Program-made: the position numbers and the translations under genes
The notes under the pieces: generated by a model
What the model was told of the DNA's origin: nothing
Database searches by the model: none
Seen by the model: the letters and a program-made list of their open reading frames with translations, nothing else
Assembly (NCBI GenBank): GCA_001873945.1
Contig: MNYI01000174.1
Span: forward strand, 1-47,684
Reading direction: 5' to 3'
Origin: Candidatus Desantisbacteria bacterium CG2_30_40_21
GTDB lineage: Bacteria > UBA9089 > CG2-30-40-21
DNA: 47,684 nt
Part shown: positions 1 through 47,684 of the stretch, one piece after another
How positions within the stretch are numbered: position 1 is the first letter of the stretch
Layout: each line of letters starts with the position of its first letter

Positions 1-60
1 AACATCCATTCTTCTTCCGGAATAGCAAGATATTTACCCCAATCATCTATGCCCTTAATT

Positions 61-218
61 ATACTCAAGTGGGGCATAAATTGCGTTTTTCGCTGGTCTT
101 AATCAACGATAGCTGTGTTGTTCAGGTTCGCAATAGTACACTATTGCTCACCTTCACGCCTTGCTCTCCTTGATTAATCCTCACCGAAAAAATCGCAATT
201 TATGCCCCACTTGAGTAT
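61..218. mobile_element. MITE-like non-coding palindromic element, family A, copy 1
   Basis: 25-nt terminal inverted repeats ATACTCAAGTGGGGCATAAATTGCG / CGCAATTTATGCCCCACTTGAGTAT. The whole ~158-bp body recurs in opposite orientation at 27199-27428. No ORF. Confidence 0.75.
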
Positions 219-357
219 AAAATATCCTTTACAGGGGTTGCAATTGCAGGAATAATTCAGTCCGATAAATTAAATTTACTTTCGTTTCTTTTAGGCTCAT
301 CCCTTGCAATTATATTTTTCGCTATTGCCTATTGGCTCGAAAGAAAGGAGGATACTC

Positions 358-498
358 ATGAATAACATCACTTTTGTTTTTGATGGACTCTCTGCTGTTT
401 TTCTGAGTTTTATAATTATCGCAGTCACTGGTTGGGCTATTTTGTATTATCAAGAGCGTCGTCAACAGGCTCATAATCTAAGTAAATTCACTCTGTAA
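358..498 (+). CDS. small hypothetical membrane protein (46 aa)
   Basis: ATG at 358 preceded by AAGGAGGA (345-352). One hydrophobic helix LSAVFLSFIIIAVTGWAILYY. No recognisable family. The ORF-track start at 304 is TTG without an RBS. Confidence 0.4.
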   Translation: MNNITFVFDGLSAVFLSFIIIAVTGWAILYYQERRQQAHNLSKFTL

Positions 499-2064
499 TG
501 TGTCAGTATCTGCATAACTCATCACCCTTTCCAGCAAACCCAGCCGCAAATGTGTCTGGTTTTCAAACCTGCCAACCAATGCTTCGCCCTCTTTATCCAG
601 ATCATAGCAAGTGCTGTTTTCTATATCAATTAATACCCCGGGAACCCCTGCATTCCGGAAGATCCCCTGCCTTTTGGCAAAGAATGCCTTGCAACAACAG
701 CCGATGTATGAGCTAACCCCATCTGTTCGGCACTCTTGAAGTGTTGTCCTCAGGTGTTCATAATTCTGTATGGTAATGGGTCTAAGCCCTCGTTGCTCTG
801 CCAGTTCATACGCCTTGCCAATACTGCATCCACCACACCTACTGCACCCCTCTTGATACCGATATTCACACCCCACCAGCTTGGCACAATATGGCAAGAG
901 TAAAACCGATGGTTGTTTCAAGATATCACGGATAGAGCCATTCACGGTGAACAGGTAGTTTGCTTCTTCTAATGGAATGCCCAGAGACGGATATTCCATT
1001 CGTTGCAAAGCAGAAGAAACACAAGCAACAAAATCAGCACCTTGTAGCCCTGACATCTGAGGCTGATTATGCTCGAAAAACCATTCAATTTTTTGTATAA
1101 CCTCAATAATTGGAATATCCTTCAGGATTGCCTCAAGGTCAAATATCGTACGAGACGGCGAAACAAAGAAATCACCGGTAATCAATGCTTGTTTGAGTGC
1201 CATGCGTTTAGTATCTACCACTAAGGATGCCCGAATCAATCCTCCCTTAGCCTTATTTGTTGCCCTCAGGGTCTGCCTGATATCATGGGGTTCTCGCGTT
1301 TCTTCAATCCATTCCCTGGATGCAAATTCAGGACTTCTGTAGTCAAGCACTTGCTGGAGTTTTTCAGGAAGCTCCATCCTCTCAAACCTTATCCCCAGTA
1401 CCTCCTCAAACCCAGCCTGCAATGCCTGTTTGATTATATCCAATGATGGTACAAATCCCAGTTCTTCCTGCAAGCAAGTAACCCGCTGTCTTGCTGAGGC
1501 AAGTTCCTTATCTGCCAATTTCTCTGTCGGGATTCGTAAGGCACGAATCATGGATTCCACATCAAAGTTAACCAATAATGTCCCCTGAAACAATACTGCA
1601 TTATCCTCAAAAATCCCACCTGTGCCGGATATTTTACGGCCGTTGACCTCAATATCGTTACGGGGTCGAAAATTTGCATTAACACCCAATGTCTTCAATC
1701 CTCTGATAACTGCCTCACAGACCAGTTCTGTCACCTTATCCAATCGATAACCAATGTCAGCCTTTGACGCAATCAATTCCCAGCCAAGTTGCGAAGAATC
1801 AAAATATATGGCACCACCGCCGGTAATTCGTCGATTAATATCAATACCCTGTTTGCGGCAAAACTCAAGCCGCACCTCTTGCTCCACAGTCTGATGGTAC
1901 CCTATAAGTACAGCCGACGGTGAGAATTGCATAAATCTGACGGTATTAGGAATGTCACCTTTAGCCCGTGCCTCAAGCAGGATTGAGTCAAGGGTAATAT
2001 TTTCTGCTGCTGTAAGTATGCCTGTATCAAGCAGTTGCCATCTCACCATGGATGTAATCACCAC
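478..2064 (-). CDS. lipoate-protein ligase (LplA catalytic + C-terminal accessory domain) fused to a C-terminal Cys-rich DUF116-like domain
   Basis: N-terminal BPL/LplA/LipB-type sequence with the NGRKISGTGG lysine motif. LplA C-terminal-domain-like segment GGLIRASLVV..ITGDFF. Last ~145 aa carry LLLPYC..C..CSRCGGCSIG..IGCCC, matching my recollection of Pfam DUF116. GTG at 2064; alternative ATG at 2049 behind GGTGGTGA. Confidence 0.8.
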   Translation of the reverse strand: MVITSMVRWQLLDTGILTAAENITLDSILLEARAKGDIPNTVRFMQFSPSAVLIGYHQTVEQEVRLEFCRKQGIDINRRITGGGAIYFDSSQLGWELIASKADIGYRLDKVTELVCEAVIRGLKTLGVNANFRPRNDIEVNGRKISGTGGIFEDNAVLFQGTLLVNFDVESMIRALRIPTEKLADKELASARQRVTCLQEELGFVPSLDIIKQALQAGFEEVLGIRFERMELPEKLQQVLDYRSPEFASREWIEETREPHDIRQTLRATNKAKGGLIRASLVVDTKRMALKQALITGDFFVSPSRTIFDLEAILKDIPIIEVIQKIEWFFEHNQPQMSGLQGADFVACVSSALQRMEYPSLGIPLEEANYLFTVNGSIRDILKQPSVLLLPYCAKLVGCEYRYQEGCSRCGGCSIGKAYELAEQRGLRPITIQNYEHLRTTLQECRTDGVSSYIGCCCKAFFAKRQGIFRNAGVPGVLIDIENSTCYDLDKEGEALVGRFENQTHLRLGLLERVMSYADTDTLQSEFT

Positions 2065-3019
2065 CTATTAATGCACAACACACCTCACTAAACCGCACCT
2101 CAAGCCCCATCTCCTTAGCCATCCCCACAATTCCCTCTGCTGGATAAGCAATACCGTTTAATCCTGCCTTAAGTGCCAGTGTGTCTGTCTTGAATTTATG
2201 TTCGCCCATGGGACGCATACATCCTAACAAAACTGGTGTGAAAGGGAATACCTGTCGGGCGTGCTTAAACACCTCACCCATTTCCGCAGGATCTGGTGGA
2301 ATAACATCAGCCATCGCTGTTCCGATTTGTGGCAATAGACCCACCAGAACAACAGCCGTTACCGGGTACTTAGCAATAATCTCAAGTGCCTGATATTCTC
2401 CCAGAATCTTCCTGTAATGCAACCCAATAACCACATGGGGAATGGTGTGTATTCCATATTCGCACAAGAGTTTGAGTGAATTTTCAAAATCGTTTGTGGT
2501 CACATCCTTCAGATGATAAACCTGCCTGAGGGTTTCATTAGAACCAACAATATCCATCATTGCCCCATCAATTGCCGCAGAATCCCTTATCTCCTGCACG
2601 GTTTCTTCATCCAAAATGCCTAAGTGAGCAACAATTTTGAAGCCAAATTCTTGCTTTATTCGGGCAATGGTGTTCAAGAATGGCTTGATGGGTACTACAC
2701 CCCTTTTATCTGACCCACCACTGATGAGCATCCCTTTTGCCCCATGCCTATTAATTTCTTGAGCGTAATTAAACAATGCTTGTGGCGAGATGGTAGGCTT
2801 CATGGCAGCAAGTATCTTGCGACCGCAGTGGTCACAATTCAATTCACAGCCTGCCCCGGTAATAGACACAGGCATAAAATAACAATGCCCGCAACTTTGA
2901 CAAAATTCCTCAGTTTCATAATGCTTTATCGTTGGGGCAAAGAAAGAGATGCTGTTGCCAAAATTCTGTCGAGCTATGTTCCAACATTTTTCCTCAGTTA
3001 ATTCCTGATCCATTACCAT
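2027..3019 (-). CDS. radical SAM protein, LipS1/LipS2-like (archaeal-type lipoyl synthase component)
   Basis: CELNCDHC (CX3CX2C) radical SAM motif preceded by a second cluster-like motif CQSCGHC. Lies between the lipoate ligase and the DsrC/LbpA genes. Radical SAM assignment is firm; LipS assignment rests on context. Confidence 0.65.
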   Translation of the reverse strand: MVMDQELTEEKCWNIARQNFGNSISFFAPTIKHYETEEFCQSCGHCYFMPVSITGAGCELNCDHCGRKILAAMKPTISPQALFNYAQEINRHGAKGMLISGGSDKRGVVPIKPFLNTIARIKQEFGFKIVAHLGILDEETVQEIRDSAAIDGAMMDIVGSNETLRQVYHLKDVTTNDFENSLKLLCEYGIHTIPHVVIGLHYRKILGEYQALEIIAKYPVTAVVLVGLLPQIGTAMADVIPPDPAEMGEVFKHARQVFPFTPVLLGCMRPMGEHKFKTDTLALKAGLNGIAYPAEGIVGMAKEMGLEVRFSEVCCALIGGDYIHGEMATA

Positions 3020-3397
3020 AGGTGTTACTCCATAAATTCAAGCCAATAAGCACGCCTCCACAACCACCGCAGGGAAAAGATGCAGAAATCCCGGCGATCT
3101 TAAATGCCTGATTATACTGCCCCTGAGGAAAAAGCTCGTGAAAATACCACGCATTACCCTTTTCTTCACCCAACATTTTTTCATCTCCCTGACGATTATC
3201 TTCATCTGGGGTGGATAGCCGTATTCTTGATAATAATTGCGAATGATGCCAATAATATTCCAATGCTCAAGCGTAAGTGTAATTCCGCAACCATTTGCCA
3301 GATATTCAGCTATGCCCTTATTCCACTGGTTCGGGTCTTGCAGAAAGCCGTCTGCATCTGTTTCGTAAGGTTGGCTATTAAGTTCAAAAACCGGCAT
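2994..3397 (-). pseudogene. DsrC/TusE-family protein, reading frame broken in an A6 run (T6 at 3176-3181 on + strand); atypical C-terminus
   Basis: ORF 3038-3397 gives the N-terminal two thirds (DADGFLQDPNQWNKGIAEYLA..LTLEHWNIIGIIRNYYQEYGYPP). ORF 2994-3263 gives the collinear C-terminal part (LGEEKGNAWYFHELFPQGQYNQAFKIAGISASFPCGGCGG). The frames join at ..REMKK|MLGEEKG.. if one A is added or by a -1 shift. Confidence 0.8.
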
Positions 3398-3410
3398 CTG
3401 CCCAACTCCT

Positions 3411-3989
3411 TCAATTGATACTTTTCCTGTAAATCAGCTCCACACCATCGATATGATAATCATTGTGCCACACATCATAACATGAATGGCAGGTAAATAT
3501 TACCTGTTTTGCCTTTAGCCGTTGTATCTCTCCTGAATTATGTTGCTTGCAAACTTCAAATTCCTCATCCAGTCCAAGCCCTTTCAAGACCCTTCCGCAA
3601 CACCATTCCCTGTCTCCAAGCACAGCAAAATCAACCCCATCACGAGACAATTCCTTAACTATGTCCAATGCCGTTTGTTGCGAGGGAATAAGAAACGATT
3701 GTTTGCAGCCCACAAAATAAACTACGGCAGCCCTTTCTTTTTGAGCATATTGGGTAAACCCATTACCCTCCAGCCTTAGCCACAATCCCCTTTCTTCATT
3801 GGGATAACCAAACAGGTTATGGTGTTGATTAGTGATTAGCTTAGCAGTTTCTACCACCTGCGGGTCATGACCATGAGCAGCGACAGCATCTGCAAGACCT
3901 GTCCATTTTCCGTGAACGCCGGAACATACTCCCTTATCACAAAACATACGCTCTTGTAGTCTTCGTTGCAGGATAATTTCTTGCAACAT
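3411..3989 (-). CDS. single-CCG-domain protein, paralogue of the C-terminal half of the 686-aa HdrD-like protein
   Basis: AAVVYFVGC..EWCCG..FTCHSCY forms one complete CCG motif. Collinear with residues around AAVVYFVGCMTSF..EWCCGFP..FNCASCY of ORF 4614-6674. Start overlaps the lbpA stop (TAATG). Confidence 0.75.
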   Translation of the reverse strand: MLQEIILQRRLQERMFCDKGVCSGVHGKWTGLADAVAAHGHDPQVVETAKLITNQHHNLFGYPNEERGLWLRLEGNGFTQYAQKERAAVVYFVGCKQSFLIPSQQTALDIVKELSRDGVDFAVLGDREWCCGRVLKGLGLDEEFEVCKQHNSGEIQRLKAKQVIFTCHSCYDVWHNDYHIDGVELIYRKSIN

Positions 3990-4453
3990 TACTCCTTCTC
4001 CTTCTCCGCAAACAACCCTTCTGCCTCATATTTTTTATAATCTGCCTCAAGCCATGCTGACACCTCTTCCTCACCATGCTTGAGATCAATTATATCTTTC
4101 TGCAAATTACTTGCCTCAATCAGTATCAACCAGCCTGTTCCATAGGAATCAGTATTGATCAGACTTGGGCTGCTCAAGACATCCTGATTGACCTCAAGGA
4201 TAGTGCCATGGACAGGGGATTTCACTGGACCGATATACTTTCCTGCTTCGATCGTACCCAATGCACGACCCTTAGTTACTGTTCCACCAGCGGGCTTAAT
4301 CTTAACATAAGCCACTGTGCCGGCTGCCTTCTGACCAAACTGGTCAATACCACACCGAACCCTGTTTCCTTCCTCAATCCTCAGCCAGACATGATTATCT
4401 GAATTAAAATAATACAAATCACCCGGCATCTCAACATCCTTGTACTTTGCCAT
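3989..4453 (-). CDS. lbpA: GcvH-like lipoate-binding protein (LbpA-type)
   Basis: Glycine-cleavage H-protein fold signature: HVWLRIEEG..CGIDQFGQ..LGTIEAGKYIGPVKSPVHGTILEVN..DSYGTGWL, with the lysine in the lipoylation position. Strong RBS AAGGAGG. No gcvT/gcvP nearby. Confidence 0.85.
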   Translation of the reverse strand: MAKYKDVEMPGDLYYFNSDNHVWLRIEEGNRVRCGIDQFGQKAAGTVAYVKIKPAGGTVTKGRALGTIEAGKYIGPVKSPVHGTILEVNQDVLSSPSLINTDSYGTGWLILIEASNLQKDIIDLKHGEEEVSAWLEADYKKYEAEGLFAEKEKE

Positions 4454-4471
4454 TACTACCTCCTTGTAAAA

Positions 4472-4620
4472 CTAAAAGTGAAAAGTGAAAAACGAAAAGT
4501 GAAAAACGAAAAGTGAAAAGTGAAAAACGAAGTTAAAATCACTTTCCCCTTTTCACTTATTAAAAAATAATTTATGTTTTTACCTTCACTTTTCGTTTTT
4601 CACTTTTCACTTTTCACTTC
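4472..4620. repeat. long imperfect inverted repeat built from tandem heptamers (AAAGTGA / AAAACGA), intercistronic between the HdrD-like gene and lbpA
   Basis: About 8 tandem 7-mers at 4474-4529. The reverse-complement arm CTTCACTTTTCGTTTTTCACTTTTCACTTTTCACTTC lies at 4584-4620. The TGA stop of ORF 4614-6674 lies inside the first unit. Confidence 0.8.
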
Positions 4621-6674
4621 TTCTCCATCCCAGCCGCAAGCACCAACTCAGCCATATCCATAACCTTCACTTTTGAGCCTTTGGCTTTAATAGCATTCTG
4701 AATCATCCGTTTACACTGACCACAAGCTGTGGTAACAATATCTACATGGGACTCATCAAACTCTTCCACCAGACTTCCGGCAATCTTATTGACCAAATCT
4801 GCATTGACCATCTCCAGATCTCCACCACCACCACAGCAGGTGCTAAGCCTTCTATTCAAGGGCAATTCCACATATTCTACCCCCGGGATAGATTTAATGG
4901 CTTTTCTTGGTGGCTCGAATACACCACAGCCCCGTCCCAGATCGCATGGGTCATGATAGGCAACCCTTCCTTTTATTCCACCCAAATTAACCCTTTTGTC
5001 AGCAATCAGCCTATGGATATATTCAACATTGTGAAGGAATTCTACCCCTGGCAAATACTCTTGATACTCATGCTTAAAGGTATGGTAGCAGGAGGCACAA
5101 TTGAAGACAACCTGTTTTGCCTGCATCATCTTTATCACTTCCACATTCTTGTCCCTCAGCCACTGCCATTCCTGAGAAAGCCCCGCTACAATAAGTGGAA
5201 ATCCGCAGCACCATTCATCCTCACCCAAAATGGCAAAATCCTCCCCTGCCTGATACAACAGGTTCAGGTTTGCCTCTGCCACCCCGGAGATAGCCGGGGA
5301 AAATGAGGTCATACACCCAACAAAATAGACAACGGCTGCCTTTTTCTTGTCTGAATAAACCTCAGGGGGCACATCTGAAAACTCAGCCCACATCAATCGG
5401 TCAGCATTGGGATAATTAAGAACATTATGCACCTTCTTTGCTGCACCAAGGGCAATGTTTACTGCATTTGGGGCAATTTTTTCCCTAACTGCATACTCCC
5501 GCATGGAAACCCGCAGGCTTCTGGTATTAATATTTATCGGGCAGACCTCTTTGCACCTGCCGCATAGGGTACAGGTATAAACTTGAGTCGCAAACCAGTC
5601 TTGCGATTCCTTAGTGTGGGGTTCTCTATCTATGAGCGAGCTAAAAAAGCCATACCCCTGCCTCAACCTTTCACTAATTAACGAGATTACCCCGCCTGAA
5701 ACTGCATGTTCTTCTTTAGTATGTTTATAAGCCACACAATGTTCTGCACATATCCCACATTTGATACAGGCATCTATCTCTATTAACTGCCGTTTGGAGA
5801 AGGGGATCTCATCTGCCTGCTTGCTGAAGATATGTTGTTCTGGCGATAATGAATTAACCACCATGGCAATGGGTGCAGTTACAATATGCCACAGCTTGCG
5901 ATTAAACGGAATGGTACCAACCAGAGTACCCAGGAATATACCGGAAAGACACCAGCTTATGATATAAAAATCAGGCCAGTGAAGACCCAACGGGGCAATT
6001 ATTTTAGATAAGACAAAAGCCACAAACCAATAACTGGCAATACTATCCGGCACATTAAAACTCAAAATACTTGTTGCCTCAGCCAGAAACCGTAGAGCAA
6101 ACCAGCCACCAAGGATAATCACGGCAAAGATGTCTGCCTCTTTCATCTTAAACACATACGCCCGTTTGATAAAGCGACGATAAATAAGTATGCCCTCACC
6201 AACTACTAAGATAAGGAAACCAAAGCCATCATTCAGCAAGGCATACAACGCCTGCTGATGGGTAAATGTAGCCTCTGAGACTGTTCGGAAAAAGTAAAAA
6301 TCACAAAATGGGGAATAAAGGAAACGGGTAAGATGAGAAATGCTTTGTAGCTCTGGCATGGAGGAAGCCTTGACATGATTAACCACGATGATGCCGATAT
6401 AACTGACAATGATAGAAACCATGGCCACACCCCGCAGGATGTTTTCCTTAAATAGTCGGCGATGGATAAAGGAATCAAGGATAGCACCAAAGAAATGAAA
6501 GAGCCTTGGGCTAAATATGGCCACAATAATGCTCGTACCAGTGCTGATTATACCCCTACCCATGCCCTTTGTCCAGATATAGAGGTTGTTCAGCAGCCCC
6601 AGGGCAAAAACAAATAGCCCAATCATAAAGGCAGCCGCACAAAATGAATCAAATAATGGATATTGACCTAACAT
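4614..6674 (-). CDS. membrane-anchored HdrD/DsrK-like iron-sulfur oxidoreductase (polytopic membrane domain + 2x[4Fe-4S] ferredoxin motifs + two CCG domains)
   Basis: First ~270 aa contain at least 6 hydrophobic segments. Then CIKCGICAEHC and CTLCGRCKEVCP, followed by VGC..WCCG..NCASC and HDPC..TCCGGGG..TACGQC. RBS GAGGAGA. Confidence 0.8.
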   Translation of the reverse strand: MLGQYPLFDSFCAAAFMIGLFVFALGLLNNLYIWTKGMGRGIISTGTSIIVAIFSPRLFHFFGAILDSFIHRRLFKENILRGVAMVSIIVSYIGIIVVNHVKASSMPELQSISHLTRFLYSPFCDFYFFRTVSEATFTHQQALYALLNDGFGFLILVVGEGILIYRRFIKRAYVFKMKEADIFAVIILGGWFALRFLAEATSILSFNVPDSIASYWFVAFVLSKIIAPLGLHWPDFYIISWCLSGIFLGTLVGTIPFNRKLWHIVTAPIAMVVNSLSPEQHIFSKQADEIPFSKRQLIEIDACIKCGICAEHCVAYKHTKEEHAVSGGVISLISERLRQGYGFFSSLIDREPHTKESQDWFATQVYTCTLCGRCKEVCPININTRSLRVSMREYAVREKIAPNAVNIALGAAKKVHNVLNYPNADRLMWAEFSDVPPEVYSDKKKAAVVYFVGCMTSFSPAISGVAEANLNLLYQAGEDFAILGEDEWCCGFPLIVAGLSQEWQWLRDKNVEVIKMMQAKQVVFNCASCYHTFKHEYQEYLPGVEFLHNVEYIHRLIADKRVNLGGIKGRVAYHDPCDLGRGCGVFEPPRKAIKSIPGVEYVELPLNRRLSTCCGGGGDLEMVNADLVNKIAGSLVEEFDESHVDIVTTACGQCKRMIQNAIKAKGSKVKVMDMAELVLAAGMEKK

Positions 6675-6695
6675 TAGTTTCTCTCCTCATATAAG

Positions 6696-6800
6696 ATGTG
6701 TAAAATACTAATGATTTTTATGATTTAAGTGATTTGGAATGATTAAAAAATAATCATCATAATTACTAAAATCATTCCCAATCATTAGTAACTTACACAT
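6696..6800. repeat. 105-bp near-perfect palindromic element in the tusA / HdrD-like intercistronic gap
   Basis: ATGTGTAAAATACTAATGATT (6696-) pairs with AATCATTAGTAACTTACACAT (-6800). Inner arms are TGATTTGGAATGATT / AATCATTCCCAATCA. Confidence 0.75.
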
Positions 6801-6865
6801 TAAAAAAGCACCCAATTATCCTCGTTGAACACTTCCTGTCTTCTTTGTGTCCTTTGTGGTTCAAT

Positions 6866-7114
6866 TTACGGTTTCATCACGAACACTTCCCAATATCCCT
6901 TATCCTCCAGCCTGACCGACTCCATTTGCAGCCCATTCTTTTCACAAAAGGCTGGAATCTCCTTGGTCACAGACGGTTCAGAATCGCACAATATCTTAAT
7001 CACATTACCAGAGATTAACCCCTTGGTAGCCTTTTTGGTCATAACCAATGGATATGGACATACCCTGCCCAAAACATCAATCTCCTTGACTGGTTCAATC
7101 GTCTTTATATCCAT
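6866..7114 (-). CDS. tusA: TusA/SirA-family sulfur carrier
   Basis: 82 aa with the VLGRVCPYPLV active-site Cys-Pro-x-Pro context. Confidence 0.85.
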   Translation of the reverse strand: MDIKTIEPVKEIDVLGRVCPYPLVMTKKATKGLISGNVIKILCDSEPSVTKEIPAFCEKNGLQMESVRLEDKGYWEVFVMKP

Positions 7115-7151
7115 CTTCTTCTCCTTCTTTTTAATCTGCGTAATCTGCGAA

Positions 7152-7553
7152 TCAAAACCACATCATCTGATCGCATCTTTCCATCTCTTTTTGCACCTCA
7201 TTAAACCCTACCACATTCAAATCAATATCAGCCCCCATATCCCTTGCATTAATCAACCGTTCAGGCTTTATGTCTAAACGGTATAAGTCCTCCTTGCAAA
7301 CCAGCATCCTCATATCAGAAGCCAATTGATTCTTGATATGCTGCTCCGTACTGATAATGCCATAAAATTCCTGTGACCTTTGGTTTTTAATACAATTCAA
7401 TACCCCATCACCCACAAAGGCAACAACCGGCTCAACCTCTTCATCAATATGCATATCAGCCACAAAACAAGCCATGGCATGGGTGATGGCAAGCTTTGGG
7501 TTTTCACTTTTGTATGGAGGTCTTGAGATTACAAACAAAATACTCTTTGCCAT
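7152..7553 (-). CDS. DsrE/DsrF-family protein (DsrF/TusC-like)
   Basis: MAKSILFVISRPPY.. DsrE-fold N-terminus and ..LVCKEDLYRL.. segment. Start moved to the ATG at 7553 behind AAGGAGAA; the longer ORF-track start reads through a hairpin. Confidence 0.7.
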   Translation of the reverse strand: MAKSILFVISRPPYKSENPKLAITHAMACFVADMHIDEEVEPVVAFVGDGVLNCIKNQRSQEFYGIISTEQHIKNQLASDMRMLVCKEDLYRLDIKPERLINARDMGADIDLNVVGFNEVQKEMERCDQMMWF

Positions 7554-7580
7554 ATTATTTTCTCCTTCCTTATCGTTCGC

Positions 7581-7601
7581 GGACAGGGACAAGCCCTGTC
7601 C
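7581..7601 (-). other. intercistronic stem-loop (8-bp GC-rich stem)
   Basis: GGACAGGG acaag CCCTGTCC, immediately after the stop of ORF 7602-7961 and before the RBS of the next gene. Confidence 0.6.
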
Positions 7602-7961
7602 CTACTCTCCCCCTATATGCAATACTCTATCACTTTTAGCTGCCCGTGCCACATACCAATCCATGCTATGGACAGCAATCCCTTCTATTACATCATCTTT
7701 ATGAATTCCCCGAGCCGCAGCACATGCCTCACATGCAACAATTGCTACACCATTTTCTTGTAAAGCCTTCAGCCTCTCTGCCAGATAGGAGTAATCCTTA
7801 AACGACTTTTGTCCCTTTCTGGCTAAAGTAACAGCATTGCCAGAAAACCACAGGTTTACGCTATGCCCTTTATTTACCGCTGTTTCTGCCAGCTTAACGG
7901 CAAAATCAGAATTCATCGAACCAATAAGGGAAGAAAAAAGACCAATGCTTATCGTTGCCAT
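7602..7961 (-). CDS. DsrE/TusD-like sulfurtransferase subunit (Cys-bearing)
   Basis: 119 aa with IVACEACAAARGI, corresponding to the DsrE/TusD active-site cysteine region. Confidence 0.8.
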   Translation of the reverse strand: MATISIGLFSSLIGSMNSDFAVKLAETAVNKGHSVNLWFSGNAVTLARKGQKSFKDYSYLAERLKALQENGVAIVACEACAAARGIHKDDVIEGIAVHSMDWYVARAAKSDRVLHIGGE

Positions 7962-7976
7962 TTTTTTTAGTTAGAA

Positions 7977-8127
7977 GTCAAGAAAAAATAAGTTGTACAC
8001 CAAGAGTCACTGAGTCGTTTGGCTGGCAAAGCGTGAGAAGCGAGCATACTACTGTATGTAAGCGACGAACAACGGAGCCAGCCAAGATGAATCGGTGGCA
8101 CGACTGTATAAGTTATTTTTTCTTGAC
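7977..8127. mobile_element. MITE-like element, family B, copy 1 (intercistronic)
   Basis: TIRs GTCAAGAAAAAATAAGTTGTACA / TGTATAAGTTATTTTTTCTTGAC. Second copy at 36474-36600 shares both ends and the core CTGTATGTAAGCGACGAACAAC..GCCAGCCAAGATG.ATCGGTGGCACGACT. Confidence 0.8.
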
Positions 8128-8137
8128 GACTTACCTC

Positions 8138-8437
8138 CTATAACCAGATTAACTTCTCATAATCATTCATCATCAAATCCACGACATCCTCATAAGTAAC
8201 GACATTTACCCTACTATCTATTTCAGAAGTAGTAAATCCCCTTGTTTGAATATCGGAGGCTAAGGCATAATAATTTACGCCTTTTTTTTGCAACACCCCT
8301 GAATCCCTGCCATTTTCATGGATTACTGCATGATACACACCATTTTCAACGAAAAATATACCAAGCCCTTCACCGTTCAATCTCTCCAGCATACTATCAT
8401 TTTTCTGACAATCACTAACAAATACCCCCAGCCTCAT
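8138..8437 (-). CDS. DsrH/TusB-like protein
   Basis: 99 aa with GIFFVENGVYHAV.. and ..YYALASDIQTRGF.., typical of DsrH/TusB. Confidence 0.7.
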   Translation of the reverse strand: MRLGVFVSDCQKNDSMLERLNGEGLGIFFVENGVYHAVIHENGRDSGVLQKKGVNYYALASDIQTRGFTTSEIDSRVNVVTYEDVVDLMMNDYEKLIWL

Positions 8438-8438
8438 C

Positions 8439-8687
8439 CTACTCCTCCTTTTTGATCAAGAGTCGAAAGGTAGCGTCAGAGTTTTCAATAACCTCAACAG
8501 GATACTTCTTCTTCTGGCAAAAATTAGGAATAGATTCAGTAGCCGCTGGCTTGTAATCAGTTATAACCTCAAGAACCTGACCTGTTTCTATCCCCTTCAA
8601 GGCATCCCTTACCTCCATCACCGTATAAGGACAAATCTTGCCCGTGATGTCTACCACACTATCTATCTTACAACCTGCTAATCCCAT
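8439..8687 (-). CDS. tusA: TusA/SirA-family sulfur carrier
   Basis: 82 aa with DITGKICPYTVMEVRDALK. Confidence 0.85.
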   Translation of the reverse strand: MGLAGCKIDSVVDITGKICPYTVMEVRDALKGIETGQVLEVITDYKPAATESIPNFCQKKKYPVEVIENSDATFRLLIKKEE

Positions 8688-8748
8688 TTATTTTTTACCT
8701 CCATTAAGAAACAGGGGCAGACACAGGAGGCTGCCCATTACCTGCAAT

Positions 8749-8899
8749 GTAACCGTTCACAACTAATAATATTTTAACACAGAGTTTGCAGAGACGACAG
8801 AGGGACACAGAGCTTAAATTCCAATCATCATACGATCTGAGCCGATTGTCCTCTTTCTCTGTGTCCTCTGTGTCAAAAATATAGACTGTGAACGGTTAC
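8749..8899. mobile_element. MITE-like element, family D (intercistronic)
   Basis: TIRs GTAACCGTTCACA / TGTGAACGGTTAC. Internal CACAGAG-type repeats. A half copy lies at 29033-29100. Confidence 0.75.
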
Positions 8900-8906
8900 C
8901 CTACAA

Positions 8907-9164
8907 TCAAGCGAGATTTACCACCTTATTTCCCACAATCAAATCAACTAACTGTGGATAGCCAATGCTCTCAGCCTTTCCAGCCAATCTATCCTTTAAT
9001 CCTCTTGCATGGACATCATCCTCCATGGCATAAACCTTACCATGCATGGTAGAGGGATTAAGATAGACGCCATCCTTAATAAGTACAACCTTTGCATCAC
9101 TATCCATTGCTGATACTGAGGCTGCAATCTCACCATTTGGCTTATCAACTAAATAAAGAGCCAT
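8907..9164 (-). CDS. DsrH/TusB-like protein
   Basis: 85 aa with VVLIKDGVYL.. and ..VYAMEDDVHARGL.. Confidence 0.7.
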   Translation of the reverse strand: MALYLVDKPNGEIAASVSAMDSDAKVVLIKDGVYLNPSTMHGKVYAMEDDVHARGLKDRLAGKAESIGYPQLVDLIVGNKVVNLA

Positions 9165-9177
9165 ATCTGTTCACCTC

Positions 9178-9528
9178 CTACCAATCGAGAATAAATTCAG
9201 CATCACTGTATAATTTATCAGAGTCTGCCCTTGGAATAATACTCATATCCATAGCTATTTCATCCTGAGATACCCCTCTTGCATCTAAGTCTTCCTTGAC
9301 CACGAAGTATTTTACCCCTGCCTTCTTGAGTGTACCCTCATAACCAAGGTTTTCTGCCCTGTCCGCACCCTTCAAGGCATAGTAAACCCCATCACCCTGT
9401 AAGAGCAAGGTTACCTCATGTTCATCAATCCCAGCGGTTGCTCCAACAGCCGCACGCCATCCTTCGGTATAGAAGACATTACCATATGGCGTTCTATTAA
9501 ATTGATAAAGCAATTTTCTTGTTGCCAT
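9178..9528 (-). CDS. DsrF/TusC-like protein
   Basis: 116 aa with LLLQGDGVYYAL.. and ..YFVVKEDLDARGV.., and no active-site Cys, as in TusC/DsrF. Confidence 0.75.
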   Translation of the reverse strand: MATRKLLYQFNRTPYGNVFYTEGWRAAVGATAGIDEHEVTLLLQGDGVYYALKGADRAENLGYEGTLKKAGVKYFVVKEDLDARGVSQDEIAMDMSIIPRADSDKLYSDAEFILDW

Positions 9529-9556
9529 TAATCCTTCACCTCCTTTTCCTTCTCTA

Positions 9557-9916
9557 TTACAGCGTTACCAGCGTATCGCACTCGCCCATAATGTCCGCAA
9601 AGTCCGGCAATCCACCAACCTTGACACCCTCAATAAATTCCTTGCCACCTTCCAGACCTCGTCCATTGACGCAAATACCACAACAGATGATTTTAGCTCC
9701 CTTTTCCACCACCTTCTTTATTCCTGAGACAGGTAGATTTTCCTCTGTTGTTCCAGGAAACTTCTGGTGTTTGATGGGGTTATAGACGCCATCAAGGTAA
9801 AAGAACGCCTGTACCTCATGCCCTTTGTCCAATGCAGCATCAGCTATTTTGGTAAATACCTTGTAGTTTTCCGTCTGCCATGGACCTTCAGTCAGCAACA
9901 TCCCTATTTTTGCCAT
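9557..9916 (-). CDS. DsrE/TusD-like sulfurtransferase subunit (Cys-bearing)
   Basis: 119 aa with KIICCGICVNGRGL active-site region. Confidence 0.8.
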   Translation of the reverse strand: MAKIGMLLTEGPWQTENYKVFTKIADAALDKGHEVQAFFYLDGVYNPIKHQKFPGTTEENLPVSGIKKVVEKGAKIICCGICVNGRGLEGGKEFIEGVKVGGLPDFADIMGECDTLVTL

Positions 9917-9937
9917 ACGATTTCACCTCCTTTTTTC

Positions 9938-10285
9938 TTAAAATCCTATAACCACATCCGCATTCCTGATAATCTGATTGATTTCAGCTCGTGGTCTTGT
10001 AATTATAGCAGAATTATCAACCTTGATCCCCCGATCAATCAATGCCTCTTCCTCAGCCATTAACTCCGCCTCCATCATCAACAAGGTTTCTACATGCTTA
10101 TCAAGCTCCTGATTTTTGGCTGCCTGACAATCCAGAGAGGCTGCGGTCCAGACCCCATCATTTATAAAAAGCACCTGAACCTTATTTTCGTCCTCAATAG
10201 TTAATCCCACAGCACACCTTAATGCTTCAGCATTGCCAATGGTATTAAAGGGCAATGCGTAAATAACAACAGCTATCTTTTTCAT
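9938..10285 (-). CDS. DsrF/TusC-like protein
   Basis: MKKIAVVIYALPF.. DsrE-fold protein without the active-site Cys context. ATG at 10285 lies 1 nt after the upstream stop, with GGAGGG inside the upstream gene end. Confidence 0.65.
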   Translation of the reverse strand: MKKIAVVIYALPFNTIGNAEALRCAVGLTIEDENKVQVLFINDGVWTAASLDCQAAKNQELDKHVETLLMMEAELMAEEEALIDRGIKVDNSAIITRPRAEINQIIRNADVVIGF

Positions 10286-10286
10286 C

Positions 10287-10616
10287 CTACCCTCCAAAGC
10301 TCAAAAATCTATCGCTTTCATTAACCATAACTGCTAACTCATACTGACCAGCATATTTTACCCCAGTCAGGCAATCATCCTCTTCAACCCCGCGTTCCTC
10401 AGCAGTATGTCCGCAAATGGCAAGAAATGCACCCGCATCCCTTAACCCTGCAAACCGGGAAGAAATCTTATTCTTTGCTACCACATTGTAAACCCCATCA
10501 TCCATCATAAACAGGCTTACCTCATGCCCAGCTCCCAGAGCAGCCGTAGCCAGATTAATGACTGTCCCGGCATTCTGGTTCTCTGGACTGGTGGTTAATA
10601 ATATTCCCATTTTCAT
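10287..10616 (-). CDS. DsrE-like sulfurtransferase (Cys-bearing)
   Basis: 109 aa with MKMGILLTTSP.. and ..FLAICGHTAEERGV.. Confidence 0.75.
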   Translation of the reverse strand: MKMGILLTTSPENQNAGTVINLATAALGAGHEVSLFMMDDGVYNVVAKNKISSRFAGLRDAGAFLAICGHTAEERGVEEDDCLTGVKYAGQYELAVMVNESDRFLSFGG

Positions 10617-11053
10617 GATGCAACACCCTCCTTCATAGTTACAATTCCCTCACTTATCCATCTGATAATATCCTCAAGGGTAACATTTTCTGATATATTT
10701 TCTAATTTTTCGGTTATTCTTTCCCAAAGGCTACAGATTATTTCATCTATCATCTGATTGGTCTTTATCTCCTCAGACGGACGAATCTCAATAGGTGCTT
10801 CCACTGCCTCTGCAATCTGTTTAATGGTCACCATTGATGGCAAACCTTTAAGGATATAGCCACCCAATACCCCGCCCCTGACACTCTCCAGCAGCCCGGC
10901 ATGTTTTAACTTATTGAGAATTTGCGATACAAATGGAAAGGAGATATTCTGCCGATGGGCAATATCATTTCCTGTAACAGTGTTACCTTGCCCCTGTACC
11001 GCAATATCAGTCATAATTACAATAGCATAGTGTACCTTAATTGGGAGTTTCAT
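10613..11053 (-). CDS. Rrf2-family transcriptional regulator
   Basis: N-terminal winged-helix typical of Rrf2/IscR/BadM (VHYAIVIMTDIA..ISFPFVSQILNKLKHAGLLESVRG). 4-nt overlap with the next gene. Confidence 0.85.
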   Translation of the reverse strand: MKLPIKVHYAIVIMTDIAVQGQGNTVTGNDIAHRQNISFPFVSQILNKLKHAGLLESVRGGVLGGYILKGLPSMVTIKQIAEAVEAPIEIRPSEEIKTNQMIDEIICSLWERITEKLENISENVTLEDIIRWISEGIVTMKEGVAS

Positions 11054-11104
11054 CCAAAAGCCTTCTTTTGTTGAGCAGTTTACTTATAAATATTTTACTT
11101 ATAT

Positions 11105-11134
11105 ATAATACCATTAATATTACCAATTTGTCAA
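11105..11134 (-). promoter_or_regulatory. sigma70-type promoter for the rrf2/sulfur-relay operon
   Basis: On the minus strand: TTGACA (11134-11129), 18-nt spacer, TATTAT (11110-11105). Confidence 0.5.
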
Positions 11135-11185
11135 ATGAATAATTCTCATATCATTATGATAAAAATTCATACCAAAAAATAATTA

Positions 11186-11214
11186 TTGACAGCATTGCTC
11201 AAGTATGTTATCAT
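11186..11214 (+). promoter_or_regulatory. sigma70-type promoter for the divergent LysR gene
   Basis: TTGACA (11186-11191), 17-nt spacer, TATCAT (11209-11214). Confidence 0.5.
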
Positions 11215-11240
11215 TTGAGATTAAGTGGTATAGGAGGAAA

Positions 11241-12139
11241 ATGATGGATGATTTTACTTTGCGAGTATTTCATAAGATATCTCAATTAAAAAGCTTCTCT
11301 AAGGTGGCTGATGAATTATATATTACACAATCTGCGGTCAGTCGGCAGATAAAGAATTTAGAGGATAAGCTGGTGGTCAAGTTGTGCCTGAGAGAAAAAG
11401 AGGGGATTTCACTCACTGAAGAGGGCAAGATACTGCTTGGCTATGTGGAAAAGATACTGGTTCTTTATGAAAAGGCGAGAAAGGATATAGACCATTTCAG
11501 GCATACCAGTCTGAATAAAATAATTGTTGGCGCCAGTACTGCTTTGGGTGAATATGTCTTACCCAGGATAATCAGTTCCTTTAACAAAAGACACCCTGAG
11601 GCAGATATTTATTTGCGGGTAGCAAATACTGGCGAGATATTGAAGCAATTAACAGCTAATGCCTTTAATTTGGCATTGGTTGAAGGGATGTTTGATACCC
11701 CTGGATTTATTGTGGAAAAGGTATTTGAGGATGAATTGGTGCTTATTGTTTCTGCCAACCACTCATGGACAGAAAAAAACAGATAAATTTTCATGAATTA
11801 CGCTCCGAACCAATCATCATCAGGGAAGAAGGTTCAGGCACAAGAAAGATAATGGTTGAGGCATTAGCTAAGATTGGGGTAGAAATTTCTGATTTAAGGA
11901 TCAGGATGGAACTTGATTCAACAGAAGCGGTTAAGAGTGCGGTTGCCGAAGGGCTTGGTATCTCCTTTGTCTCAAGGTCTACCCTGATTAAAATGTCAGA
12001 AGATATACGAATAGTCCCTATAGCTAACATTGACCTTCATTTTAACTTCAATCTTATCTACAGCCGGGAAAGGGGGCTTACCTCTTTAACCCTTGAGTTG
12101 ATAGAGTGCTTAAAGGAAAGGTTCTCTGGTCTTAATTAA
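11241..12139 (+). pseudogene. LysR-family transcriptional regulator, frame broken in an A7 run (11773-11779)
   Basis: HTH part FSKVADELYITQSAVSRQIKNLE in ORF 11205-11786 (true start ATG 11241 after AGGAGGA). The substrate-binding half ..EPIIIREEGSGTRK.. is in ORF 11765-12139. One extra A gives continuous ..NHSWTEKKQINFHELRSEP.. Confidence 0.85.
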
Positions 12140-12193
12140 CTTTCCTGTTCGTGTACATTAAGAGAAACTTCAGAACTTCCGCAGTTTTAAGCT

Positions 12194-14782
12194 TCAAAAC
12201 TTCTTATCTTCTGGCCTGACGATAATCACTGTGCATTTATTATCCTGCAAATACTTATTTGCCACCCGTTTTATATCATCCTTAGTAACGGAATTAATCC
12301 TTATCCTGAATCTTTCCACCTCTTCATATCCAAGCCCATACAGCTCATTCAGGGCACAATCAAACCCATGAGCAGAATTTGTCTCCTGTGCCTGCAAGTG
12401 CTCGCCAATCAGGAATGTTTTTGCCCTTGATAACTCCTCATCTGACACGGCTTCATTACGGATCATTCCAATTTCTTTTTTTATTCCTTCAAGTGCAGCA
12501 TCTACCTTGTCGCGGCTTGTGCCAATGTAGAAAACATATGCCCCTGGTGAAAGCCCAAGAATAGAAAACACACCAACATAGTAGGCTAATCCATACTTAT
12601 CCCGCAGATTAACAAAGAGTCTGGATCCATTGCCGGAAAGGATGGAACTCATCACATCAAAGACATATTTATCCGGATCCATTATCCCTATCCCTGGGAA
12701 CCCGAGCAGGATAATGGTTTGTTCCTTATCCTTTTCCTGTATTACCTGTTTTGCTCCCTTTTGCTCTGGCTCATCTGGAAGGTTAATTTGTGATAAATTC
12801 TGCCCCTTTATTCCCATCCATATTCCTTCAACCCTTTGTCGTATCTCCTGTGCCTTTACATCCCCAAAAACAGCCAATACCATATTCCCTGGCTGACAGA
12901 ATCCTTGATGAAAGGCAATCAAATCATTACGGGTTAATTCCCTTACTGACTCCTGAGTGCCAAGACTATTATGCCGATATGGATGATTCTGCCACATATT
13001 TTCTCGCAATATCCTCACGGCATAGCTAAATGGATCATCATCTTGTGATTTAATAGCAGCAAAGACTGCCCTTCTCTCTTTTTCCATTTCGTCCACTGGA
13101 AAAGATGGATTAAGTAAAACATCTGAAAGCAACGAAAACCCTAAATCCAGATCCTCTTTTAATACCTTAACTGAGCAACCAAGGCTATTATTGCCGCCAT
13201 AGCTTGAAATAGCACCACCACGGGACTCTATTGCCTCGGCTATCTGTTTTGCGGTATGATTTTTAGTGCCCTTGAGCATCATTTTTTGCAAGAGGTTACA
13301 TACCCCTTCCTTGCCTTTTTCTTCAAACAATACCCCTCCCTTAAACACTGCATGTATGGAAACAATTGGCAGGCTATCATCCTCAAATACTAATAAAACC
13401 AATCCATTATCCATTACAAACTTTTGGATCTTTGGCTCTACTTTTACTTGTATGCTTGGACTTATTACCTTTTCTTTAACCTTTGGCTTTAAGATGCCAA
13501 TCGTTAGATTATCCTCGCAAAGGTATTGTTTGGCTACGCGTTTAATATCATCCTTAGTCACCAATCCTACCCCTTTCACATAATCCTTATTAAAGTTGAT
13601 ATTCCCACAAACATATTCATTAGAGGCAATATCTGCGGCTTGAGACTCCACTGTTTCCTGAGAAAAAATAGAGGAGGCAATAACCATTTGTCTTGCCTTT
13701 TCCAGCTCCTCATCTGTAATATCCCCTTGAGCTAATTTTTTTATATTCTTCCAGATAGTTTTCTGTGCCTTTTGAAGATTTTCCGGCTCAAGGGCAGCAT
13801 TAATCCCAAAAAGACCTGGATATTGCGGTGTATATGACCAGGCATCAATTGAATATACTATTGATTCTCTCTCCCGCAAGTCTTGATAAAGTATAGATGA
13901 TTTACCATGACCAAGGATAATAGCCATCACATCTAAGGGATACAAATCCCTGCTTCTGATATCCGGAATATGGAAAGCCATCTCTAAGTATGCTACCTTT
14001 ATATCCTTCTCTTCCTCAAACTTTTTTTTACCAATCTGCATAGGTTCTTGAGGGATATATACTGGTGATATTGAATTTCTCTTTCCATCATTAAAGTATT
14101 GCTTTATATTTGCCAGCATCCTGCTTTTGTTAAAATCACCCACAACAGAGAGTATCATATCGTTTGGCACATAAAATCGCTGATGATATTTTAATAGGTC
14201 ATCCTTAGTTAGTTGAGAAAACAATTCCTTGTACCCAATTATCGGGTGTTGGTATGGGTGATGAGAAAATGCCTCCTGCCATATCTTTCTGGAGAGGTAC
14301 TTGTCAGGATCATCCTTGCACATATCCATCTCTCTGAGAATAACATCCTTTTCCTTTTTCATTTCTACTTCATCAAATGTTGAATTCATGGCAGCATCAG
14401 CTAATATATCCAGACCAATCTCGGCTTTATCTGCTGGCATAACCATATGATAAACCGTTCTATCCATAGAGGTATATCCACCCATATCACCCCCGGCAGC
14501 ACTCATCTGGCGACCTATATCCCCTACCCCTCTCCTTTTTGTACCCTTAAACAGCATATGTTCCACAAGGTGAGATATTCCACTTCCCATATACTCCCCT
14601 TCATGAATACTGCCTGTCTTTACCCATAATTGCAAGGCAACAAGTGGGGCAGTATGCACCTCCTTGAGAACAACCACAAGACCATTGTCCAATACAAACC
14701 TTTCTGGTTCACCTGCATGGATTGGTTGAGAGAAAGATACTGATATTGTTAGAAATAACAATATAATTCTTAGGTAATACAT
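12194..14782 (-). CDS. secreted M16-family (insulinase/pitrilysin-like) zinc protease, tandem double module
   Basis: 862 aa. N-terminal signal-like hydrophobic segment. HxxEH motif in GISHLVEHMLFKG. A second M16-like half lacks the motif. Confidence 0.85.
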   Translation of the reverse strand: MYYLRIILLFLTISVSFSQPIHAGEPERFVLDNGLVVVLKEVHTAPLVALQLWVKTGSIHEGEYMGSGISHLVEHMLFKGTKRRGVGDIGRQMSAAGGDMGGYTSMDRTVYHMVMPADKAEIGLDILADAAMNSTFDEVEMKKEKDVILREMDMCKDDPDKYLSRKIWQEAFSHHPYQHPIIGYKELFSQLTKDDLLKYHQRFYVPNDMILSVVGDFNKSRMLANIKQYFNDGKRNSISPVYIPQEPMQIGKKKFEEEKDIKVAYLEMAFHIPDIRSRDLYPLDVMAIILGHGKSSILYQDLRERESIVYSIDAWSYTPQYPGLFGINAALEPENLQKAQKTIWKNIKKLAQGDITDEELEKARQMVIASSIFSQETVESQAADIASNEYVCGNINFNKDYVKGVGLVTKDDIKRVAKQYLCEDNLTIGILKPKVKEKVISPSIQVKVEPKIQKFVMDNGLVLLVFEDDSLPIVSIHAVFKGGVLFEEKGKEGVCNLLQKMMLKGTKNHTAKQIAEAIESRGGAISSYGGNNSLGCSVKVLKEDLDLGFSLLSDVLLNPSFPVDEMEKERRAVFAAIKSQDDDPFSYAVRILRENMWQNHPYRHNSLGTQESVRELTRNDLIAFHQGFCQPGNMVLAVFGDVKAQEIRQRVEGIWMGIKGQNLSQINLPDEPEQKGAKQVIQEKDKEQTIILLGFPGIGIMDPDKYVFDVMSSILSGNGSRLFVNLRDKYGLAYYVGVFSILGLSPGAYVFYIGTSRDKVDAALEGIKKEIGMIRNEAVSDEELSRAKTFLIGEHLQAQETNSAHGFDCALNELYGLGYEEVERFRIRINSVTKDDIKRVANKYLQDNKCTVIIVRPEDKKF

Positions 14783-14819
14783 TATGTTTCCTCCTTAATA
14801 TTATTTACCTTTGTTTATT

Positions 14820-14913
14820 GTAACTACTCAGCCGCTGATGGACACAAATGGACGCTGATGGACACAAATAATAAAAGAAAAAATATTAGCGTCCATCTGT
14901 GGCTGAGTAATTA
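14820..14913. mobile_element. MITE-like element, family G (GTAACTACTCAG termini)
   Basis: GTAACTACTCAGCCGCTGATGGAC ... GTCCATCTGTGGCTGAGTAATTAAC, with an internal tandem duplication of GCTGATGGACACAAAT. Related termini at 25343, 47404-47598 and 47607. Confidence 0.65.
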
Positions 14914-14983
14914 ACTATACCATAAATTAATCTGAATTGCAATATATTTTTCAGCCAAGAGAGCACAGTTTGAATTTTTTTTC

Positions 14984-15012
14984 TTGACAAACCCTACAAT
15001 TCAGTGTATTAT
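14984..15012 (+). promoter_or_regulatory. sigma70-type promoter for aspS
   Basis: TTGACA (14984-14989), 17-nt spacer, TATTAT (15007-15012), overlapping TATAAT at 15010-15015. Confidence 0.5.
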
Positions 15013-15049
15013 AATCAATTATCAATAACACTTAAAAAGGGGCAATATC

Positions 15050-16792
15050 ATGAAAAAAACTCACAATTGTGGAGAATTAGGGCTACAAAATATCGGAGAA
15101 GAGGTTATTCTGGTTGGTTGGGTTAATCGCCGAAGGGATCATGGGAAATTAATTTTTATTGATCTAAGAGATAGGGCAGGTATCTCACAGATAGTATTTT
15201 CGCCAGAGGCAGATGATATTGCTCATGCTAAGGCACATGAACTCAGGAGTGAATTCGTTTTAGAGGTCAAGGGACAGGTTTGTGCAAGGCCACATGGTAC
15301 CATAAACCCTGATTTAACCACCGGAGAAATAGAGATACTGGTACATGAATTAACCATTATTAATTCCTCAAAAACGCCACCGTTTTCCATTAGTGATGAG
15401 CTGAATGTCGCCGAAGATGTCAGACTTAAGTACCGTTATCTTGATCTGAGAAGGCCACAGATGCAGAAAAATATATTCTTAAGGCATAAGGTCTACCAGA
15501 TTACAAGACGATTTTTGGATGAAAATGGCTATATTGAGGTGGAAACACCCATGCTTATCAAGAGTACGCCAGAGGGGGCAAGAGACTTTCTGGTGCCAAG
15601 CAGGCTTAGTCCGGGAGAATTTTATGCACTTCCACAATCCCCGCAACTTTTCAAACAAATATTGATGGTAGCCGGGTTTGAAAAATATTTTCAGATTGTT
15701 AAGTGTTTCAGGGATGAAGATTTGCGAGCAGATAGGCAGCCAGAGTTTACACAGGTTGATATTGAGGCTTCCTTTGTAGAGATAGATGATATTTGTAAAT
15801 TAATTGAAGGCTTGCTTTCTTCTGTATTCAAAGAGGGTTTGGGGATAGAGGTCAAAACACCATTCCCAATAATAGATTTTGATGAGGCAATGGCAAGATA
15901 TGGCTCTGATGCACCTGATACACGATTTGGTATGGAATTAACAGATATTACTGATCTGGTTAAGGATGAAGCATGTCAGGTGTTTAATCGGGCAATTGCT
16001 CAGGCAGGTCAGGTAAAGGGCATCTGTGTGCCGGATATGGCCTCCATTAGTCGACGGGATATTGATGAATTAACGAATTTTGTCAATACCTATGGGGCAA
16101 AGGGACTGGCTTATTTTAAGGGCAAGGAGTCACCCATTGCCAAGTTTTTATCTGACGAGGCAAGGGATAAAATCTTAGAGCGGATGAATGCCAAGGAAAA
16201 TGACTTGTGTTTATTTATAGCAGATACACCAAAGATAGTTGCCATGAGCCTCTGTCAGTTAAGGCTGCATCTGGCTAAAAAATTAAACATAATTCCAGAG
16301 GATACATTCAATTTTATCTGGGTAATGAATGCCCCATTATTTGAATATGATGATGAGGAGAAAAGATTTACAGCCATGCATCACCCCTTTACCTCACCGC
16401 GGGAAACAGATTATCCATTGCTTGACATTGATCCGCTCAAGGTCAAGGCAAATGCCTATGATGTGGTACTTAATGGGGTAGAGATTGGCGGTGGCTCTAT
16501 CAGAATTCACCATCGGAATATACAAGAAAAGGTTTTTAGTCTCTTAAACCTTTCTAAAGAAGAGGCTGAAATGAAGTTTAGTTTCCTTTTGGAGGCATTG
16601 GAATATGGTGCACCACCACATGGCGGGGTTGCACTTGGACTTGATAGGTTATTGAGATTTATGGTTGGGGGTGAGTCTATTCGTGATGTTATTGCTTTTC
16701 CCAAGACACAGTCCGGGATATGCCAGATGACCGGAGCCCCATATAAAGTGGAGGATAAGCAATTAAGAGAATTAAAGATACGAGTAGTTTAG
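15050..16792 (+). CDS. aspS: aspartate--tRNA ligase
   Basis: 580 aa bacterial-type AspRS: OB-fold N-terminus, class II motifs (..FRDEDLRADRQPEFTQVD.., ..GGGSIRIH.., ..HGGVALGLDRL..). Confidence 0.95.
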   Translation: MKKTHNCGELGLQNIGEEVILVGWVNRRRDHGKLIFIDLRDRAGISQIVFSPEADDIAHAKAHELRSEFVLEVKGQVCARPHGTINPDLTTGEIEILVHELTIINSSKTPPFSISDELNVAEDVRLKYRYLDLRRPQMQKNIFLRHKVYQITRRFLDENGYIEVETPMLIKSTPEGARDFLVPSRLSPGEFYALPQSPQLFKQILMVAGFEKYFQIVKCFRDEDLRADRQPEFTQVDIEASFVEIDDICKLIEGLLSSVFKEGLGIEVKTPFPIIDFDEAMARYGSDAPDTRFGMELTDITDLVKDEACQVFNRAIAQAGQVKGICVPDMASISRRDIDELTNFVNTYGAKGLAYFKGKESPIAKFLSDEARDKILERMNAKENDLCLFIADTPKIVAMSLCQLRLHLAKKLNIIPEDTFNFIWVMNAPLFEYDDEEKRFTAMHHPFTSPRETDYPLLDIDPLKVKANAYDVVLNGVEIGGGSIRIHHRNIQEKVFSLLNLSKEEAEMKFSFLLEALEYGAPPHGGVALGLDRLLRFMVGGESIRDVIAFPKTQSGICQMTGAPYKVEDKQLRELKIRVV

Positions 16793-16805
16793 GAGGAATA
16801 AAATT

Positions 16806-17072
16806 ATGTGGGTAGAAAAGGCACAATTGCCGGTAATTGTTTTTACAAATATTCATCGCATTGAAGGGAACATGTATACCTATAAGGATGCCAGAATCAT
16901 CGATGAATTAAACGCAGGGGCAAAGGATTTTATTGCTATCACAGATGTTAAAATATATCCGATTGAGAGTGATAGTATGTTGTATAAGACGGATTTTATG
17001 GCTTTGAATAAGAATCATATCAGCCATTTATTACCTCAAGAGGATTTTGTAAAGGAAGAGGAATTGTTCTGA
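16806..17072 (+). CDS. hypothetical small protein co-transcribed with aspS
   Basis: 88 aa, with GGAGGA RBS 13 nt after the aspS stop. No family recognised. Confidence 0.5.
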   Translation: MWVEKAQLPVIVFTNIHRIEGNMYTYKDARIIDELNAGAKDFIAITDVKIYPIESDSMLYKTDFMALNKNHISHLLPQEDFVKEEELF

Positions 17073-17092
17073 GTAATGCGAAAGTGGGAATG

Positions 17093-17143
17093 CAGAATGC
17101 GGAAGTAAAAAGGGTTGCTTATATTTCTGCCTTCCGCATTCTG
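17093..17143 (+). terminator. 13-bp stem hairpin downstream of aspS operon (possible terminator or palindromic repeat)
   Basis: CAGAATGCGGAAG (17093-17105) / CTTCCGCATTCTG (17131-17143), loop 25 nt, no clear T-tract. Confidence 0.35.
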
Positions 17144-17174
17144 AATTATAATCTAAAAGCAAGAGGTATGCAAA

Positions 17175-17378
17175 ATGCTTACTACTGAAATTAAAGAGAT
17201 GCCAGTTAATAAGAGAATAATATTGATGGAAAAGATATGGGACAGTCTCTGTCATAAAAGAAAAGAAATTGAATCTCCAACATGGCATAAAGAAATACTT
17301 GATGAAAGAGTCAATTTGATTAATTCAGGGAAAGCAAATTTTATATCCATTCAAGGGTTAAAGGCTGCCAACTCATGA
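17175..17378 (+). CDS. addiction-module antitoxin component (Unstab_antitox-type), orphan
   Basis: MPVNKRIILMEKIWDSL......WHKEILDERV.. matches the putative addiction module component family. The stop overlaps an ATG (ATGA), but the following ORF is only 13 codons. Confidence 0.7.
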   Translation: MLTTEIKEMPVNKRIILMEKIWDSLCHKRKEIESPTWHKEILDERVNLINSGKANFISIQGLKAANS

Positions 17379-17397
17379 AAGTTCAGGATATTATAGT

Positions 17398-17525
17398 TAT
17401 ATATGCAAACCAATAAATTTGTGGACATATAGAACGCCAACACGGTTGGCTTGCTCCATATTTGGACTAAGGCATCCGTGATGCCGTTTATATATGGAAT
17501 CCAATAACATATTGGTGTGCATATA
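17398..17525. repeat. two related ~35-bp AT-rich repeats flanking a GC hairpin (GGCATCcgtGATGCC)
   Basis: TATATATGCAAACCAATAAATTTGTGGACATATA (17398-) and TATATATGGAATCCAATAACATATTGGTGTGCATATA (-17525). Confidence 0.4.
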
Positions 17526-17549
17526 AGTCAAGTAAAAGAGAATTTGATT

Positions 17550-17777
17550 AGCAATTCTCATTATGAAAAAGTATAAGAAAGAGAGATATGGAGATAGGAA
17601 AGATATGGGGATATTTTTTAATTTAATGTATGGATTTATGACAGATGACAGGCAAGAATGCCTGAGATGACAGGCAAGAATGCCTGTCCTACTAACTATT
17701 CTGTTGATAATCAATACATCTTCTCTATCTCCTTATCCCCTTTTTTACACAAGTTTTTCCATAATTAGAATTGCTGG
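17550..17777. mobile_element. composite MITE-like element, family C termini (AGCAATTCTCATTATG / CATAATTAGAATTGCT) carrying family H hairpins
   Basis: Contains tandem GACAGGCAAGAATGCCTG(TC) hairpins at 17647-17692. The right ~100 bp is collinear with 42389-42505. The same termini occur at 18528-18661. Confidence 0.65.
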
Positions 17778-17794
17778 TTTTGACCAAATATTAC

Positions 17795-17823
17795 TTGCAA
17801 CATTGTAGGTTGCATGATATAAT
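17795..17823 (+). promoter_or_regulatory. sigma70-type promoter with overlapping palindrome, upstream of higBA
   Basis: TTGCAA (17795-17800), 17-nt spacer, TATAAT (17818-17823). The spacer holds the inverted repeat TGCAAC attgtag GTTGCA. Confidence 0.5.
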
Positions 17824-17848
17824 ATATTAAAGAGGTAATACTTGTTGG

Positions 17849-18127
17849 ATGATTAAATCTTTCAAACATAAAGGATTAGAAAAATTTTTCTATAATAATG
17901 ACCGAAGTGGAATAAATGTACAGTACGCTTCTAAGATTGGTCGTATTATGGACCGTTTAGATGCATCTGTAAGTCCTCAGGATATGAATTTGCCTGGTTA
18001 TAGACTCCATGAGCTTAAAGGAGAGAAAAAAGGAATATGGTCAGTTTGGGTTAGTGGCAATTGGCGAGTTACTTTTCGGTTTGATAGAGAGAATGTAATA
18101 GTTGTGGATTATCTGGATTATCACTAA
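17849..18127 (+). CDS. higB: HigB-type RelE/ParE-superfamily toxin (plasmid maintenance system killer)
   Basis: 92 aa: MIKSFKHKGLEKFF...L......L..PGYRLHELKGEKKGIWSVWVSGNWRVTFRF, typical of HigB. Confidence 0.85.
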   Translation: MIKSFKHKGLEKFFYNNDRSGINVQYASKIGRIMDRLDASVSPQDMNLPGYRLHELKGEKKGIWSVWVSGNWRVTFRFDRENVIVVDYLDYH

Positions 18128-18147
18128 ATATAAAAGGAGTGTTTAAG

Positions 18148-18441
18148 ATGATTGGACATAGAAAACCAACTCATCCTGGGGAGGTTTTACGAGAAGATGT
18201 TATAATACCTCTGGGACTAACTGTAACAGAAGCAGCTAAAATGTTAGGGGTAGCTCGAAATACATTGTCATCATTACTGAACTGTAATGTCTCTTTAAGC
18301 CCTGAAATGGCAGTTCGGATTAGTAAGGCAACAAGGACAACACCTGAAAGCTGGTTATACATGCAAGTAAAATTAGATTTGTGGAATGCTGAACAAAGAT
18401 CTGCCAAAGTTCAAGAATTTGAAATGGCAATTGCAGTATAA
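18148..18441 (+). CDS. higA: HigA-family antitoxin (XRE-type HTH)
   Basis: HPGEVLREDVIIPLGLTVTEAAKMLGVARNTLSSLLN. ATG at 18148 lies 8 nt after AAGGAG. Toxin-first order as in higBA. Confidence 0.85.
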   Translation: MIGHRKPTHPGEVLREDVIIPLGLTVTEAAKMLGVARNTLSSLLNCNVSLSPEMAVRISKATRTTPESWLYMQVKLDLWNAEQRSAKVQEFEMAIAV

Positions 18442-18527
18442 TGGCTATGGAAGAAAAGAGTCAGATCTACACATTTTACAAAACAAGGAACGCTAACAAG
18501 AAAAATGCACTGGATGGGCAGTAGCTT

Positions 18528-18661
18528 GCAGCAATTCTCATTTTGGCATTAATGGAGTAGCCCAAGATTCTATCTTGGCTTATCCATCCCCATTTTATAA
18601 AGCCAACATAGAATGTTGGGCTACGCTTGTTGCTCGTCGAGTTTCATAATTAGAATTGCTG
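18528..18661. mobile_element. MITE-like element, family C
   Basis: Termini GCAGCAATTCTCATTTT / CATAATTAGAATTGCTG. Inner arms GTAGCCCAAGATTCTATCTTGGC / GCCAACATAGAATGTTGGGCTAC. Confidence 0.7.
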
Positions 18662-18758
18662 AGTAGCCTGCCAATGATTTTGGCGTTAGGCAGAGAAGAA
18701 ACAAGATCGGGAACAAACGAAAATCAAAGAACGGATGAAAAACTGAAGGAGTGCGAAA

Positions 18759-20426
18759 ATGGAACAGAAAATTGAAATTATTAACAATTGGAATCTGAAA
18801 AAGGTCTTTAATGAAATGGAAAACGGTAATATTAAAATACCGAGATTTCAAAGAGGCTATGTATGGGAACGGTCTAAAATAGTCAAATTGCTGAATAGTA
18901 TTTACTCACAATATCCCATTGGGTCGTTTTTTATTTGGGTTGCAAGCCTCAATTATAAGAATTTTTGCAGAGAGATTACGGAGTTGAATTTGCCAGAACA
19001 ACCAGAATCAAATAACTACAGTTTTATTCTTGACGGGCAACGAAGAATCACATCATTATATGTTGCACTGAAAGGGAAAAAACTAAATGGAACAGATTTT
19101 TCGGCTATTTGTTTTAATCTTGAAAAGAAAGAATTTCAAATCCCACGATTAAAGAACGAAAAGCATAATATCCCCGCATGGAAATTGTTTGATACAACGG
19201 CTTATGGTGATGTTCTTACTGATTATGCAATATCTGACAGAGAAAATGGCACAAATTATTCAACCATATGGCGAGATTGCCAACAAGTATTTACCGACTA
19301 TCCTATAAGTGTAATCAGAACTTTGAAGATGGACTTGGAGCAGGTCGTAACAATATTTGAGAGAATTAACCAAGGTGGCAAGAGATTGTCCCTGTTCGAC
19401 CTTGTTCATGCAAGTGCTTGGTCACCCAATTTTGACCTGAGAGAAAAAATTAAAAAGTTTAATGACGAACCTAATGTAAAATATTTTGGTGGTCTCGAAG
19501 AAGAGGTTTTTATTCAATCCCTTTCCTTAAACGCATTTGATGATTGCAGGAATCAAAACCAATTACATCTAACTGCTGAATCTGCAAGCAATCTTTGGGG
19601 CAAAACAACTGAATGTCTGAGATTGTCGATTGATTTTATTAAGACATTTGGCGTTAGGTTCATAGATTTCATCCCATACAATTCATTCCTGCCAGTCATA
19701 CAGTATTACTTTTTTAAATCTGGTAATAACAGTATTAAAAGTGAGCATGTTAAATATATTGAAGATTGGTTCTGGACAGCGACCTTTTCACAGAGATATT
19801 CAAGTTCAAGTCTTACATTAATGAAAGAAGATGCATCTTGGATTTTTAATCTTTCTGGTGGACAACAAGCGGAAAATATGTTTGGTGTATCTCTTACCTT
19901 GAAGGAACTATTGAAAGTCAGGATGCAGAACAAATCTGTTATAAAAAATGGCGCCCTTTGTTTGATGGCACTTGAAAATCCGCAAGATTTTGATAATGGA
20001 CTACCTGTTACATTGGACAGAACTAATGTTTCAAGGTCAAATAGCAAAGAGAACCATCATTTCTTTCCATTTTCATTACGACAACAATTTAATACAGACA
20101 GCAATGGAATAAATAGTTTATTGAATTTTGTACTAATCTCTGGTAGACTAAACAGGGAAATTTCAAATGATTACCCGTCACAGTATTTGACAGAATATGA
20201 AGCAAAAAACAGCAAAATAAACGAACATCTATTAACACATTTTATTAACCAAGATACCCTAAACGCTGCAAAAGCGAATGACTTTCAATCATTTATTCAA
20301 AAGCGAGGAGAGTTTATTTTAGAGAAAATACGGTCAAAAATTAAAATTGGTGAGTTTTCCGAGCCAGAAGATGAAATAATTGAAGAAAATATCGAATACG
20401 AAGAAGTACAAACAGAAGAAGGATAG
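18759..20426 (+). CDS. GmrSD-like DUF262 + DUF1524 (His-Me finger) protein, probable type IV modification-dependent restriction enzyme
   Basis: N-terminus IPRFQRGYVW..YPIGSF..ILDGQRRITSLY (DUF262 / ParB-like NTPase motif). C-terminus ENHHFFPFS..NSLLNFVLISGRLNREISN (DUF1524-like). Acidic tail. Confidence 0.75.
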   Translation: MEQKIEIINNWNLKKVFNEMENGNIKIPRFQRGYVWERSKIVKLLNSIYSQYPIGSFFIWVASLNYKNFCREITELNLPEQPESNNYSFILDGQRRITSLYVALKGKKLNGTDFSAICFNLEKKEFQIPRLKNEKHNIPAWKLFDTTAYGDVLTDYAISDRENGTNYSTIWRDCQQVFTDYPISVIRTLKMDLEQVVTIFERINQGGKRLSLFDLVHASAWSPNFDLREKIKKFNDEPNVKYFGGLEEEVFIQSLSLNAFDDCRNQNQLHLTAESASNLWGKTTECLRLSIDFIKTFGVRFIDFIPYNSFLPVIQYYFFKSGNNSIKSEHVKYIEDWFWTATFSQRYSSSSLTLMKEDASWIFNLSGGQQAENMFGVSLTLKELLKVRMQNKSVIKNGALCLMALENPQDFDNGLPVTLDRTNVSRSNSKENHHFFPFSLRQQFNTDSNGINSLLNFVLISGRLNREISNDYPSQYLTEYEAKNSKINEHLLTHFINQDTLNAAKANDFQSFIQKRGEFILEKIRSKIKIGEFSEPEDEIIEENIEYEEVQTEEG

Positions 20427-20604
20427 GAAGTTTAGGAAGTGGTATCGGAGTCAGAGTTTGAATTGAGAAATTAGTTGATTAAGGTTTAGGAAGGGAGGAA
20501 AAGAAAAAAGACAGAGAAGAAAGCCTAATAAGAAAAATGAACAAGACGGAACTGATTTTTTTGCAACAAGTCTAATAAATGCAAATATTCTTGGAGGACA
20601 AAGC

Positions 20605-21000
20605 ATGAATGTTGTAGTAGATGCTTCTGTTATTATTGCCGTTATCGCCAATGAACCAGAAAAAGATATTTTAGTTAAGTTGACAAAAGGTGTTGACCTT
20701 ATTGCCCCACATTCGGTTCATTGGGAGATTGGTAATGCTTTTTCGGCTATGCTCAAGCGAAAAAGGATAGTATTAAACCAATCGCTAAAAGCCCTTGAGG
20801 TATATATAAATATCTCAATCAGATTTTTGGATGTTGAATTGGAAGAGTCACTAAAGATAGCTGATAGATTTGGCATCTATGCTTATGATGCCTACCTCAT
20901 AAGGTGTGCGTTGAAGTATAAGTCTCCGTTAATTTCTCTGGATCAAAATTTAGTAAGTTTTGCCAAACAGATGAATATTAGAGTTATGGAGGTGACCTGA
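20605..21000 (+). CDS. vapC: PIN-domain toxin (VapC family)
   Basis: 131 aa with the acidic quartet in PIN positions (VVDAS, HWEIGN, YAYDAYL, SLDQNL). Confidence 0.8.
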   Translation: MNVVVDASVIIAVIANEPEKDILVKLTKGVDLIAPHSVHWEIGNAFSAMLKRKRIVLNQSLKALEVYINISIRFLDVELEESLKIADRFGIYAYDAYLIRCALKYKSPLISLDQNLVSFAKQMNIRVMEVT

Positions 21001-21233
21001 TGGCTATATATACATACTCAAACGCCAATCAAAACATTGACTTGTTGTTGGAAGAGGTTGTTAAAGAAGGGGAAGCCAGAATAAAATCCAAAGACGGACA
21101 AATTTTTGTCATTAGACCAGGACAAAAAATAGATTCTCCCTTAAATATTGAAGGTATAAACCTTGGTATTTCTACCAATGAGATCATACAGTCTATCCAC
21201 GAAAGTAGGGGAAGAGAGCTATGCTATGGTTAA
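21000..21233 (+). CDS. Phd/YefM-like antitoxin encoded downstream of the PIN toxin
   Basis: 77 aa: IYTYSNANQNIDLLLEEVVKEGEARIKSKDGQIFVIRP resembles the Phd/YefM N-terminal fold. Start overlaps the vapC stop (TGATG). Confidence 0.55.
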   Translation: MAIYTYSNANQNIDLLLEEVVKEGEARIKSKDGQIFVIRPGQKIDSPLNIEGINLGISTNEIIQSIHESRGRELCYG

Positions 21234-21350
21234 ACCTTGAAGGTTGAATCCACAATTATACGGGTTTCACAGGTGGTGAGGGAACATAGACTTCGTTCAC
21301 CGCTTATTTTTATTAATCCGCGTTTATTCGCGTTAAAAAAAGGAGGTTGT

Positions 21351-22691
21351 ATGATAAAAAAGGGTGTTGTTGCAGCGGTATTTTGTTGTGTAGCCGCAAG
21401 CTCTGCCATGGCTGGCGGCTATGAGGGTCCCGGGATTGGGGCAAGAGGTGTGGGTATGGGTGGTGCATTTATTGGGCTGGCTGATGAATGGACTGCCATC
21501 TACTGGAATCCGGCTGGACTTACTCAACTACAGGGTAAGGGTGTGGGCGTAGATGTGTCACGGCTTTGTATTAAAGGGAGTGATGGCAATGGGGTGGCTA
21601 ATTCGAAGATGGTGTTTGGACAAAGCGGTGTTGTTTATAACGGCATGAACACAGATCAGGAGGATATATTTTATCGACCGTATGCTGGTACAGTGGGATT
21701 GACCAGTGAACCCGGGACATTTTCATCATCAGGGGTAGATGTTACCTCTAATGTCTGGCTGCCTGCCATTGGTGGATATGCTCAGGTAGGCAATTATCAT
21801 CTCGGTTATGGGGCATATGCACCGGCCGGGTATAAAACAGATTGGCAGGATACAACATCTGGGGTAACAGCCAGCTACAATATTAAGATGGCAACAAAGG
21901 TGTACAATATTTCTGTGGCAAGAGACCTTACGACAGGGATTGCTGCTGGAATTGGGTTGAATATGATTGGTGGCGAGATAGAAAAACATGCCCGCAAGGA
22001 TGTGCCAGGCGCTAACAGCTATACCTATGAGATGGATGGCACCTGTGATGGAAGTGATTGGGAATGGCAGGCAGGCATGATGTTTAAGCCATCAAGTGTC
22101 TGTCAGATTGGCATGGTCTATCGTAGTGGCTCAGAGGTAGCATTAAAGGGCGAGGCAAGGGCAAGATACCCTGTACCAACAGGAACTACTACTCCACCCT
22201 TGATGGTGGTAGTGGAAAAATCTGATTTTACCCGCAAATACAATCATCCTGCTACCTATGGGCTTGGTATTGCCTTTTATGCTGCCCCAAACCTGACCAT
22301 TACCTCTGACTTCACCAGAACCATGTGGAGCAGCACGAAGAAGGATGTGGACTATTCATCAAATGGCAATATGTTAAAAGATGAGAACAAATCCCTTGAT
22401 TGGACAGATGTCACCAGATTTCGGACAGGCATGGAATATAAGCCAAACCCAACATGGGCATTTCGTGTAGGTATGTTGACCGACCCATCACCTGTGCCAG
22501 ATAAGGCGGTGAGTCTGACTAATATTATTGATGTGGAGAGAACATTCTACACCATGGGTACCAGTTTTACAAAGGCTAACTGGGGTTGTGATTTCTTGTA
22601 TCTTCATGGTGATGGAGAACGGATGGCTAATAATGTCAAGTATACCAAGACAACCAATGAGTATAGGTTGGCAGGACAGTATTGGTTTTAA
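21351..22691 (+). CDS. outer-membrane transport protein, OMPP1/FadL/TodX family
   Basis: ATG 21351 after AGGAGG. Signal peptide ..AASSAMA, then GIGARGVGMGGAFIGLADEWTAIYWNPAGL. Ends in aromatic ..GQYWF. Confidence 0.8.
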   Translation: MIKKGVVAAVFCCVAASSAMAGGYEGPGIGARGVGMGGAFIGLADEWTAIYWNPAGLTQLQGKGVGVDVSRLCIKGSDGNGVANSKMVFGQSGVVYNGMNTDQEDIFYRPYAGTVGLTSEPGTFSSSGVDVTSNVWLPAIGGYAQVGNYHLGYGAYAPAGYKTDWQDTTSGVTASYNIKMATKVYNISVARDLTTGIAAGIGLNMIGGEIEKHARKDVPGANSYTYEMDGTCDGSDWEWQAGMMFKPSSVCQIGMVYRSGSEVALKGEARARYPVPTGTTTPPLMVVVEKSDFTRKYNHPATYGLGIAFYAAPNLTITSDFTRTMWSSTKKDVDYSSNGNMLKDENKSLDWTDVTRFRTGMEYKPNPTWAFRVGMLTDPSPVPDKAVSLTNIIDVERTFYTMGTSFTKANWGCDFLYLHGDGERMANNVKYTKTTNEYRLAGQYWF

Positions 22692-22833
22692 TGGTCGCAA
22701 TATTTCACCGCAGAGGCACAGTAGTTGTGGCAATAACACATATCATGAATCACAAATTTCCCCAAAACACGGGGGGTTAGAGGGTTGTTCCCTTTGCGGT
22801 AACGATGCGATGAATAATTACAATGAGGTATAT

Positions 22834-23811
22834 ATGCAAGCTCTACTCTTCTGGGATGAATTAGAATTTACCACTGACTACCCAAGGCAGATTCCACAAC
22901 CTGATGAGGCATTGGTTCGAGTAACCATGGCCGGGATATGTAATACAGATTTGGAAATAACCAAGGGATACATGGGATTTAAGGGAATTCTTGGTCATGA
23001 GTTTGTTGGTGTGGTTGATGAGTGTGACGACAGGGAGTTTTGGGGCAGAAGGGTTGTCGGTGAAATAAACTGTGGGTGTGGACAGTGTCCATATTGCCAA
23101 TCTGGTCAATCAAGGCATTGTCCAAACCGAAGCGTGCTTGGTATATTAAAGCATGATGGTGCTTTTGCCGATTATCTTATCCTGCCTATCAGAAATCTTC
23201 ACCTTGTCCCGGATTCATTAAGTAATGAAGAGGCTGTATTTGTTGAACCTCTGGCAGCTGCCCTTCAGATATTGGAACAAGTTGAGATTAAGCCGGAGCA
23301 TAGCGTAGTGGTTATTGGTGATGGCAAACTCGGTCTGTTGGTTTCCATGGTTATGGCTCAAACCAATTGCCATCTTACGGTTATCGGGAAACACCAGCTT
23401 AAATTAAATATATTAACCCAAAAAGGCATCTCCACCATTTTGTCCCATCAAGTGGAGGCAGCACATGGGAGCAAACCTTCTGTTCTGGCAGCAGATATTG
23501 TCATTGAATGCAGCGGTCATCCATCTGGATTTAACCTTAGCCAAAGAATCGTAAAACCCATGGGTAAGATTGTCCTCAAAAGCACCTTTGCCGAAGAGAT
23601 TTTATTTAAGTCCTTGGCAAACATGATTATTAATGAGATAACCCTTATTGGTTCAAGGTGTGGACCATTTGACAAGGCATTGAGCCTGTTAGAAAAAAAG
23701 GTTATCGATGTTACCCCCCTGATTACAGCTATTTATCCCATCAAGAATGGTATTGAGGCGTTTGAGACGGCAAAAATGTCTGAATCATTAAAGGTTTTGA
23801 TTAAGATATAA
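22834..23811 (+). CDS. zinc-dependent medium-chain alcohol dehydrogenase family protein
   Basis: MAGICNTDLEI..GHEFVGVV catalytic Zn ligands. Structural Zn loop CGCGQCPYCQSGQSRHC. Rossmann VVIGDGKLGL. The ORF-track N-terminal extension overlaps fadL and is discarded. Confidence 0.85.
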   Translation: MQALLFWDELEFTTDYPRQIPQPDEALVRVTMAGICNTDLEITKGYMGFKGILGHEFVGVVDECDDREFWGRRVVGEINCGCGQCPYCQSGQSRHCPNRSVLGILKHDGAFADYLILPIRNLHLVPDSLSNEEAVFVEPLAAALQILEQVEIKPEHSVVVIGDGKLGLLVSMVMAQTNCHLTVIGKHQLKLNILTQKGISTILSHQVEAAHGSKPSVLAADIVIECSGHPSGFNLSQRIVKPMGKIVLKSTFAEEILFKSLANMIINEITLIGSRCGPFDKALSLLEKKVIDVTPLITAIYPIKNGIEAFETAKMSESLKVLIKI

Positions 23812-23846
23812 TACAACACTACCTGTGTTCTCAAGGGTGAACAACA

Positions 23847-25313
23847 TTGCTAAATACATTTCCTCTAATTGAAAACATCCCCTTTATTAACCCTGTCCGA
23901 GTATTTCCCATCTTTAATGATTATAAATACCCCTTTTTTCTTGATAGTGGAATGAGTAAATATGGGCTTGGACAATATTCATTCATTGGCTTTGACCCGT
24001 TTCTGGTGTTCAAGAGCAAGGGAGAAAATGTGGAGATATTCGCAGGAGATTTTCGTAGGGGCGATCCTTACGATCAACCAATCCAGTTTCATGGCGACCC
24101 TTTTGCTATCCTTCGCCAAATTATTGACCAATACAAATTACCCATTCTGCCAGATCTCCCCTCATTTCTTGGTGGTGGGGTTGGGTATTTCAGTTATGAA
24201 ATGAAAAATCTCATCGAGAAATTACCAGTAAAGGCTATGGATGACATTGATATACCGGACTGTATTGTTTGCTTGTATGATGTTATCATCATCTTTGACC
24301 ATAAACAGAAACAGGTTTATATCTCTTCAAGCGGATTTCCAGAGCAGGATAATAACTTGCGTCAGAAGCGAGCTATTTATCGGATAAAATGGGTGAAGGA
24401 TCGATTAAAGGAGACAGGAGAAGTTAAAAGTGAAAAGTTAAAAGTGAAAAGTGAAGAGTTAGGAGAAAGGGGGCAGGAACATAAGCCAACTGAATCAATC
24501 ACCTCAAACCTTACCCATGAAGAATATATTCAAGCCGTTATAAAGGCAAAGGAATATATTGCTCAGGGCGATATCTATCAGGTGAACTTATCCCAAAGAT
24601 TGATGACAAACCTCGTGGTCCCTCCATTCAGGCTGTACCAACAATTAAGGAGAATAAACCCTGCCCCGTTTGGCAGCTATCTGGATTTTGGTGAGGTGGT
24701 GATTGCTGGCTCTTCTCCTGAAAGGTTTCTTTCAGTTGAGGGAAAAATTGTGGAAACAAGACCTATCAAGGGGACGCGACCACGGGGGGAAAATAGGGCT
24801 GAGGATAAAAGGCTTAGGCAGGAACTGCTTTTGAGCGAAAAAGATAGGGCTGAATTGATGATGATTGTTGACCTTTTGAGAAATGACCTTGGTCGGGTGT
24901 GCAAATATGGCTCAATTGTGGTTAAGAATATCAGAAGGCTGGAGTCGCATCCAACCGTATTTCACACAGTAGCTACGATTTGTGGTGAGCTTTCCACAAG
25001 GCATGACCGCTTTGACCTGCTCAAGGCATGTTTCCCCGGTGGCTCCATCACCGGTGCCCCAAAGATAAGAGCCATGGAGATAATCAATGAATTAGAGCCA
25101 AATAAGAGGCATATTTATACAGGTTGCATTGGTTATCTGAGTTTTACCGGTAGCATGGATATGAATATTGCTATCCGTACATTTTTAATAAAAGGCAATC
25201 AGGTTTATTTTCATGTTGGTGGCGGCATTGTGGCTGATTCTTCACCTGAGGACGAATATATGGAAACCTTTCATAAAGGTAAGGCATTGATAAAGGCTGT
25301 GGAAATAGCATAG
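23847..25313 (+). CDS. pabB: chorismate-utilising enzyme, aminodeoxychorismate synthase component I-like (PabB/TrpE family)
   Basis: GDIYQVNLSQR.., PIKGTRPRG.., ..ELMMIVDLLRNDLGRV.., ..GGSITGAPK.. motifs. TTG start. Low-complexity in-frame insert at 24421-24465. Confidence 0.75.
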   Translation: MLNTFPLIENIPFINPVRVFPIFNDYKYPFFLDSGMSKYGLGQYSFIGFDPFLVFKSKGENVEIFAGDFRRGDPYDQPIQFHGDPFAILRQIIDQYKLPILPDLPSFLGGGVGYFSYEMKNLIEKLPVKAMDDIDIPDCIVCLYDVIIIFDHKQKQVYISSSGFPEQDNNLRQKRAIYRIKWVKDRLKETGEVKSEKLKVKSEELGERGQEHKPTESITSNLTHEEYIQAVIKAKEYIAQGDIYQVNLSQRLMTNLVVPPFRLYQQLRRINPAPFGSYLDFGEVVIAGSSPERFLSVEGKIVETRPIKGTRPRGENRAEDKRLRQELLLSEKDRAELMMIVDLLRNDLGRVCKYGSIVVKNIRRLESHPTVFHTVATICGELSTRHDRFDLLKACFPGGSITGAPKIRAMEIINELEPNKRHIYTGCIGYLSFTGSMDMNIAIRTFLIKGNQVYFHVGGGIVADSSPEDEYMETFHKGKALIKAVEIA

Positions 25314-25342
25314 GTAGCATTGCATTCAGCTATCAAACGAGG

Positions 25343-25455
25343 GTAACTACTCAGCTTGGCACGCGAAAGGCAGTTAAGTAAGCTACCCGCAAAGCAAAAA
25401 AAGCAAAACGAAAGCAATCGTCCGTCATTCTTGCGAAGGCAGGAATCCAGAGGGA
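25343..25455. repeat. fragmentary repeat cluster (family G terminus + short family E hairpin)
   Basis: GTAACTACTCAG at 25343-25354. GTCATTCTTGCGAAGGCAGGAATCCAGAGGGA at 25424-25455 matches the ends of the element nested at 27309-27385. Confidence 0.45.
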
Positions 25456-25561
25456 GGAATTGGGGGTCAACCTTGATTATAGAATACAAAATGGGAAACC
25501 AATTATCTTACTTATTTAATTCAGCAGATGACTTCTGCTGAATTGCAAAAGGAGGAATACC

Positions 25562-26041
25562 ATGAATATTGAAATGGAGATAGGAAGATTATTGACTATT
25601 AAAGGATTAACTCTATCTATCGCTGAATCCTGTACAGGTGGAATGGTATGCTCAAGGATAACAGATGTATCTGGCAGTTCTATATATTTTACAGGTGGGG
25701 TAATAGCTTACAGTAATAAGATAAAGATACAGATGCTTGGGGTAAAACAAGAGGCTCTGGATACCCATGGAGCAGTAAGTGCTCAGGTAGCCATAGAAAT
25801 GGCAAAGGGTGTCAGGGAAAGATACGAGACGAATATTGGGCTTGCTATCACTGGAATTGCAGGTCCTGATGGCGGAAGTCTACAAAAACCTGTTGGACTT
25901 GTATATCTATCGTTAAAGCCAAATACAGGAGAGACAATATGTAAAAAATGCAAATTCATTGGAGAAAGAAAAGATATTCGTATACAAAGTACACAAATGA
26001 TGCTTGAGATGCTTTTGGAGTATTTGATTAATGGCTCGTAA
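25562..26041 (+). CDS. pncC: CinA C-terminal domain protein / nicotinamide-nucleotide amidohydrolase PncC
   Basis: 159 aa: LSIAESCTGGMV..GGVIAYSN..K...LGV....L...GAVS..VA.EMA.GV.....LAITGIAGPDGG. Confidence 0.85.
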   Translation: MNIEMEIGRLLTIKGLTLSIAESCTGGMVCSRITDVSGSSIYFTGGVIAYSNKIKIQMLGVKQEALDTHGAVSAQVAIEMAKGVRERYETNIGLAITGIAGPDGGSLQKPVGLVYLSLKPNTGETICKKCKFIGERKDIRIQSTQMMLEMLLEYLINGS

Positions 26042-26083
26042 CATTTGTCTTCGTGAGTATGTATTCCCCTATTGTAGGACAAC

Positions 26084-27184
26084 ATGATTATTATCAAACG
26101 AATCAAGGATACTATTGAAAATACAATTTATGATGCCCTTTCAGAGATTAAATATAAACCTCAACATGAAAGAGTGCTAATTAAACCGTGTATTCCCAGT
26201 CCATGTCGTGTTGGAACTCCGTACATTGCCAGCCATAAGATAACAGCCGGGGTGATAAATTATTTAAGGCATCAGGGAATAGAAGAGATAATTGTTGGAG
26301 AGGGGCCATTACGGGATTATAATAGGACATTTGTCGTATCCGGATATGAAAAAATGTGTAAAGAGAAGGATGTAAGGCTAATAAACCTTCACTATGCAGA
26401 ACGAAGGGGTATAGCATGGGATTATGGAGAGATACAAATTCCATCGCTGATATTTGATTCAGAATATATCAATATTGCTAAACTAAAGGTTCATACCTCA
26501 ACAACCGTAACCCTTGGTATGAAAAACCAAATGGGATTGTTGAGAAAAGAGGATAATAAAAATATCCATCTACTCGGACTTCATCGTCCCATTGCTGCCC
26601 TGGCAAGTGTGATTAAGCCAAACCTGACCATTATTGACGCCATTAACGGGGAGCAAGGTGGACCGCCTGGAAAACATGGGCATGAGGTGCAGGGTATTAA
26701 TCTGGTTATCTGTGGCACTTCCCTTCTTTCTACAGACGCAACCGCAGCTCGTCTCATGGGGTTTTCCCTTGAGAATATCCTTCACCTATCGATAGCTAAG
26801 GATATGAACTTGAGTATTTTTGATGATGAGATGATGGGGGTACCCTTAGATGAATGCCAGATGAATTTTATACCATTAACCGATCATCGCAAGATATACA
26901 ATCTTTATTATCACTGGACAGATGAGACATGCAGCGGATGTCTGGGGCTGATGGCTGAGATACGGGCGACTGCCTTAACCCATCCGTGGCATCTGGGCAG
27001 ATTTATTCGACATGGATTGTTGCAACGGATTGACATATTTACTGGCAAACCCAAAATAATCATGGAAACCAATGGACATATCATTGGGATTGGTAACTGT
27101 ATGTTGGATATTGCCTCAAAGCATGGCATCCCCTTTGTCCCTGGCTGTCCACCGAGGGCTGTTGATGTGTTACGGAAGATATGA
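26084..27184 (+). CDS. DUF362 domain-containing protein
   Basis: VLIKPCIPSP......IASHKITAGVINYLRHQGIEEIIVGEGP and ..TIIDAINGEQGGPPG.. resemble DUF362. Function unknown. Confidence 0.6.
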   Translation: MIIIKRIKDTIENTIYDALSEIKYKPQHERVLIKPCIPSPCRVGTPYIASHKITAGVINYLRHQGIEEIIVGEGPLRDYNRTFVVSGYEKMCKEKDVRLINLHYAERRGIAWDYGEIQIPSLIFDSEYINIAKLKVHTSTTVTLGMKNQMGLLRKEDNKNIHLLGLHRPIAALASVIKPNLTIIDAINGEQGGPPGKHGHEVQGINLVICGTSLLSTDATAARLMGFSLENILHLSIAKDMNLSIFDDEMMGVPLDECQMNFIPLTDHRKIYNLYYHWTDETCSGCLGLMAEIRATALTHPWHLGRFIRHGLLQRIDIFTGKPKIIMETNGHIIGIGNCMLDIASKHGIPFVPGCPPRAVDVLRKI

Positions 27185-27198
27185 GTAAGTGAAAAACT

Positions 27199-27428
27199 AT
27201 ACTCAAGCGGGGCATAAATTGCGATTTTTCTCGGGGTGAGGATTAATCAAGGAGAGCAATAGCGCGTAAGGTGAGCAATAGCGTACTATTGCGAACCTGA
27301 ACAACGCGTCATTCCTGCCCCCGTTCCCCACTTTCGTGAGGACAAGCTTCACGAGGGTAAACTCCGGCAGGAATCCAGAGGGAACATTAAGACCAGCGAA
27401 AAACGCAATTTATGCCCCACTTGAGTAT
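27199..27428. mobile_element. MITE-like element, family A, copy 2 (inverted relative to copy 1) carrying a nested family E element at 27309-27385
   Basis: Same termini as 61-218. The body is collinear with the reverse complement of copy 1, except for a ~77-bp insert GTCATTCCTGCCCCCGTTCCCCACTTTCGTGAGGACAAGCTTCACGAGGGTAAACTCCGGCAGGAATCCAGAGGGA. Confidence 0.8.
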
Positions 27429-27518
27429 ATGTCCAAAGAGTGATCAGAGGACAAAAGGAGATATATTGATGAGCAGTAGAGTGGAACAGGCATTCTTGCC
27501 TGTCATTGGTGGAAATAG

Positions 27519-29030
27519 ATGCATATTACCTTAATTTGTCCCCCATGGTATTCTATGGATACATCCCCTATCACCTCCAATAATCTTGGATTAGGGTATA
27601 TTGGTGCTTATTTAATTCAGCATGGTCATCGCGTAACGATTATTGATGGCGTATCTTGCGGGAATAAAAATTCGGTTCGGGTATCTACAAAATATCAGCG
27701 GGTGTATCGGATTGGGTTGGATTACGATGAGATTGTTAGCCGTATTCCAATAGCCACAGATATGATAGGGATTACTGCCCAATTTGTTAATCATGCCCAA
27801 ATTATTCGGGAATTGAGCTTGAAAATTAAAGCAAAATACTCACATCTCCCTCTGGTACTTGGCGGAGCATATCCATCAACCATGCCTGAACAAGCACTCA
27901 CGCAACAAATTGATTTCATAGTTGTTGGCGAGGGAGAGATACCTATGCTTGAACTGGCATCCGGGATTTCACCTGAAAAAATCCAAGGGCTTTATTATCA
28001 AGGGAAAGAACAAATATTCCAAACTTCAGAACTTCAAAACCTCTCAACTTCCGAGCTTTATTGTCAGAAAGGAGAACAAGTAACACAGGCAAGGGTTATT
28101 GAAAATCTTGATGATATCCCCTACCCTGCCCGACACCTTTTGCCTGCAGAAAAATATCTCTATACTGATGCACTTGGCAGAACTTCAAAGAAGCGTTCTC
28201 TTGAAATTTTGACATCCCGTGGCTGCCCTTTCAGGTGTACCTTTTGTGCCACGCACCCTGTTTTTGGTTATAAATGGCGAGCAAGGTCAGTATCCAATAT
28301 TATCCTTGAAATTAAACAACTTATCTGTGATTATGGCATACAACACATTAACTTTATTGATGATAATATCAGCCTCGATTCTGGGCGAATGAATAGTCTG
28401 CTGGATGGGCTTATCAAAGAGAATCTTGGTATTACCTGGTCAGCAGTCTCAGGCTTGCGAATTAGTACCCTGAATAAAGAGATATTGGAAAAAATACAGG
28501 CATCCGGAGGGACAAGAATAAACTTAGCTGTGGAAAGCGGGGATCCAATGATGCTTGATGCCATGAATAAAGGGCTGGATGTGGAAAAAATAAAGGAGAT
28601 AGTTGGAATATGCGGCAAACTTGGATTGAATCCGCGAGGCTACTTAATGGTTGGTTATCCGGGTGAAACACGGGAAAGCTTTTTGAAGAGTATAAAATTT
28701 TGCGAGGAACTTAAAATAGCAGGCATGAAGACATTCATTCTCTCTATTGCTCAACCATACCCAAAAACCTCACTCTGGGAGATGTGCAGGAAACAAGGGT
28801 ATCTTGTCAGGGATGATATAGAAAATGTGTTATTCTTCAGCGAATACCCACAACCAAACATCATTACCCCTGATTTTGACCAAAAAGAGATACATTTTCG
28901 ATTCAAACATGCTCAACGCAAGCTTAATCCGCTTGAATACTGGGGAGAGAAAATATTGCCGCGGGCATGGATAAAACAAATGATCCCAAAGGAATTGAAG
29001 GATAGGATTGTTTCTGGTGGTGACTCATAG
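27519..29030 (+). CDS. B12-binding-domain radical SAM protein (class B)
   Basis: N-terminal cobalamin-binding-like Rossmann segment (LGLGYIGAYLIQHGHRVTIIDG), then SRGCPFRCTFCA (CX3CX2C). Substrate unknown. Confidence 0.75.
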   Translation: MHITLICPPWYSMDTSPITSNNLGLGYIGAYLIQHGHRVTIIDGVSCGNKNSVRVSTKYQRVYRIGLDYDEIVSRIPIATDMIGITAQFVNHAQIIRELSLKIKAKYSHLPLVLGGAYPSTMPEQALTQQIDFIVVGEGEIPMLELASGISPEKIQGLYYQGKEQIFQTSELQNLSTSELYCQKGEQVTQARVIENLDDIPYPARHLLPAEKYLYTDALGRTSKKRSLEILTSRGCPFRCTFCATHPVFGYKWRARSVSNIILEIKQLICDYGIQHINFIDDNISLDSGRMNSLLDGLIKENLGITWSAVSGLRISTLNKEILEKIQASGGTRINLAVESGDPMMLDAMNKGLDVEKIKEIVGICGKLGLNPRGYLMVGYPGETRESFLKSIKFCEELKIAGMKTFILSIAQPYPKTSLWEMCRKQGYLVRDDIENVLFFSEYPQPNIITPDFDQKEIHFRFKHAQRKLNPLEYWGEKILPRAWIKQMIPKELKDRIVSGGDS

Positions 29031-29032
29031 TA

Positions 29033-29100
29033 TAACCGTTCATAACCATATTTTTTAACACAGAGAACACAAAGTATTATGAGTTACACAGAGTGAACTG
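29033..29100. repeat. half copy of family D element
   Basis: ATAACCGTTCATAAC..TTTTAACACAGAG.. parallels the left arm of 8749-8899. Confidence 0.5.
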
Positions 29101-29110
29101 AAAAAAACAC

Positions 29111-29139
29111 TTGACAGGAACAAAAGTTTATGGTATACT
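29111..29139 (+). promoter_or_regulatory. sigma70-type promoter for the marR-efflux operon
   Basis: TTGACA (29111-29116), 17-nt spacer, TATACT (29134-29139). Confidence 0.55.
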
Positions 29140-29194
29140 TTGATTATCAAAATATTTTGTCCTCAAAGCTATTTCCCTTAAGGAGTAAACCATT

Positions 29195-29671
29195 ATGGAG
29201 AAAGAAACAGTGGCCAGCCGTGCTGAAAGGATATATTTTTTTCTGCCCAAGATAATGGAAAATTTGTTCTTTGGAACAAGACAAAAACTGGAGTATCCAG
29301 ACATAACGATTACTCAAATAAGAACACTTCGTATCTTAGTGGAGAATGATAACTGCACTATGAGTGAGTTAGGTGACCATGCCTGTGTAACCCTTGGAAC
29401 GATGACTACTACGGTCAATCATCTGGTGAAAAATAAACTTGTCAAGCGAATAAGAAGCACCCAAGATCGGAGATTGGTTCGGGTACAATTGACAGATTAT
29501 GGCAAGGGAATTATCCAAGAACACCAACAAAGATGCAAGGAACAATTAGCCGGAGCCATTCAAGGGTTGAAAGAGGAAGAACAGGAAAGATTGCTTACTG
29601 CTTTTTCCGATATTTATTCCATTGTCACCAAGATGAAAAAGAAGGGATTAAATAATAATGAAAACATTTAG
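29195..29671 (+). CDS. MarR-family transcriptional regulator
   Basis: Winged helix ITITQIRTLRILVENDNCTMSELGDHACVTLGTMTTTVNHLVKNKLVKRIRSTQDRRLVRVQLT. Confidence 0.85.
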   Translation: MEKETVASRAERIYFFLPKIMENLFFGTRQKLEYPDITITQIRTLRILVENDNCTMSELGDHACVTLGTMTTTVNHLVKNKLVKRIRSTQDRRLVRVQLTDYGKGIIQEHQQRCKEQLAGAIQGLKEEEQERLLTAFSDIYSIVTKMKKKGLNNNENI

Positions 29672-30950
29672 TAAAATTGTTAGACTTACATTCATCAGCA
29701 CAATCTTATTTTCTTTTGACACATTTGCAACAGATACAGTTAAGCAGTTAACAATCAATGACTGTATTAAGCTATCACTTGAACAGAATACGGATATTAT
29801 CATAGCCCATGAAGACCAAAAAATCGCAAAGGCACAGACCACCTCAGCCTGGTCCACTGTATGTCCTAAGTTGACCATTGAGACAGACTATGCAAAAATA
29901 CATTCTAAGCAGCTCCATGACACGATTGATTCATTCGCAGTAAAGCTATCCGCACAGCAGCTCGTCTGGGGCGGGCAGGTTATGCCGGTGCTGGAAGCAG
30001 CTAATTATGCCCTGAATCTGGCAGATGATAGTTTTCTTGTGAAAAAAAACACAGTTATTCTCATCGCAAAAGAGACCTATATAAATGTGCTTAAGACAGA
30101 GGAACTTGTCAAATCTGCCAGAGAGAATAAAAAACTGATAGAACAGATTATCACTCAAACAGAATCACTCATTTCTGCCGGACTTGCCACAAGAGCAGAC
30201 CTGCTCAAATTGCAACTCCAACTCAAGAATATTGAGCAGATGGTGATAAATACTGATAATGGGGCAAAGGTAGCCAAACAATCTCTCAACTTATTACTCG
30301 GGTTTCCAATAGATCAGTCCATTGAACTTAAACCTTATAAAACGACTGATTATAATGAATTATTAAATCTAAACACCAAAGAGCTGGTAACAAAAGCATT
30401 AACTCAAAGAAAAGAATTATCGCAATTAGATTATTCTGTCAAGTTATTAAACACACAGGCAGCAGTCATAAATAGTGCCACTCAACCTGTGGTCCTTTTT
30501 TCCGGCAACTATGGGCTGATCAATGATAAATTATCTTTTGATGTCGGGAGAGATAAAGACTGGCTGCTTGCCCTTGTAGCTAAATGGACTTTTTTTGATG
30601 CCAATGATACGCAGTCAAAGGTGGATGTGAATAGATCATCTATTAAAAAATTACAAGAATTACGCAAACAGCTGGTCAACGGCATAGAGCTGGAAGTCAA
30701 TATCATTGTCAATGGAATAACCTCTTCCATCGCCAAAATTGATGCTTCTCAAAAGGAACTTGAACTGGCAAAAGAAAATGTAAGCATAGCTGAAGAAAAA
30801 TACATTAATGGTCTGGGTACAAATCTGGACATCATTGATAGTCAAACATCGCTGTTAGCCGCACAAACTAATTTAATTAACGCAAATTATGATCTGGAAA
30901 TTGCAAAAGCTCGATTATATAAAGCCATTGGCGAGATGGATAAGATTTAA
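29658..30950 (+). CDS. TolC-family outer-membrane efflux protein
   Basis: 430 aa with signal peptide and a duplicated coiled-coil OEP architecture. Overlaps marR by 14 nt. Confidence 0.8.
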   Translation: MKTFSKIVRLTFISTILFSFDTFATDTVKQLTINDCIKLSLEQNTDIIIAHEDQKIAKAQTTSAWSTVCPKLTIETDYAKIHSKQLHDTIDSFAVKLSAQQLVWGGQVMPVLEAANYALNLADDSFLVKKNTVILIAKETYINVLKTEELVKSARENKKLIEQIITQTESLISAGLATRADLLKLQLQLKNIEQMVINTDNGAKVAKQSLNLLLGFPIDQSIELKPYKTTDYNELLNLNTKELVTKALTQRKELSQLDYSVKLLNTQAAVINSATQPVVLFSGNYGLINDKLSFDVGRDKDWLLALVAKWTFFDANDTQSKVDVNRSSIKKLQELRKQLVNGIELEVNIIVNGITSSIAKIDASQKELELAKENVSIAEEKYINGLGTNLDIIDSQTSLLAAQTNLINANYDLEIAKARLYKAIGEMDKI

Positions 30951-30962
30951 CAGGAGAAAAAT

Positions 30963-32024
30963 ATGAAAATAATAAAAACACTTGTTCGGAGCAGACACAT
31001 ATATCTGCCCTTACTACTAATAATGCTCACCATGCTTTCGTTTGGCTGCAACAATAAAAATAAAGACAAAGCAGAGAAACCTGTACAGGAGAAAATTGTA
31101 AAGGTATTTCCGGCTAAACAGGGGCATTTTATCCAAACACGCGATGTATCAGCTGAAACTCAGGCAAGCAAGGACATAACCCTCAGCGCCGAAACAAACG
31201 GCAAGGTTGAATGGATGAAAATATCCGTAGGAGACACTATTCAGCAGGGACAACTTATCGCTAAGATTGATGAGCAAATGGCAAAAGCTCAATTAGATGT
31301 TGCTTCTGCCAACTACAATTTTGCTTTAAGCAACTATGAAAGACAGAAACAGATATATGACAAAAAAATAATCTCTGACCAGCAGTTTGATGCAGCCAGA
31401 ACTCAGATGGAAACCGCAAAGGCAGGTCTTAAACTATCGCAGATACAAATGAAAAATACCAGCATATATGCTCCATTTGGCGGAATTGTTGCAGCCACTT
31501 TTGTTAATGAGAATGAGTTGACAAATATAGGCAGACCCGTTGTACGGATTGTCAATCTGGACACCATAAAAATTGTTGTCCCCGTAGTCGAAAAAGACAT
31601 AACCAACTTACACATTAACGATAAGACTGCAATAGAAATCACCAGCATTAAGAATGGTCAGTATAACGGCTCTATCAACAAAATCGGTTCTGTTGCCGAC
31701 CCATCTTCCAAAACATTTCCGGTAGAAATACTTGTCCGCAATCCAGACCATACCATCAAGGCTGGAATGCTTAGTACTATCAAATTCACTATCAACCGGT
31801 ACAACAATGTATTTGTTGTCCCACAAGACCTTATTGTTGAAGGAGAGAATTCGAAAGGTATAATGACCGTATCAAACAATGTTGTCTTCTTGAAAAAAGT
31901 TGAAGTTACTCTGCCGGAAAAAGACAAAATAGCTATACTATCGGGTATTTCCGAAGGAGACAAAATTATACATGTCGGTCACAAAAGTGTCTCTGATGGA
32001 GATTGTGTAGCTATTATTCAATGA
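30963..32024 (+). CDS. efflux RND periplasmic adaptor (membrane fusion protein, HlyD family)
   Basis: Lipoprotein-like LSFGC. Lipoyl-like hairpin GKVEWMKISVGDTIQQGQLIAKID, coiled coil, then ..IYAPFGGIVA.. Confidence 0.85.
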   Translation: MKIIKTLVRSRHIYLPLLLIMLTMLSFGCNNKNKDKAEKPVQEKIVKVFPAKQGHFIQTRDVSAETQASKDITLSAETNGKVEWMKISVGDTIQQGQLIAKIDEQMAKAQLDVASANYNFALSNYERQKQIYDKKIISDQQFDAARTQMETAKAGLKLSQIQMKNTSIYAPFGGIVAATFVNENELTNIGRPVVRIVNLDTIKIVVPVVEKDITNLHINDKTAIEITSIKNGQYNGSINKIGSVADPSSKTFPVEILVRNPDHTIKAGMLSTIKFTINRYNNVFVVPQDLIVEGENSKGIMTVSNNVVFLKKVEVTLPEKDKIAILSGISEGDKIIHVGHKSVSDGDCVAIIQ

Positions 32025-32181
32025 AAATGTGATTTACGGAAAATTTAGGCAGACATAGGATAAGATTTTTAGCCACGAATGAACACGAATTTTTCTTTTC
32101 CAAAATATTCGTGTCCATTCATATCCAGTAGTGTTAATTTGTGGTTGAATAGTTACTGCTGGACAATAAGGAGTTTGAATC

Positions 32182-33216
32182 ATGATGATTGACCAGAGCC
32201 TATACAGCGATATTCGCAATCTAATAGAGTCAGCCCGAAATAAAGTCTATCAATCAGTAAATTGGGAAATGGTTATCACTTATTGGGAAATAGGCAAACG
32301 AATAGTTGAAGAAGAACAACAGGGTGAGAACAGGGCGGAATACGGAAAATTTCTAATCAAGAACCTTGCAAAAAAATTATCAGATGAGTTTGGTAAGGGT
32401 TTTGATCAAAGCAATTTGCGATACATGAGGCTTTTTTATAATGTTTTTCCAATTCGTGACGCACTGCGCCACGAATTGAGTTGGACGCATTACCGCCTAT
32501 TATTGCGAGTCGAAGATAAATCAACCCGAAACTTTTATTTAACTGAAGCAATAGAATGCTCATGGAGTTCCCGTCAACTTGAACGGCAGATAAACTCATT
32601 TTATTATCAGCGGTTGTTGGCAAGTCAGGATAAAAAAATAGTCAAAGCCGAGGCGAAAAACAATAATCAAATGCTCAAACCAGCCAATTTGCTTAAAAAT
32701 CCGTACATCCTTGAGTTTTTAGACCTGAAAGAAAATACCAATTATCTGGAGTATGATATAGAAACAGAGATACTTGGAAAATTGCAGGAATTTTTACTTG
32801 AACTTGGCAAAGGTTTTTCTTTCGTAGCAAGGCAACAACGCATCACTACTGATGCAGGCAAACATTATTATGTTGACCTTGTATTTTACAATTACCTGCT
32901 GAAATGTTTTCTGCTGATTGACTTAAAAATCGGCACTCTCACCCCGCAAGATGTGGGGCAAATGGATATGTATGTACGGCTTTATGAACAACTTAAAAAA
33001 CCTGAAGGCGACAACCCAACTATTGGTATTATTCTTTGCTCTGAACGAGACGAAACCGTGGTGGAATTTTCTGTACTTGCCGAAAACAAGCAACTCTTTG
33101 CATCAAAATACCAGCTTTATCTACCCACCAAAGAACAGCTAAAACATCTCCTTGAAACCGAACGAGCGTATATTGAACAGGGACAGATGTTGGGTGATGA
33201 GGAGTTTGGGGGATGA
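32182..33216 (+). CDS. YhcG/DUF1016-family PD-(D/E)xK nuclease-like protein inserted between MFP and RND pump genes
   Basis: N-terminal VNWEMVITYWEIGKRIVEEEQQGENRAEYGK..L.....FGKGF...NLRYMR.FY. C-terminal GKGFSFVARQQRIT..YVDLVFYN..LIDLKIG..QMDMYV (PD-ExK core). Confidence 0.8.
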   Translation: MMIDQSLYSDIRNLIESARNKVYQSVNWEMVITYWEIGKRIVEEEQQGENRAEYGKFLIKNLAKKLSDEFGKGFDQSNLRYMRLFYNVFPIRDALRHELSWTHYRLLLRVEDKSTRNFYLTEAIECSWSSRQLERQINSFYYQRLLASQDKKIVKAEAKNNNQMLKPANLLKNPYILEFLDLKENTNYLEYDIETEILGKLQEFLLELGKGFSFVARQQRITTDAGKHYYVDLVFYNYLLKCFLLIDLKIGTLTPQDVGQMDMYVRLYEQLKKPEGDNPTIGIILCSERDETVVEFSVLAENKQLFASKYQLYLPTKEQLKHLLETERAYIEQGQMLGDEEFGG

Positions 33217-33288
33217 AGTTGAGTATAAATGGGATAATATCAAGTTTGGTCAAATTGCTAATTGCATTAACAAGAAAGGATTAAAATC

Positions 33289-36200
33289 ATGTCCATAACT
33301 AATCTTGCTATAAAAAATCATCTAACTGTATTTGTATTAGTTCTACTAATTATTATTACAGGCACCATGGCTTATGTAACATTACCCAGAGAAGCAGCAC
33401 CGGATATCACCATTCCGTATGTTATCGTTCAAACCATGTATCTGGGGGTATCACCTGCTGACATTGAAACGCTGATAACTAATCCTATTGAAAAAAAGCT
33501 GAAAGCACTTGAGAATGTTAAAAATATTCGCTCAACCTCAGCAGATAATATGTCCATTGTAACTGTAGAATTCTTGAGCGGGACAGATATTAACGATGCC
33601 GTCAGAAAAGTAAAAGATAGGGTAGATCAGGCAAAAACAGATCTTCCTGCAGATGCTGAAGATCCGCAGGTCATTGAGATCAACCTGTCCAACATGCCGA
33701 TCATGGTCATTAATATTTCCAGTGATGCCGGGCTGATAAAACTAAAAACCATTGCTGATGAACTAAAAGACAATATCGAGGCAGTTAAAGGCATACTCGA
33801 AGTAACTATTGCGGGTGAGCTTGAACGGGAGATACTAATTCAGCCAGACATGGGTCAACTCAAGAAATATAAACTTTCTTTTGATACCATATCAAAGGCA
33901 ATTCAGGCAGCTAACATTAATATCCCTGGAGGCACAATTGATGTTGGGGGCTCAAAATATCTCATCAGAATACCGGGCGAATTCAAAAATACAAAACAAA
34001 TTGAAAACATAGTGGCAGATACTATTAATGGCACACCTATTTATATCCGGGACATTGCCAGAGTAATTGACACATTTAAGGAAAAAACCAGCTATTCCAG
34101 ACTGAATAATAAAGATAGCATTTCTCTGTCTATCCAGAAAAGGTCTGGAGAAAACCTTATTGCTATTGCAGATAAGATCAAAACCATCATAAATGAAGAA
34201 AAAGTCAATCTACCCTCTTCTACAAAACTCAATATTCTGGCTGACCAGTCCATAGAGATAAAAGATATGGTTAATGAACTTGAGAATAGTATTATGCTGG
34301 GATTAGTACTCGTAGTATTAGCCTTGTTCCTGTTTATGGGTATCAGAAATTCAATATTCGTGGCAACCGCTATCCCCTTATCAATGCTTATTTCGTTTAA
34401 TGTTCTGCAACTAATGGGGATTACGCTGAACATGGTCTGCCTCTTCAGTTTGATATTAGTTTTAGGCCGTCTGGTAGATGACTCAATAGTCATCGTTGAG
34501 AACATATATCGACACATACAGGAAGGATATTCCCGCATAGAAGCAGCCAGAATCGCCACACACGAAGTAGCCTGGCCCGTAATTTCTTCTACACTGACAA
34601 CGGTCGCAGCATTTACACCCCTTCTTTTTATGCCGGGGATCGCCGGACAATTCATGAGATACATTCCTATTGTGGTAATAATAACAATACTGGCATCCCT
34701 ATTTGTTGCATTGGTAATTAATCCGGTTTTCTGTGCTGTGTTTATGACAGTAAGCAAGAAAAAACGCACCCGTGATGAAAAAAGTGAGGTTTATGTTCAA
34801 AAAACAACCATTGTTTCTTTTTACAGGAAAGTGCTGATTCAAGCACTTGCCCATAAAAAAGCTACTATTTTATTGTCTTTACTTGCTTTTGTTTTTTCAA
34901 TTTGTTTATTCGGCATTGCCAACACTGGATTTGAATTCTTCCCTGCTACTACGCCAACAAAGGTATACATAAATATCAAAGCCCCTGATGGTGCTAATCT
35001 TCAATACACAAACCAGATTGTCAGCTCTATAGAACGGATCATGTTTAAGCATCCGAACATAGATAGAATAATTTCTACAGTAGGTTCACAAAACGGAGCA
35101 GGTCCCAGCTTTTCTCTTGGTGCAAGTAACTCTCAGCTTGGTACGGTTATTGCAGAATTCAAAGAGGTTGGGAAACGCACTGAAAGTCCGGTCAAAACCA
35201 TTGCCTGGATTCGTAACCGGATTAACAAAATACCGGGTGCAGAGATTGAAATAGTAAAGGAATCAATGGGTCCGCCAACCGGAGCAGCTATTGGGATAAA
35301 GGTATCTGGTAAGGATTATTTTGTGCTCTCAAACTACGCACAGCAAATAAAAAACATACTGCATAGCCTGCCAGGGGTAATAGATATTAAAGATGACTAT
35401 TCCAAGGGCCGACAGGAAATCATTATTGATATCAATAGAGACAAAGCGGCCCGGGTCAATGCTGACACAGCAATGATAGCCTCAATTGTCAGAGGAGCGA
35501 TTCAGGGCAGCAAGGTATCAGTCTATCGGGAAGGAAATGAGGAATATGACATCACACTTAGATTGCCACTGGAACAACGCGTTGACATCAATAATATCGA
35601 ACAATTAAATATAGCAGCCAAAGAAGGTATTCAAGTGCCGCTGGGCGAGATTGCCACAGTACGCACCTCTGGTGGTATCAATTCTATAAACCATTTTGAT
35701 TCTGACCGTGTTATAACCCTTCAGGCAAACCCTGCTGAAGGATACCTTGCTGCCGAAAGATTACAGGTAATAGCCAAAAAACTGAAAAATTTCAAGTTGT
35801 GGACAGGTTACAAGATTGGTTTTGTGGGCGAAAGTGAAATGCGGGATGAAATGGGAGGATACCTCAAAAAAGCCTTTGTCATAGCCTTGCTGCTGATTGC
35901 ATTGGTACTCATTACACAATTCAACTCATTGTTACTACCGGTTATTATCATGAGTTCTGTTTTGTTATCATTAATAGGGATCTTTCTTGGGCTGGTTATA
36001 TTCCATAGACCCTTCGGAATTGTTATGACTGGGATCGGAATAATCACGCTTGCAGGTGTCATTGTTTGTAACGCTATTGTTCTTATAGATTTTATTCAAC
36101 AGTTGCGGGCAAGAGGATTTGATAGATATTCGGCTGTCATTACTGCAGGGGCTGTCCGGCTCAGGCCGGTACTGCTCACTGCGATTACCACCATCCTTGG

Positions 36201-36453
36201 GCTCGTACCCATGACATTTGGTATTAATTTTGATTTCAAATTATTCTTTGCCAGCATTTTTTCCGGAAATCTGCTTGGTCTTATTAAGGTTATTGATCTT
36301 GGCGGTAAAAGTACTGAATTCTGGGGATCCATGGGCTCTGCGGTTACCATTGGTATGGCAACCGGTACTATCCTGACCCTTGTTGTCGTTCCCTCGTTAT
36401 ATATTATCTTTGATGATTGGCGTGAAAAAGCAAAATTGCTGGTTAATCGTTGA
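33289..36453 (+). CDS. RND efflux transporter permease (AcrB/AcrD/AcrF-type)
   Basis: 1054 aa with 12-TM RND topology, two large periplasmic loops and a conserved N-terminus ..LAIKNHLTVFVLVLLIIITG..LPREAAPDITIP.. Confidence 0.9.
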   Translation: MSITNLAIKNHLTVFVLVLLIIITGTMAYVTLPREAAPDITIPYVIVQTMYLGVSPADIETLITNPIEKKLKALENVKNIRSTSADNMSIVTVEFLSGTDINDAVRKVKDRVDQAKTDLPADAEDPQVIEINLSNMPIMVINISSDAGLIKLKTIADELKDNIEAVKGILEVTIAGELEREILIQPDMGQLKKYKLSFDTISKAIQAANINIPGGTIDVGGSKYLIRIPGEFKNTKQIENIVADTINGTPIYIRDIARVIDTFKEKTSYSRLNNKDSISLSIQKRSGENLIAIADKIKTIINEEKVNLPSSTKLNILADQSIEIKDMVNELENSIMLGLVLVVLALFLFMGIRNSIFVATAIPLSMLISFNVLQLMGITLNMVCLFSLILVLGRLVDDSIVIVENIYRHIQEGYSRIEAARIATHEVAWPVISSTLTTVAAFTPLLFMPGIAGQFMRYIPIVVIITILASLFVALVINPVFCAVFMTVSKKKRTRDEKSEVYVQKTTIVSFYRKVLIQALAHKKATILLSLLAFVFSICLFGIANTGFEFFPATTPTKVYINIKAPDGANLQYTNQIVSSIERIMFKHPNIDRIISTVGSQNGAGPSFSLGASNSQLGTVIAEFKEVGKRTESPVKTIAWIRNRINKIPGAEIEIVKESMGPPTGAAIGIKVSGKDYFVLSNYAQQIKNILHSLPGVIDIKDDYSKGRQEIIIDINRDKAARVNADTAMIASIVRGAIQGSKVSVYREGNEEYDITLRLPLEQRVDINNIEQLNIAAKEGIQVPLGEIATVRTSGGINSINHFDSDRVITLQANPAEGYLAAERLQVIAKKLKNFKLWTGYKIGFVGESEMRDEMGGYLKKAFVIALLLIALVLITQFNSLLLPVIIMSSVLLSLIGIFLGLVIFHRPFGIVMTGIGIITLAGVIVCNAIVLIDFIQQLRARGFDRYSAVITAGAVRLRPVLLTAITTILGLVPMTFGINFDFKLFFASIFSGNLLGLIKVIDLGGKSTEFWGSMGSAVTIGMATGTILTLVVVPSLYIIFDDWREKAKLLVNR

Positions 36454-36473
36454 TAATTCGTAACTGCTTAGGA

Positions 36474-36600
36474 GTCAAGAAAAAATAAGTTGTACACCAA
36501 GAGCCATGCAAGACGCTTGCCAGACTGTATGTAAGCGACGAACAACAAAGCCAGCCAAGATGGATCGGTGGCACGACTATACAAGTTATTTTTTCTTGAC
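36474..36600. mobile_element. MITE-like element, family B, copy 2
   Basis: Same TIRs as 7977-8127, about 24 bp shorter internally. Lies between the convergent RND and porB genes. Confidence 0.8.
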
Positions 36601-36829
36601 GACTAAAGGTGGATAGGCTGAAGGTTGTTAGACTGTAGGGTTTGCAGAATCGACTATGCTGTTACGAAACTAAAAATCAAGGGTATTGGCATACCACATA
36701 TGGTATCTGGCAAGGAAATGTGGACAACATATTGTGTGCCTCTCATACCAAATTTCTATTCCGTAACAGCCTGTCGAACAAATTCAGGGTGCAGTTTGCC
36801 CTGCCGTACCTCTGTGGTGATATTTCTCT

Positions 36830-37750
36830 TTACACCACACATAATCCCTGCAATTTCTCCCAATCCTGATCAACCCTTGCCTGAATCTCCGCAAGGATGC
36901 CTTCATTGCCCGACTTAAAAAGATGCTTAAACCGCACCTGTTTTTTCATCCAATCTATCACAGAGGTTTTTTCCTTGATCTTGTGGGTAATCTTATACTT
37001 GCCATCTTCCACCTCATAAAGTGGCCAATAGCAAGCTGTTATTGCTTCTTTCCCAATCTCAATTGTATCCTCTGGCGGATAACCCCATCCAAGACGGCAT
37101 GGGGTAAGAATATTGATAAATGCCGGACCATCTGTAGCAATTGCCTTTTGCACCTTAGCCATCAGGTCATTCCACATGCTTGGTACAGCCTGAGCAACAT
37201 AGGGTATATTATGAGCAATCATACAGGCAGTCATATCCTTTTTGAATTCCCTTTTGCCAAGGATTACCTTTCCAGCCGGCGAGGTGGTTGTGTGTGCACC
37301 CCTTGGGGTAGCACTTGACCTCTGGATACCTGTATTCATATAAGCACCATTGTCAAGGCAGATATAGATCATGTTGTGTCCCCGTTCCATAGCACCGGAC
37401 AGGGATTGAAAGCCAATATCATATGTCCCGCCATCACCGCCAAGGGCAATAAATTTAATATCCTTATCTACTTTACCCCTTTTCTTGAGTGCTCGATATG
37501 CGGTTTCAACCCCGCTTACAGTTGCTGCTGAATTCTCAAACGCAGAATGAATAAAGGGCACCTTCCATGCTGTGTATGGAAATATAGTTGTCGTTACCTC
37601 AAGACAGCCTGTGGCACACCCTATGACTACAGGCATATTTGCTGCCATTAATATCTGTCTGATAGCAATAGGGTGTGCACATCCAGCACATGCCCTGTGT
37701 CCACTAGAAAGTAGCTCTTGTTTTTTTGATAATTCTTTCAAGCTTGCCAT
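36830..37750 (-). CDS. porB: 2-oxoacid (pyruvate-type):ferredoxin oxidoreductase beta subunit (TPP-binding)
   Basis: GHRACAGCAHP.. and the TPP motif ..ALGGDGGTYDIGFQ... Confidence 0.9.
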   Translation of the reverse strand: MASLKELSKKQELLSSGHRACAGCAHPIAIRQILMAANMPVVIGCATGCLEVTTTIFPYTAWKVPFIHSAFENSAATVSGVETAYRALKKRGKVDKDIKFIALGGDGGTYDIGFQSLSGAMERGHNMIYICLDNGAYMNTGIQRSSATPRGAHTTTSPAGKVILGKREFKKDMTACMIAHNIPYVAQAVPSMWNDLMAKVQKAIATDGPAFINILTPCRLGWGYPPEDTIEIGKEAITACYWPLYEVEDGKYKITHKIKEKTSVIDWMKKQVRFKHLFKSGNEGILAEIQARVDQDWEKLQGLCVV

Positions 37751-37761
37751 AATAACCTCCT

Positions 37762-38937
37762 TTACTCTCTGACCCCAAGATATTTTATTGGTTGCTCAAT
37801 GTTTGTTGTAGCAGCAATCTCCTGCAAGTCTTTGTATACACCCTCTATTAGCTCTATATCCGTATCCCTTCCGCCAAGCCCATAGATATAATTAACCACA
37901 AGCGGTCTAATTGGCAAGTAATACATTGCTGATCGAATCTCTTCAAACACGGGTCCACCCATGCCATTTCCCCCATCACTCCTATCCATAACTGCAATAG
38001 CTTTAACATTTCGCAAAGCATCAACTATTTCCTTTTCGGGAAATGGCCTGAATACCCGTATCTTCAAAAGCCCGGCTTTTATTCCCTTTTCCCGCAGTTC
38101 ATCTATTACAACCTTAGCCGTGCCAGCGGTTGAACCAAGAACAACAATAGCTATCTCAGCGTCAATAAGCCTATATCTCTCTGCAAAATCATAATCCCTG
38201 CCAGAAACTTTCGCAAATTCCCTGCCTATCTCCACAATATGCGGCAAAGCCGTATTCATTGCCTCTATCTGTTGCCGTTTATGTTCAAAAAAGTAATCAG
38301 TAAAGTCAATAGCACCTACTGTAATAGGATGCTCAACATCAAGAAGTGTGTGTTGTGGTGTATATTCTCCAACAAATCCCTTCACCTCATCATCATTCAG
38401 CAACTCCATGGTTTCCATCCCATGGCTGATAATAAACCCATCTGTAGTAACCATTATCGGCAGGAGTGTCTTTTCTGCAATCCGCACAGCCTGAATCATA
38501 TTATCGTATGCCTCCTGAGCGTTTTCTGAGAATATCTGTATCCAGCCAGAATCTCTGGCACCCATGGTATCTGAATGATCGCAGTGAATATTAATGGGGC
38601 TACTCAAGGTACGATTTACCTCAGCCATAACAATAGGCAATCTCAATCCTGAGGCAATATAAAGCATCTCCCACATCAATGCCAACCCCTGAGATGAGGT
38701 CGAGGTCATTGTTCTCGCACCGGCTGCCGCAGAACCGATACAGACACTCATGGCTGAATGCTCGCTTTCAGTGGCAATAAATTCTGCATCTACCAAACCA
38801 TCTGCAACAAATGATGCAAATATCTGTACTATCTCTGTAGCCGGGGTTATGGGATAGACAGCAACCACATCAGGGTTTATCTGCCTCATCGCCTCAGCCA
38901 TGGCTTCATTTCCGGTCATAGCTACTTTTTTTGCCAT
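37762..38937 (-). CDS. porA: 2-oxoacid (pyruvate-type):ferredoxin oxidoreductase alpha subunit
   Basis: MTGNEAMAEAM...NPDVVAVYPITPATEIV.. typical PorA/VorA N-terminus. 391 aa. Confidence 0.9.
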   Translation of the reverse strand: MAKKVAMTGNEAMAEAMRQINPDVVAVYPITPATEIVQIFASFVADGLVDAEFIATESEHSAMSVCIGSAAAGARTMTSTSSQGLALMWEMLYIASGLRLPIVMAEVNRTLSSPINIHCDHSDTMGARDSGWIQIFSENAQEAYDNMIQAVRIAEKTLLPIMVTTDGFIISHGMETMELLNDDEVKGFVGEYTPQHTLLDVEHPITVGAIDFTDYFFEHKRQQIEAMNTALPHIVEIGREFAKVSGRDYDFAERYRLIDAEIAIVVLGSTAGTAKVVIDELREKGIKAGLLKIRVFRPFPEKEIVDALRNVKAIAVMDRSDGGNGMGGPVFEEIRSAMYYLPIRPLVVNYIYGLGGRDTDIELIEGVYKDLQEIAATTNIEQPIKYLGVRE

Positions 38938-39039
38938 TTTTCCCTCCTCTTACATTTTTTTGACAGGATTACAGGATTGAATAGGATAATCATCTTGTTT
39001 TTCCTGTATTTATTCCCCTTAGGGTCTGTCATGGGGTTG

Positions 39040-39336
39040 TTACCCTCTGAACTCTGCCTCAGAAACCATTTTTATGGCTTGAACCTTTGGCGGGCATTCC
39101 TTAGCACATATACCACAGCCCTTACAATGCTCAAGATCAAACCCAACTATTTTTTCATTCTCTACCATAATTGATGAATCAGGGCAATATACCCAGCACA
39201 ACAGACAATTTATACATTTTTCTGTATCCATAACTGGTCGTATGTTTCTCCACCCGCCGGTTTTATATTGCTCTGCTGTTCCCCCTTCCAGTATCAATCC
39301 ACCAATAGGCAAACCCTTCCATCCTGATGTTTTCAT
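39040..39336 (-). CDS. porD: 2-oxoacid:ferredoxin oxidoreductase delta subunit (2x[4Fe-4S] ferredoxin)
   Basis: CINCLLCWVYCP and CKGCGICAKECP. Confidence 0.9.
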   Translation of the reverse strand: MKTSGWKGLPIGGLILEGGTAEQYKTGGWRNIRPVMDTEKCINCLLCWVYCPDSSIMVENEKIVGFDLEHCKGCGICAKECPPKVQAIKMVSEAEFRG

Positions 39337-39350
39337 ATAAGCCTCCTTTC

Positions 39351-39935
39351 TTATTCCCCTTGCACTTCATCATATGCAACTTTGATGGCTGAGACATTGC
39401 TGTCTACCATTTCAGGTTTGGTCTTAAATTTCTTCTCCAACTTCCGCCGAGTATCCTCAACCATTCTTTCAAAGCTTATCAACCCGGTAACCTTAACCAA
39501 TGCCCCTAACATGGGGGTATTGGGTATCTCTCTGCCAAGGCATTTCTTAGATATACCGGAGGCATCAACCGTAAAAACCTTTCGTCCTGTAAGCTGCATC
39601 TCTGCCCTTACCTGTTGGGGAGATTTTTGTGTATTAATCAGTAATGTGCCATCCTCAGGTAACCCATTGGTAACATCTATTACATCCATAAGTGTTGGAT
39701 CAAGCACAGACACAATCTGTGGAGATTTGACCCCGCAGTGAAGGGTGATAGGTTTATCGCTCAATCGATTATACGATTGAACCGGAGCACCCATCCTTTC
39801 AGGCCCATACTCAGGAAATGCCTGTACAAATTTTCCTTCACCAAGGGCAGCATCTGCAAGCAAAATAGCAGCAGTTTTTGCCCCTTGTCCTCCTCGGCCA
39901 TGCCAGCGAATTTCAGTAAGTTCAGCCATACTCAT
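39351..39935 (-). CDS. porG: 2-oxoacid:ferredoxin oxidoreductase gamma subunit
   Basis: IRWHGRGGQGAKTAAILLADAAL..GK.VQAFPEYGPERMGAP. Confidence 0.9.
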   Translation of the reverse strand: MSMAELTEIRWHGRGGQGAKTAAILLADAALGEGKFVQAFPEYGPERMGAPVQSYNRLSDKPITLHCGVKSPQIVSVLDPTLMDVIDVTNGLPEDGTLLINTQKSPQQVRAEMQLTGRKVFTVDASGISKKCLGREIPNTPMLGALVKVTGLISFERMVEDTRRKLEKKFKTKPEMVDSNVSAIKVAYDEVQGE

Positions 39936-39980
39936 TCCTCCTTATATTCTTTCTCTTCATTGCGTCCTGAAACACAAAAT

Positions 39981-40009
39981 ACTATAGCACAAAAAATGAT
40001 AAAAAGCAA
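39981..40009 (-). promoter_or_regulatory. candidate extended -10 promoter for porGDAB
   Basis: On the minus strand: TTGCTT (40009-40004), 17-nt spacer ending TGc, TATAGT (39986-39981). Confidence 0.4.
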
Positions 40010-40084
40010 ACAATTTTTTAAGAATGCCCGAAGTTTTATGTCATCACGCCGGATTTATTTCTAAAAGCCTTCAGCCTATTCACC

Positions 40085-41413
40085 TTATTTATTTCTTGCA
40101 ATAACAAGATACGATAATATGCAAAGGGAGGCATTAGCAACAAGGCTGCCCAAGGCTATCCCCTTTATTCCCATATTAAGCACAATAATAAATAGATAGT
40201 CTGCACAAAGCATTGCCAATACAGAAACAATACAAATACCAAAAACAAACCTGAGGGTATTTTTTATTTGAAACCATCTGTAAAATATAGGCCATAAAAA
40301 TATAAATGGCAAACTTAAAACATAATATCTGGCAGCATCTACAGTAAGCATTAGATCTTCTTGCGAAAATTTACCGTATCCTAAAAGGAGTTTAATCAGA
40401 ACAGGGGCAAATACAAATATAACAATAGCAAAGAGAGAGCTTATTAATATTATCTTTTTTATATAAAAATTAAGCTTTCCTCTATCAGCACCAGCCTCTG
40501 AAAGGGATGTTATAACTATATTTTCTAATTTTAAGATACCCTTTGGCACTAAGGCTATCAGCAATCCATAAGACAGGGCTGTAATACACTTTGTTGGTAG
40601 CATAGAAGCAAAGATTTTATCTACAACTACAAAAATATGACCCACTCCATAAAGGGCTGTTAGATAAAAGAATTGCTTTAATATCTCTTTTGAGGTATTA
40701 TCTATGAAAAAGGCTACTTGTAGATGTCTTCTTCCTGCAAAAATCATATAGCCTGTTGCAATAACTTGAGCTATAGAAAATGATACAGGAATTGCCATCG
40801 GATTTTTATAGATTAATAATCCTATAACAATAAATATACTGGTAAACATTGAAAATATCAGTTCCCCTATAAAATACGGGGTAAACAATCTCTCGCTTCT
40901 CAAGATTGCCCCAAAATGATGAAAAAAGAAATTAAAAAATAGATACGGAAGAAGGAGATAGAAATAAAGTGCCAGATACCCTTTTTTATCCCCTGTCCAA
41001 CCAATAGCTATCTTTGAGATTAATGGATACGAAAAAATAGAGATTATCAAAAGAAGAACGGCAAGAATAATGGTAAAGGTAAGAAGGAGACTGCTTAATT
41101 TTAAAAACCTTTCCCTGCTTTCTTCTCTTGCCCTGACTAAATTGGGAACACCTATAGAATCAAAAACATCTGCAAAGGTAAGGAAGATACTTATCAGGGT
41201 TAAAGCCATGAAAAAGGCATCGGTTTGAGCATTAAAGCCGATTAATACAGCAATAGCTACATTTTTTACATACCCAAAACCTCTTGCAGCAATATTTATT
41301 GCCGATGACCGTAAAATAGCATCAAGAACCTTCTCCTGTTTCAATATAATGCACTCCATTTCGTGGCACTTGTTCAATAAAATGTGGAAATCTCGTGAAT
41401 ATGAAAAGCTCAT
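40085..41413 (-). CDS. MOP-superfamily flippase-like membrane protein (MurJ/MviN-like or polysaccharide flippase)
   Basis: 442 aa, polytopic. N-terminal ..SSAINIAARGFGYVKNVAIAVLIGFNAQTDAFFMAL.. resembles MurJ. Shorter than typical MurJ. Confidence 0.5.
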   Translation of the reverse strand: MSFSYSRDFHILLNKCHEMECIILKQEKVLDAILRSSAINIAARGFGYVKNVAIAVLIGFNAQTDAFFMALTLISIFLTFADVFDSIGVPNLVRAREESRERFLKLSSLLLTFTIILAVLLLIISIFSYPLISKIAIGWTGDKKGYLALYFYLLLPYLFFNFFFHHFGAILRSERLFTPYFIGELIFSMFTSIFIVIGLLIYKNPMAIPVSFSIAQVIATGYMIFAGRRHLQVAFFIDNTSKEILKQFFYLTALYGVGHIFVVVDKIFASMLPTKCITALSYGLLIALVPKGILKLENIVITSLSEAGADRGKLNFYIKKIILISSLFAIVIFVFAPVLIKLLLGYGKFSQEDLMLTVDAARYYVLSLPFIFLWPIFYRWFQIKNTLRFVFGICIVSVLAMLCADYLFIIVLNMGIKGIALGSLVANASLCILSYLVIARNK

Positions 41414-41496
41414 AAAGAAAGAAACATTTTAACACAAATCCTACCCATTGTCAAGAATAAAATCGACAGGTGTCAGTCCTCGGAGACAGAATTAAC

Positions 41497-41525
41497 TTGA
41501 CAAAATAAAAAAATATGGTATTATA
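41497..41525 (+). promoter_or_regulatory. sigma70-type promoter for trpC
   Basis: TTGACA (41497-41502), 17-nt spacer, ATTATA (41520-41525), within TGGTATTATAAA. Confidence 0.5.
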
Positions 41526-41560
41526 AAAGCTATTATGGAAATACCATTGAGGGAGAAAAA

Positions 41561-42337
41561 ATGTATTTAACTGAAATCCTAAAGCATAAAACCATAGAGG
41601 TTGCGGAAAGAAAAAACAATGTGCCTCTTGAGGTGTTAAAAGCAAAAAGCTATAGCCTTCTTGTAAGGCGAAGTTTTAAGACAGCTATTTCTTCGACTGA
41701 CGGGATTAACCTGATTGCTGAGGTAAAGAAGGCATCACCATCAGCCGGAGTTATTAGAGAAGACTTTGACCCTATAGCCCTTGCCATGGAATATGAAGAG
41801 GCTGGGGCAAAAGCCATCTCTGTGCTTACAGATGAAAATTTTTTTCAGGGAAGCATGGATATTCTTAAAATGGTAAGGGCAGCCGTTCATATCCCTGTGT
41901 TGTGTAAGGATTTTATAATTGATGAATACCAGATTTATGAGGCAGCCATAGCTGGTAGCGATGCCATCCTTTTGATTGCTTCTGGTCTTTCTATTGGTCA
42001 GATGAATAGGTTTATGGATATTGCACATGCCTTGCAGATGGATTGTCTGGTAGAAACACATTCTACCGATGATGTAGAAAAAGTACTTGAGACTAATGCT
42101 CTGATAATTGGGATAAACAATAGAAACCTCAGGACATTTATTGTCGAACCAAAAACAACCCTGATGCTCAAGGTATTATTACCCCATGGGAAAATAGTGG
42201 TAAGTGAGAGCGGTATATCGTCTCCGGAAATAATATCCCTTTACAGGGAAAAGGGGATTCATGCAGTCCTGATTGGAGAGGCATTGATAAGAAGTAACGA
42301 TATTAAGGCAAAAATAAGGGAGTTGATTGGCAGATGA
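41561..42337 (+). CDS. trpC: indole-3-glycerol-phosphate synthase
   Basis: LIAEVKKASPSAGVIREDFDP..A..YE.AGA.AISVLTD..FF.GS.., ..GINNRNLRTF.., ..SESGI. Confidence 0.9.
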   Translation: MYLTEILKHKTIEVAERKNNVPLEVLKAKSYSLLVRRSFKTAISSTDGINLIAEVKKASPSAGVIREDFDPIALAMEYEEAGAKAISVLTDENFFQGSMDILKMVRAAVHIPVLCKDFIIDEYQIYEAAIAGSDAILLIASGLSIGQMNRFMDIAHALQMDCLVETHSTDDVEKVLETNALIIGINNRNLRTFIVEPKTTLMLKVLLPHGKIVVSESGISSPEIISLYREKGIHAVLIGEALIRSNDIKAKIRELIGR

Positions 42338-42357
42338 CAAGCAATGTTATTATTTCG

Positions 42358-42505
42358 GTAGGACAGGCATTCTTGCCTGTCATCTGCAACAGGACGGGCA
42401 GAAATACCTGTTCTACCGACAATTCTGTTGATAATCGACACCATCTTCTCTATTCCCTTATTCCCCTTTGAACATAAGTTTTGCCATAATGAGAATTGCT
42501 GCAGC
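42358..42505. repeat. family H hairpins plus right half of the family C composite element
   Basis: GTAGGACAGGCATTCTTGCCTGTCATC (42358-42383) and a degenerate second hairpin. 42389-42505 is collinear with 17680-17777. Ends CATAATGAGAATTGCTGC. Confidence 0.65.
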
Positions 42506-42551
42506 AACAAATTCCTTGCTTTTCGGCTTATTTTATGATATTATAATTATC

Positions 42552-43547
42552 ATGATAACATACAAACATTTTCTCTCTGAATTAAAAAAATCCGAATTAT
42601 TGCCTGTTTATCTTTTGGCTGGTCCAGAGGAATATCTTAAGGAAGAATGTATTAAAATTATCAAGGGTCGATTGTTTACCCCTGGTGATTTGGTTGAGAT
42701 GAATCTTCAAGTAATCTATGGAGATACTAATCAGGCAGTTACAATAATTAATGCTTGCAAAGCCATGCCGTTTGGAGCAAAAAAAAAGCTGGTTATTGTC
42801 AAAAATTTCTCCAAGCTTTCTAAAGAGGATAAAACACAATTAACCCCATACCTTTCATCACCCACAATTCATACCTGTTTAATCCTTATTACAGAAAAAA
42901 TAGAAAAGGATGTTGTCCATGATGGATGTCAGGTAGTAAATTTCTACTCTCTTTATGAATCAGAGGTTAACGATTGGATTGGACAACAGGTGCAGAAATA
43001 TAAAAAAAAGATACGGACAGATGCCAGTCGTCTCCTTGTTTCTAAGGTAGGCACAGGCTTATCAGGATTATCTTCAGAGATAGAAAAGCTATGCCTCTTT
43101 GTAGGAAAAAAGGAACACATTGAGACTATTGATGTAACAGAAGTAGTAAGCAATAACAGGGAGGCTAATATCTTTGAACTCATGGATGCTATTGGACAGA
43201 AAAGGGCGCAGCAGGCTCTAAAGGCATTAAATGATTTGTTGTCTCAAAAAGAAGAGCCAGTAAAGATACTTTTCATGATAACCAGACATCTTCGTAACAT
43301 CTTCAAGCTAAAATTTCTACAAAAGCAAGGCATACCCACCGCCCAGATATGGAAAACACTAAAAATTAATTGGCCTGCTCAACAGACTTCACTGTTGAAA
43401 CAGGCAGAATTTCATCAAGAACAAGACTTAAGGAATGTATTTACCCTCCTTCTTGAGACAGATATCAGCCTGAAAAGTCAGGATCCCAAACTGTATTATA
43501 TAGTTATGGAGGTATTGATTTTCAGGCTTTGCCAGAAAGAAGGATAA
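42552..43547 (+). CDS. holA: DNA polymerase III delta subunit
   Basis: MITYKHF...L......PVYLLAGPEEYLKEE.. typical HolA N-terminus. The start is set at ATG 42552 because the ORF-track extension lies in the repeat. Confidence 0.8.
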   Translation: MITYKHFLSELKKSELLPVYLLAGPEEYLKEECIKIIKGRLFTPGDLVEMNLQVIYGDTNQAVTIINACKAMPFGAKKKLVIVKNFSKLSKEDKTQLTPYLSSPTIHTCLILITEKIEKDVVHDGCQVVNFYSLYESEVNDWIGQQVQKYKKKIRTDASRLLVSKVGTGLSGLSSEIEKLCLFVGKKEHIETIDVTEVVSNNREANIFELMDAIGQKRAQQALKALNDLLSQKEEPVKILFMITRHLRNIFKLKFLQKQGIPTAQIWKTLKINWPAQQTSLLKQAEFHQEQDLRNVFTLLLETDISLKSQDPKLYYIVMEVLIFRLCQKEG

Positions 43548-43869
43548 TCTGTGATATGTCCTCTTCTGACTGGGGATAGGGGGTGGGAAAAATGGAAAAA
43601 TGGGGACAGCGCCCTATTTTTAGAAGAAAAAATAGGGCGCTGTCCCCATTTTTCCCAGCCTTCAATCCAATAGTTCCAAAACCAAACTCCTCAAGTGCAC
43701 AGAGAATATGCTGAGCATTTTGCGAATCAGGATGTACAAGAATGTCGATATCACCTGTATATCGTGGAACTCCATGATATGCAAGTGCGTATGCACCAAC
43801 TATCATGTAATCAACTTTATGTGCGTTGAATAACGCAAGCAGATCTCTGAAGTCTGACTGAACTTCCAT
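43522..43869 (-). pseudogene. nucleotidyltransferase-fold protein fragment; 3' part replaced by a palindromic element
   Basis: First ~70 aa (FRDLLALFNAHKVDYMIVGAYALAYHGVPRYTGDIDILV..ALEEFGF) look like a small nucleotidyltransferase. From ~43655 downward the ORF reads through element 43595-43654 and overlaps the holA 3' end. Confidence 0.5.
43595..43654. mobile_element. family F palindromic element, perfect 27-bp stem / 6-nt loop
   Basis: GAAAAATGGGGACAGCGCCCTATTTTT agaaga AAAAATAGGGCGCTGTCCCCATTTTTC. Partial copies at 44142-44177 and 44994-45024. Confidence 0.85.
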
Positions 43870-44005
43870 TGTATTGTTTCCTCAAAAACTCAACGGCTGC
43901 AACTCGTTCTTCCGGACTCTTAGATAACCAGTAAGTAAGGTTATCCTTGATTTCGGAGTAGTCGCTTAAGTTAACTTTCTTTACAACTTTCTGAATCATG
44001 ATCAT
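43817..44005 (-). CDS. small hypothetical protein preceding the nucleotidyltransferase fragment
   Basis: 62 aa: ..YWLSKSPEERVAAVEFLRKQY......RLQR.. Overlaps the downstream ORF by 53 nt in another frame. Confidence 0.4.
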   Translation of the reverse strand: MIMIQKVVKKVNLSDYSEIKDNLTYWLSKSPEERVAAVEFLRKQYNGSSVRLQRSACVIQRT

Positions 44006-44096
44006 CTTCCTCGCATTTTAATCAGCCGTACAATTCCGTTTCTATCGCTTGTCTTTGAGCGTTAGACATCTGTATTACTCACTAAATAAATCTGTA

Positions 44097-44177
44097 TTCC
44101 TGCCGGAGTTTACCCTCGTGAAACTTGTCTTCACGAAAGTGGAAAATGGGGAAAATAGGGCGCTGTCCCCATTTTTC
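44097..44177. repeat. composite repeat: half family E element fused to partial family F element
   Basis: ATTCCTGCCGGAGTTTACCCTCGTGAAACTTGTCTTCACGAAAGTGG matches the reverse complement of 27311-27375. It is followed by GAAAATGGGGAAAATAGGGCGCTGTCCCCATTTTTC, ending in the cyclophilin stop codon. Confidence 0.65.
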
Positions 44178-44868
44178 ATTTCCCCGGCATACTCATTACC
44201 GTTACAGTCATAGCTATCTTTTCTAATGGATTATCCTGCGAATCTTTCTGGGCATTGACTATTTTATCCACAGCACTCATCCCATCTATCACCTCTCCAA
44301 AGACCGTATATTGCTTATCCAGAAATGTAGCTGGTGCCACACAGATAAAGAATTGAGAACCAGCACTATTTGGGTCATTAGATCTCGCCATGGAAACAAT
44401 GCCTCGTTGATGAGAACGACTGTTAAATTCAGCATTGATAGTATAACCAGGACCACCTAATCCATCATTCGAACGATCATCGTCCTTAGTATTAGGATCA
44501 CCGCCCTGGATCATAAATCCGGGTATAACCCGATGAAAGGTTGTGTTATTGTAAAATCCTTGTCTGGCAAGTTTTTTGAAATTCTGGACATGATTTGTGG
44601 CATCCTCTTCAAAAAATCTAATTTGTATCTTACCAAACTTAGTGTCAATAACAGCTATTTCTTCTGTTTTCTTTTCAGGTATTTCTTCCTTTATCTCTTC
44701 TTTAATCATGGTACTTGCTCCTTTTTCTTGCGTTTGCGTGCCTGCTATTTCTTGATGAGTTATATCTGCAACTATATCCGTTTGTTTTTCTGTCACCGCT
44801 TTTTTGGCACATCCCATTGAAGCCCATGTAAATAATAGGCATATAAAATAAACACTCAATCTTTTCAT
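44176..44868 (-). CDS. cyclophilin-type peptidyl-prolyl cis-trans isomerase, lipoprotein
   Basis: Lipobox ..WASMGC, a Glu/Lys-rich linker, then FHRVIPGFMIQGGDP..SMAR...PNSAGSQFFI. ATG 44868 after AAGGAGGA. Confidence 0.85.
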   Translation of the reverse strand: MKRLSVYFICLLFTWASMGCAKKAVTEKQTDIVADITHQEIAGTQTQEKGASTMIKEEIKEEIPEKKTEEIAVIDTKFGKIQIRFFEEDATNHVQNFKKLARQGFYNNTTFHRVIPGFMIQGGDPNTKDDDRSNDGLGGPGYTINAEFNSRSHQRGIVSMARSNDPNSAGSQFFICVAPATFLDKQYTVFGEVIDGMSAVDKIVNAQKDSQDNPLEKIAMTVTVMSMPGK

Positions 44869-45021
44869 GTAAATCCTCCTTGTGTTTGACATTTCCTAAG
44901 ATTATACCATAAAGTATTAAAATGTCAAGTAAAAAGATTTGGACTGTCAGGGCAAACCGCACCCTAAATTTTTGCCGGATATTTTCCTCCACCGGGGGGA
45001 ATAGGGTGCTGTCCCATTTTC

Positions 45022-46221
45022 TCACATCCCTAATAAGTGTCCTAATTTCTCTTGTTTTGTCTGAAGATAGAACAGGTTATTTTTTGTTGGCGGTATGATA
45101 ATATGTACTCGTTCTACAACAGAAAGTCCATATCCTTCTAATCCAATAATTTTCCGAGGATTATTGGTCATGAGCCGTATTGTTGAAAGGCCAAGATCGG
45201 ATAATATCTGGGCACCAATCCCATAGTCCCTGAGATCTGGCTTGAATCCAAGCCTTTGATTGGCTTCAACCGTATCAAAGCCCTCATCCTGAATAGAGTA
45301 AGCCCTGAGTTTATTAATTAGACCAATACCTCTTCCCTCTTGAAGCAGATACAGCAGTACACCACAACCTTCCTCTTCTATCATGTTCATTGCTTGAACA
45401 AATTGTTGCCCACAATCGCATCTCTGAGATTTGAAGAGATCACCGGTAAGGCATTGGGAATGTACTCGTACCAGAACATTAGCTTTATTTTCAACACATC
45501 CCTTTACTAAGGCAATATGATGCTGGGTATCAAGCACTGATTCATAGCCTATAATAGTAAAATCACCAAAATCTGTAGGCAATTTTGTTTCAGTGACTCT
45601 TTTCACTAACTTTTCCGTTCTTCGTCGATAAGCAATAAGGTCAGCAATGGATATTATCTTCAGATTTCGTTTCTCTGCTACCTCAATCAGCTTTGGAAGC
45701 CTGGCCATGTTGCCATCCTCATCCATGATCTCACATATTACCCCGGCTGGATAAAGTCCAGCCAGTCTTGAGAGATCTACGGCTGCCTCTGTATGACCTG
45801 TTCGTTTTAATACACCACCCTCCTGTGCCCTTAATGGAAAGATGTGTCCTGGTCTGGAAAGATCATTTGATCTGGTTTTTTGGTCCAAAACGCATTTAAT
45901 GGTTGCGGCTCGATCATAGGCAGATATTCCGGTAGTCGTTGTAAATTTGGCATCTATGGATACAGTAAATGCTGTCTCCCGAACATCAGAGGATCCGCTA
46001 ACCATAGGGTTTAATCCTAATTCATCTAATCGTGCTCCAATGATAGGTAAGCAGATAAGCCCCCGGCCATATTTTGCCATAAAATTTATTGCCTCTGGCG
46101 TAGCCTTTTCAGCTGCCATCAGCATATCACCCTCATTTTCCCGATCCTCGTCATCAACGACAATCAGCATCCGACCTGCCTTTATTTCTTCAATAGCCTC
46201 TGGAATAGATGCAAATGGCAT
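45022..46221 (-). CDS. ribBA: bifunctional 3,4-dihydroxy-2-butanone-4-phosphate synthase / GTP cyclohydrolase II
   Basis: [13 protein letters not shown].. (RibB) and ..[11 protein letters not shown]....RCDCG.. (RibA). ATG 46221 lies 6 nt after GAGGTG. Confidence 0.9.
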
Positions 46222-46349
46222 AAATATCACCTCAAAATAGATTGTATGATTAGTAACAGTTTAACCTTATCACCAATTATACATCATTTGATAAAAGAAG
46301 TCAACTAAAATGTAACGCAGCTGAATATTCAGGAATATGCAAAATATCC

Positions 46350-46378
46350 TTGACAATTCGCAACACTTTGATTATACT
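46350..46378 (+). promoter_or_regulatory. near-consensus sigma70 promoter only ~10 nt upstream of the hemA ATG
   Basis: TTGACA (46350-46355), 17-nt spacer, TATACT (46373-46378). hemA ATG at 46388, with no SD in between. Confidence 0.5.
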
Positions 46379-46387
46379 ATATAAATC

Positions 46388-47404
46388 ATGAGAATTTTTA
46401 CCTTTGGATTAAGTCATCATACTGCTGGGATAGAGATACGGGAACAGGTTGCCGTGGAAGGGGACAGGGCTGATGAGGTTTTAAGACTTCTTCATGGTAT
46501 TGCTTGCGAAGTAGTCTTTGTTTCCACCTGTAATCGAACTGAAGTCTATGGGATTTTTAAGGGGACCAAGGAAGAAACGAGGCATAACCTCATTTCTGTT
46601 TTTAGTCAATACTCAAAACTTCCCTTTGAGATTCTTGAAGAAAAAAGCTATTTTTCTATTGACCATGAGGCAATAAGGCACTTATTTCGAGTAATATCCA
46701 GTCTGGATTCGATGGTTGTTGGTGAAAATCAGATAACTGGTCAGATAAAGGCTGCCTATAACCTTGCTAAACAGCATCACACTGTGGGACCAATCCTTCA
46801 TCAATTATTTTCTCATGCCTTTTCCGTGGTAAAAGGGGTAAAAACAAAAACAGGTATTGGCAGGGGAGCTGTTTCTGTAAGTTCTATTGCTGTTGATCTG
46901 GCAGAGGATATTCTTGATGGTCTTGCTGGCAAGACAGCCATGATTATTGGTGCTGGCAAGACAAGCAAACTAACCCTTAAACACCTTATCTCTCATGAAT
47001 GCAGTACTATTCTGGTAACTAATCGTTCCTTTGAACAGGCACAACGATTGGCTGAAGAATTCTCTGGCAAAGCAATCAGATTCGATGACTTTTTATGCGA
47101 AATGCAGTTCGTAGATATTATCATCTCCTCCACCTCTGCTCCACATCATATTATCAAATATCAACAAGCCCTAGTTGTTATGAATAAAAGGGCTAATCGT
47201 CCTCTGCTTTTTATTGATCTTGCTGTCCCCAGGGATATTCCAGAAGAGATACTGGAAATAGATGGTGTCTTTCTCTATACCATAGATGACTTAAATATTG
47301 TCGCAGAAAATAATCTCGCCAAAAGAAGGGCAGAGGTATTAAAGGCAGAAGGTTTAATTGAGCAGCATATGGTTGGGTTGGATAAATTTTTTTATAGGGG
47401 ATAG
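46388..47404 (+). CDS. hemA: glutamyl-tRNA reductase, C-terminally short
   Basis: FGLSHHTAGIEIRE.., ..VSTCNRTEVY.., ..VVGENQITGQIK.., NADPH-domain IIGAGKTS. 338 aa; the stop TAG (47402-47404) abuts a family G element. Confidence 0.85.
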   Translation: MRIFTFGLSHHTAGIEIREQVAVEGDRADEVLRLLHGIACEVVFVSTCNRTEVYGIFKGTKEETRHNLISVFSQYSKLPFEILEEKSYFSIDHEAIRHLFRVISSLDSMVVGENQITGQIKAAYNLAKQHHTVGPILHQLFSHAFSVVKGVKTKTGIGRGAVSVSSIAVDLAEDILDGLAGKTAMIIGAGKTSKLTLKHLISHECSTILVTNRSFEQAQRLAEEFSGKAIRFDDFLCEMQFVDIIISSTSAPHHIIKYQQALVVMNKRANRPLLFIDLAVPRDIPEEILEIDGVFLYTIDDLNIVAENNLAKRRAEVLKAEGLIEQHMVGLDKFFYRG

Positions 47405-47598
47405 TAACTACTCAGGTAAAGTAATTCACCACGGAGAACACATAAGTTGATAGGTTGATATGTTGATGAGTTTATAGATTAAAGGAACACAGATTCATAA
47501 TTCATAAACATTTCCTATCAATTCATCCACTTATCAACCCATCAACTATTCAACTTATCAACTTTTTGTGTTTTCGTGCCTTTGTGGTGAGTAGTTAC
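47404..47598. mobile_element. MITE-like element, family G, full copy; a second terminus starts at 47607
   Basis: GTAACTACTCAGG .. CACCACGGAGAACACA .. internal GTTGATAGGTTGATATGTTGATGAG / CTTATCAACCCATCAACTATTCAACTTATCAAC arms .. TGTGTTTTCGTGCCTTTGTGGTGAGTAGTTAC. Confidence 0.7.
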
Positions 47599-47684
47599 AT
47601 GTAAGCGTAACTACTCAAGGGTAGCCAGAATACAGATTCTTCATCTTAGGAAGTGCAATACCCATGAATAAAAATGCAGCTATA

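Follow-up and report, generated by a model that had tools for sequence, protein, structure and literature searches.

The window analysed here, the whole 47,684-nucleotide stretch of contig MNYI01000174.1 from Candidatus Desantisbacteria CG2_30_40_21, an uncultured groundwater bacterium, carries a minus-strand gene cluster for a membrane HdrDE/EMO-type enzyme, a GcvH-like lipoyl carrier, private lipoylation enzymes and DsrEFH-like and TusA sulfur-transfer proteins (Table 1). We see about an even chance that this is a self-contained module, in which a menaquinone-linked oxidoreductase acts on a dedicated lipoyl protein and a persulfide relay serves it. What the sequences show are the cluster's domain content, cofactor-binding motifs, carrier lysine and conserved gene neighbourhood.

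Layout of the cluster

The ORF scan of the window gives 17 minus-strand ORFs at 478-11053, as the earlier note had claimed, and Pfam and NCBIfam profiles uphold all of its domain assignments. The junctions it quoted are also correct: the carrier and CCG genes share one base within TAATG, the regulator gene and the dsrE after it overlap by 4 nt, and a single nucleotide (10286) separates the stop of that dsrE from the ATG of the following gene. The boundary it set at 478 does not hold; past the window's left edge, on the same contig (L006), the cluster goes on with one gene of the GGR family (LipT-like) and one for a LipS2-like radical SAM protein.

Wider gaps had been noted only where palindromic elements sit, and each of the four gaps above 100 nt folds as a long hairpin. 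The one at 8688..8906 is a lineage-specific palindromic insert, its L016 equivalent being much shorter. Among the related loci, L014 has TusA, enzyme, carrier and CCG genes separated by just 5, 3 and 0 nt, the first of these gaps corresponding to 6675..6865 here. The cluster opens with the Rrf2 regulator, which has one Cys only, lacks the IscR-type cluster motif and scores under the cut-offs of both the IscR and CymR NCBIfam models; Rrf2 genes lie upstream in L011 and L012 too. The set-c DsrF/TusC-like gene probably starts at an internal ATG (7553).

Table 1. Genes and other features of the cluster, in the direction of its reading
Feature	Position	Strand	Basis
Promoter-like site (putative; consensus match only), TTGACA-18-TATTAT with TG, upstream of rrf2	11105..11134	-	11/12 matches
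Rrf2-family regulator	10613..11053	-	Pfam Rrf2 E 5.8e-28; NCBIfam rrf2_super above cut-off
DsrE-type subunit, set a, motif LAICGHTAEERGV	10287..10616	-	Pfam DsrE E 3.1e-18; TusD/DsrE model 28 bits, under cut-off
DsrF/TusC-like subunit, set a	9938..10285	-	Pfam DsrE family; TusC/DsrF model 30 bits, under cut-off
DsrE-type subunit, set b (core)	9557..9916	-	Pfam DsrE E 3e-20
DsrF/TusC-like subunit, set b (core)	9178..9528	-	Pfam/NCBIfam profiles; orthologues across all related loci
DsrH/TusB-like subunit, set b (core)	8907..9164	-	Pfam DsrH E 4.8e-11; orthologues in related loci
Long intercistronic hairpin	8688..8906	-	RNA fold -79.3 kcal/mol, z -6.1
TusA (CPYT), core copy	8439..8687	-	Pfam TusA E 2e-19
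DsrH/TusB-like subunit, set c	8138..8437	-	TusB/DsrH model 51.6 bits, above cut-off 49.2
Long intercistronic hairpin	7962..8137	-	RNA fold -51.6 kcal/mol, z -5.4
DsrE-type subunit, set c, motif IVACEACAAARGI	7602..7961	-	Pfam DsrE E 1.2e-17; orthologue in L011
DsrF/TusC-like subunit, set c	7152..7592	-	Pfam DsrE family E 3.5e-9; orthologues in L008, L011
TusA (CPYP), second copy	6866..7114	-	Pfam TusA E 3e-18
Long intercistronic hairpin	6675..6865	-	Inverted repeats I4, I5, I11; RNA fold z -4.3
Membrane HdrDE/EMO-type enzyme, 686 aa	4614..6674	-	Pfam Fer4_8 and two CCG domains; AF2, Foldseek, alignments
Intercistronic hairpin of heptamer repeats (AAGTGAA/AAACGAA)	4454..4613	-	RNA fold -59.2 kcal/mol, z -7.4
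GcvH-like lipoyl carrier (LbpA-like, 'type A')	3989..4453	-	Pfam GCV_H E 1.8e-29; K72 in EAGK motif
Single-CCG protein (half of HdrB-like domain)	3411..3989	-	Pfam CCG E 7.5e-8
dsrC/tusE-like gene, frameshifted	2994..3397	-	Pfam DsrC matches in two frames
LipS1-type radical SAM lipoyl synthase	2027..3019	-	NCBIfam LipS1 243 bits, above cut-off 230
Lipoate-protein ligase (LplA large and small domains) fused to DUF116	478..2064	-	Pfam LplA-B_cat E 2.4e-49, DUF116 E 1.6e-10; NCBIfam LplB domain

The membrane enzyme

A NarI-like membrane domain (residues ~1-290) with conserved H100 and H263 is followed by two CX2CX2CX3C cubane motifs and then by two complete CCG domains (10 Cys). Alignment of the membrane domain to NarI is weak, with H263 falling on NarI H205, and distant relatives of the domain match PF02665. 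The best Foldseek match of the AF2 model (pLDDT 87.9) is M. smegmatis EtfD 9OJN (full length, E 1e-23, TM 0.71), and the architecture and domain order are those shared by EMO, EtfD and HdrDE. EtfD/EMO has been described as electron-transfer-only, with a His blocking the substrate site and one Cys lost (PMC13083937; bioRxiv 2026.08.18.745454). The present enzyme, in contrast, keeps all ten heterodisulfide-reductase Cys and lacks the blocking His: it has C490 where EtfD has T539, and S528 where EtfD has H583. All of its Cys are invariant, and Ser528 occupies the His position, in 52 relatives and in loci of 30-42% identity. Since the ten Cys are kept and the blocking His is absent, a catalytic thiol/disulfide site is likely. 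The LutA/GlpC-type identity that the earlier note had raised against its own reading was rejected, the protein being an HdrDE/EMO-type fusion with the full catalytic Cys set.

These differences bear on whether the protein conducts electrons from a flavoprotein to menaquinone as an ordinary EMO/EtfD would, its sulfur and lipoate neighbours being mechanistically meaningless. EtfD is the best structural match, with identical domain order, and in a subclade at ~41% identity (L021-L031) the membrane enzyme is found alone, with no GcvH-like gene; however, the EMO/EtfD hallmarks are missing, etfAB is present in no locus, and the gene set is retained despite rearrangement, making such a conduit very unlikely in our judgement.

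The lipoyl carrier and its lipoylation genes

The carrier lysine does occupy a lipoylation position, as had been proposed: K72 falls on the lipoyl-Lys when aligned to solved GcvH structures, and the alignment of orthologues agrees. An acidic C-terminal tail is conserved in that alignment, and some orthologues have a different residue in place of the N-terminal Cys34. Canonical LbpA has a defining C-terminal Cys, whereas this carrier does not. Every close relative whose sequence extends to that side has a GcvH-like gene with the conserved lysine next to the enzyme, as do many distant relatives. Such pairing is not confined to the membrane form, since 18 of 39 loci have GcvH-like genes in the vicinity of soluble HdrD-like ones. 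This, like the Cys features and the ~41% subclade that has no GcvH-like gene, counts against the self-contained module. Gene adjacency suggests, but falls short of proving, that the carrier is the substrate of the membrane enzyme.

The LplA-DUF116 fusion is kept in L001, L003, L009 and L020. Its conservation, the constant presence of lipoylation genes with the module, and the ThiF-like E1 genes adjoining it in L013 and L055 would suit a cluster that is mainly a cofactor-assembly unit, in which relay sulfur goes to LipS1/LipS2 for lipoate on the carrier and the membrane enzyme adds or removes reducing equivalents. We find this highly improbable: stoichiometric cofactor insertion would hardly call for a respiratory-type membrane enzyme with up to three DsrEFH-like sets, the lipoylation genes of L014 lie ~9 kb from its TusA-enzyme-carrier-CCG core, and known LipS1/LipS2 systems function without such a relay (PMC10332631).

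The relay and the dsrC-like gene

Pfam and NCBIfam profiles confirm the members of the expanded relay noted earlier (three DsrE-type, three DsrF/TusC-like and two DsrH/TusB-like proteins, and two TusA, CPYT and CPYP), but its core is one DsrEFH-like set and one TusA, the rest being lineage-specific additions. Orthologues of the set-b DsrE in related loci are 57-87% identical, and those of the core TusA (54-74%) adjoin the membrane enzyme. A pair homologous to set a comes after LipS2 in L013. The Cys of set-b DsrE aligns with TusD Cys78 (2D1P), and all three DsrE-type proteins have a Cys at this position, read from the motif in the other two.

The earlier note had likened the system to one with DsrC as the enzyme's substrate. 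A DsrC-family gene is present, but it is frameshifted at an A6 run (~3178-3183), which leaves the C-terminal arm (…KIAGISASFPCGGCGG…) in the -1 frame, and it occurs in just 2 of ~16 loci, outside the conserved core; the analogy is therefore weak. Its 119-aa product is found unchanged in at least five MAG records. The DsrC-like protein has neither CysB nor the penultimate-Cys terminus. The L016 orthologue is in-frame and fused to the single-CCG protein, which is also found in L008 and L014.

Perhaps the relay instead runs from TusA through the DsrEFH-like proteins to the DsrC-like protein and feeds DsrAB/DsrL elsewhere, the membrane enzyme acting like DsrMK on the DsrC-like protein, and the carrier being secondary. 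No dsrAB lies in or directly beside the cluster, but the same genome does encode reductive-type DsrA (OIP40279) and DsrL-2 (OIP40282) away from it; the DsrC-family gene itself, CCG-fused in L016, also speaks for this route, as does A. vinosum DsrE (2HY5_A) as the closest solved relative of set-b DsrE. The rarity and frameshift of the dsrC-like gene and the missing Cys of its product argue otherwise. Moreover, the enzyme scores 82 against a cut-off of 400 with the NCBIfam DsrK model, DsrK has one non-cubane cluster whereas the enzyme has two full Cys sets, and the enzyme's constant neighbour is the carrier, not DsrC. We consider this route quite unlikely.

Recurrence and relation to described systems

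TusA, DsrEFH-like proteins, membrane HdrD, GcvH-like carrier and private lipoylation genes come together in ~16 distinct loci, including those of 'Desulfobacterales' and Chloroflexota MAGs; the arrangement recurs in many independent loci. Gene order differs in some (enzyme-TusA-carrier-DsrEFH-LplA in L020, L042 and L043). No sHdrA, EtfAB or DsrAB adjoins the set in the ~16 loci, and ETF, sHdrA and DsrAB genes are found in no annotated locus. As claimed, the window holds no genes for sHdrA, separate HdrB/HdrC, DsrAB, GcvT/P or E1/E2, nor do any lie immediately outside it.

A literature search found no paper describing this gene arrangement, and to that extent the system is undescribed. However, a membrane EMO (HdrD-like) encoded with LbpA is known already from type II sHdr clusters (shdrC1B1AHB3-etfAB-emo), which come with LbpA, TusA, DsrE and lipoylation genes; that LbpA-dependent sulfur metabolism is coupled to quinones has therefore been proposed before (PMC11094781). 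The earlier interpretation is thus partly supported: gene content, lysine, enzyme class and recurrence stand, while the novelty of quinone coupling, the DsrC analogy and the relay size need qualification, as does the reading as a whole in view of the carrier's Cys features and the dsrA and dsrL genes elsewhere in the genome. The best reading of the cluster is as a variation on the sHdr-LbpA theme.

With such type II clusters known, the module might belong to an sHdr-type sulfur-oxidation system whose genes are split between places in the genome, the membrane protein serving as its 'EMO' and sHdrA/B1/C1 (and perhaps EtfAB) being encoded away from it. In L017 a 38%-identical membrane enzyme is next to HdrA/B/C-like genes, two GcvH-like genes and LplA, and L001-L005, L020 and L042 carry an extra pair of HdrB-like and HdrC-like genes and a second, two-cysteine LbpA. 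Yet HdrA-like flavoprotein or ETF genes are in none of the ~16 loci with the DsrEFH-TusA-enzyme-carrier set, and the catalytic-type Cys set is unlike that of characterised EMO/EtfD. A published survey also scored sHdr in none of three Desantisbacteria genomes; its negatives are weak evidence, because it listed the phylum as lacking LipS1/LipS2 and LplA, which the window contradicts. On balance we think a split system unlikely.

Proposed mechanism

For the self-contained module, we infer the substrate, quinone, direction and sulfur chemistry as follows. The membrane enzyme most likely interconverts dithiol and disulfide (or sulfane-loaded) forms of the carrier's lipoyl arm, and would exchange two electrons with menaquinone. 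The carrier would be lipoylated by a private pathway comprising sLpl(AB)-DUF116, LipS1 and, just beyond the window, LipT and LipS2, and the TusA and DsrEFH-like transferases would pass persulfide sulfur to or from it. Textbook potentials (lipoamide ~ -290 mV, menaquinone ~ -74 mV) would make electron flow from the dihydrolipoyl carrier to menaquinone exergonic, and this is the direction we favour. The clade of the window's enzyme seems from its sequences to keep the proximal heme only, so that proton-motive coupling would not be expected; heme number and quinone use are themselves predictions. Sulfide or sulfane sulfur may undergo oxidation on the lipoyl arm before being passed on as protein persulfide. 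A point against this reading is that the relay may really draw on, or deliver to, the genome's dsrAB and dsrL. As proposed, the module would form an apparently undescribed link from intracellular sulfur chemistry to the respiratory quinone pool.

Gene content and borders of the cluster

An ORF scan of window positions 1-13000 bore out the single-strand cluster described in the earlier note: 17 consecutive minus-strand genes run from 11053 to 478, with a stop and a start sharing 1 base at 3989, two genes overlapping by 4 nt at 10613-10616, and the lone base 10286 separating a dsrE stop from the next ATG. Pfam and NCBIfam profiles upheld every family assignment made there. The genes encode an Rrf2 regulator, three DsrE-type, three DsrF/TusC-like and two DsrH/TusB-like proteins, two TusA, a 686-aa protein with Fer4_8 and two CCG domains (here the membrane enzyme), a GCV_H protein (here the carrier), a one-CCG protein, a DsrC, a radical SAM protein and an LplA-B_cat-DUF116 protein; locus tags for the region are around AUJ95_06395-06455. 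The cluster extends beyond the left edge of the window, where an identical JGI contig (L006) carries LipT-like (geranylgeranyl-reductase-family) and LipS2-like radical SAM genes. Past these two genes (L006 16726-22061) lies a second sulfur-carrier-type set adjoining the cluster, a convergent group encoding Thi4, a TauE/SafE-family exporter, a third TusA, a JAB peptidase and a PALP enzyme. A divergent LysR-type regulator gene (window 11205-12139, plus strand) is apparently frameshifted, being split in two overlapping ORFs of 193 and 124 aa.

Elsewhere the window encodes housekeeping functions, among them AspRS, pyruvate:ferredoxin oxidoreductase and RND efflux, and has no genes for sHdr, Dsr, glycine cleavage or 2-oxoacid dehydrogenases, as had been claimed. 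Published surveys list a reductive-type DsrA (OIP40279) and DsrL-2 (OIP40282, AUJ95_04735) for genome CG2_30_40_21, so dsrAB is present in the genome, though outside this operon; the same surveys score the genome as lacking DsrEFH and propose sulfite/sulfate reduction.

The palindromes said to occupy the wide gaps are there: each of the four intergenic gaps that exceed 100 nt folds as a long hairpin, at z scores from -4.3 to -7.4 (see table). A role as conserved regulatory elements was ruled out. The hairpins look like lineage-specific palindromic inserts, since at three of the four junctions the gaps of close relatives are just 3-99 nt long; L016, a locus 82% identical, still has one of 173 nt. 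The heptamer repeat of the hairpin at 4476-4619 (AAGTGAA/AAGTTAA units) recurs at window 24421-24462, inside an aminodeoxychorismate-synthase-like ORF (23847-25313), where it codes for a KSEKLKVKSEEL stretch.

Intercistronic hairpins of the cluster
Feature	Position	Strand	z
Intercistronic hairpin	4454-4613	minus	-7.4
Intercistronic hairpin	6675-6865	minus	-4.3
Intercistronic hairpin	7962-8137	minus	-5.4
Intercistronic hairpin	8688-8906	minus	-6.1

A membrane enzyme of EtfD architecture with a probable Hdr-type catalytic site

The membrane enzyme has close relatives (64-82% identical) and a large further set about 40% identical; nearly all are metagenomic. A confident AlphaFold2 model built on 52 sequences (pLDDT 87.9, pTM 0.87) has as its best structural match full-length Mycobacterium smegmatis EtfD (9OJN; E 1e-23, TM 0.71), followed by HdrB chains. 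As in EtfD and the S. aciditrophicus EMO, a single polypeptide joins a NarI-like membrane domain, two cubane clusters and two CCG domains, although identity to EMO/EtfD is about 20%. A LutA/GlpC/lactate-type enzyme was ruled out, as the scores with such models fall far short of the cut-offs and it is EtfD that the fold matches over its full length.

The membrane domain is rare, 1.84 billion proteins yielding 54 cluster representatives at E<=1e-3, and the NarI family domain is present in its distant relatives. In a weak profile alignment with NarI, H263 coincides with H205, the proximal heme ligand, and Ser or Gly with the distal ligand H187. Across the membrane-domain family only H100 and H263, the equivalents of the EMO/EtfD proximal heme ligands, are kept. 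This matches EtfD, which has a single proximal heme, and is unlike Syntrophus EMO, which has three; the window's clade probably has one heme. Where this clade has Ser, a His occupies the NarI distal-ligand H187 position in four distant loci with the module (L042 6998-9118, L043 5316-7436, L055 7220-8962 and L012 2317-3978). The anchor may therefore have two hemes in some lineages and one in others.

The catalytic domain sets the enzyme apart from its structural match. EtfD and EMO transfer electrons only, a His filling the substrate position and one Cys being lost, whereas heterodisulfide reductases keep ten Cys and an open site (PMC13083937; bioRxiv 2026.08.18.745454). In residue alignment with EtfD, the membrane enzyme has C490 for T539 and S528 for the site-blocking H583, and neither it nor any relative checked has the blocked, Cys-depleted non-cubane site of the EMO/EtfD type. 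Besides eight cubane Cys, themselves invariant, it has ten non-cubane ones (C454, C489, C490, C526, C529, C577, C613, C614, C651, C654), which, like S528, are invariant or nearly so in the 52 relatives and in loci just 30-42% identical. By these residues the enzyme carries a predicted HdrD/HdrB catalytic signature on an EMO/EtfD architecture. We therefore regard an ordinary ETF-type conduit, the role that the fold and domain order would bring to mind, as very unlikely; the gene is also without etfAB neighbors, and no ETF-domain gene, such as would encode the EtfAB partner that EMO/EtfD have in a beta-oxidation context, was found in any annotated locus.

HdrDE of methanogens shares with the enzyme a cytochrome b anchor, two cubane clusters and a ten-Cys double-CCG catalytic domain, and by this likeness a thiol/disulfide substrate would be expected. 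HdrDE has two subunits; the enzyme is their fusion, in a bacterial, presumably menaquinone-based context with no CoM/CoB genes. The window, whose source is a bacterial candidate phylum, showed no methanogenesis genes. The presumed substrate is a protein-bound dithiol, unlike the CoM-S-S-CoB that HdrDE reduces with methanophenazine.

A recurring gene set

Neighborhoods were compared using annotated contigs and tblastn mapping, widened by a metagenome scan; as a scan of genome collections yielded just 6 loci, the taxonomy of related loci rests on MAG titles and cluster names. The conserved grouping that the earlier note proposed to seek does exist: DsrE_b-DsrF_b-DsrH_b-TusA (the core copies among the three DsrE/F/H-like sets of the cluster), the membrane enzyme, the GcvH-like carrier and lipoylation genes recur together. 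They do so in Desantisbacteria-like contigs, MAGs labeled Desulfobacteraceae or Desulfobacterales, one deep-mine MAG, and two Chloroflexota MAGs in which the enzyme is 36-42% and the carrier 50-57% identical. The metagenome scan added six loci (L020, L042, L043, L045, L047, L055), some with the order changed to enzyme-TusA-carrier-DsrEFH-LplA. Survival of the gene set through rearrangement indicates a functional link among its putative members. Spacing can be very tight, with 5, 3 and 0 nt separating TusA, enzyme, carrier and CCG genes in L014. No HdrA-like flavoprotein, ETF or DsrAB gene occurs in any locus with the recurring set.

Many relatives have extra genes: a second LplA, three tiny DsrEFH-like genes, an HdrB-like/HdrC-like pair, and a second carrier with the canonical LbpA Cys. 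In place of these the window has the single-CCG protein and the dsrC-like gene. One Chloroflexia MAG locus, L013, is flanked by NrfD, histidine kinase, YceI and ThiF genes; ThiF-family E1-like genes adjoin the module both there (16214-17140) and in the metagenome locus L055 (4764-5567).

Among the loci with enzymes about 40% identical, the GcvH-like gene may be (i) nearby in an organic-acid context (L007), (ii) nearby with HdrA/B/C-like genes and LplA (L017), or (iii) immediately downstream (L019). Soluble HdrD-like genes also often adjoin GcvH-like genes (18 of 39 loci). One subclade (L021-L031, e.g. L024 7001-9028; enzyme about 41% identical) keeps all cofactor motifs and stands alone, its surroundings being free of GcvH-like, lipoylation, sulfur-relay and ETF genes.

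The lipoyl carrier and its lipoylation genes

The claimed lipoylatable Lys holds: in alignment with solved GcvH structures K72 takes the place of the lipoyl-lysine, and it is kept in 17 of 17 aligned carriers. Carrier orthologues adjoining the membrane enzyme have this Lys together with a conserved acidic tail (…EADYKKYEEEGLFAE). Canonical LbpA has two conserved Cys, one N-terminal and one C-terminal, the latter strictly conserved (Cao et al. 2018). The carrier has Cys34 alone, replaced by Ile or Val in some orthologues, and a C-terminal Cys is found neither in it nor in the orthologues adjoining the membrane enzyme; the second carrier present in four loci (L001, L003, L009, L020) has both. 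We therefore class the carrier, on these residues, as a putative LbpA-like protein of distinct subtype rather than a canonical LbpA. A glycine-cleavage or 2-oxoacid dehydrogenase role was rejected at the locus level, with no T, P, L, E1 or E2 genes in the window or related loci.

A dedicated sLpl(AB)/LipS1/LipS2/LipT set accompanies the carrier. LipS1 scores 243 bits against the NCBIfam cut-off of 230; the LipS2-like gene has LipS2 as its best match, yet at 208 bits against 270. Both large and small LplA domains are present, and the GG-reductase-family (LipT-like) protein is above its subfamily cut-off. The lipoate-protein ligase is fused to a Cys-rich DUF116 in the window (478-2064) and in L001 (17336-18889) and L003 (17344-18885), and the retention of this fusion in distant relatives hints at a role for DUF116 in lipoate assembly. 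That the whole cluster is a cofactor-assembly unit, as this private gene set might suggest, seems highly improbable to us, given the respiratory-type membrane enzyme and the up to three DsrEFH-like sets encoded with it.

A survey of lipoate assembly in three Desantisbacteria genomes scored LipA, LipB and LipM as present, and LplA, LipS1/LipS2, sHdr and LbpA as absent; for LipS1 and LplA the window contradicts it. DsrEFH is likewise scored absent, two published surveys not having counted the cluster's DsrEFH-like genes as such in Desantisbacteria. With clear LipS1, LplA and DsrEFH-like genes in the window, it follows that divergent copies escape current survey models.

The persulfide relay and the DsrC-like protein

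As in the rDsr TusA-DsrEFH-DsrC relay and TusBCD, E, F and H paralogues adjoin each other beside TusA. The DsrE_b Cys aligns with TusD Cys78 (TusD 2D1P, DsrE 2HY5), and the best solved relative is Allochromatium vinosum DsrE. Unlike the rDsr relay, the cluster has no rDsrAB neighbors, and its proteins score far below equivalog cut-offs: E and F subunits reach 22-34 bits against 89-94 for TusD/DsrE and TusC/DsrF, and DsrH_c alone passes (51.6 against 49.2).

The dsrC/tusE-like gene (window 2994-3397, minus strand) has a frame change at an A6 run (about 3178-3183). Its 0-frame product is 119 aa and lacks the C-terminal arm, which is otherwise conserved; slippage by -1, or a transcript with A7, would bring back …EMKKMLGEEKGNAWYFHELFPQGQYNQAFKIAGISASFPCGGCGG…. 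At least 5 MAG records, and more than 40 contigs, contain the identical 119-aa product, which rules out a one-off assembly error. No stimulatory structure for programmed -1 frameshifting was found 3' of the A6 run (z 0.23). The arm has Phe or Tyr at the CysB position and preserves CysA-like spacing, followed by GGCGG and an extension in place of the penultimate-Cys end. In L016 (7288-8313) the single-CCG and DsrC-like proteins form one in-frame 341-aa product whose arm ends …KIAGVPMPDSTCGCEAS…, evidently a natural fusion of a predicted non-cubane-cluster domain with a DsrC-family carrier.

These features bear on whether the cluster is a relay serving Dsr, with the membrane enzyme as DsrMK analogue. 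DsrMK(JOP)/DsrC likewise links the quinone pool with a membrane-associated CCG enzyme and its small protein-bound sulfur/thiol carrier, and the cluster includes a DsrC-family gene. However, DsrK works with a single non-cubane cluster, and its NCBIfam model gives the membrane enzyme 81.9 bits against a cut-off of 400. The DsrC-like protein, besides its altered arm and frameshift, is missing from most related loci. On balance we find the DsrMK reading improbable.

Relation to sHdr and a possible role

The closest theme is the sHdr-LbpA pathway, which also has a GcvH-like carrier with its own sLpl(AB)/LipS1/LipS2/LipT, TusA, DsrE-family sulfurtransferases and CCG proteins. Type II clusters (shdrC1B1AHB3-etfAB-emo) even include a membrane HdrD-like protein, EMO (PMC11094781), and the membrane enzyme could be its counterpart in a split sHdr system. 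We consider this unlikely. The cluster is without EtfAB and without the sHdrA flavoprotein, sHdrB1 and sHdrC1 that type I (shdrC1B1AHC2B2) and type II share; none of these three sHdr proteins was found in the window, L006 or related module-bearing loci. The lipoate-assembly survey also finds sHdr in 0 of 3 Desantisbacteria genomes, though its LipS1 and LplA negatives are the ones contradicted here. DsrE/F/H-like triads stand where sHdr has DsrE3 trimers, the LbpA C-terminal Cys is missing, and the cluster's sole large redox enzyme is membrane-bound.

The earlier claim of an undescribed system thus stands in part. No description of this arrangement turned up in the literature, searches of which yielded only papers on sHdr, EMO and Dsr; but all of its families are known, and its theme of lipoyl carrier, CCG proteins, TusA/DsrE and private lipoylation is that of sHdr-LbpA, whose type II already has an EMO. 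What differs is the lack of HdrA, sHdrB1/C1 and ETF, the catalytic-type membrane enzyme, the DsrEFH-like triads, the distinct carrier subtype and, in some lineages, the CCG-DsrC fusion.

In hand, as predicted from sequence, are an HDR-type catalytic domain, two cubane clusters and a NarI-like anchor in one protein, with a lipoylatable carrier as constant neighbor, a private lipoate-assembly set and Cys-bearing persulfide transferases. In our general model, which we hold to have an even chance of being right, the enzyme would interconvert lipoyl dithiol/disulfide (or sulfane-loaded) states, exchanging electrons between the lipoyl arm of the carrier and menaquinone. Electron flow from dihydrolipoamide to menaquinone is downhill on textbook potentials, and a single proximal heme would argue against proton-motive coupling; thus the oxidative direction is favored. 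In one appealing version, sulfide would attack the lipoyl disulfide, sulfane sulfur would move from the lipoyl arm to the TusA/DsrEFH-like proteins, and the membrane enzyme would re-oxidize the dihydrolipoyl form of the arm; the relay could then supply either the DsrAB/DsrL encoded elsewhere in the genome or sinks in biosynthesis. This sulfide-oxidizing scheme, less likely than the general model, would functionally resemble sulfide:quinone oxidoreductase but is built of unrelated parts. Tentatively, then, the module may be the first membrane-bound lipoyl-protein:menaquinone oxidoreductase, an HdrDE-type enzyme using the carrier as a swinging two-electron/sulfur arm, with sulfide or sulfane oxidized on the dithiol, electrons passing to the quinone pool and sulfur to the TusA/DsrEFH-like relay: a minimal HdrA-free Hdr-like sulfur metabolism across several anaerobic phyla.

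Protein-bound lipoate serves soluble multienzyme complexes as a cofactor and has been known since 2018 to serve cytoplasmic sHdr sulfur oxidation too, from which the electron exit route is still debated. If the proposal is true, a conserved module in which the carrier works directly with a catalytic-type membrane Hdr, HdrA and ETF being absent, would connect lipoate-borne sulfur chemistry with the quinone pool by a route both simple and open to test. The HdrDE/EMO family would gain a third function beyond heterodisulfide reduction and ETF oxidation. The scoring of sulfur metabolism in genome surveys would change as well: about 100 Desulfobacterota genomes with LipS1/S2 but without sHdr fall outside published categories, as at present do the DsrEFH-like, LipS1 and LbpA-like genes of Desantisbacteria.

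Follow-up and report, generated by a model that had tools for sequence, protein, structure and literature searches.

The window, the whole 47,684-nt stretch of Candidatus Desantisbacteria DNA analysed here, encodes a predicted lipoate-protein ligase of the archaeal Lpl(AB) type whose C-terminus is fused to a DUF116 domain. Around this fusion, a core of LipS1, LipS2, Lpl(AB)-DUF116 and LipT is conserved. We tentatively propose, with somewhat less than even confidence, that the DUF116 domain is an Fe-S relay between the flavoprotein LipT and the radical-SAM proteins LipS1/LipS2 in Lpl(AB)-based lipoate assembly.

The features of the gene and its neighbours are collected in Table 1. A database protein of 523 residues (P0001) is 100% identical to the window protein, and the ATG at position 2049, which gives a protein of that length, is therefore a likelier start than the GTG. 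The first-pass annotation of this DNA had described a ligase with a DUF116 domain at its C-terminus. All the motifs that it quoted (NGRKISGTGG, ITGDFF, VLLLPYCAKLVGCEYRYQEGCSRCGGCSIG, YIGCCCKAFF and STCYDL) were found in the translation of the reading frame, and an hmmscan-type check placed PF01976 at the C-terminus, well above the gathering cut-off. The match covers positions 34-143 of the 155 in the profile. The C-terminal extension of the ligase corresponds to nt 481-912 (aa 385-528). In a Pfam scan of the window protein, PF21948, PF01976 and PF03099 were identified and no further families.

Table 1. Positions of the Lpl(AB)-DUF116 gene, its domains and cysteine motifs, and neighbouring lipoate genes in the window
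Feature	Residues	Position (nt)	Strand	Basis or remark
Whole Lpl(AB)-DUF116 gene including stop codon		478..2064	(-)	GTG at 2064 gives 528 aa
Lipoate-protein ligase catalytic domain	19-219	1408..2010	(-)	PF21948, E 2.4e-49
LplB-type accessory domain (predicted)	271-353	1006..1254	(-)	NF053749, match below cut-off
DUF116 structural domain	369-518	511..960	(-)	PF01976 match and AF2 model
Pfam PF01976 match	379-488	601..930	(-)	E 1.6e-10, 41.1 bits (gathering cut-off 25)
First cysteine block	C393-x5-C399-x7-C407-x2-C410-x2-C413	826..888	(-)	beta1-alpha1 loop; contains CxxCxxC
Cysteine triplet at end of beta3	C456-C457-C458	691..699	(-)	alignment of 89 sequences and AF2 secondary structure
Cysteine of invariant T-C-Y motif after beta4	C486	607..609	(-)	sequence alignment
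LipS1 radical-SAM lipoyl synthase subunit		2027..3019	(-)	NF053742, 243.1 bits (cut-off 230)
GcvH-like lipoate-binding protein (LbpA-type)		3989..4453	(-)	PF01597, E 1.8e-29

Concerning the ligase half, PF21948, PDB profile searches and Foldseek all identified an LplA/LipB-type catalytic domain. The model of the window protein matched Thermoplasma acidophilum LplA (3R07_A) with a TM of 0.86, Foldseek alignments to full-length LplA structures extended to about 340-370 columns, and the PDB profile search retrieved 2ARS/3R07_A with E about 1e-26. Residues R78, R79, T81, G82-84, K144, S146, G147 and G149 were invariant (n=58 sequences). By comparison with E. coli LplA, we take RRxTGGG (R78, R79, T81, G82-84) and GxKISGTG (K144) to be the lipoyl-AMP/nucleotide-binding and catalytic-lysine motifs. 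ATP-dependent activation requires an LplB accessory domain. The LplB profile NF053749 matched aa 271-353 with an E of 1.6e-11 and 44 bits (cut-off 65), the LplB chain 3R07_C was retrieved with an E of 2.8e-4 in the PDB profile search, and the AF2 fold was confident across this stretch. The DUF116-fused ligases form a separate clade among Lpl(AB) ligases. The window gene is best explained as encoding a specialised ligase of the archaeal-type Lpl(AB) lineage, with predicted activity towards lipoate or octanoate.

The primary structure of the DUF116 domain is marked by its cysteines. C393, C399, C407, C410, C413, C457, C458 and C486 were invariant in 89 of 89 sequences, whereas C456 was variable (Cys in 50 and Ser in 35 of the 89). 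The domain was modelled by AF2 with a pLDDT of 92 and a pTM of 0.87 as a four-strand beta-alpha-beta, Rossmann/flavodoxin-like fold, in which each of the eight invariant cysteines either follows beta1, beta3 or beta4 or immediately precedes alpha1. Flavodoxin-like folds bind cofactors at such post-strand positions. The cysteines by themselves suggest putative Fe-S binding, and eight Cys ligands are the number expected for two [4Fe-4S] clusters. The model of the whole protein reached a pTM of only 0.54, and thus no defined docking geometry is predicted.

Structural comparison of the DUF116 model gave generic folds. Against the PDB, the best Foldseek match had an E of 6e-3 and the highest TMq among the matches listed was 0.44; the matches, none with an E below 6e-3, were alpha/beta folds and included type II dehydroquinase, receiver domains and the Argonaute MID domain. 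A PDB profile search with the domain found nothing better than E 0.7, and Foldseek against viral models gave no informative match. No likeness to ferredoxin, flavodoxin or a solved Fe-S protein was detectable with Foldseek and the PDB profile search.

The fusion is widespread. All of the best database relatives (n=120) have both Pfam domains, and matches to query residues about 5-516 came from 80 loci in genomes of different GTDB species. The carriers, which span 12 or more phyla across Bacteria and Archaea, are nearly all metagenome-assembled genomes; nearly all of these lineages are generally regarded as anaerobic. Homologues of 511-586 aa (typically about 520 aa) aligned end to end with 50-76% identity. 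Because the frame is continuous and homologues align over their full length, no frameshift or missed stop lies behind the fusion. The genuine covalent fusion claimed at first pass thus stands, and two of the grounds named there for giving it up, confinement to one assembly and a missed frameshift or stop, fall away, since the relatives and GTDB loci share the architecture. With the DUF116 domain as query, phmmer against 1.84 billion representatives retrieved only 193 clusters. Among the matches listed, the domain lies at about residue 370 in proteins about 480-570 aa long, and of the shorter matches checked, two were cut or frameshifted pieces of fused genes. One candidate for a standalone close relative of the domain, P0126 (locus L088), proved to be a frameshifted fragment of a fused gene. 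No further DUF116-like ORFs were found in loci L001-L087.

In the window, the stop of LipS1 overlaps the start of the fusion gene, and the LbpA-type gene lies upstream, in agreement with the earlier placement of the fusion inside a lipoate/sulfur cluster. The LbpA/GcvH-like protein is the probable substrate of the fused ligase. The cluster is of the Hdr-like sulfur type and rich in genes for CCG, DsrE, TusA and DsrC-like proteins; an apparent homopolymer frameshift is present in the DsrC-like gene. Of LipS1, LipS2 and LipT, only LipS1 is encoded within the window, LipT and LipS2 not being found there. A 32-nt inverted repeat lies towards position 1, and LipT-LipS2 may follow beyond it on the contig. 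In close relatives (67-71% identity), the same cluster is present and is followed by LipT-LipS2. In one of these, L092, the LipT start overlaps the fusion stop and NifS/NifU are encoded about 5 kb downstream.

At most of the 85 loci counted, the fusion has LipT, LipS1 and LipS2 as flanking genes. LipT was present at 65 of 71 loci and lay directly downstream on the same strand, or was fused, at 57 of the 71; six Thermoplasmata/Methanobacteriota-type loci were without an adjacent same-strand LipT. Of the 39 loci where the flanks reached 5 kb or more on each side, 34 encoded both LipS1 and LipS2, and 23 had a GcvH-like gene within 10 kb. DsrE or TusA occurred in only nine of the 39, most fusion loci being without sulfur-relay genes. 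Three proteins (L052, L056 and P0141) consist of Lpl(AB), DUF116 and LipT in a single chain (at 10001-12682 in L052), with PF01976 above the cut-off there too, and in two others (P0231 and P0234) a CdhB-like portion, a further nucleotide/flavin-type module, stands C-terminal to DUF116. Unbiased clustering of neighbouring proteins of at least 70 aa revealed no other widely conserved partner, such as ferredoxin, flavodoxin or Nfu/IscU. The possibility that DUF116 replaces LipS2 or LipT was rejected, as both usually co-occur with the fusion. The Rosetta-stone link between DUF116 and lipoate assembly, put forward at first pass for the domain in general, is strong for this subfamily with its LipT, LipS1 and LipS2 flanks; it probably does not hold for the DUF116 family at large, the contexts of classical members being different (PMC5898192).

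The association of DUF116 with LipT, by gene order and by covalent fusion, points to electron transfer. In the reaction sequence that we propose, the ligase half would attach an octanoyl group to a lysine of the neighbouring LbpA/GcvH-like protein. The DUF116 domain would take electrons from the FAD of LipT, in the manner of a ferredoxin or flavodoxin, and hand them singly to the [4Fe-4S] radical-SAM clusters in LipS2 and LipS1. These enzymes would then place sulfur at C8 and C6 on the newly attached octanoyl-lysine. LipT and DUF116 would together be the counterpart of E. coli flavodoxin reductase and flavodoxin, and would be tethered to the ligase, which holds the substrate protein. The protein matured in the window would most likely be the LbpA/GcvH-like protein of the DsrE/TusA/Hdr-like sulfur cluster. 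A wider proposal, which we regard as conceivable but rather doubtful, is that DUF116 constitutes an unrecognised class of Fe-S electron carrier with a flavodoxin-like fold and a GGR-flavoprotein partner and, in the fusion, supplies the missing reductant of LipS1/LipS2 (or regenerates their auxiliary clusters) in anaerobes.

The enzymology of LipS1/S2 is consistent with a need of either kind. LipS1/S2 require a reductant and lack a known physiological partner (Neti et al. 2022, PMC9585515). The auxiliary clusters serve as the sulfur source, and as only 1-1.5 turnovers were obtained with a physiological reductant, a regeneration factor is missing (PMC9585515). DUF116 may thus be an Fe-S cluster or sulfur carrier that rebuilds the sacrificed auxiliary [4Fe-4S] clusters of LipS1/LipS2, as NfuA/IscU do for LipA, and makes the synthases catalytic. 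The richness of the domain in invariant cysteines, its position as the sole extra conserved module of the core and the NifS/NifU genes near the fusion in L092 are in line with such a role. On the other hand, Pfam gave no match to Nfu, NifU/IscU or A-type families, the tightly coupled and covalently fused partner is a flavoprotein, which a carrier does not obviously need, and the classical DUF116 contexts are unrelated to enzymes with sacrificial clusters (PMC5898192). We consider this role unlikely, and the supply of Fe-S clusters to the lipoate-building enzymes less likely than that of electrons. The sulfur-donor module suggested at first pass is likewise disfavoured by the context, which ties the domain to LipT.

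Eight invariant cysteines are also the number needed for two Zn(Cys)4 sites. DUF116 might then be a structural domain that serves to dock the ligase, with LipT/LipS1/LipS2 or LbpA as partner, and takes no part in redox or donor chemistry. Its sole PDB sequence matches, which were insignificant (E about 1), were zinc-ribbon ribosomal proteins, and the pTM of the whole-protein model suggests flexible tethering. However, the cysteines occupy post-strand and pre-alpha1 sites of an alpha/beta fold rather than a ribbon or knuckle, the motif is CxxCxxC and not paired CxxC knuckles, and the anaerobic lifestyle of the carriers fits an oxygen-labile cluster. A zinc domain therefore seems to us quite improbable.

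We see very little prospect for a CCG/HdrB-like thiol/disulfide or persulfide module that would act on the lipoyl dithiolane or on sulfane sulfur delivered by DsrE/TusA. It would suit the CCG, DsrE, TusA and DsrC-like genes of the window, and a cysteine after beta1 with a CC pair after beta3 loosely recalls CCG domains. Nevertheless, when the DUF116 profile was compared with a CCG profile from the same loci, hhalign gave a probability of 0.04-0.8%, and homology to CCG/HdrB was ruled out at this value of below 1%. There was no Pfam CCG (PF02754) match, HdrB was absent among the Foldseek matches listed, and DsrE or TusA accompany the fusion at a minority of loci. Finally, an assembly or annotation artefact, in which two genes were joined by a frameshift or lost stop, can be dismissed with near certainty: the apparent frameshift in the DsrC-like gene indicates that sequence errors are possible in the window, but the single continuous ORF, the end-to-end alignments, the GTDB loci and over 200 independent homologues that share this length and architecture, drawn from many assemblies and sequencing projects, refute it, and the apparently standalone P0126 is itself a piece of a fused gene.

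The electron relay, if it holds, bears on an old orphan family of archaea and bacteria. For PF01976/COG1852, the only functional comment that we found is a computational suggestion of electron transfer from 2015 (PMC5898192), and none of the literature found on DUF116/PF01976/COG1852/IPR002829 ties the domain to lipoate. The LipS1/LipS2 pathway has two gaps, the in vivo reductant of the radical-SAM clusters and the rebuilding of the sacrificed auxiliary clusters. A DUF116 domain on the ligase, and sometimes also on LipT, conserved across both domains of life, is a testable candidate for one of them, and the fused domain is a soluble, naturally tagged version suited to expression and spectroscopy. 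HMM surveys that trim ligases to the catalytic core can overlook a fifth conserved component of the pathway. If true, a partnership between DUF116 and GGR flavoproteins might also explain polyprenyl-synthetase fusions and neighbourhoods in isoprenoid contexts (PMC5898192; bioRxiv 10.1101/2025.11.21.689855).

Classical DUF116 proteins (arCOG02078) have been predicted to be flavodoxin-fold, metal-binding electron-transfer proteins (Makarova et al. 2015, PMC5898192). They possess two N-terminal transmembrane helices and at least six conserved cysteines including CxxCxxC, and are found with sulfite-reductase-like genes, ArsA-like ATPases or in a polyprenyl-synthetase fusion (PMC5898192). The window domain resembles DUF116/arCOG02078/COG1852 in its Pfam score above the cut-off and its eight invariant cysteines, which include the CxxCxxC motif (C407-x2-C410-x2-C413) together with further conserved ones; a flavodoxin-like fold, predicted for both, may be a further common trait. 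Unlike classical members, it has a soluble ligase in place of the membrane anchor, and the two N-terminal transmembrane helices are absent. As a soluble Lpl(AB) makes up the N-terminus and the match to the Pfam profile begins at position 34, we regard it as a DUF116 member at the domain level with a different architecture. It represents a divergent subfamily, to the extent that single-sequence phmmer gives no connection to standalone members.

Among systems known for lipoate, the bifunctional LplA-LipA fusion (NF053790) offers a precedent for a covalent link between the ligase and an enzyme that acts further along in lipoate assembly. NF053790 matches the ligase half of the window protein with an E of 2e-34, yet with a score of 119 against a cut-off of 800, and what follows the ligase here is not a radical-SAM lipoyl synthase. 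In the LipA system, NfuA/IscU regenerate the auxiliary cluster. LipS1/S2 use up their auxiliary clusters (PMC9585515), so that the same need exists here; unlike NfuA/IscU, the DUF116 domain has no Pfam match to a carrier family and a flavoprotein dominates its context.

The closest parallel is the sLpl(AB)-LipS1/LipS2-LipT pathway. An archaeal-type Lpl(AB), LipS1, LipS2, the GGR-family flavoprotein LipT and an LbpA/GcvH-like acceptor are common to both, often in one operon beside sulfur-relay genes. Tanabe et al. (2023, PMC10332631) suggested that LipT supplies LipS1/S2 with electrons. The proteobacterial systems use a plain sLpl(AB) of about 350 aa with no C-terminal domain (PMC10332631), whereas the ligase described here carries an additional DUF116 domain of about 150 aa with eight cysteines. 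As the plain enzyme suffices there, DUF116 is not universally required. In a term search, that study (PMC10332631) contained neither a mention of such a ligase fusion nor the term DUF116, and no description of an Lpl(AB)-DUF116 fusion was found in the searchable literature.

The proposed electron relay itself would have a known counterpart in function. The domain shares no sequence or fold membership with flavodoxin, and would use a Cys-ligated metal instead of FMN and work while tethered to the ligase. In E. coli, NADPH-flavodoxin reductase and flavodoxin, or ferredoxin, reduce radical-SAM enzymes. LipT and DUF116 may follow the same logic, a flavoprotein passing electrons to a small alpha/beta one-electron carrier.

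The fused gene is a single uninterrupted reading frame that encodes 528 aa when read from its GTG codon. A database protein identical to its product (P0001) is 523 aa long, and the ATG at 2049 is therefore the likelier start, with the choice still ambiguous. The first-pass annotation had described a lipoate-protein ligase with a DUF116-like extension (window 481-912, aa 385-528), and all the motifs that it quoted were found in this ORF. Residues 1 to ~350 matched lipoate-protein ligases in sequence and fold searches of the PDB, the top matches being the bipartite LplA/LplB of Thermoplasma acidophilum (2ARS, 3R07), and residues past ~350 had no PDB coverage in either search. The ligase half belongs to the archaeal-type Lpl(AB)/sLpl(AB) lineage. 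A Pfam scan bore out the DUF116 call, and the appended half is a PF01976 member at the domain level. The stop codon (2027) of LipS1, which with LipS2 forms the radical-SAM lipoyl synthase pair, overlaps the fusion start by 38 nt with the GTG at 2064 or 23 nt with the ATG, an arrangement that suggests translational coupling.

Positions of features in the fusion protein (aa), the window and related loci (nt)
Feature	Position	Details
Lpl(AB)-DUF116 fusion gene	window 478-2064 (-)	
PF21948 LplA-B_cat	aa 19-219	Pfam, E 2.4e-49
LplB-type accessory module	aa 271-353	NCBIfam
PF01976 DUF116	aa 379-488	Pfam, E 1.6e-10, 41.1 bits, gathering cut-off 25
C393	directly past beta1	AlphaFold2 model
C399 to C413	long loop into alpha1	AlphaFold2 model
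CCC triplet	end of beta3	AlphaFold2 model
C486	past beta4	AlphaFold2 model
LipS1	window, directly before fusion (-)	NF053742, 243 bits, cut-off 230
DsrC/TusE-like gene	window 2994-3397 (-)	frame switch ~3175-3184
Sulfur cluster around LbpA/GcvH-like gene	window 3411-10616 (-)	
Inverted repeat, 32 nt	window 59-90 / 189-220	97% complementary, 98-nt spacer
Plain Lpl(AB)	L001 7448-8437	
Plain Lpl(AB)	L004 3656-4612	
Plain Lpl(AB)	L074 12703-13800	
Triple fusion	L052 10001-12682	Sumerlaeota
Triple fusion	L056 9974-12694	'Bacterium BMS3Abin01'
P0231	L089 4965-8318	1117 aa; two LplA-like catalytic-domain matches, DUF116, PF02552
P0234	L090 8001-10013	670 aa; Lpl(AB)-DUF116-CdhB-like
Rubredoxin gene	L006 12640-12804	opposite strand to LipT
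NifS-like (Aminotran_5) and NifU_N	L092 13027-14671	~5 kb downstream of fusion, past sulfite-reductase-like gene

Concerning the DUF116 half, eight cysteines (C393, C399, C407, C410, C413, C457, C458 and C486) were invariant in 89 of 89 sequences, with Cys or Ser at position 456, giving the spacing C-x5-C-x7-CxxCxxC-x43-(C)CC-x27-C. An AlphaFold2 model of the domain based on a 58-sequence alignment (pLDDT 92, pTM 0.87) predicts a beta-alpha-beta Rossmann/flavodoxin-like domain. Because the customary cofactor site in such folds is the C-terminal edge of the sheet, the cysteines probably converge on a single site. The whole-protein model had a pLDDT of 90.5 but a pTM of 0.54, indicating that DUF116 is well folded and that the model does not fix where it sits against the ligase. 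Foldseek against the PDB returned weak generic alpha/beta matches (best E 6e-3; top TMq 0.44 among the matches listed), and a PDB profile search with DUF116 gave nothing below E 0.7. Kinship to the CCG domains abundant in the window cluster was rejected (hhalign probability < 1%).

We then turn to the neighbours of the fusion in 85 non-redundant loci screened with phmmer seeds (L001-L087 minus two duplicates). LipT, a FAD protein of the geranylgeranyl-reductase family, followed immediately on the same strand or was fused in 57 of the 71 loci whose downstream flank is 1.2 kb or longer, and was present anywhere at the locus in 65. In the subset of 39 loci flanked by 5 kb or more on each side, one or both LipS genes were found in 38, and the LipS1-LipS2 pair in 34. 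The counts for other genes in this subset were 23 for a GcvH-like gene, 22 for Hdr-like CCG proteins and only nine for DsrE or TusA. All-against-all clustering of neighbouring ORFs of at least 70 aa revealed no further widely conserved partner, and no conserved ferredoxin, flavodoxin or Fe-S carrier. LipS1, LipS2, Lpl(AB)-DUF116 and LipT make up the conserved core. A plain second Lpl(AB) adjoins the fused ligase in 13 loci, with the order plain Lpl(AB), GcvH, LipS2-like gene and fused ligase shared by the Thermoplasmata/Methanobacteriota loci, which raises the question whether the two ligases divide the labour. A Promethearchaeota MAG carries a rubredoxin gene directly past LipT, another small redox protein at a fusion locus.

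Three independent single chains join Lpl(AB), DUF116 and LipT in that order (L052, L056 and the database protein P0141). In two further proteins, P0231 and P0234, a PF02552 (CdhB-like) module is added past DUF116; the CODH epsilon subunit has a Rossmann-type nucleotide/flavin-binding fold. The source MAG of P0231 (GCA_041643055.1) also encodes an ordinary fusion (L007), and downstream of the P0231 gene come LipT and another radical-SAM gene, presumably LipS2. The P0234 gene sits outside any lipoate cluster. Taking the LipT gene order and these fusions together, DUF116 has thus been repeatedly wired to the ligase on one side and to a flavin-type redox module on the other.

In the known pathway, sLpl(AB) loads octanoate or lipoate onto the GcvH-like lipoate-binding protein LbpA, sulfur is inserted by LipS2 at C8 and then by LipS1 at C6, and LipT is the proposed electron supplier (PMC10332631). 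LipS1 and LipS2 each carry a radical-SAM cluster that needs reduction and an auxiliary [4Fe-4S] cluster consumed as sulfur source, and with a physiological ferredoxin system achieve only 1-1.5 turnovers (PMC9585515). The pathway is therefore without a known reductant or cluster-regeneration factor. We tentatively propose, at slightly less than even chances, that DUF116 is a putative Fe-S domain relaying electrons from the FAD of LipT to the radical-SAM clusters. Its eight cysteines would bind the Fe-S cluster or clusters, single electrons would pass from LipT-FAD to the radical-SAM clusters, and the tether to the ligase would keep DUF116 near the substrate protein. Such a relay fits the coupling and fusions with LipT and the lack of another conserved carrier in the clusters, and a 2015 prediction for arCOG02078 is in line with it (PMC5898192). 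The first-pass annotation had also suggested a sulfur-donor module. That DUF116 donates sulfur or clusters to the auxiliary clusters seems unlikely, and gene context speaks for electron transfer rather than donation of sulfur; the NifS-like and NifU_N genes near the fusion in L092 bear on this alternative, as a single occurrence. A structural zinc domain is somewhat less likely again, and a thiol/disulfide module would be quite improbable.

That the fusion is an artefact has virtually no probability, since in a search of 5.8 billion proteins all 120 of the best 120 matches carried PF21948 and PF01976 (501-586 aa, 51-100% identity, 94-99% query coverage), and scanning GTDB at one genome per species gave 80 loci encoding the full-length fusion, aligned to query residues ~5-516. 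The hosts, MAGs almost throughout, are bacteria (Actinomycetota, Chloroflexota, Thermodesulfobacteriota, Nitrospirota, Bacillota, Sumerlaeota, Caldisericia, WOR-3 and Nitrospinota) and archaea (Asgard Thor-, Prometh- and Sif-archaea, Thermoplasmata, Bathyarchaeia, Methanobacteriota, Thermoproteota and Nitrososphaeria). Confinement of the fusion to these lineages, commonly considered anaerobic, also fits the electron relay. Neighbour-joining on the ligase part placed the 86 fused ligases in one clade and the 13 plain Lpl(AB) paralogues from the same loci outside it. The family is conserved and looks ancient. A domain-only phmmer search with the DUF116 of the fusion against 1.84 billion 50%-identity representatives matched just 193 clusters; among the matches listed, those of ~480-570 aa have DUF116 at about residue 370. 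Two shorter matches were a fusion cut at its N-terminus (P0121) and a frameshifted fragment of a fused gene adjoining a split LipT (P0126). The DUF116 of the fusion is therefore a distinct subfamily, which appears from these sequences to be almost always fused, P0121 and P0126 being the shorter matches checked.

In the window, the genes on the minus strand run from DsrE-like genes and two TusA genes through a 686-aa protein, LbpA, a small CCG protein and a DsrC-like gene to LipS1 and the fusion. The sulfur cluster contains several DsrE/DsrH-like genes, and its 686-aa protein combines membrane, 2x[4Fe-4S] and 2xCCG parts in one chain (DsrMK/HdrED-like). No HdrA-like protein was found among the scanned window ORFs of at least 100 aa, a set that left out four of 131-238 aa, and the cluster may be an LbpA system separate from the sHdr types described so far. 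The loci of two close relatives (71% and 67% identity), L092 and L094, show synteny with it; there, LipT and LipS2 come next, directly in L092, where the LipT start overlaps the fusion stop, and ~200 nt downstream in L094. No LipT start was present in the 477 nt past the fusion stop of the window, so LipT and LipS2 either lie beyond the window or were displaced. This non-coding stretch, where close relatives have LipT-LipS2, holds an inverted repeat, perhaps a MITE-like element or the scar of a rearrangement. The DsrC/TusE-like gene has an apparent frameshift at an A6 run, with its N-terminal two thirds in one frame and the canonical C-terminal part (MLGEEKGNAWYFHELFPQGQYNQAFKIAGI...) in another; one added A would give a normal DsrC, which leaves a sequencing error or a pseudogene as the explanation.

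The observation of the fusion is solid. We found no description of the fused ligase-DUF116 module in the searchable literature, where neither of the two papers naming DUF116 ties it to lipoate; a term search of the 2023 pathway paper (PMC10332631) found no ligase-DUF116 fusion. Database entries for these proteins read 'DUF116 domain-containing protein' or 'lipoate-protein ligase A', so the architecture has been recorded, not interpreted. The pathway itself is already known. The Rosetta-stone link to lipoate assembly drawn in the first-pass annotation holds for the fused subfamily, but not as a statement on all DUF116 proteins. The fusion gives an orphan domain a functional hypothesis that is clear and testable, and that addresses an open question in lipoyl-cofactor enzymology. 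Classical DUF116 proteins have a two-helix membrane anchor, whereas the DUF116 of the fusion is without it, and the proposed relay would work like flavodoxin with flavodoxin reductase.

What the first reader, a model, noticed from the sequence alone, without database searches (positions are those of the whole stretch)
4614..6674. Single polypeptide combining a polytopic membrane domain with an HdrD/DsrK-type catalytic module, placed directly upstream of lbpA
Seen: residues 1 to ~270 are dominated by hydrophobic helices containing several His. These are followed by CIKCGICAEHC, CTLCGRCKEVCP and two full CCG motifs (VGC..WCCG..CASC; HDPC..TCCGGGG..CGQC). Established: in HdrED, DsrMK and HmeCD the membrane b-type cytochrome and the CCG subunit are usually separate proteins, and the CCG noncubane clusters perform disulfide/trisulfide chemistry. 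Inference: this fused form, followed after a repeat-filled ~160-bp gap by a lipoyl-carrier gene, could couple the dithiol/disulfide (or persulfide) state of lipoyl-LbpA or of the DsrC-like protein to the quinone pool.
Basis: partly seen in the sequence, partly recalled or inferred. Interest (0 to 1): 0.62.

Follow-up and report, generated by a model that had tools for sequence, protein, structure and literature searches.

The report
Membrane HdrD-type enzyme partnered with LbpA
One membrane protein joins a cytochrome-b-like anchor to a complete heterodisulfide-reductase catalytic module, and in many uncultured anaerobes it sits beside a lipoic-acid carrier protein and sulfur-transfer genes, which points to an undescribed route for electrons between protein-bound lipoate or sulfur and membrane quinones.

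Summary
It has a roughly 285-residue helical membrane domain, two CX2CX2CX3C motifs and two complete CCG motifs. It is followed, after a 160-bp repeat hairpin, by a GcvH-like lipoyl carrier (LbpA). The fusion itself is not new: HdrF, EMO and mycobacterial EtfD have the same build, and the model's best PDB match is EtfD (9OJN). Three things are new. First, the clade keeps all ten Hdr-type cluster cysteines, whereas EtfD/EMO have a degenerate distal cluster and DsrK has a single cluster. Second, no etfAB lay within 8-10 kb in the 90 related loci searched. Third, the order DsrE/F/H-like trio, TusA, this gene, LbpA, with the LipS1/sLpl(AB) lipoate-assembly genes in the same cluster, recurs in Desulfobacterales, Actinomycetota, anammox Planctomycetota and Chloroflexota MAGs, with no sHdrA-like gene in those loci other than QmoA. 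The membrane domain keeps only one of the three canonical EMO/HdrE heme histidines, so its heme content is open. Best reading: a quinone-linked disulfide/dithiol oxidoreductase acting on the lipoyl arm of LbpA, in an sHdrA-less sulfur module. No biochemistry exists. The link to the DsrC-like gene is not supported.

The parts
4614..6674 (-). TM-HdrD: a 686-aa fusion of a NarI/EMO-like membrane domain, an HdrC-like di-[4Fe-4S] domain and an HdrB-like double-CCG domain
5820..6674 (-). Membrane domain, residues 1-285. Model helices are 6-34, 79-105, 139-169, 179-205 and 233-257, plus short connecting helices. H263 is invariant (5886-5888) and H100 nearly invariant (6375-6377).
5538..5768 (-). Two CX2CX2CX3C motifs (C303-C313 and C368-C378) for two cubane [4Fe-4S] clusters
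5088..5315 (-). CCG motif 1: C454, C489, C490, C526, C529 (CX34CCX35CXXC), all invariant
4713..4946 (-). CCG motif 2: C577, C613, C614, C651, C654 (CX35CCX36CXXC), all invariant
4465..4619 (.). Intergenic heptad-repeat inverted repeat (GTGAAAA/CGAAAAA) between TM-HdrD and lbpA. It folds as an RNA hairpin and is a multi-copy repeat in the source metagenomes.
3989..4453 (-). LbpA: a GcvH-like lipoyl carrier of 154 aa, with lipoyl-lysine K72 in IEAGKY (4238-4240) and an AAGGAGG ribosome-binding site
3411..3989 (-). Small protein of 192 aa with a single CCG motif. A 50% identical orthologue holds the same position in L103.
3038..3397 (-). DsrC/TusE-like gene, out of frame after the A6 run at 3176-3181. 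No tblastn match in any related locus held.
2027..3019 (-). LipS1 lipoyl synthase (NCBIfam NF053742, 243 bits, cutoff 230)
478..2064 (-). sLpl(AB)-type lipoate-protein ligase fused to a Cys-rich DUF116 domain
6866..7114 (-). TusA-like sulfur carrier immediately upstream of TM-HdrD
7152..8687 (-). Two DsrE-like genes (7152-7592, 7602-7961), a DsrH-like gene (8138-8437) and a second TusA (8439-8687)
8907..9916 (-). The conserved DsrE (9557-9916) / DsrE-H hybrid (9178-9528) / DsrH (8907-9164) trio. It recurs next to TM-HdrD in the sulfur-type loci.
9938..11053 (-). Two further DsrE/F-like genes and an Rrf2-family regulator at the head of the gene string

Best explanation
The gene encodes a fused, membrane-bound, HdrDE-like disulfide/dithiol:quinone oxidoreductase. 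Its thiol substrate is the lipoyl arm on K72 of the co-encoded carrier LbpA, as dihydrolipoyl/lipoyl or a sulfane-loaded derivative. Proposed path: TusA and the DsrE/F/H-like trio bring sulfane sulfur into the cytoplasmic relay. The pair of noncubane [4Fe-4S] clusters in the double-CCG domain makes or breaks the S-S bond of the lipoyl dithiolane. Electrons then pass through the two cubane clusters to the membrane domain and on to menaquinone. Lipoamide (E0' about -290 mV) lies well below menaquinone (about -74 mV), and this clade has lost the canonical distal heme ligand needed for a transmembrane redox loop. The likely direction is therefore dihydrolipoyl-LbpA to quinone. On this reading the protein is the membrane electron exit of a lipoate-dependent sulfur-oxidation module that has neither sHdrA nor ETF. 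Shown: the domain anatomy, ligand conservation, fold and synteny. Inferred: the substrate, the quinone partner, the heme content and the direction.
For: Anatomy: two ferredoxin motifs and two complete CCG motifs, with all 18 Cys invariant in 18 homologues. All 78 untruncated GTDB relatives keep both CCG motifs. Catalytic versus wire type: where M. smegmatis EtfD has T539 and H583, this protein has C490 and an invariant S528 (alignment; PMC13083937). SaEMO lacks one Cys ligand at the distal cluster. DsrK has one cluster only. Fold: Foldseek top hit is EtfD 9OJN over 757 columns (E 7e-18, TMq 0.63), followed by LutA and HdrB. Partner: an LbpA/GcvH-like gene lies in the flanks in 50/80 GTDB loci, mostly on the same strand and often 2-100 bp away, and the lipoyl-Lys motif is kept in 62/64. 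The block DsrE-DsrE/H-DsrH-TusA-TMHdrD-LbpA is seen in Desulfobacterales, Actinomycetota, Brocadiia and Chloroflexota MAGs and in five metagenome contigs. The LbpA-specific lipoylation genes LipS1, sLpl(AB), LipT and LipS2 are co-clustered. No ETF was found in the 90 related loci searched or in the window. No HdrA-like gene is in the window or in the DsrE/TusA-type loci, except QmoA next to AprBA. In L090 the module abuts Sat-AprBA-QmoAB, a route from sulfite to sulfate.
Against: There is no biochemical or expression evidence; no RNA run was found. The membrane domain lacks two of the three His that ligate heme in EMO/HdrE: the TM2 His is M85, or K/V/I in relatives, and the TM5 distal His is S/A244. 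Heme binding and quinone reduction are therefore not secured. The model's confidence is lowest in the membrane part. About ten relatives at roughly 40% identity in Thermodesulfobacteriota, Syntrophaceae and Hydrothermarchaeota MAGs show no LbpA within the flanks held. Synteny cannot tell 'LbpA is the substrate' from 'both serve a third enzyme', for example the HdrB/HdrC-like pair present in L003, L090 and L105. The hosts are anaerobes, in which a reductive role is conceivable. The Kuempel et al. 2024 review of Fe/S proteins in sulfur oxidation is not in the searchable library, so prior mention cannot be excluded.
Confidence: 0.45

Rival explanations
1. Reductive, DsrMK-like role. The enzyme takes electrons from menaquinol and reduces a protein-bound trisulfide, persulfide or disulfide on LbpA, or on the DsrC-like protein, releasing sulfide. 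It would act in sulfur or sulfite reduction or disproportionation, with LbpA playing the part of DsrC.
For: The architecture parallels DsrMK/HdrED: a membrane cytochrome-like part plus a CCG subunit. A DsrEFH-like trio plus TusA is the accessory set that serves DsrC in Dsr systems. A DsrC-like ORF lies in the window. A NIR_SIR sulfite-reductase-like gene lies beside the module in L105, and Sat-AprBA-QmoAB lies beside it in L090. The hosts are anaerobic lineages. More distant LbpA-linked relatives keep all three EMO/HdrE-type His, which fits a pmf-coupled loop.
Against: DsrK-type enzymes have one noncubane cluster and conserved C329/H331/D500. This protein has two full clusters. NCBIfam DsrK scores 82 bits against a cutoff of 400. 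The DsrC-like gene is frameshifted and has no match in related loci. Reducing the lipoyl disulfide with menaquinol is uphill by about 200 mV, and this clade lacks the canonical distal-heme ligand that a pmf-driven loop would need.
Confidence: 0.2
2. It is an ordinary EMO/EtfD/HdrF-type electron wire, an ETF:menaquinone oxidoreductase like 'emo' of type II sHdr clusters. Its CCG clusters only conduct electrons, and EtfAB is encoded elsewhere.
For: It has the same three-domain build and the best structural match. emo is a known component of type II sHdr-LbpA clusters (PMC11094781). hdrF3 sits next to etfBA in D. autotrophicum.
Against: No FixA/FixB-like ETF gene lay within 8-10 kb in the 90 related loci searched or in the 47.7-kb window. 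No shdrC1B1AH core is present. The ligand substitutions that make the EtfD/EMO clusters non-catalytic are absent here. Two of the three His said to be conserved across EMO-like membrane domains are missing.
Confidence: 0.1
3. It is the membrane anchor and electron acceptor for an organic-acid or glycerol-3-phosphate dehydrogenase (GlpC/LutA/LdhH/HdrF1-2 type). The LbpA adjacency would reflect lipoate metabolism rather than sulfur chemistry.
For: NCBIfam gives partial hits to TfrB (181 bits), LdhH (125) and GlpC (97). In L085 a 41%-identical homologue follows GntR, a GlcD-like FAD oxidase, an HdrD-like gene, GcvH, a second HdrD-like gene and a NarI-like gene. HdrF1/2 sit next to glpAB.
Against: All those hits are far below the curated cutoffs (385, 800, 278). 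No dehydrogenase gene lies in the window's gene string; it holds only sulfurtransferases, LbpA and lipoylation genes. Even in L085 a GcvH-like carrier is present, which again points to a lipoyl partner.
Confidence: 0.05

Closest known systems
HdrDE, the membrane-bound heterodisulfide reductase of Methanosarcina, and the HdrB/HdrC catalytic module (PDB 5ODC/5ODR)
   Same: Both have two cubane-cluster motifs and two complete CX31-39CCX35-36CXXC motifs, a pair of noncubane clusters suited to S-S cleavage. Both attach to a NarI-like membrane part that talks to a membrane quinone-like carrier. The model has HdrB-like fold hits.
   Different: Here the membrane and catalytic parts form a single polypeptide. 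The host is bacterial, with no CoM/CoB. The co-encoded thiol partner is a lipoylated protein. The canonical TM2 and distal TM5 His are missing.
EMO / EtfD (S. aciditrophicus EMO; M. smegmatis EtfD, PDB 9OJN); 'emo' of type II sHdr clusters; HdrF3
   Same: These are fused TM + HdrC-like + HdrB-like chains of about 680-700 aa. EtfD is the best whole-chain structural match. The proximal-heme motif K-L-W/F-H is kept (H263). A Glu (E199) aligns with the column held by Glu in all but one canonical-clade sequence; from residue spacing alone this may correspond to SaEMO E187.
   Different: There is no etfAB neighbourhood. The distal cluster site has its full Cys set, instead of Thr/His (EtfD) or a missing Cys (SaEMO). 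Two of the three heme His are lost. A new, nearly invariant H100 and an insertion of about 25 residues follow TM2.
DsrMK(JOP)
   Same: A membrane cytochrome-like part plus a CCG subunit acts on a protein-borne sulfur carrier, and DsrEFH/TusA-type sulfurtransferases accompany it.
   Different: DsrK has one noncubane cluster, and DsrM is a separate di-heme protein. The NCBIfam DsrK score is far below cutoff. The conserved carrier here is LbpA, not DsrC.
sHdr-LbpA sulfur-oxidation systems, types I and II (Cao 2018; Tanabe 2023, 2024)
   Same: Both have LbpA, the dedicated sLpl(AB)/LipS1/LipT/LipS2 lipoylation set, TusA and DsrE-family sulfurtransferases, and CCG-cluster proteins.
   Different: There is no shdrC1-B1-A-H core and no etfAB. 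The sulfurtransferases form a DsrE/F/H-like trio rather than DsrE3/DsrE2/Rhd. A membrane HdrD-type enzyme sits directly beside lbpA.

Membership tests
HdrD/HdrB-type two-cluster CCG module | Two CX31-39CCX35-36CXXC motifs (ten Cys) | tested here: met
   The motifs are CX34CCX35CXXC and CX35CCX36CXXC. They are invariant in 18 homologues and present in 78/78 untruncated GTDB relatives.
HdrD/HdrB-type two-cluster CCG module | HdrC-like domain with two CX2CX2CX3C motifs N-terminal to the CCG domains | tested here: met
   C303/306/309/313 and C368/371/374/378 are invariant. Pfam Fer4_8 scores 47 bits.
HdrD/HdrB-type two-cluster CCG module | HdrB-like fold | tested here: met
   Foldseek hits 5odc_B, 8rwn_B and 7bkb_B, E about 1e-5, TMt 0.61-0.65.
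HdrD/HdrB-type two-cluster CCG module | Reduces CoM-S-S-CoB | not testable with these tools
   This needs an enzyme assay. It is unlikely to be the substrate in a Desantisbacteria-like bacterium.
EMO / EtfD (ETF:menaquinone oxidoreductase) | Single chain: NarI-like 5-TM domain + HdrC-like + NCB/CCG domains | tested here: met
   9OJN is the top Foldseek hit over 757 columns, E 7e-18. Helix layout.
EMO / EtfD (ETF:menaquinone oxidoreductase) | Three conserved heme His (SaEMO H87, H233, H251) | tested here: not met
   Only the H251 equivalent (H263) is kept. The TM2 position is M85 (K/V/I in relatives) and the distal position is S/A244.
EMO / EtfD (ETF:menaquinone oxidoreductase) | Altered, non-catalytic distal cluster site (EtfD T539/H583; SaEMO one Cys missing) | tested here: not met
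   C490 and S528 stand at the EtfD T539/H583 positions, and all ten Cys are present.
EMO / EtfD (ETF:menaquinone oxidoreductase) | Genomic or functional link to EtfAB | tested here: not met
   tblastn with E. coli FixA/FixB found no hit in the 90 related loci searched or in the window. Only flanks of up to 10 kb were seen.
DsrK of DsrMK(JOP) | A single noncubane cluster with the distal-cluster ligands replaced; curated DsrK HMM | tested here: not met
   Two full motifs are present. NF045796 scores 81.9 bits against a cutoff of 400.
sHdr-LbpA system (type I or II) | Syntenic shdrC1-B1-A-H-(C2-B2 | B3) core | tested here: not met
   No HdrA-like gene is in the 47.7-kb window or in the DsrE/TusA-type related loci, QmoA apart. 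The rest of the genome is unseen.
sHdr-LbpA system (type I or II) | LbpA plus the dedicated lipoylation genes sLpl(AB), LipS1, LipS2 and LipT | tested here: met
   LbpA carries the K72 motif. LipS1 scores 243 bits, above its cutoff of 230. An LplA-B catalytic domain is present. LipT-like and second radical-SAM genes lie just beyond the window in L002.
sHdr-LbpA system (type I or II) | Accompanying TusA and DsrE-family sulfurtransferases | tested here: met
   There are two TusA and eight DsrE/F/H-like ORFs. Subtype assignment (DsrE3A/B/C versus DsrEFH) was not resolved, because all scores fall below the curated cutoffs.
HdrF (Strittmatter et al. 2009) | HdrD-like protein with N-terminal transmembrane helices, next to glpAB or etfAB | tested here: inconclusive
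   The architecture is met. The glpAB/etfAB neighbourhood is not met. No HdrF reference sequence was available for direct comparison.
TfrB / LdhH / GlpC / TmcB / HmcF / GlcF | Curated NCBIfam equivalog score | tested here: not met
   Scores against cutoffs: 181/385, 125/800, 97/278, 75/735, 61/750, 34/333 bits.

The most novel reading that the evidence does not exclude
The conserved block of a DsrE/F/H-like trio, TusA, TM-HdrD and LbpA, with dedicated lipoylation genes and sometimes an HdrB/C-like pair and Sat-AprBA-Qmo, is a third pathway of dissimilatory sulfur metabolism that needs neither sHdrA nor Dsr. In it the lipoyl arm of LbpA carries sulfur or electrons as DsrC does, and a two-cluster HdrD fused to a re-wired cytochrome-like anchor links it directly to the quinone pool. 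The pathway would be spread among uncultured anaerobes, including anammox bacteria and groundwater candidate phyla.
Probability: 0.25. Interest if true: 0.85.

Novelty: new variant of a known kind. Interest (0 to 1): 0.64.

Why it matters
What LbpA actually does in lipoate-dependent sulfur oxidation, and how its lipoyl arm is re-oxidised, is still unsettled (PMC6067878, PMC11094781). Here a complete two-cluster Hdr-type active site is fused to a membrane anchor and placed gene-to-gene with lbpA, with no sHdrA or ETF in those loci. That offers a minimal two-protein system in which 'lipoyl-protein to quinone' electron transfer can be assayed directly. If the reading is right, it adds a quinone-coupled alternative to the NAD-linked E3 dihydrolipoamide dehydrogenase. 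It gives non-methanogen HdrD-like proteins a natural disulfide substrate. It also extends predicted sulfur-cycling capacity to Desantisbacteria, subsurface Actinomycetota, Chloroflexota and anammox Planctomycetota. The membrane domain, with two canonical heme ligands lost and a new conserved His gained, is a natural experiment next to the recently solved EMO twin-heme and EtfD mono-heme structures.

Tried and rejected
Plus-strand reading of 4614-6674: rejected because it is full of stops. Single-sequence scan of GTDB genomes: only a spurious Prevotella hit; the alignment-based scan worked. Sequence search of the PDB: only EtfD 9OJN, and only over residues 365-679. The membrane domain was not detected by sequence, so fold search was used. 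Pfam and NCBIfam gave no hit for residues 1-285. EMO identity: rejected as membership because ETF is absent and the ligands differ. DsrK identity: rejected on cluster number and HMM score. DsrC-like protein as partner: set aside because the gene is frameshifted and has no match in related loci. CCG192 as a truncated HdrB-like pseudogene: rejected because a 50% identical 189-aa orthologue holds the same position in L103, and it shows no BLAST similarity to the HdrB-like proteins of L003, L090 and L105. Promoter and terminator scan: counts are not above shuffles, so there is no basis for an internal promoter before TM-HdrD. RNA evidence: no run was listed. A TM-HdrD + LbpA complex model was not attempted, because the tool reports no coordinates or interface metrics. 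A proper phylogeny against named HdrD, DsrK, TmcB, GlpC, LutA and sHdrB sequences could not be built, because no reference sequences were retrievable; NCBIfam scores and ligand patterns served as proxies. Nine literature searches found no paper linking LbpA/GcvH-like proteins to an HdrD-type membrane enzyme. The Kuempel et al. 2024 BBA review is not in the library.
Full report
OBSERVATION. The ORF at 4614-6674 is real but lies on the minus strand (ATG start, 686 aa). There are two ferredoxin-type motifs, C303-X2-C-X2-C-X3-C313 and C368-X2-C-X2-C-X3-C378. There are two complete CCG motifs, C454...C489C490...C526xxC529 and C577...C613C614...C651xxC654. Their spacings, CX34CCX35CXXC and CX35CCX36CXXC, fall inside the Hdr consensus. 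Pfam reports two CCG domains (98 bits) and Fer4_8, and nothing for residues 1-285. That N-terminal part is hydrophobic. In the AlphaFold2 model (pLDDT 75, pTM 0.77) it forms long helices at 6-34, 79-105, 139-169, 179-205 and 233-257, plus short connecting helices. On the transcribed strand the next gene, after exactly 160 bp, is a GcvH-like protein. It matches PF01597 but falls below the NCBIfam cutoffs for true GcvH.

THE LOCUS. The gene order in the direction of transcription is as follows:
- an Rrf2 regulator;
- two DsrE/F-like genes;
- a DsrE / DsrE-H hybrid / DsrH trio;
- TusA, DsrH and two more DsrE-like genes;
- a second TusA;
- TM-HdrD, then LbpA;
- a 192-aa protein with one CCG motif;
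- a DsrC-like ORF;
- LipS1 (243 bits, above its curated cutoff of 230);
- an sLpl(AB)-type ligase fused to DUF116.
The same contig in a JGI aquifer metagenome continues with a LipT-like flavoprotein and a second radical-SAM (LipS2-like) gene. The window's AspRS is 97% identical to that of a Candidatus Desantisbacteria MAG. The stretch occurs in many 2017 aquifer and groundwater metagenomes. The window holds no HdrA-like gene and no ETF gene.

IS THE FUSION NEW? No. Transmembrane-plus-HdrD fusions were named HdrF in Desulfobacterium autotrophicum, where they sit next to glpAB or etfAB (PMC2702500). The ETF:(methyl)menaquinone oxidoreductase EMO of Syntrophus aciditrophicus and EtfD of Mycobacterium smegmatis are fusions of the same kind, and both now have cryo-EM structures (bioRxiv 10.64898/2026.08.18.745454; PMC13083937). 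An 'emo' gene belongs to type II sHdr clusters (PMC11094781). Foldseek puts EtfD (9OJN) first for this model, over 757 aligned columns (E 7e-18, TMq 0.63). LutA and several HdrB chains follow. Within the present family both fused (about 670-700 aa) and split forms occur.

WHAT SETS THIS CLADE APART: THE CLUSTER LIGANDS. All ten CCG cysteines and all eight ferredoxin cysteines are invariant in 18 full-length homologues spanning 38-82% identity. All 78 untruncated relatives recovered from GTDB genomes keep both full CCG motifs. In EtfD the second Cys of the first CCG motif is Thr539, and His583 completes the other cluster. The authors say this makes the clusters non-catalytic. In the HMMER alignment to 9OJN these positions are C490 and S528 here, and S528 is invariant. 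SaEMO lacks one Cys ligand at its distal cluster. DsrK has only one noncubane cluster. By its ligands, therefore, the module is the two-cluster Hdr type that cleaves a disulfide. It is not the EtfD/EMO wire type or the DsrK type. Curated NCBIfam models are all hit far below cutoff: TfrB 181/385, LdhH 125/800, GlpC 97/278, DsrK 82/400, TmcB 75/735, HmcF 61/750.

WHAT SETS THIS CLADE APART: THE NEIGHBOURHOOD. An alignment-based scan of one genome per GTDB species returned 80 loci. I ran tblastn with the window's proteins against these loci and against the metagenome contigs. An LbpA/GcvH-like gene lies in the flanks in 50 of the 80 loci, mostly on the same strand and often 2-100 bp from the HdrD-type gene. 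The lipoyl-lysine motif E-(S/A)-G-K-(W/Y) is kept in 62 of 64 of these partners; it is K72 in the window's LbpA. A subset carries the same block as the window: DsrE, DsrE/H, DsrH, TusA, [TM-HdrD], LbpA, usually with LipS1 and sLpl(AB). This subset includes:
- Desulfobacterales and Desulfobacteraceae MAGs, and Ca. Desulfacyla;
- Actinomycetota MAGs;
- anammox lineages (Brocadiia, Brocadiales);
- Chloroflexota;
- all five close metagenomic relatives whose contigs I inspected.
In one Actinomycetota-like MAG the gene string runs on into HdrB-like, HdrC-like, adenylate kinase, Sat, AprB, AprA, QmoA and QmoB. E. coli FixA/FixB found no ETF gene in the 90 related loci searched. HdrA-like genes occur only in Anaerolineae-type loci, or as QmoA. 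The known sHdr-LbpA arrangements all contain the shdrC1-B1-A-H core. This one does not, at least within the DNA seen. About ten relatives at roughly 40% identity, from Thermodesulfobacteriota, Syntrophaceae and Hydrothermarchaeota MAGs, have no LbpA in the flanks held. Another relative at that level sits in a string of GntR, GlcD-like, HdrD-like, GcvH, HdrD-like and NarI-like genes. The pairing of this HdrD lineage with a lipoyl carrier is therefore broader than sulfur metabolism.

WHAT SETS THIS CLADE APART: THE MEMBRANE DOMAIN. SaEMO ligates its proximal heme with H87 (TM2) and H251 (TM5), and its distal twin-heme with H233. These three His are reported as conserved across EMO-like domains. 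I aligned the membrane domains of 32 family members. The more distant LbpA-linked relatives (anammox, Anaerolineae, Desulfacyla) keep all three positions: RWxxH in TM2, and two His 18 residues apart in TM5. The window's clade and its roughly 40% relatives keep only the last, the invariant K-L-W-H263. The TM2 position is M85 in the close clade and K, V or I in the others. The distal position is S or A. In exchange there is a nearly invariant H100, 15 residues after the lost TM2 ligand, near the outer end of TM2. By position this is about where SaEMO has A101 and the HdrE model has a Ser facing the second distal heme. An insertion of about 25 residues (PFxDFYFFR) follows. E199 is invariant in the A1 alignment and aligns with a Glu in 12 of the 13 canonical-clade sequences; from residue spacing alone this column may correspond to SaEMO E187, which binds the cation at the twin-heme propionates. 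H100 and H263 sit at opposite ends of the membrane in the model, so they cannot be a bis-His pair. Heme number and ligation cannot be read from sequence. The possibilities are one proximal heme with His/Met or His/Lys ligation, a re-wired distal site, or none. This membrane-domain type is rare. Among 1.84 billion cluster representatives only 54 match at E <= 1e-3 and 10 at E <= 1e-30.

MECHANISM (inference). The lipoyl dithiolane is a natural intramolecular 'heterodisulfide' for a pair of noncubane clusters. The carrier protein and its private lipoylation machinery are encoded gene-to-gene with the enzyme. The fold is that of an enzyme that delivers electrons to menaquinone. The most economical reading is a lipoyl-LbpA:quinone oxidoreductase. 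Lipoamide (about -290 mV; PMC6067878) lies about 200 mV below menaquinone (about -74 mV, textbook value), and this clade has lost the canonical distal-heme ligand. The downhill direction, dihydrolipoyl to quinone, is therefore more likely here. The TusA and DsrE/F/H-like proteins, and the Sat-Apr-Qmo neighbourhood in one lineage, place the pair in dissimilatory sulfur metabolism. There it would serve as the membrane exit for electrons, in place of sHdrA/NAD or ETF/EMO. I put this at about 0.45.

RIVALS. The main rival (0.2) is the reverse, DsrMK-like reading, in which menaquinol-driven reduction acts on a sulfur-loaded carrier. The anaerobic hosts, a sulfite-reductase-like neighbour in L105 and the three-His relatives favour it. 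The two-cluster site and the thermodynamics count against it. An ordinary EMO role (0.1) and a role as a dehydrogenase anchor (0.05) are less likely, for the reasons given above.

THE DsrC-LIKE GENE. It is not part of the conserved block: the tblastn search found no match to it in any related locus held at that point. It is also out of frame after an A6 run at 3176-3181. The other frame continues with the family's ...LFPxG...QAxKIAG... signature. One of four aquifer assemblies carries an extra base in that run, which restores the frame. This is a strain polymorphism or a homopolymer error.

THE 160-bp GAP. It consists of GTGAAAA/CGAAAAA heptads arranged as an inverted repeat; one arm pair of 30 nt is 100% complementary. 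As RNA it folds into a hairpin of -60.6 kcal/mol (z = -7.3 against shuffles), ending just before the AAGGAGG site of lbpA. Word depth in the source metagenomes rises from about 12 to as much as 470-860 across it, and independent assemblies break there. It is thus a multi-copy repeat element inserted between two genes that lie 3-60 bp apart in relatives. It is not a conserved part of the system.

NOVELTY AND LIMITS. Nine full-text searches found no description of an LbpA/GcvH-like protein paired with a membrane HdrD-type enzyme. The 2024 BBA review by Kuempel et al. is not in the library, so a prior mention cannot be ruled out. The rest of each genome is unseen, so sHdrA or EtfAB could be encoded elsewhere. 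There is no expression or biochemical evidence. I rate this a new variant of a known kind: a known enzyme architecture with a distinct ligand set, a re-wired membrane domain and an undescribed, conserved partnership.

Noticed in passing
window 2994-3397 (-), A-run at 3176-3181: The DsrC/TusE-like gene is out of frame after an A6 homopolymer. The other frame carries the family's C-terminal signature but ends in an atypical ...SFPCGGCGG... tail that overlaps the LipS1 start. One of four aquifer assemblies (run X10) has one extra base in the run, which restores the frame.
   Followed up: partly
window 4454-4619: A heptad-repeat (GTGAAAA/CGAAAAA) palindromic element forms a -60.6 kcal/mol RNA hairpin between TM-HdrD and lbpA. 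Its word depth is up to about 40-70 times that of the flanks, and public assemblies break there, so it belongs to a multi-copy repeat family. A weaker copy lies at 24430-24455.
   Followed up: partly
window 478-2064 (-); also L003 17336-18889, L090 2171-3736, L105 17344-18885: The sLpl(AB)-type lipoate-protein ligase is fused to a Cys-rich DUF116 domain, and the fusion is conserved in related loci. DUF116 is not mentioned in the main text of the paper that defined the sLpl(AB)-LipS1/S2 pathway.
   Followed up: no
window 3411-3989 (-); L103 3359-3928: A small (189-192 aa) protein with one complete CCG motif and an N-terminal Cys pair follows lbpA in the window and in a 77%-identity relative's locus. 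Other relatives instead carry an HdrB-like (two CCG motifs) plus HdrC-like pair, which shows no BLAST similarity to it.
   Followed up: partly
window 11205-12139 (+): A LysR-family regulator, divergent from the Rrf2 gene string, is split into two overlapping ORFs (HTH plus N-terminal substrate domain; C-terminal substrate domain). This indicates a frameshift.
   Followed up: no
window 6696-6800: The 191-bp spacer upstream of TM-HdrD holds nested inverted repeats built on AATCATT. This may be an operator site. No convincing promoter was found there.
   Followed up: no
L085 1352-10022; L053, L056, L058, L064 and similar loci: In Thermodesulfobacteriota, Desulfobacteraceae and Syntrophaceae MAGs a GcvH-like gene is sandwiched between two soluble HdrD-like genes. 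LplA is often present too, and in L085 a GntR regulator, a GlcD-like FAD oxidase and a NarI-like membrane protein. This is a non-sulfur context for the same HdrD/lipoyl-carrier pairing.
   Followed up: partly
L090 5798-15870 (GCA_021789835.1); L018, L019: In subsurface Actinomycetota-like MAGs the LbpA/TM-HdrD module runs directly into HdrB-like, HdrC-like, adenylate kinase, Sat, AprB, AprA, QmoA and QmoB genes.
   Followed up: partly
L105 4239-6970: A 506-aa NIR_SIR-type sulfite-reductase-like gene and a TusA-Usp fusion lie divergently upstream of the module in a 64%-identity relative.
   Followed up: no
L003 13719-14545; L104 13876-14716; L105 13721-14547: Three small conserved ORFs (about 107, 101 and 57 aa) follow a second LplA gene in several relatives. 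By eye, from their sequences alone, they look like a further DsrE/F/H-like trio. Pfam gives no hit.
   Followed up: no
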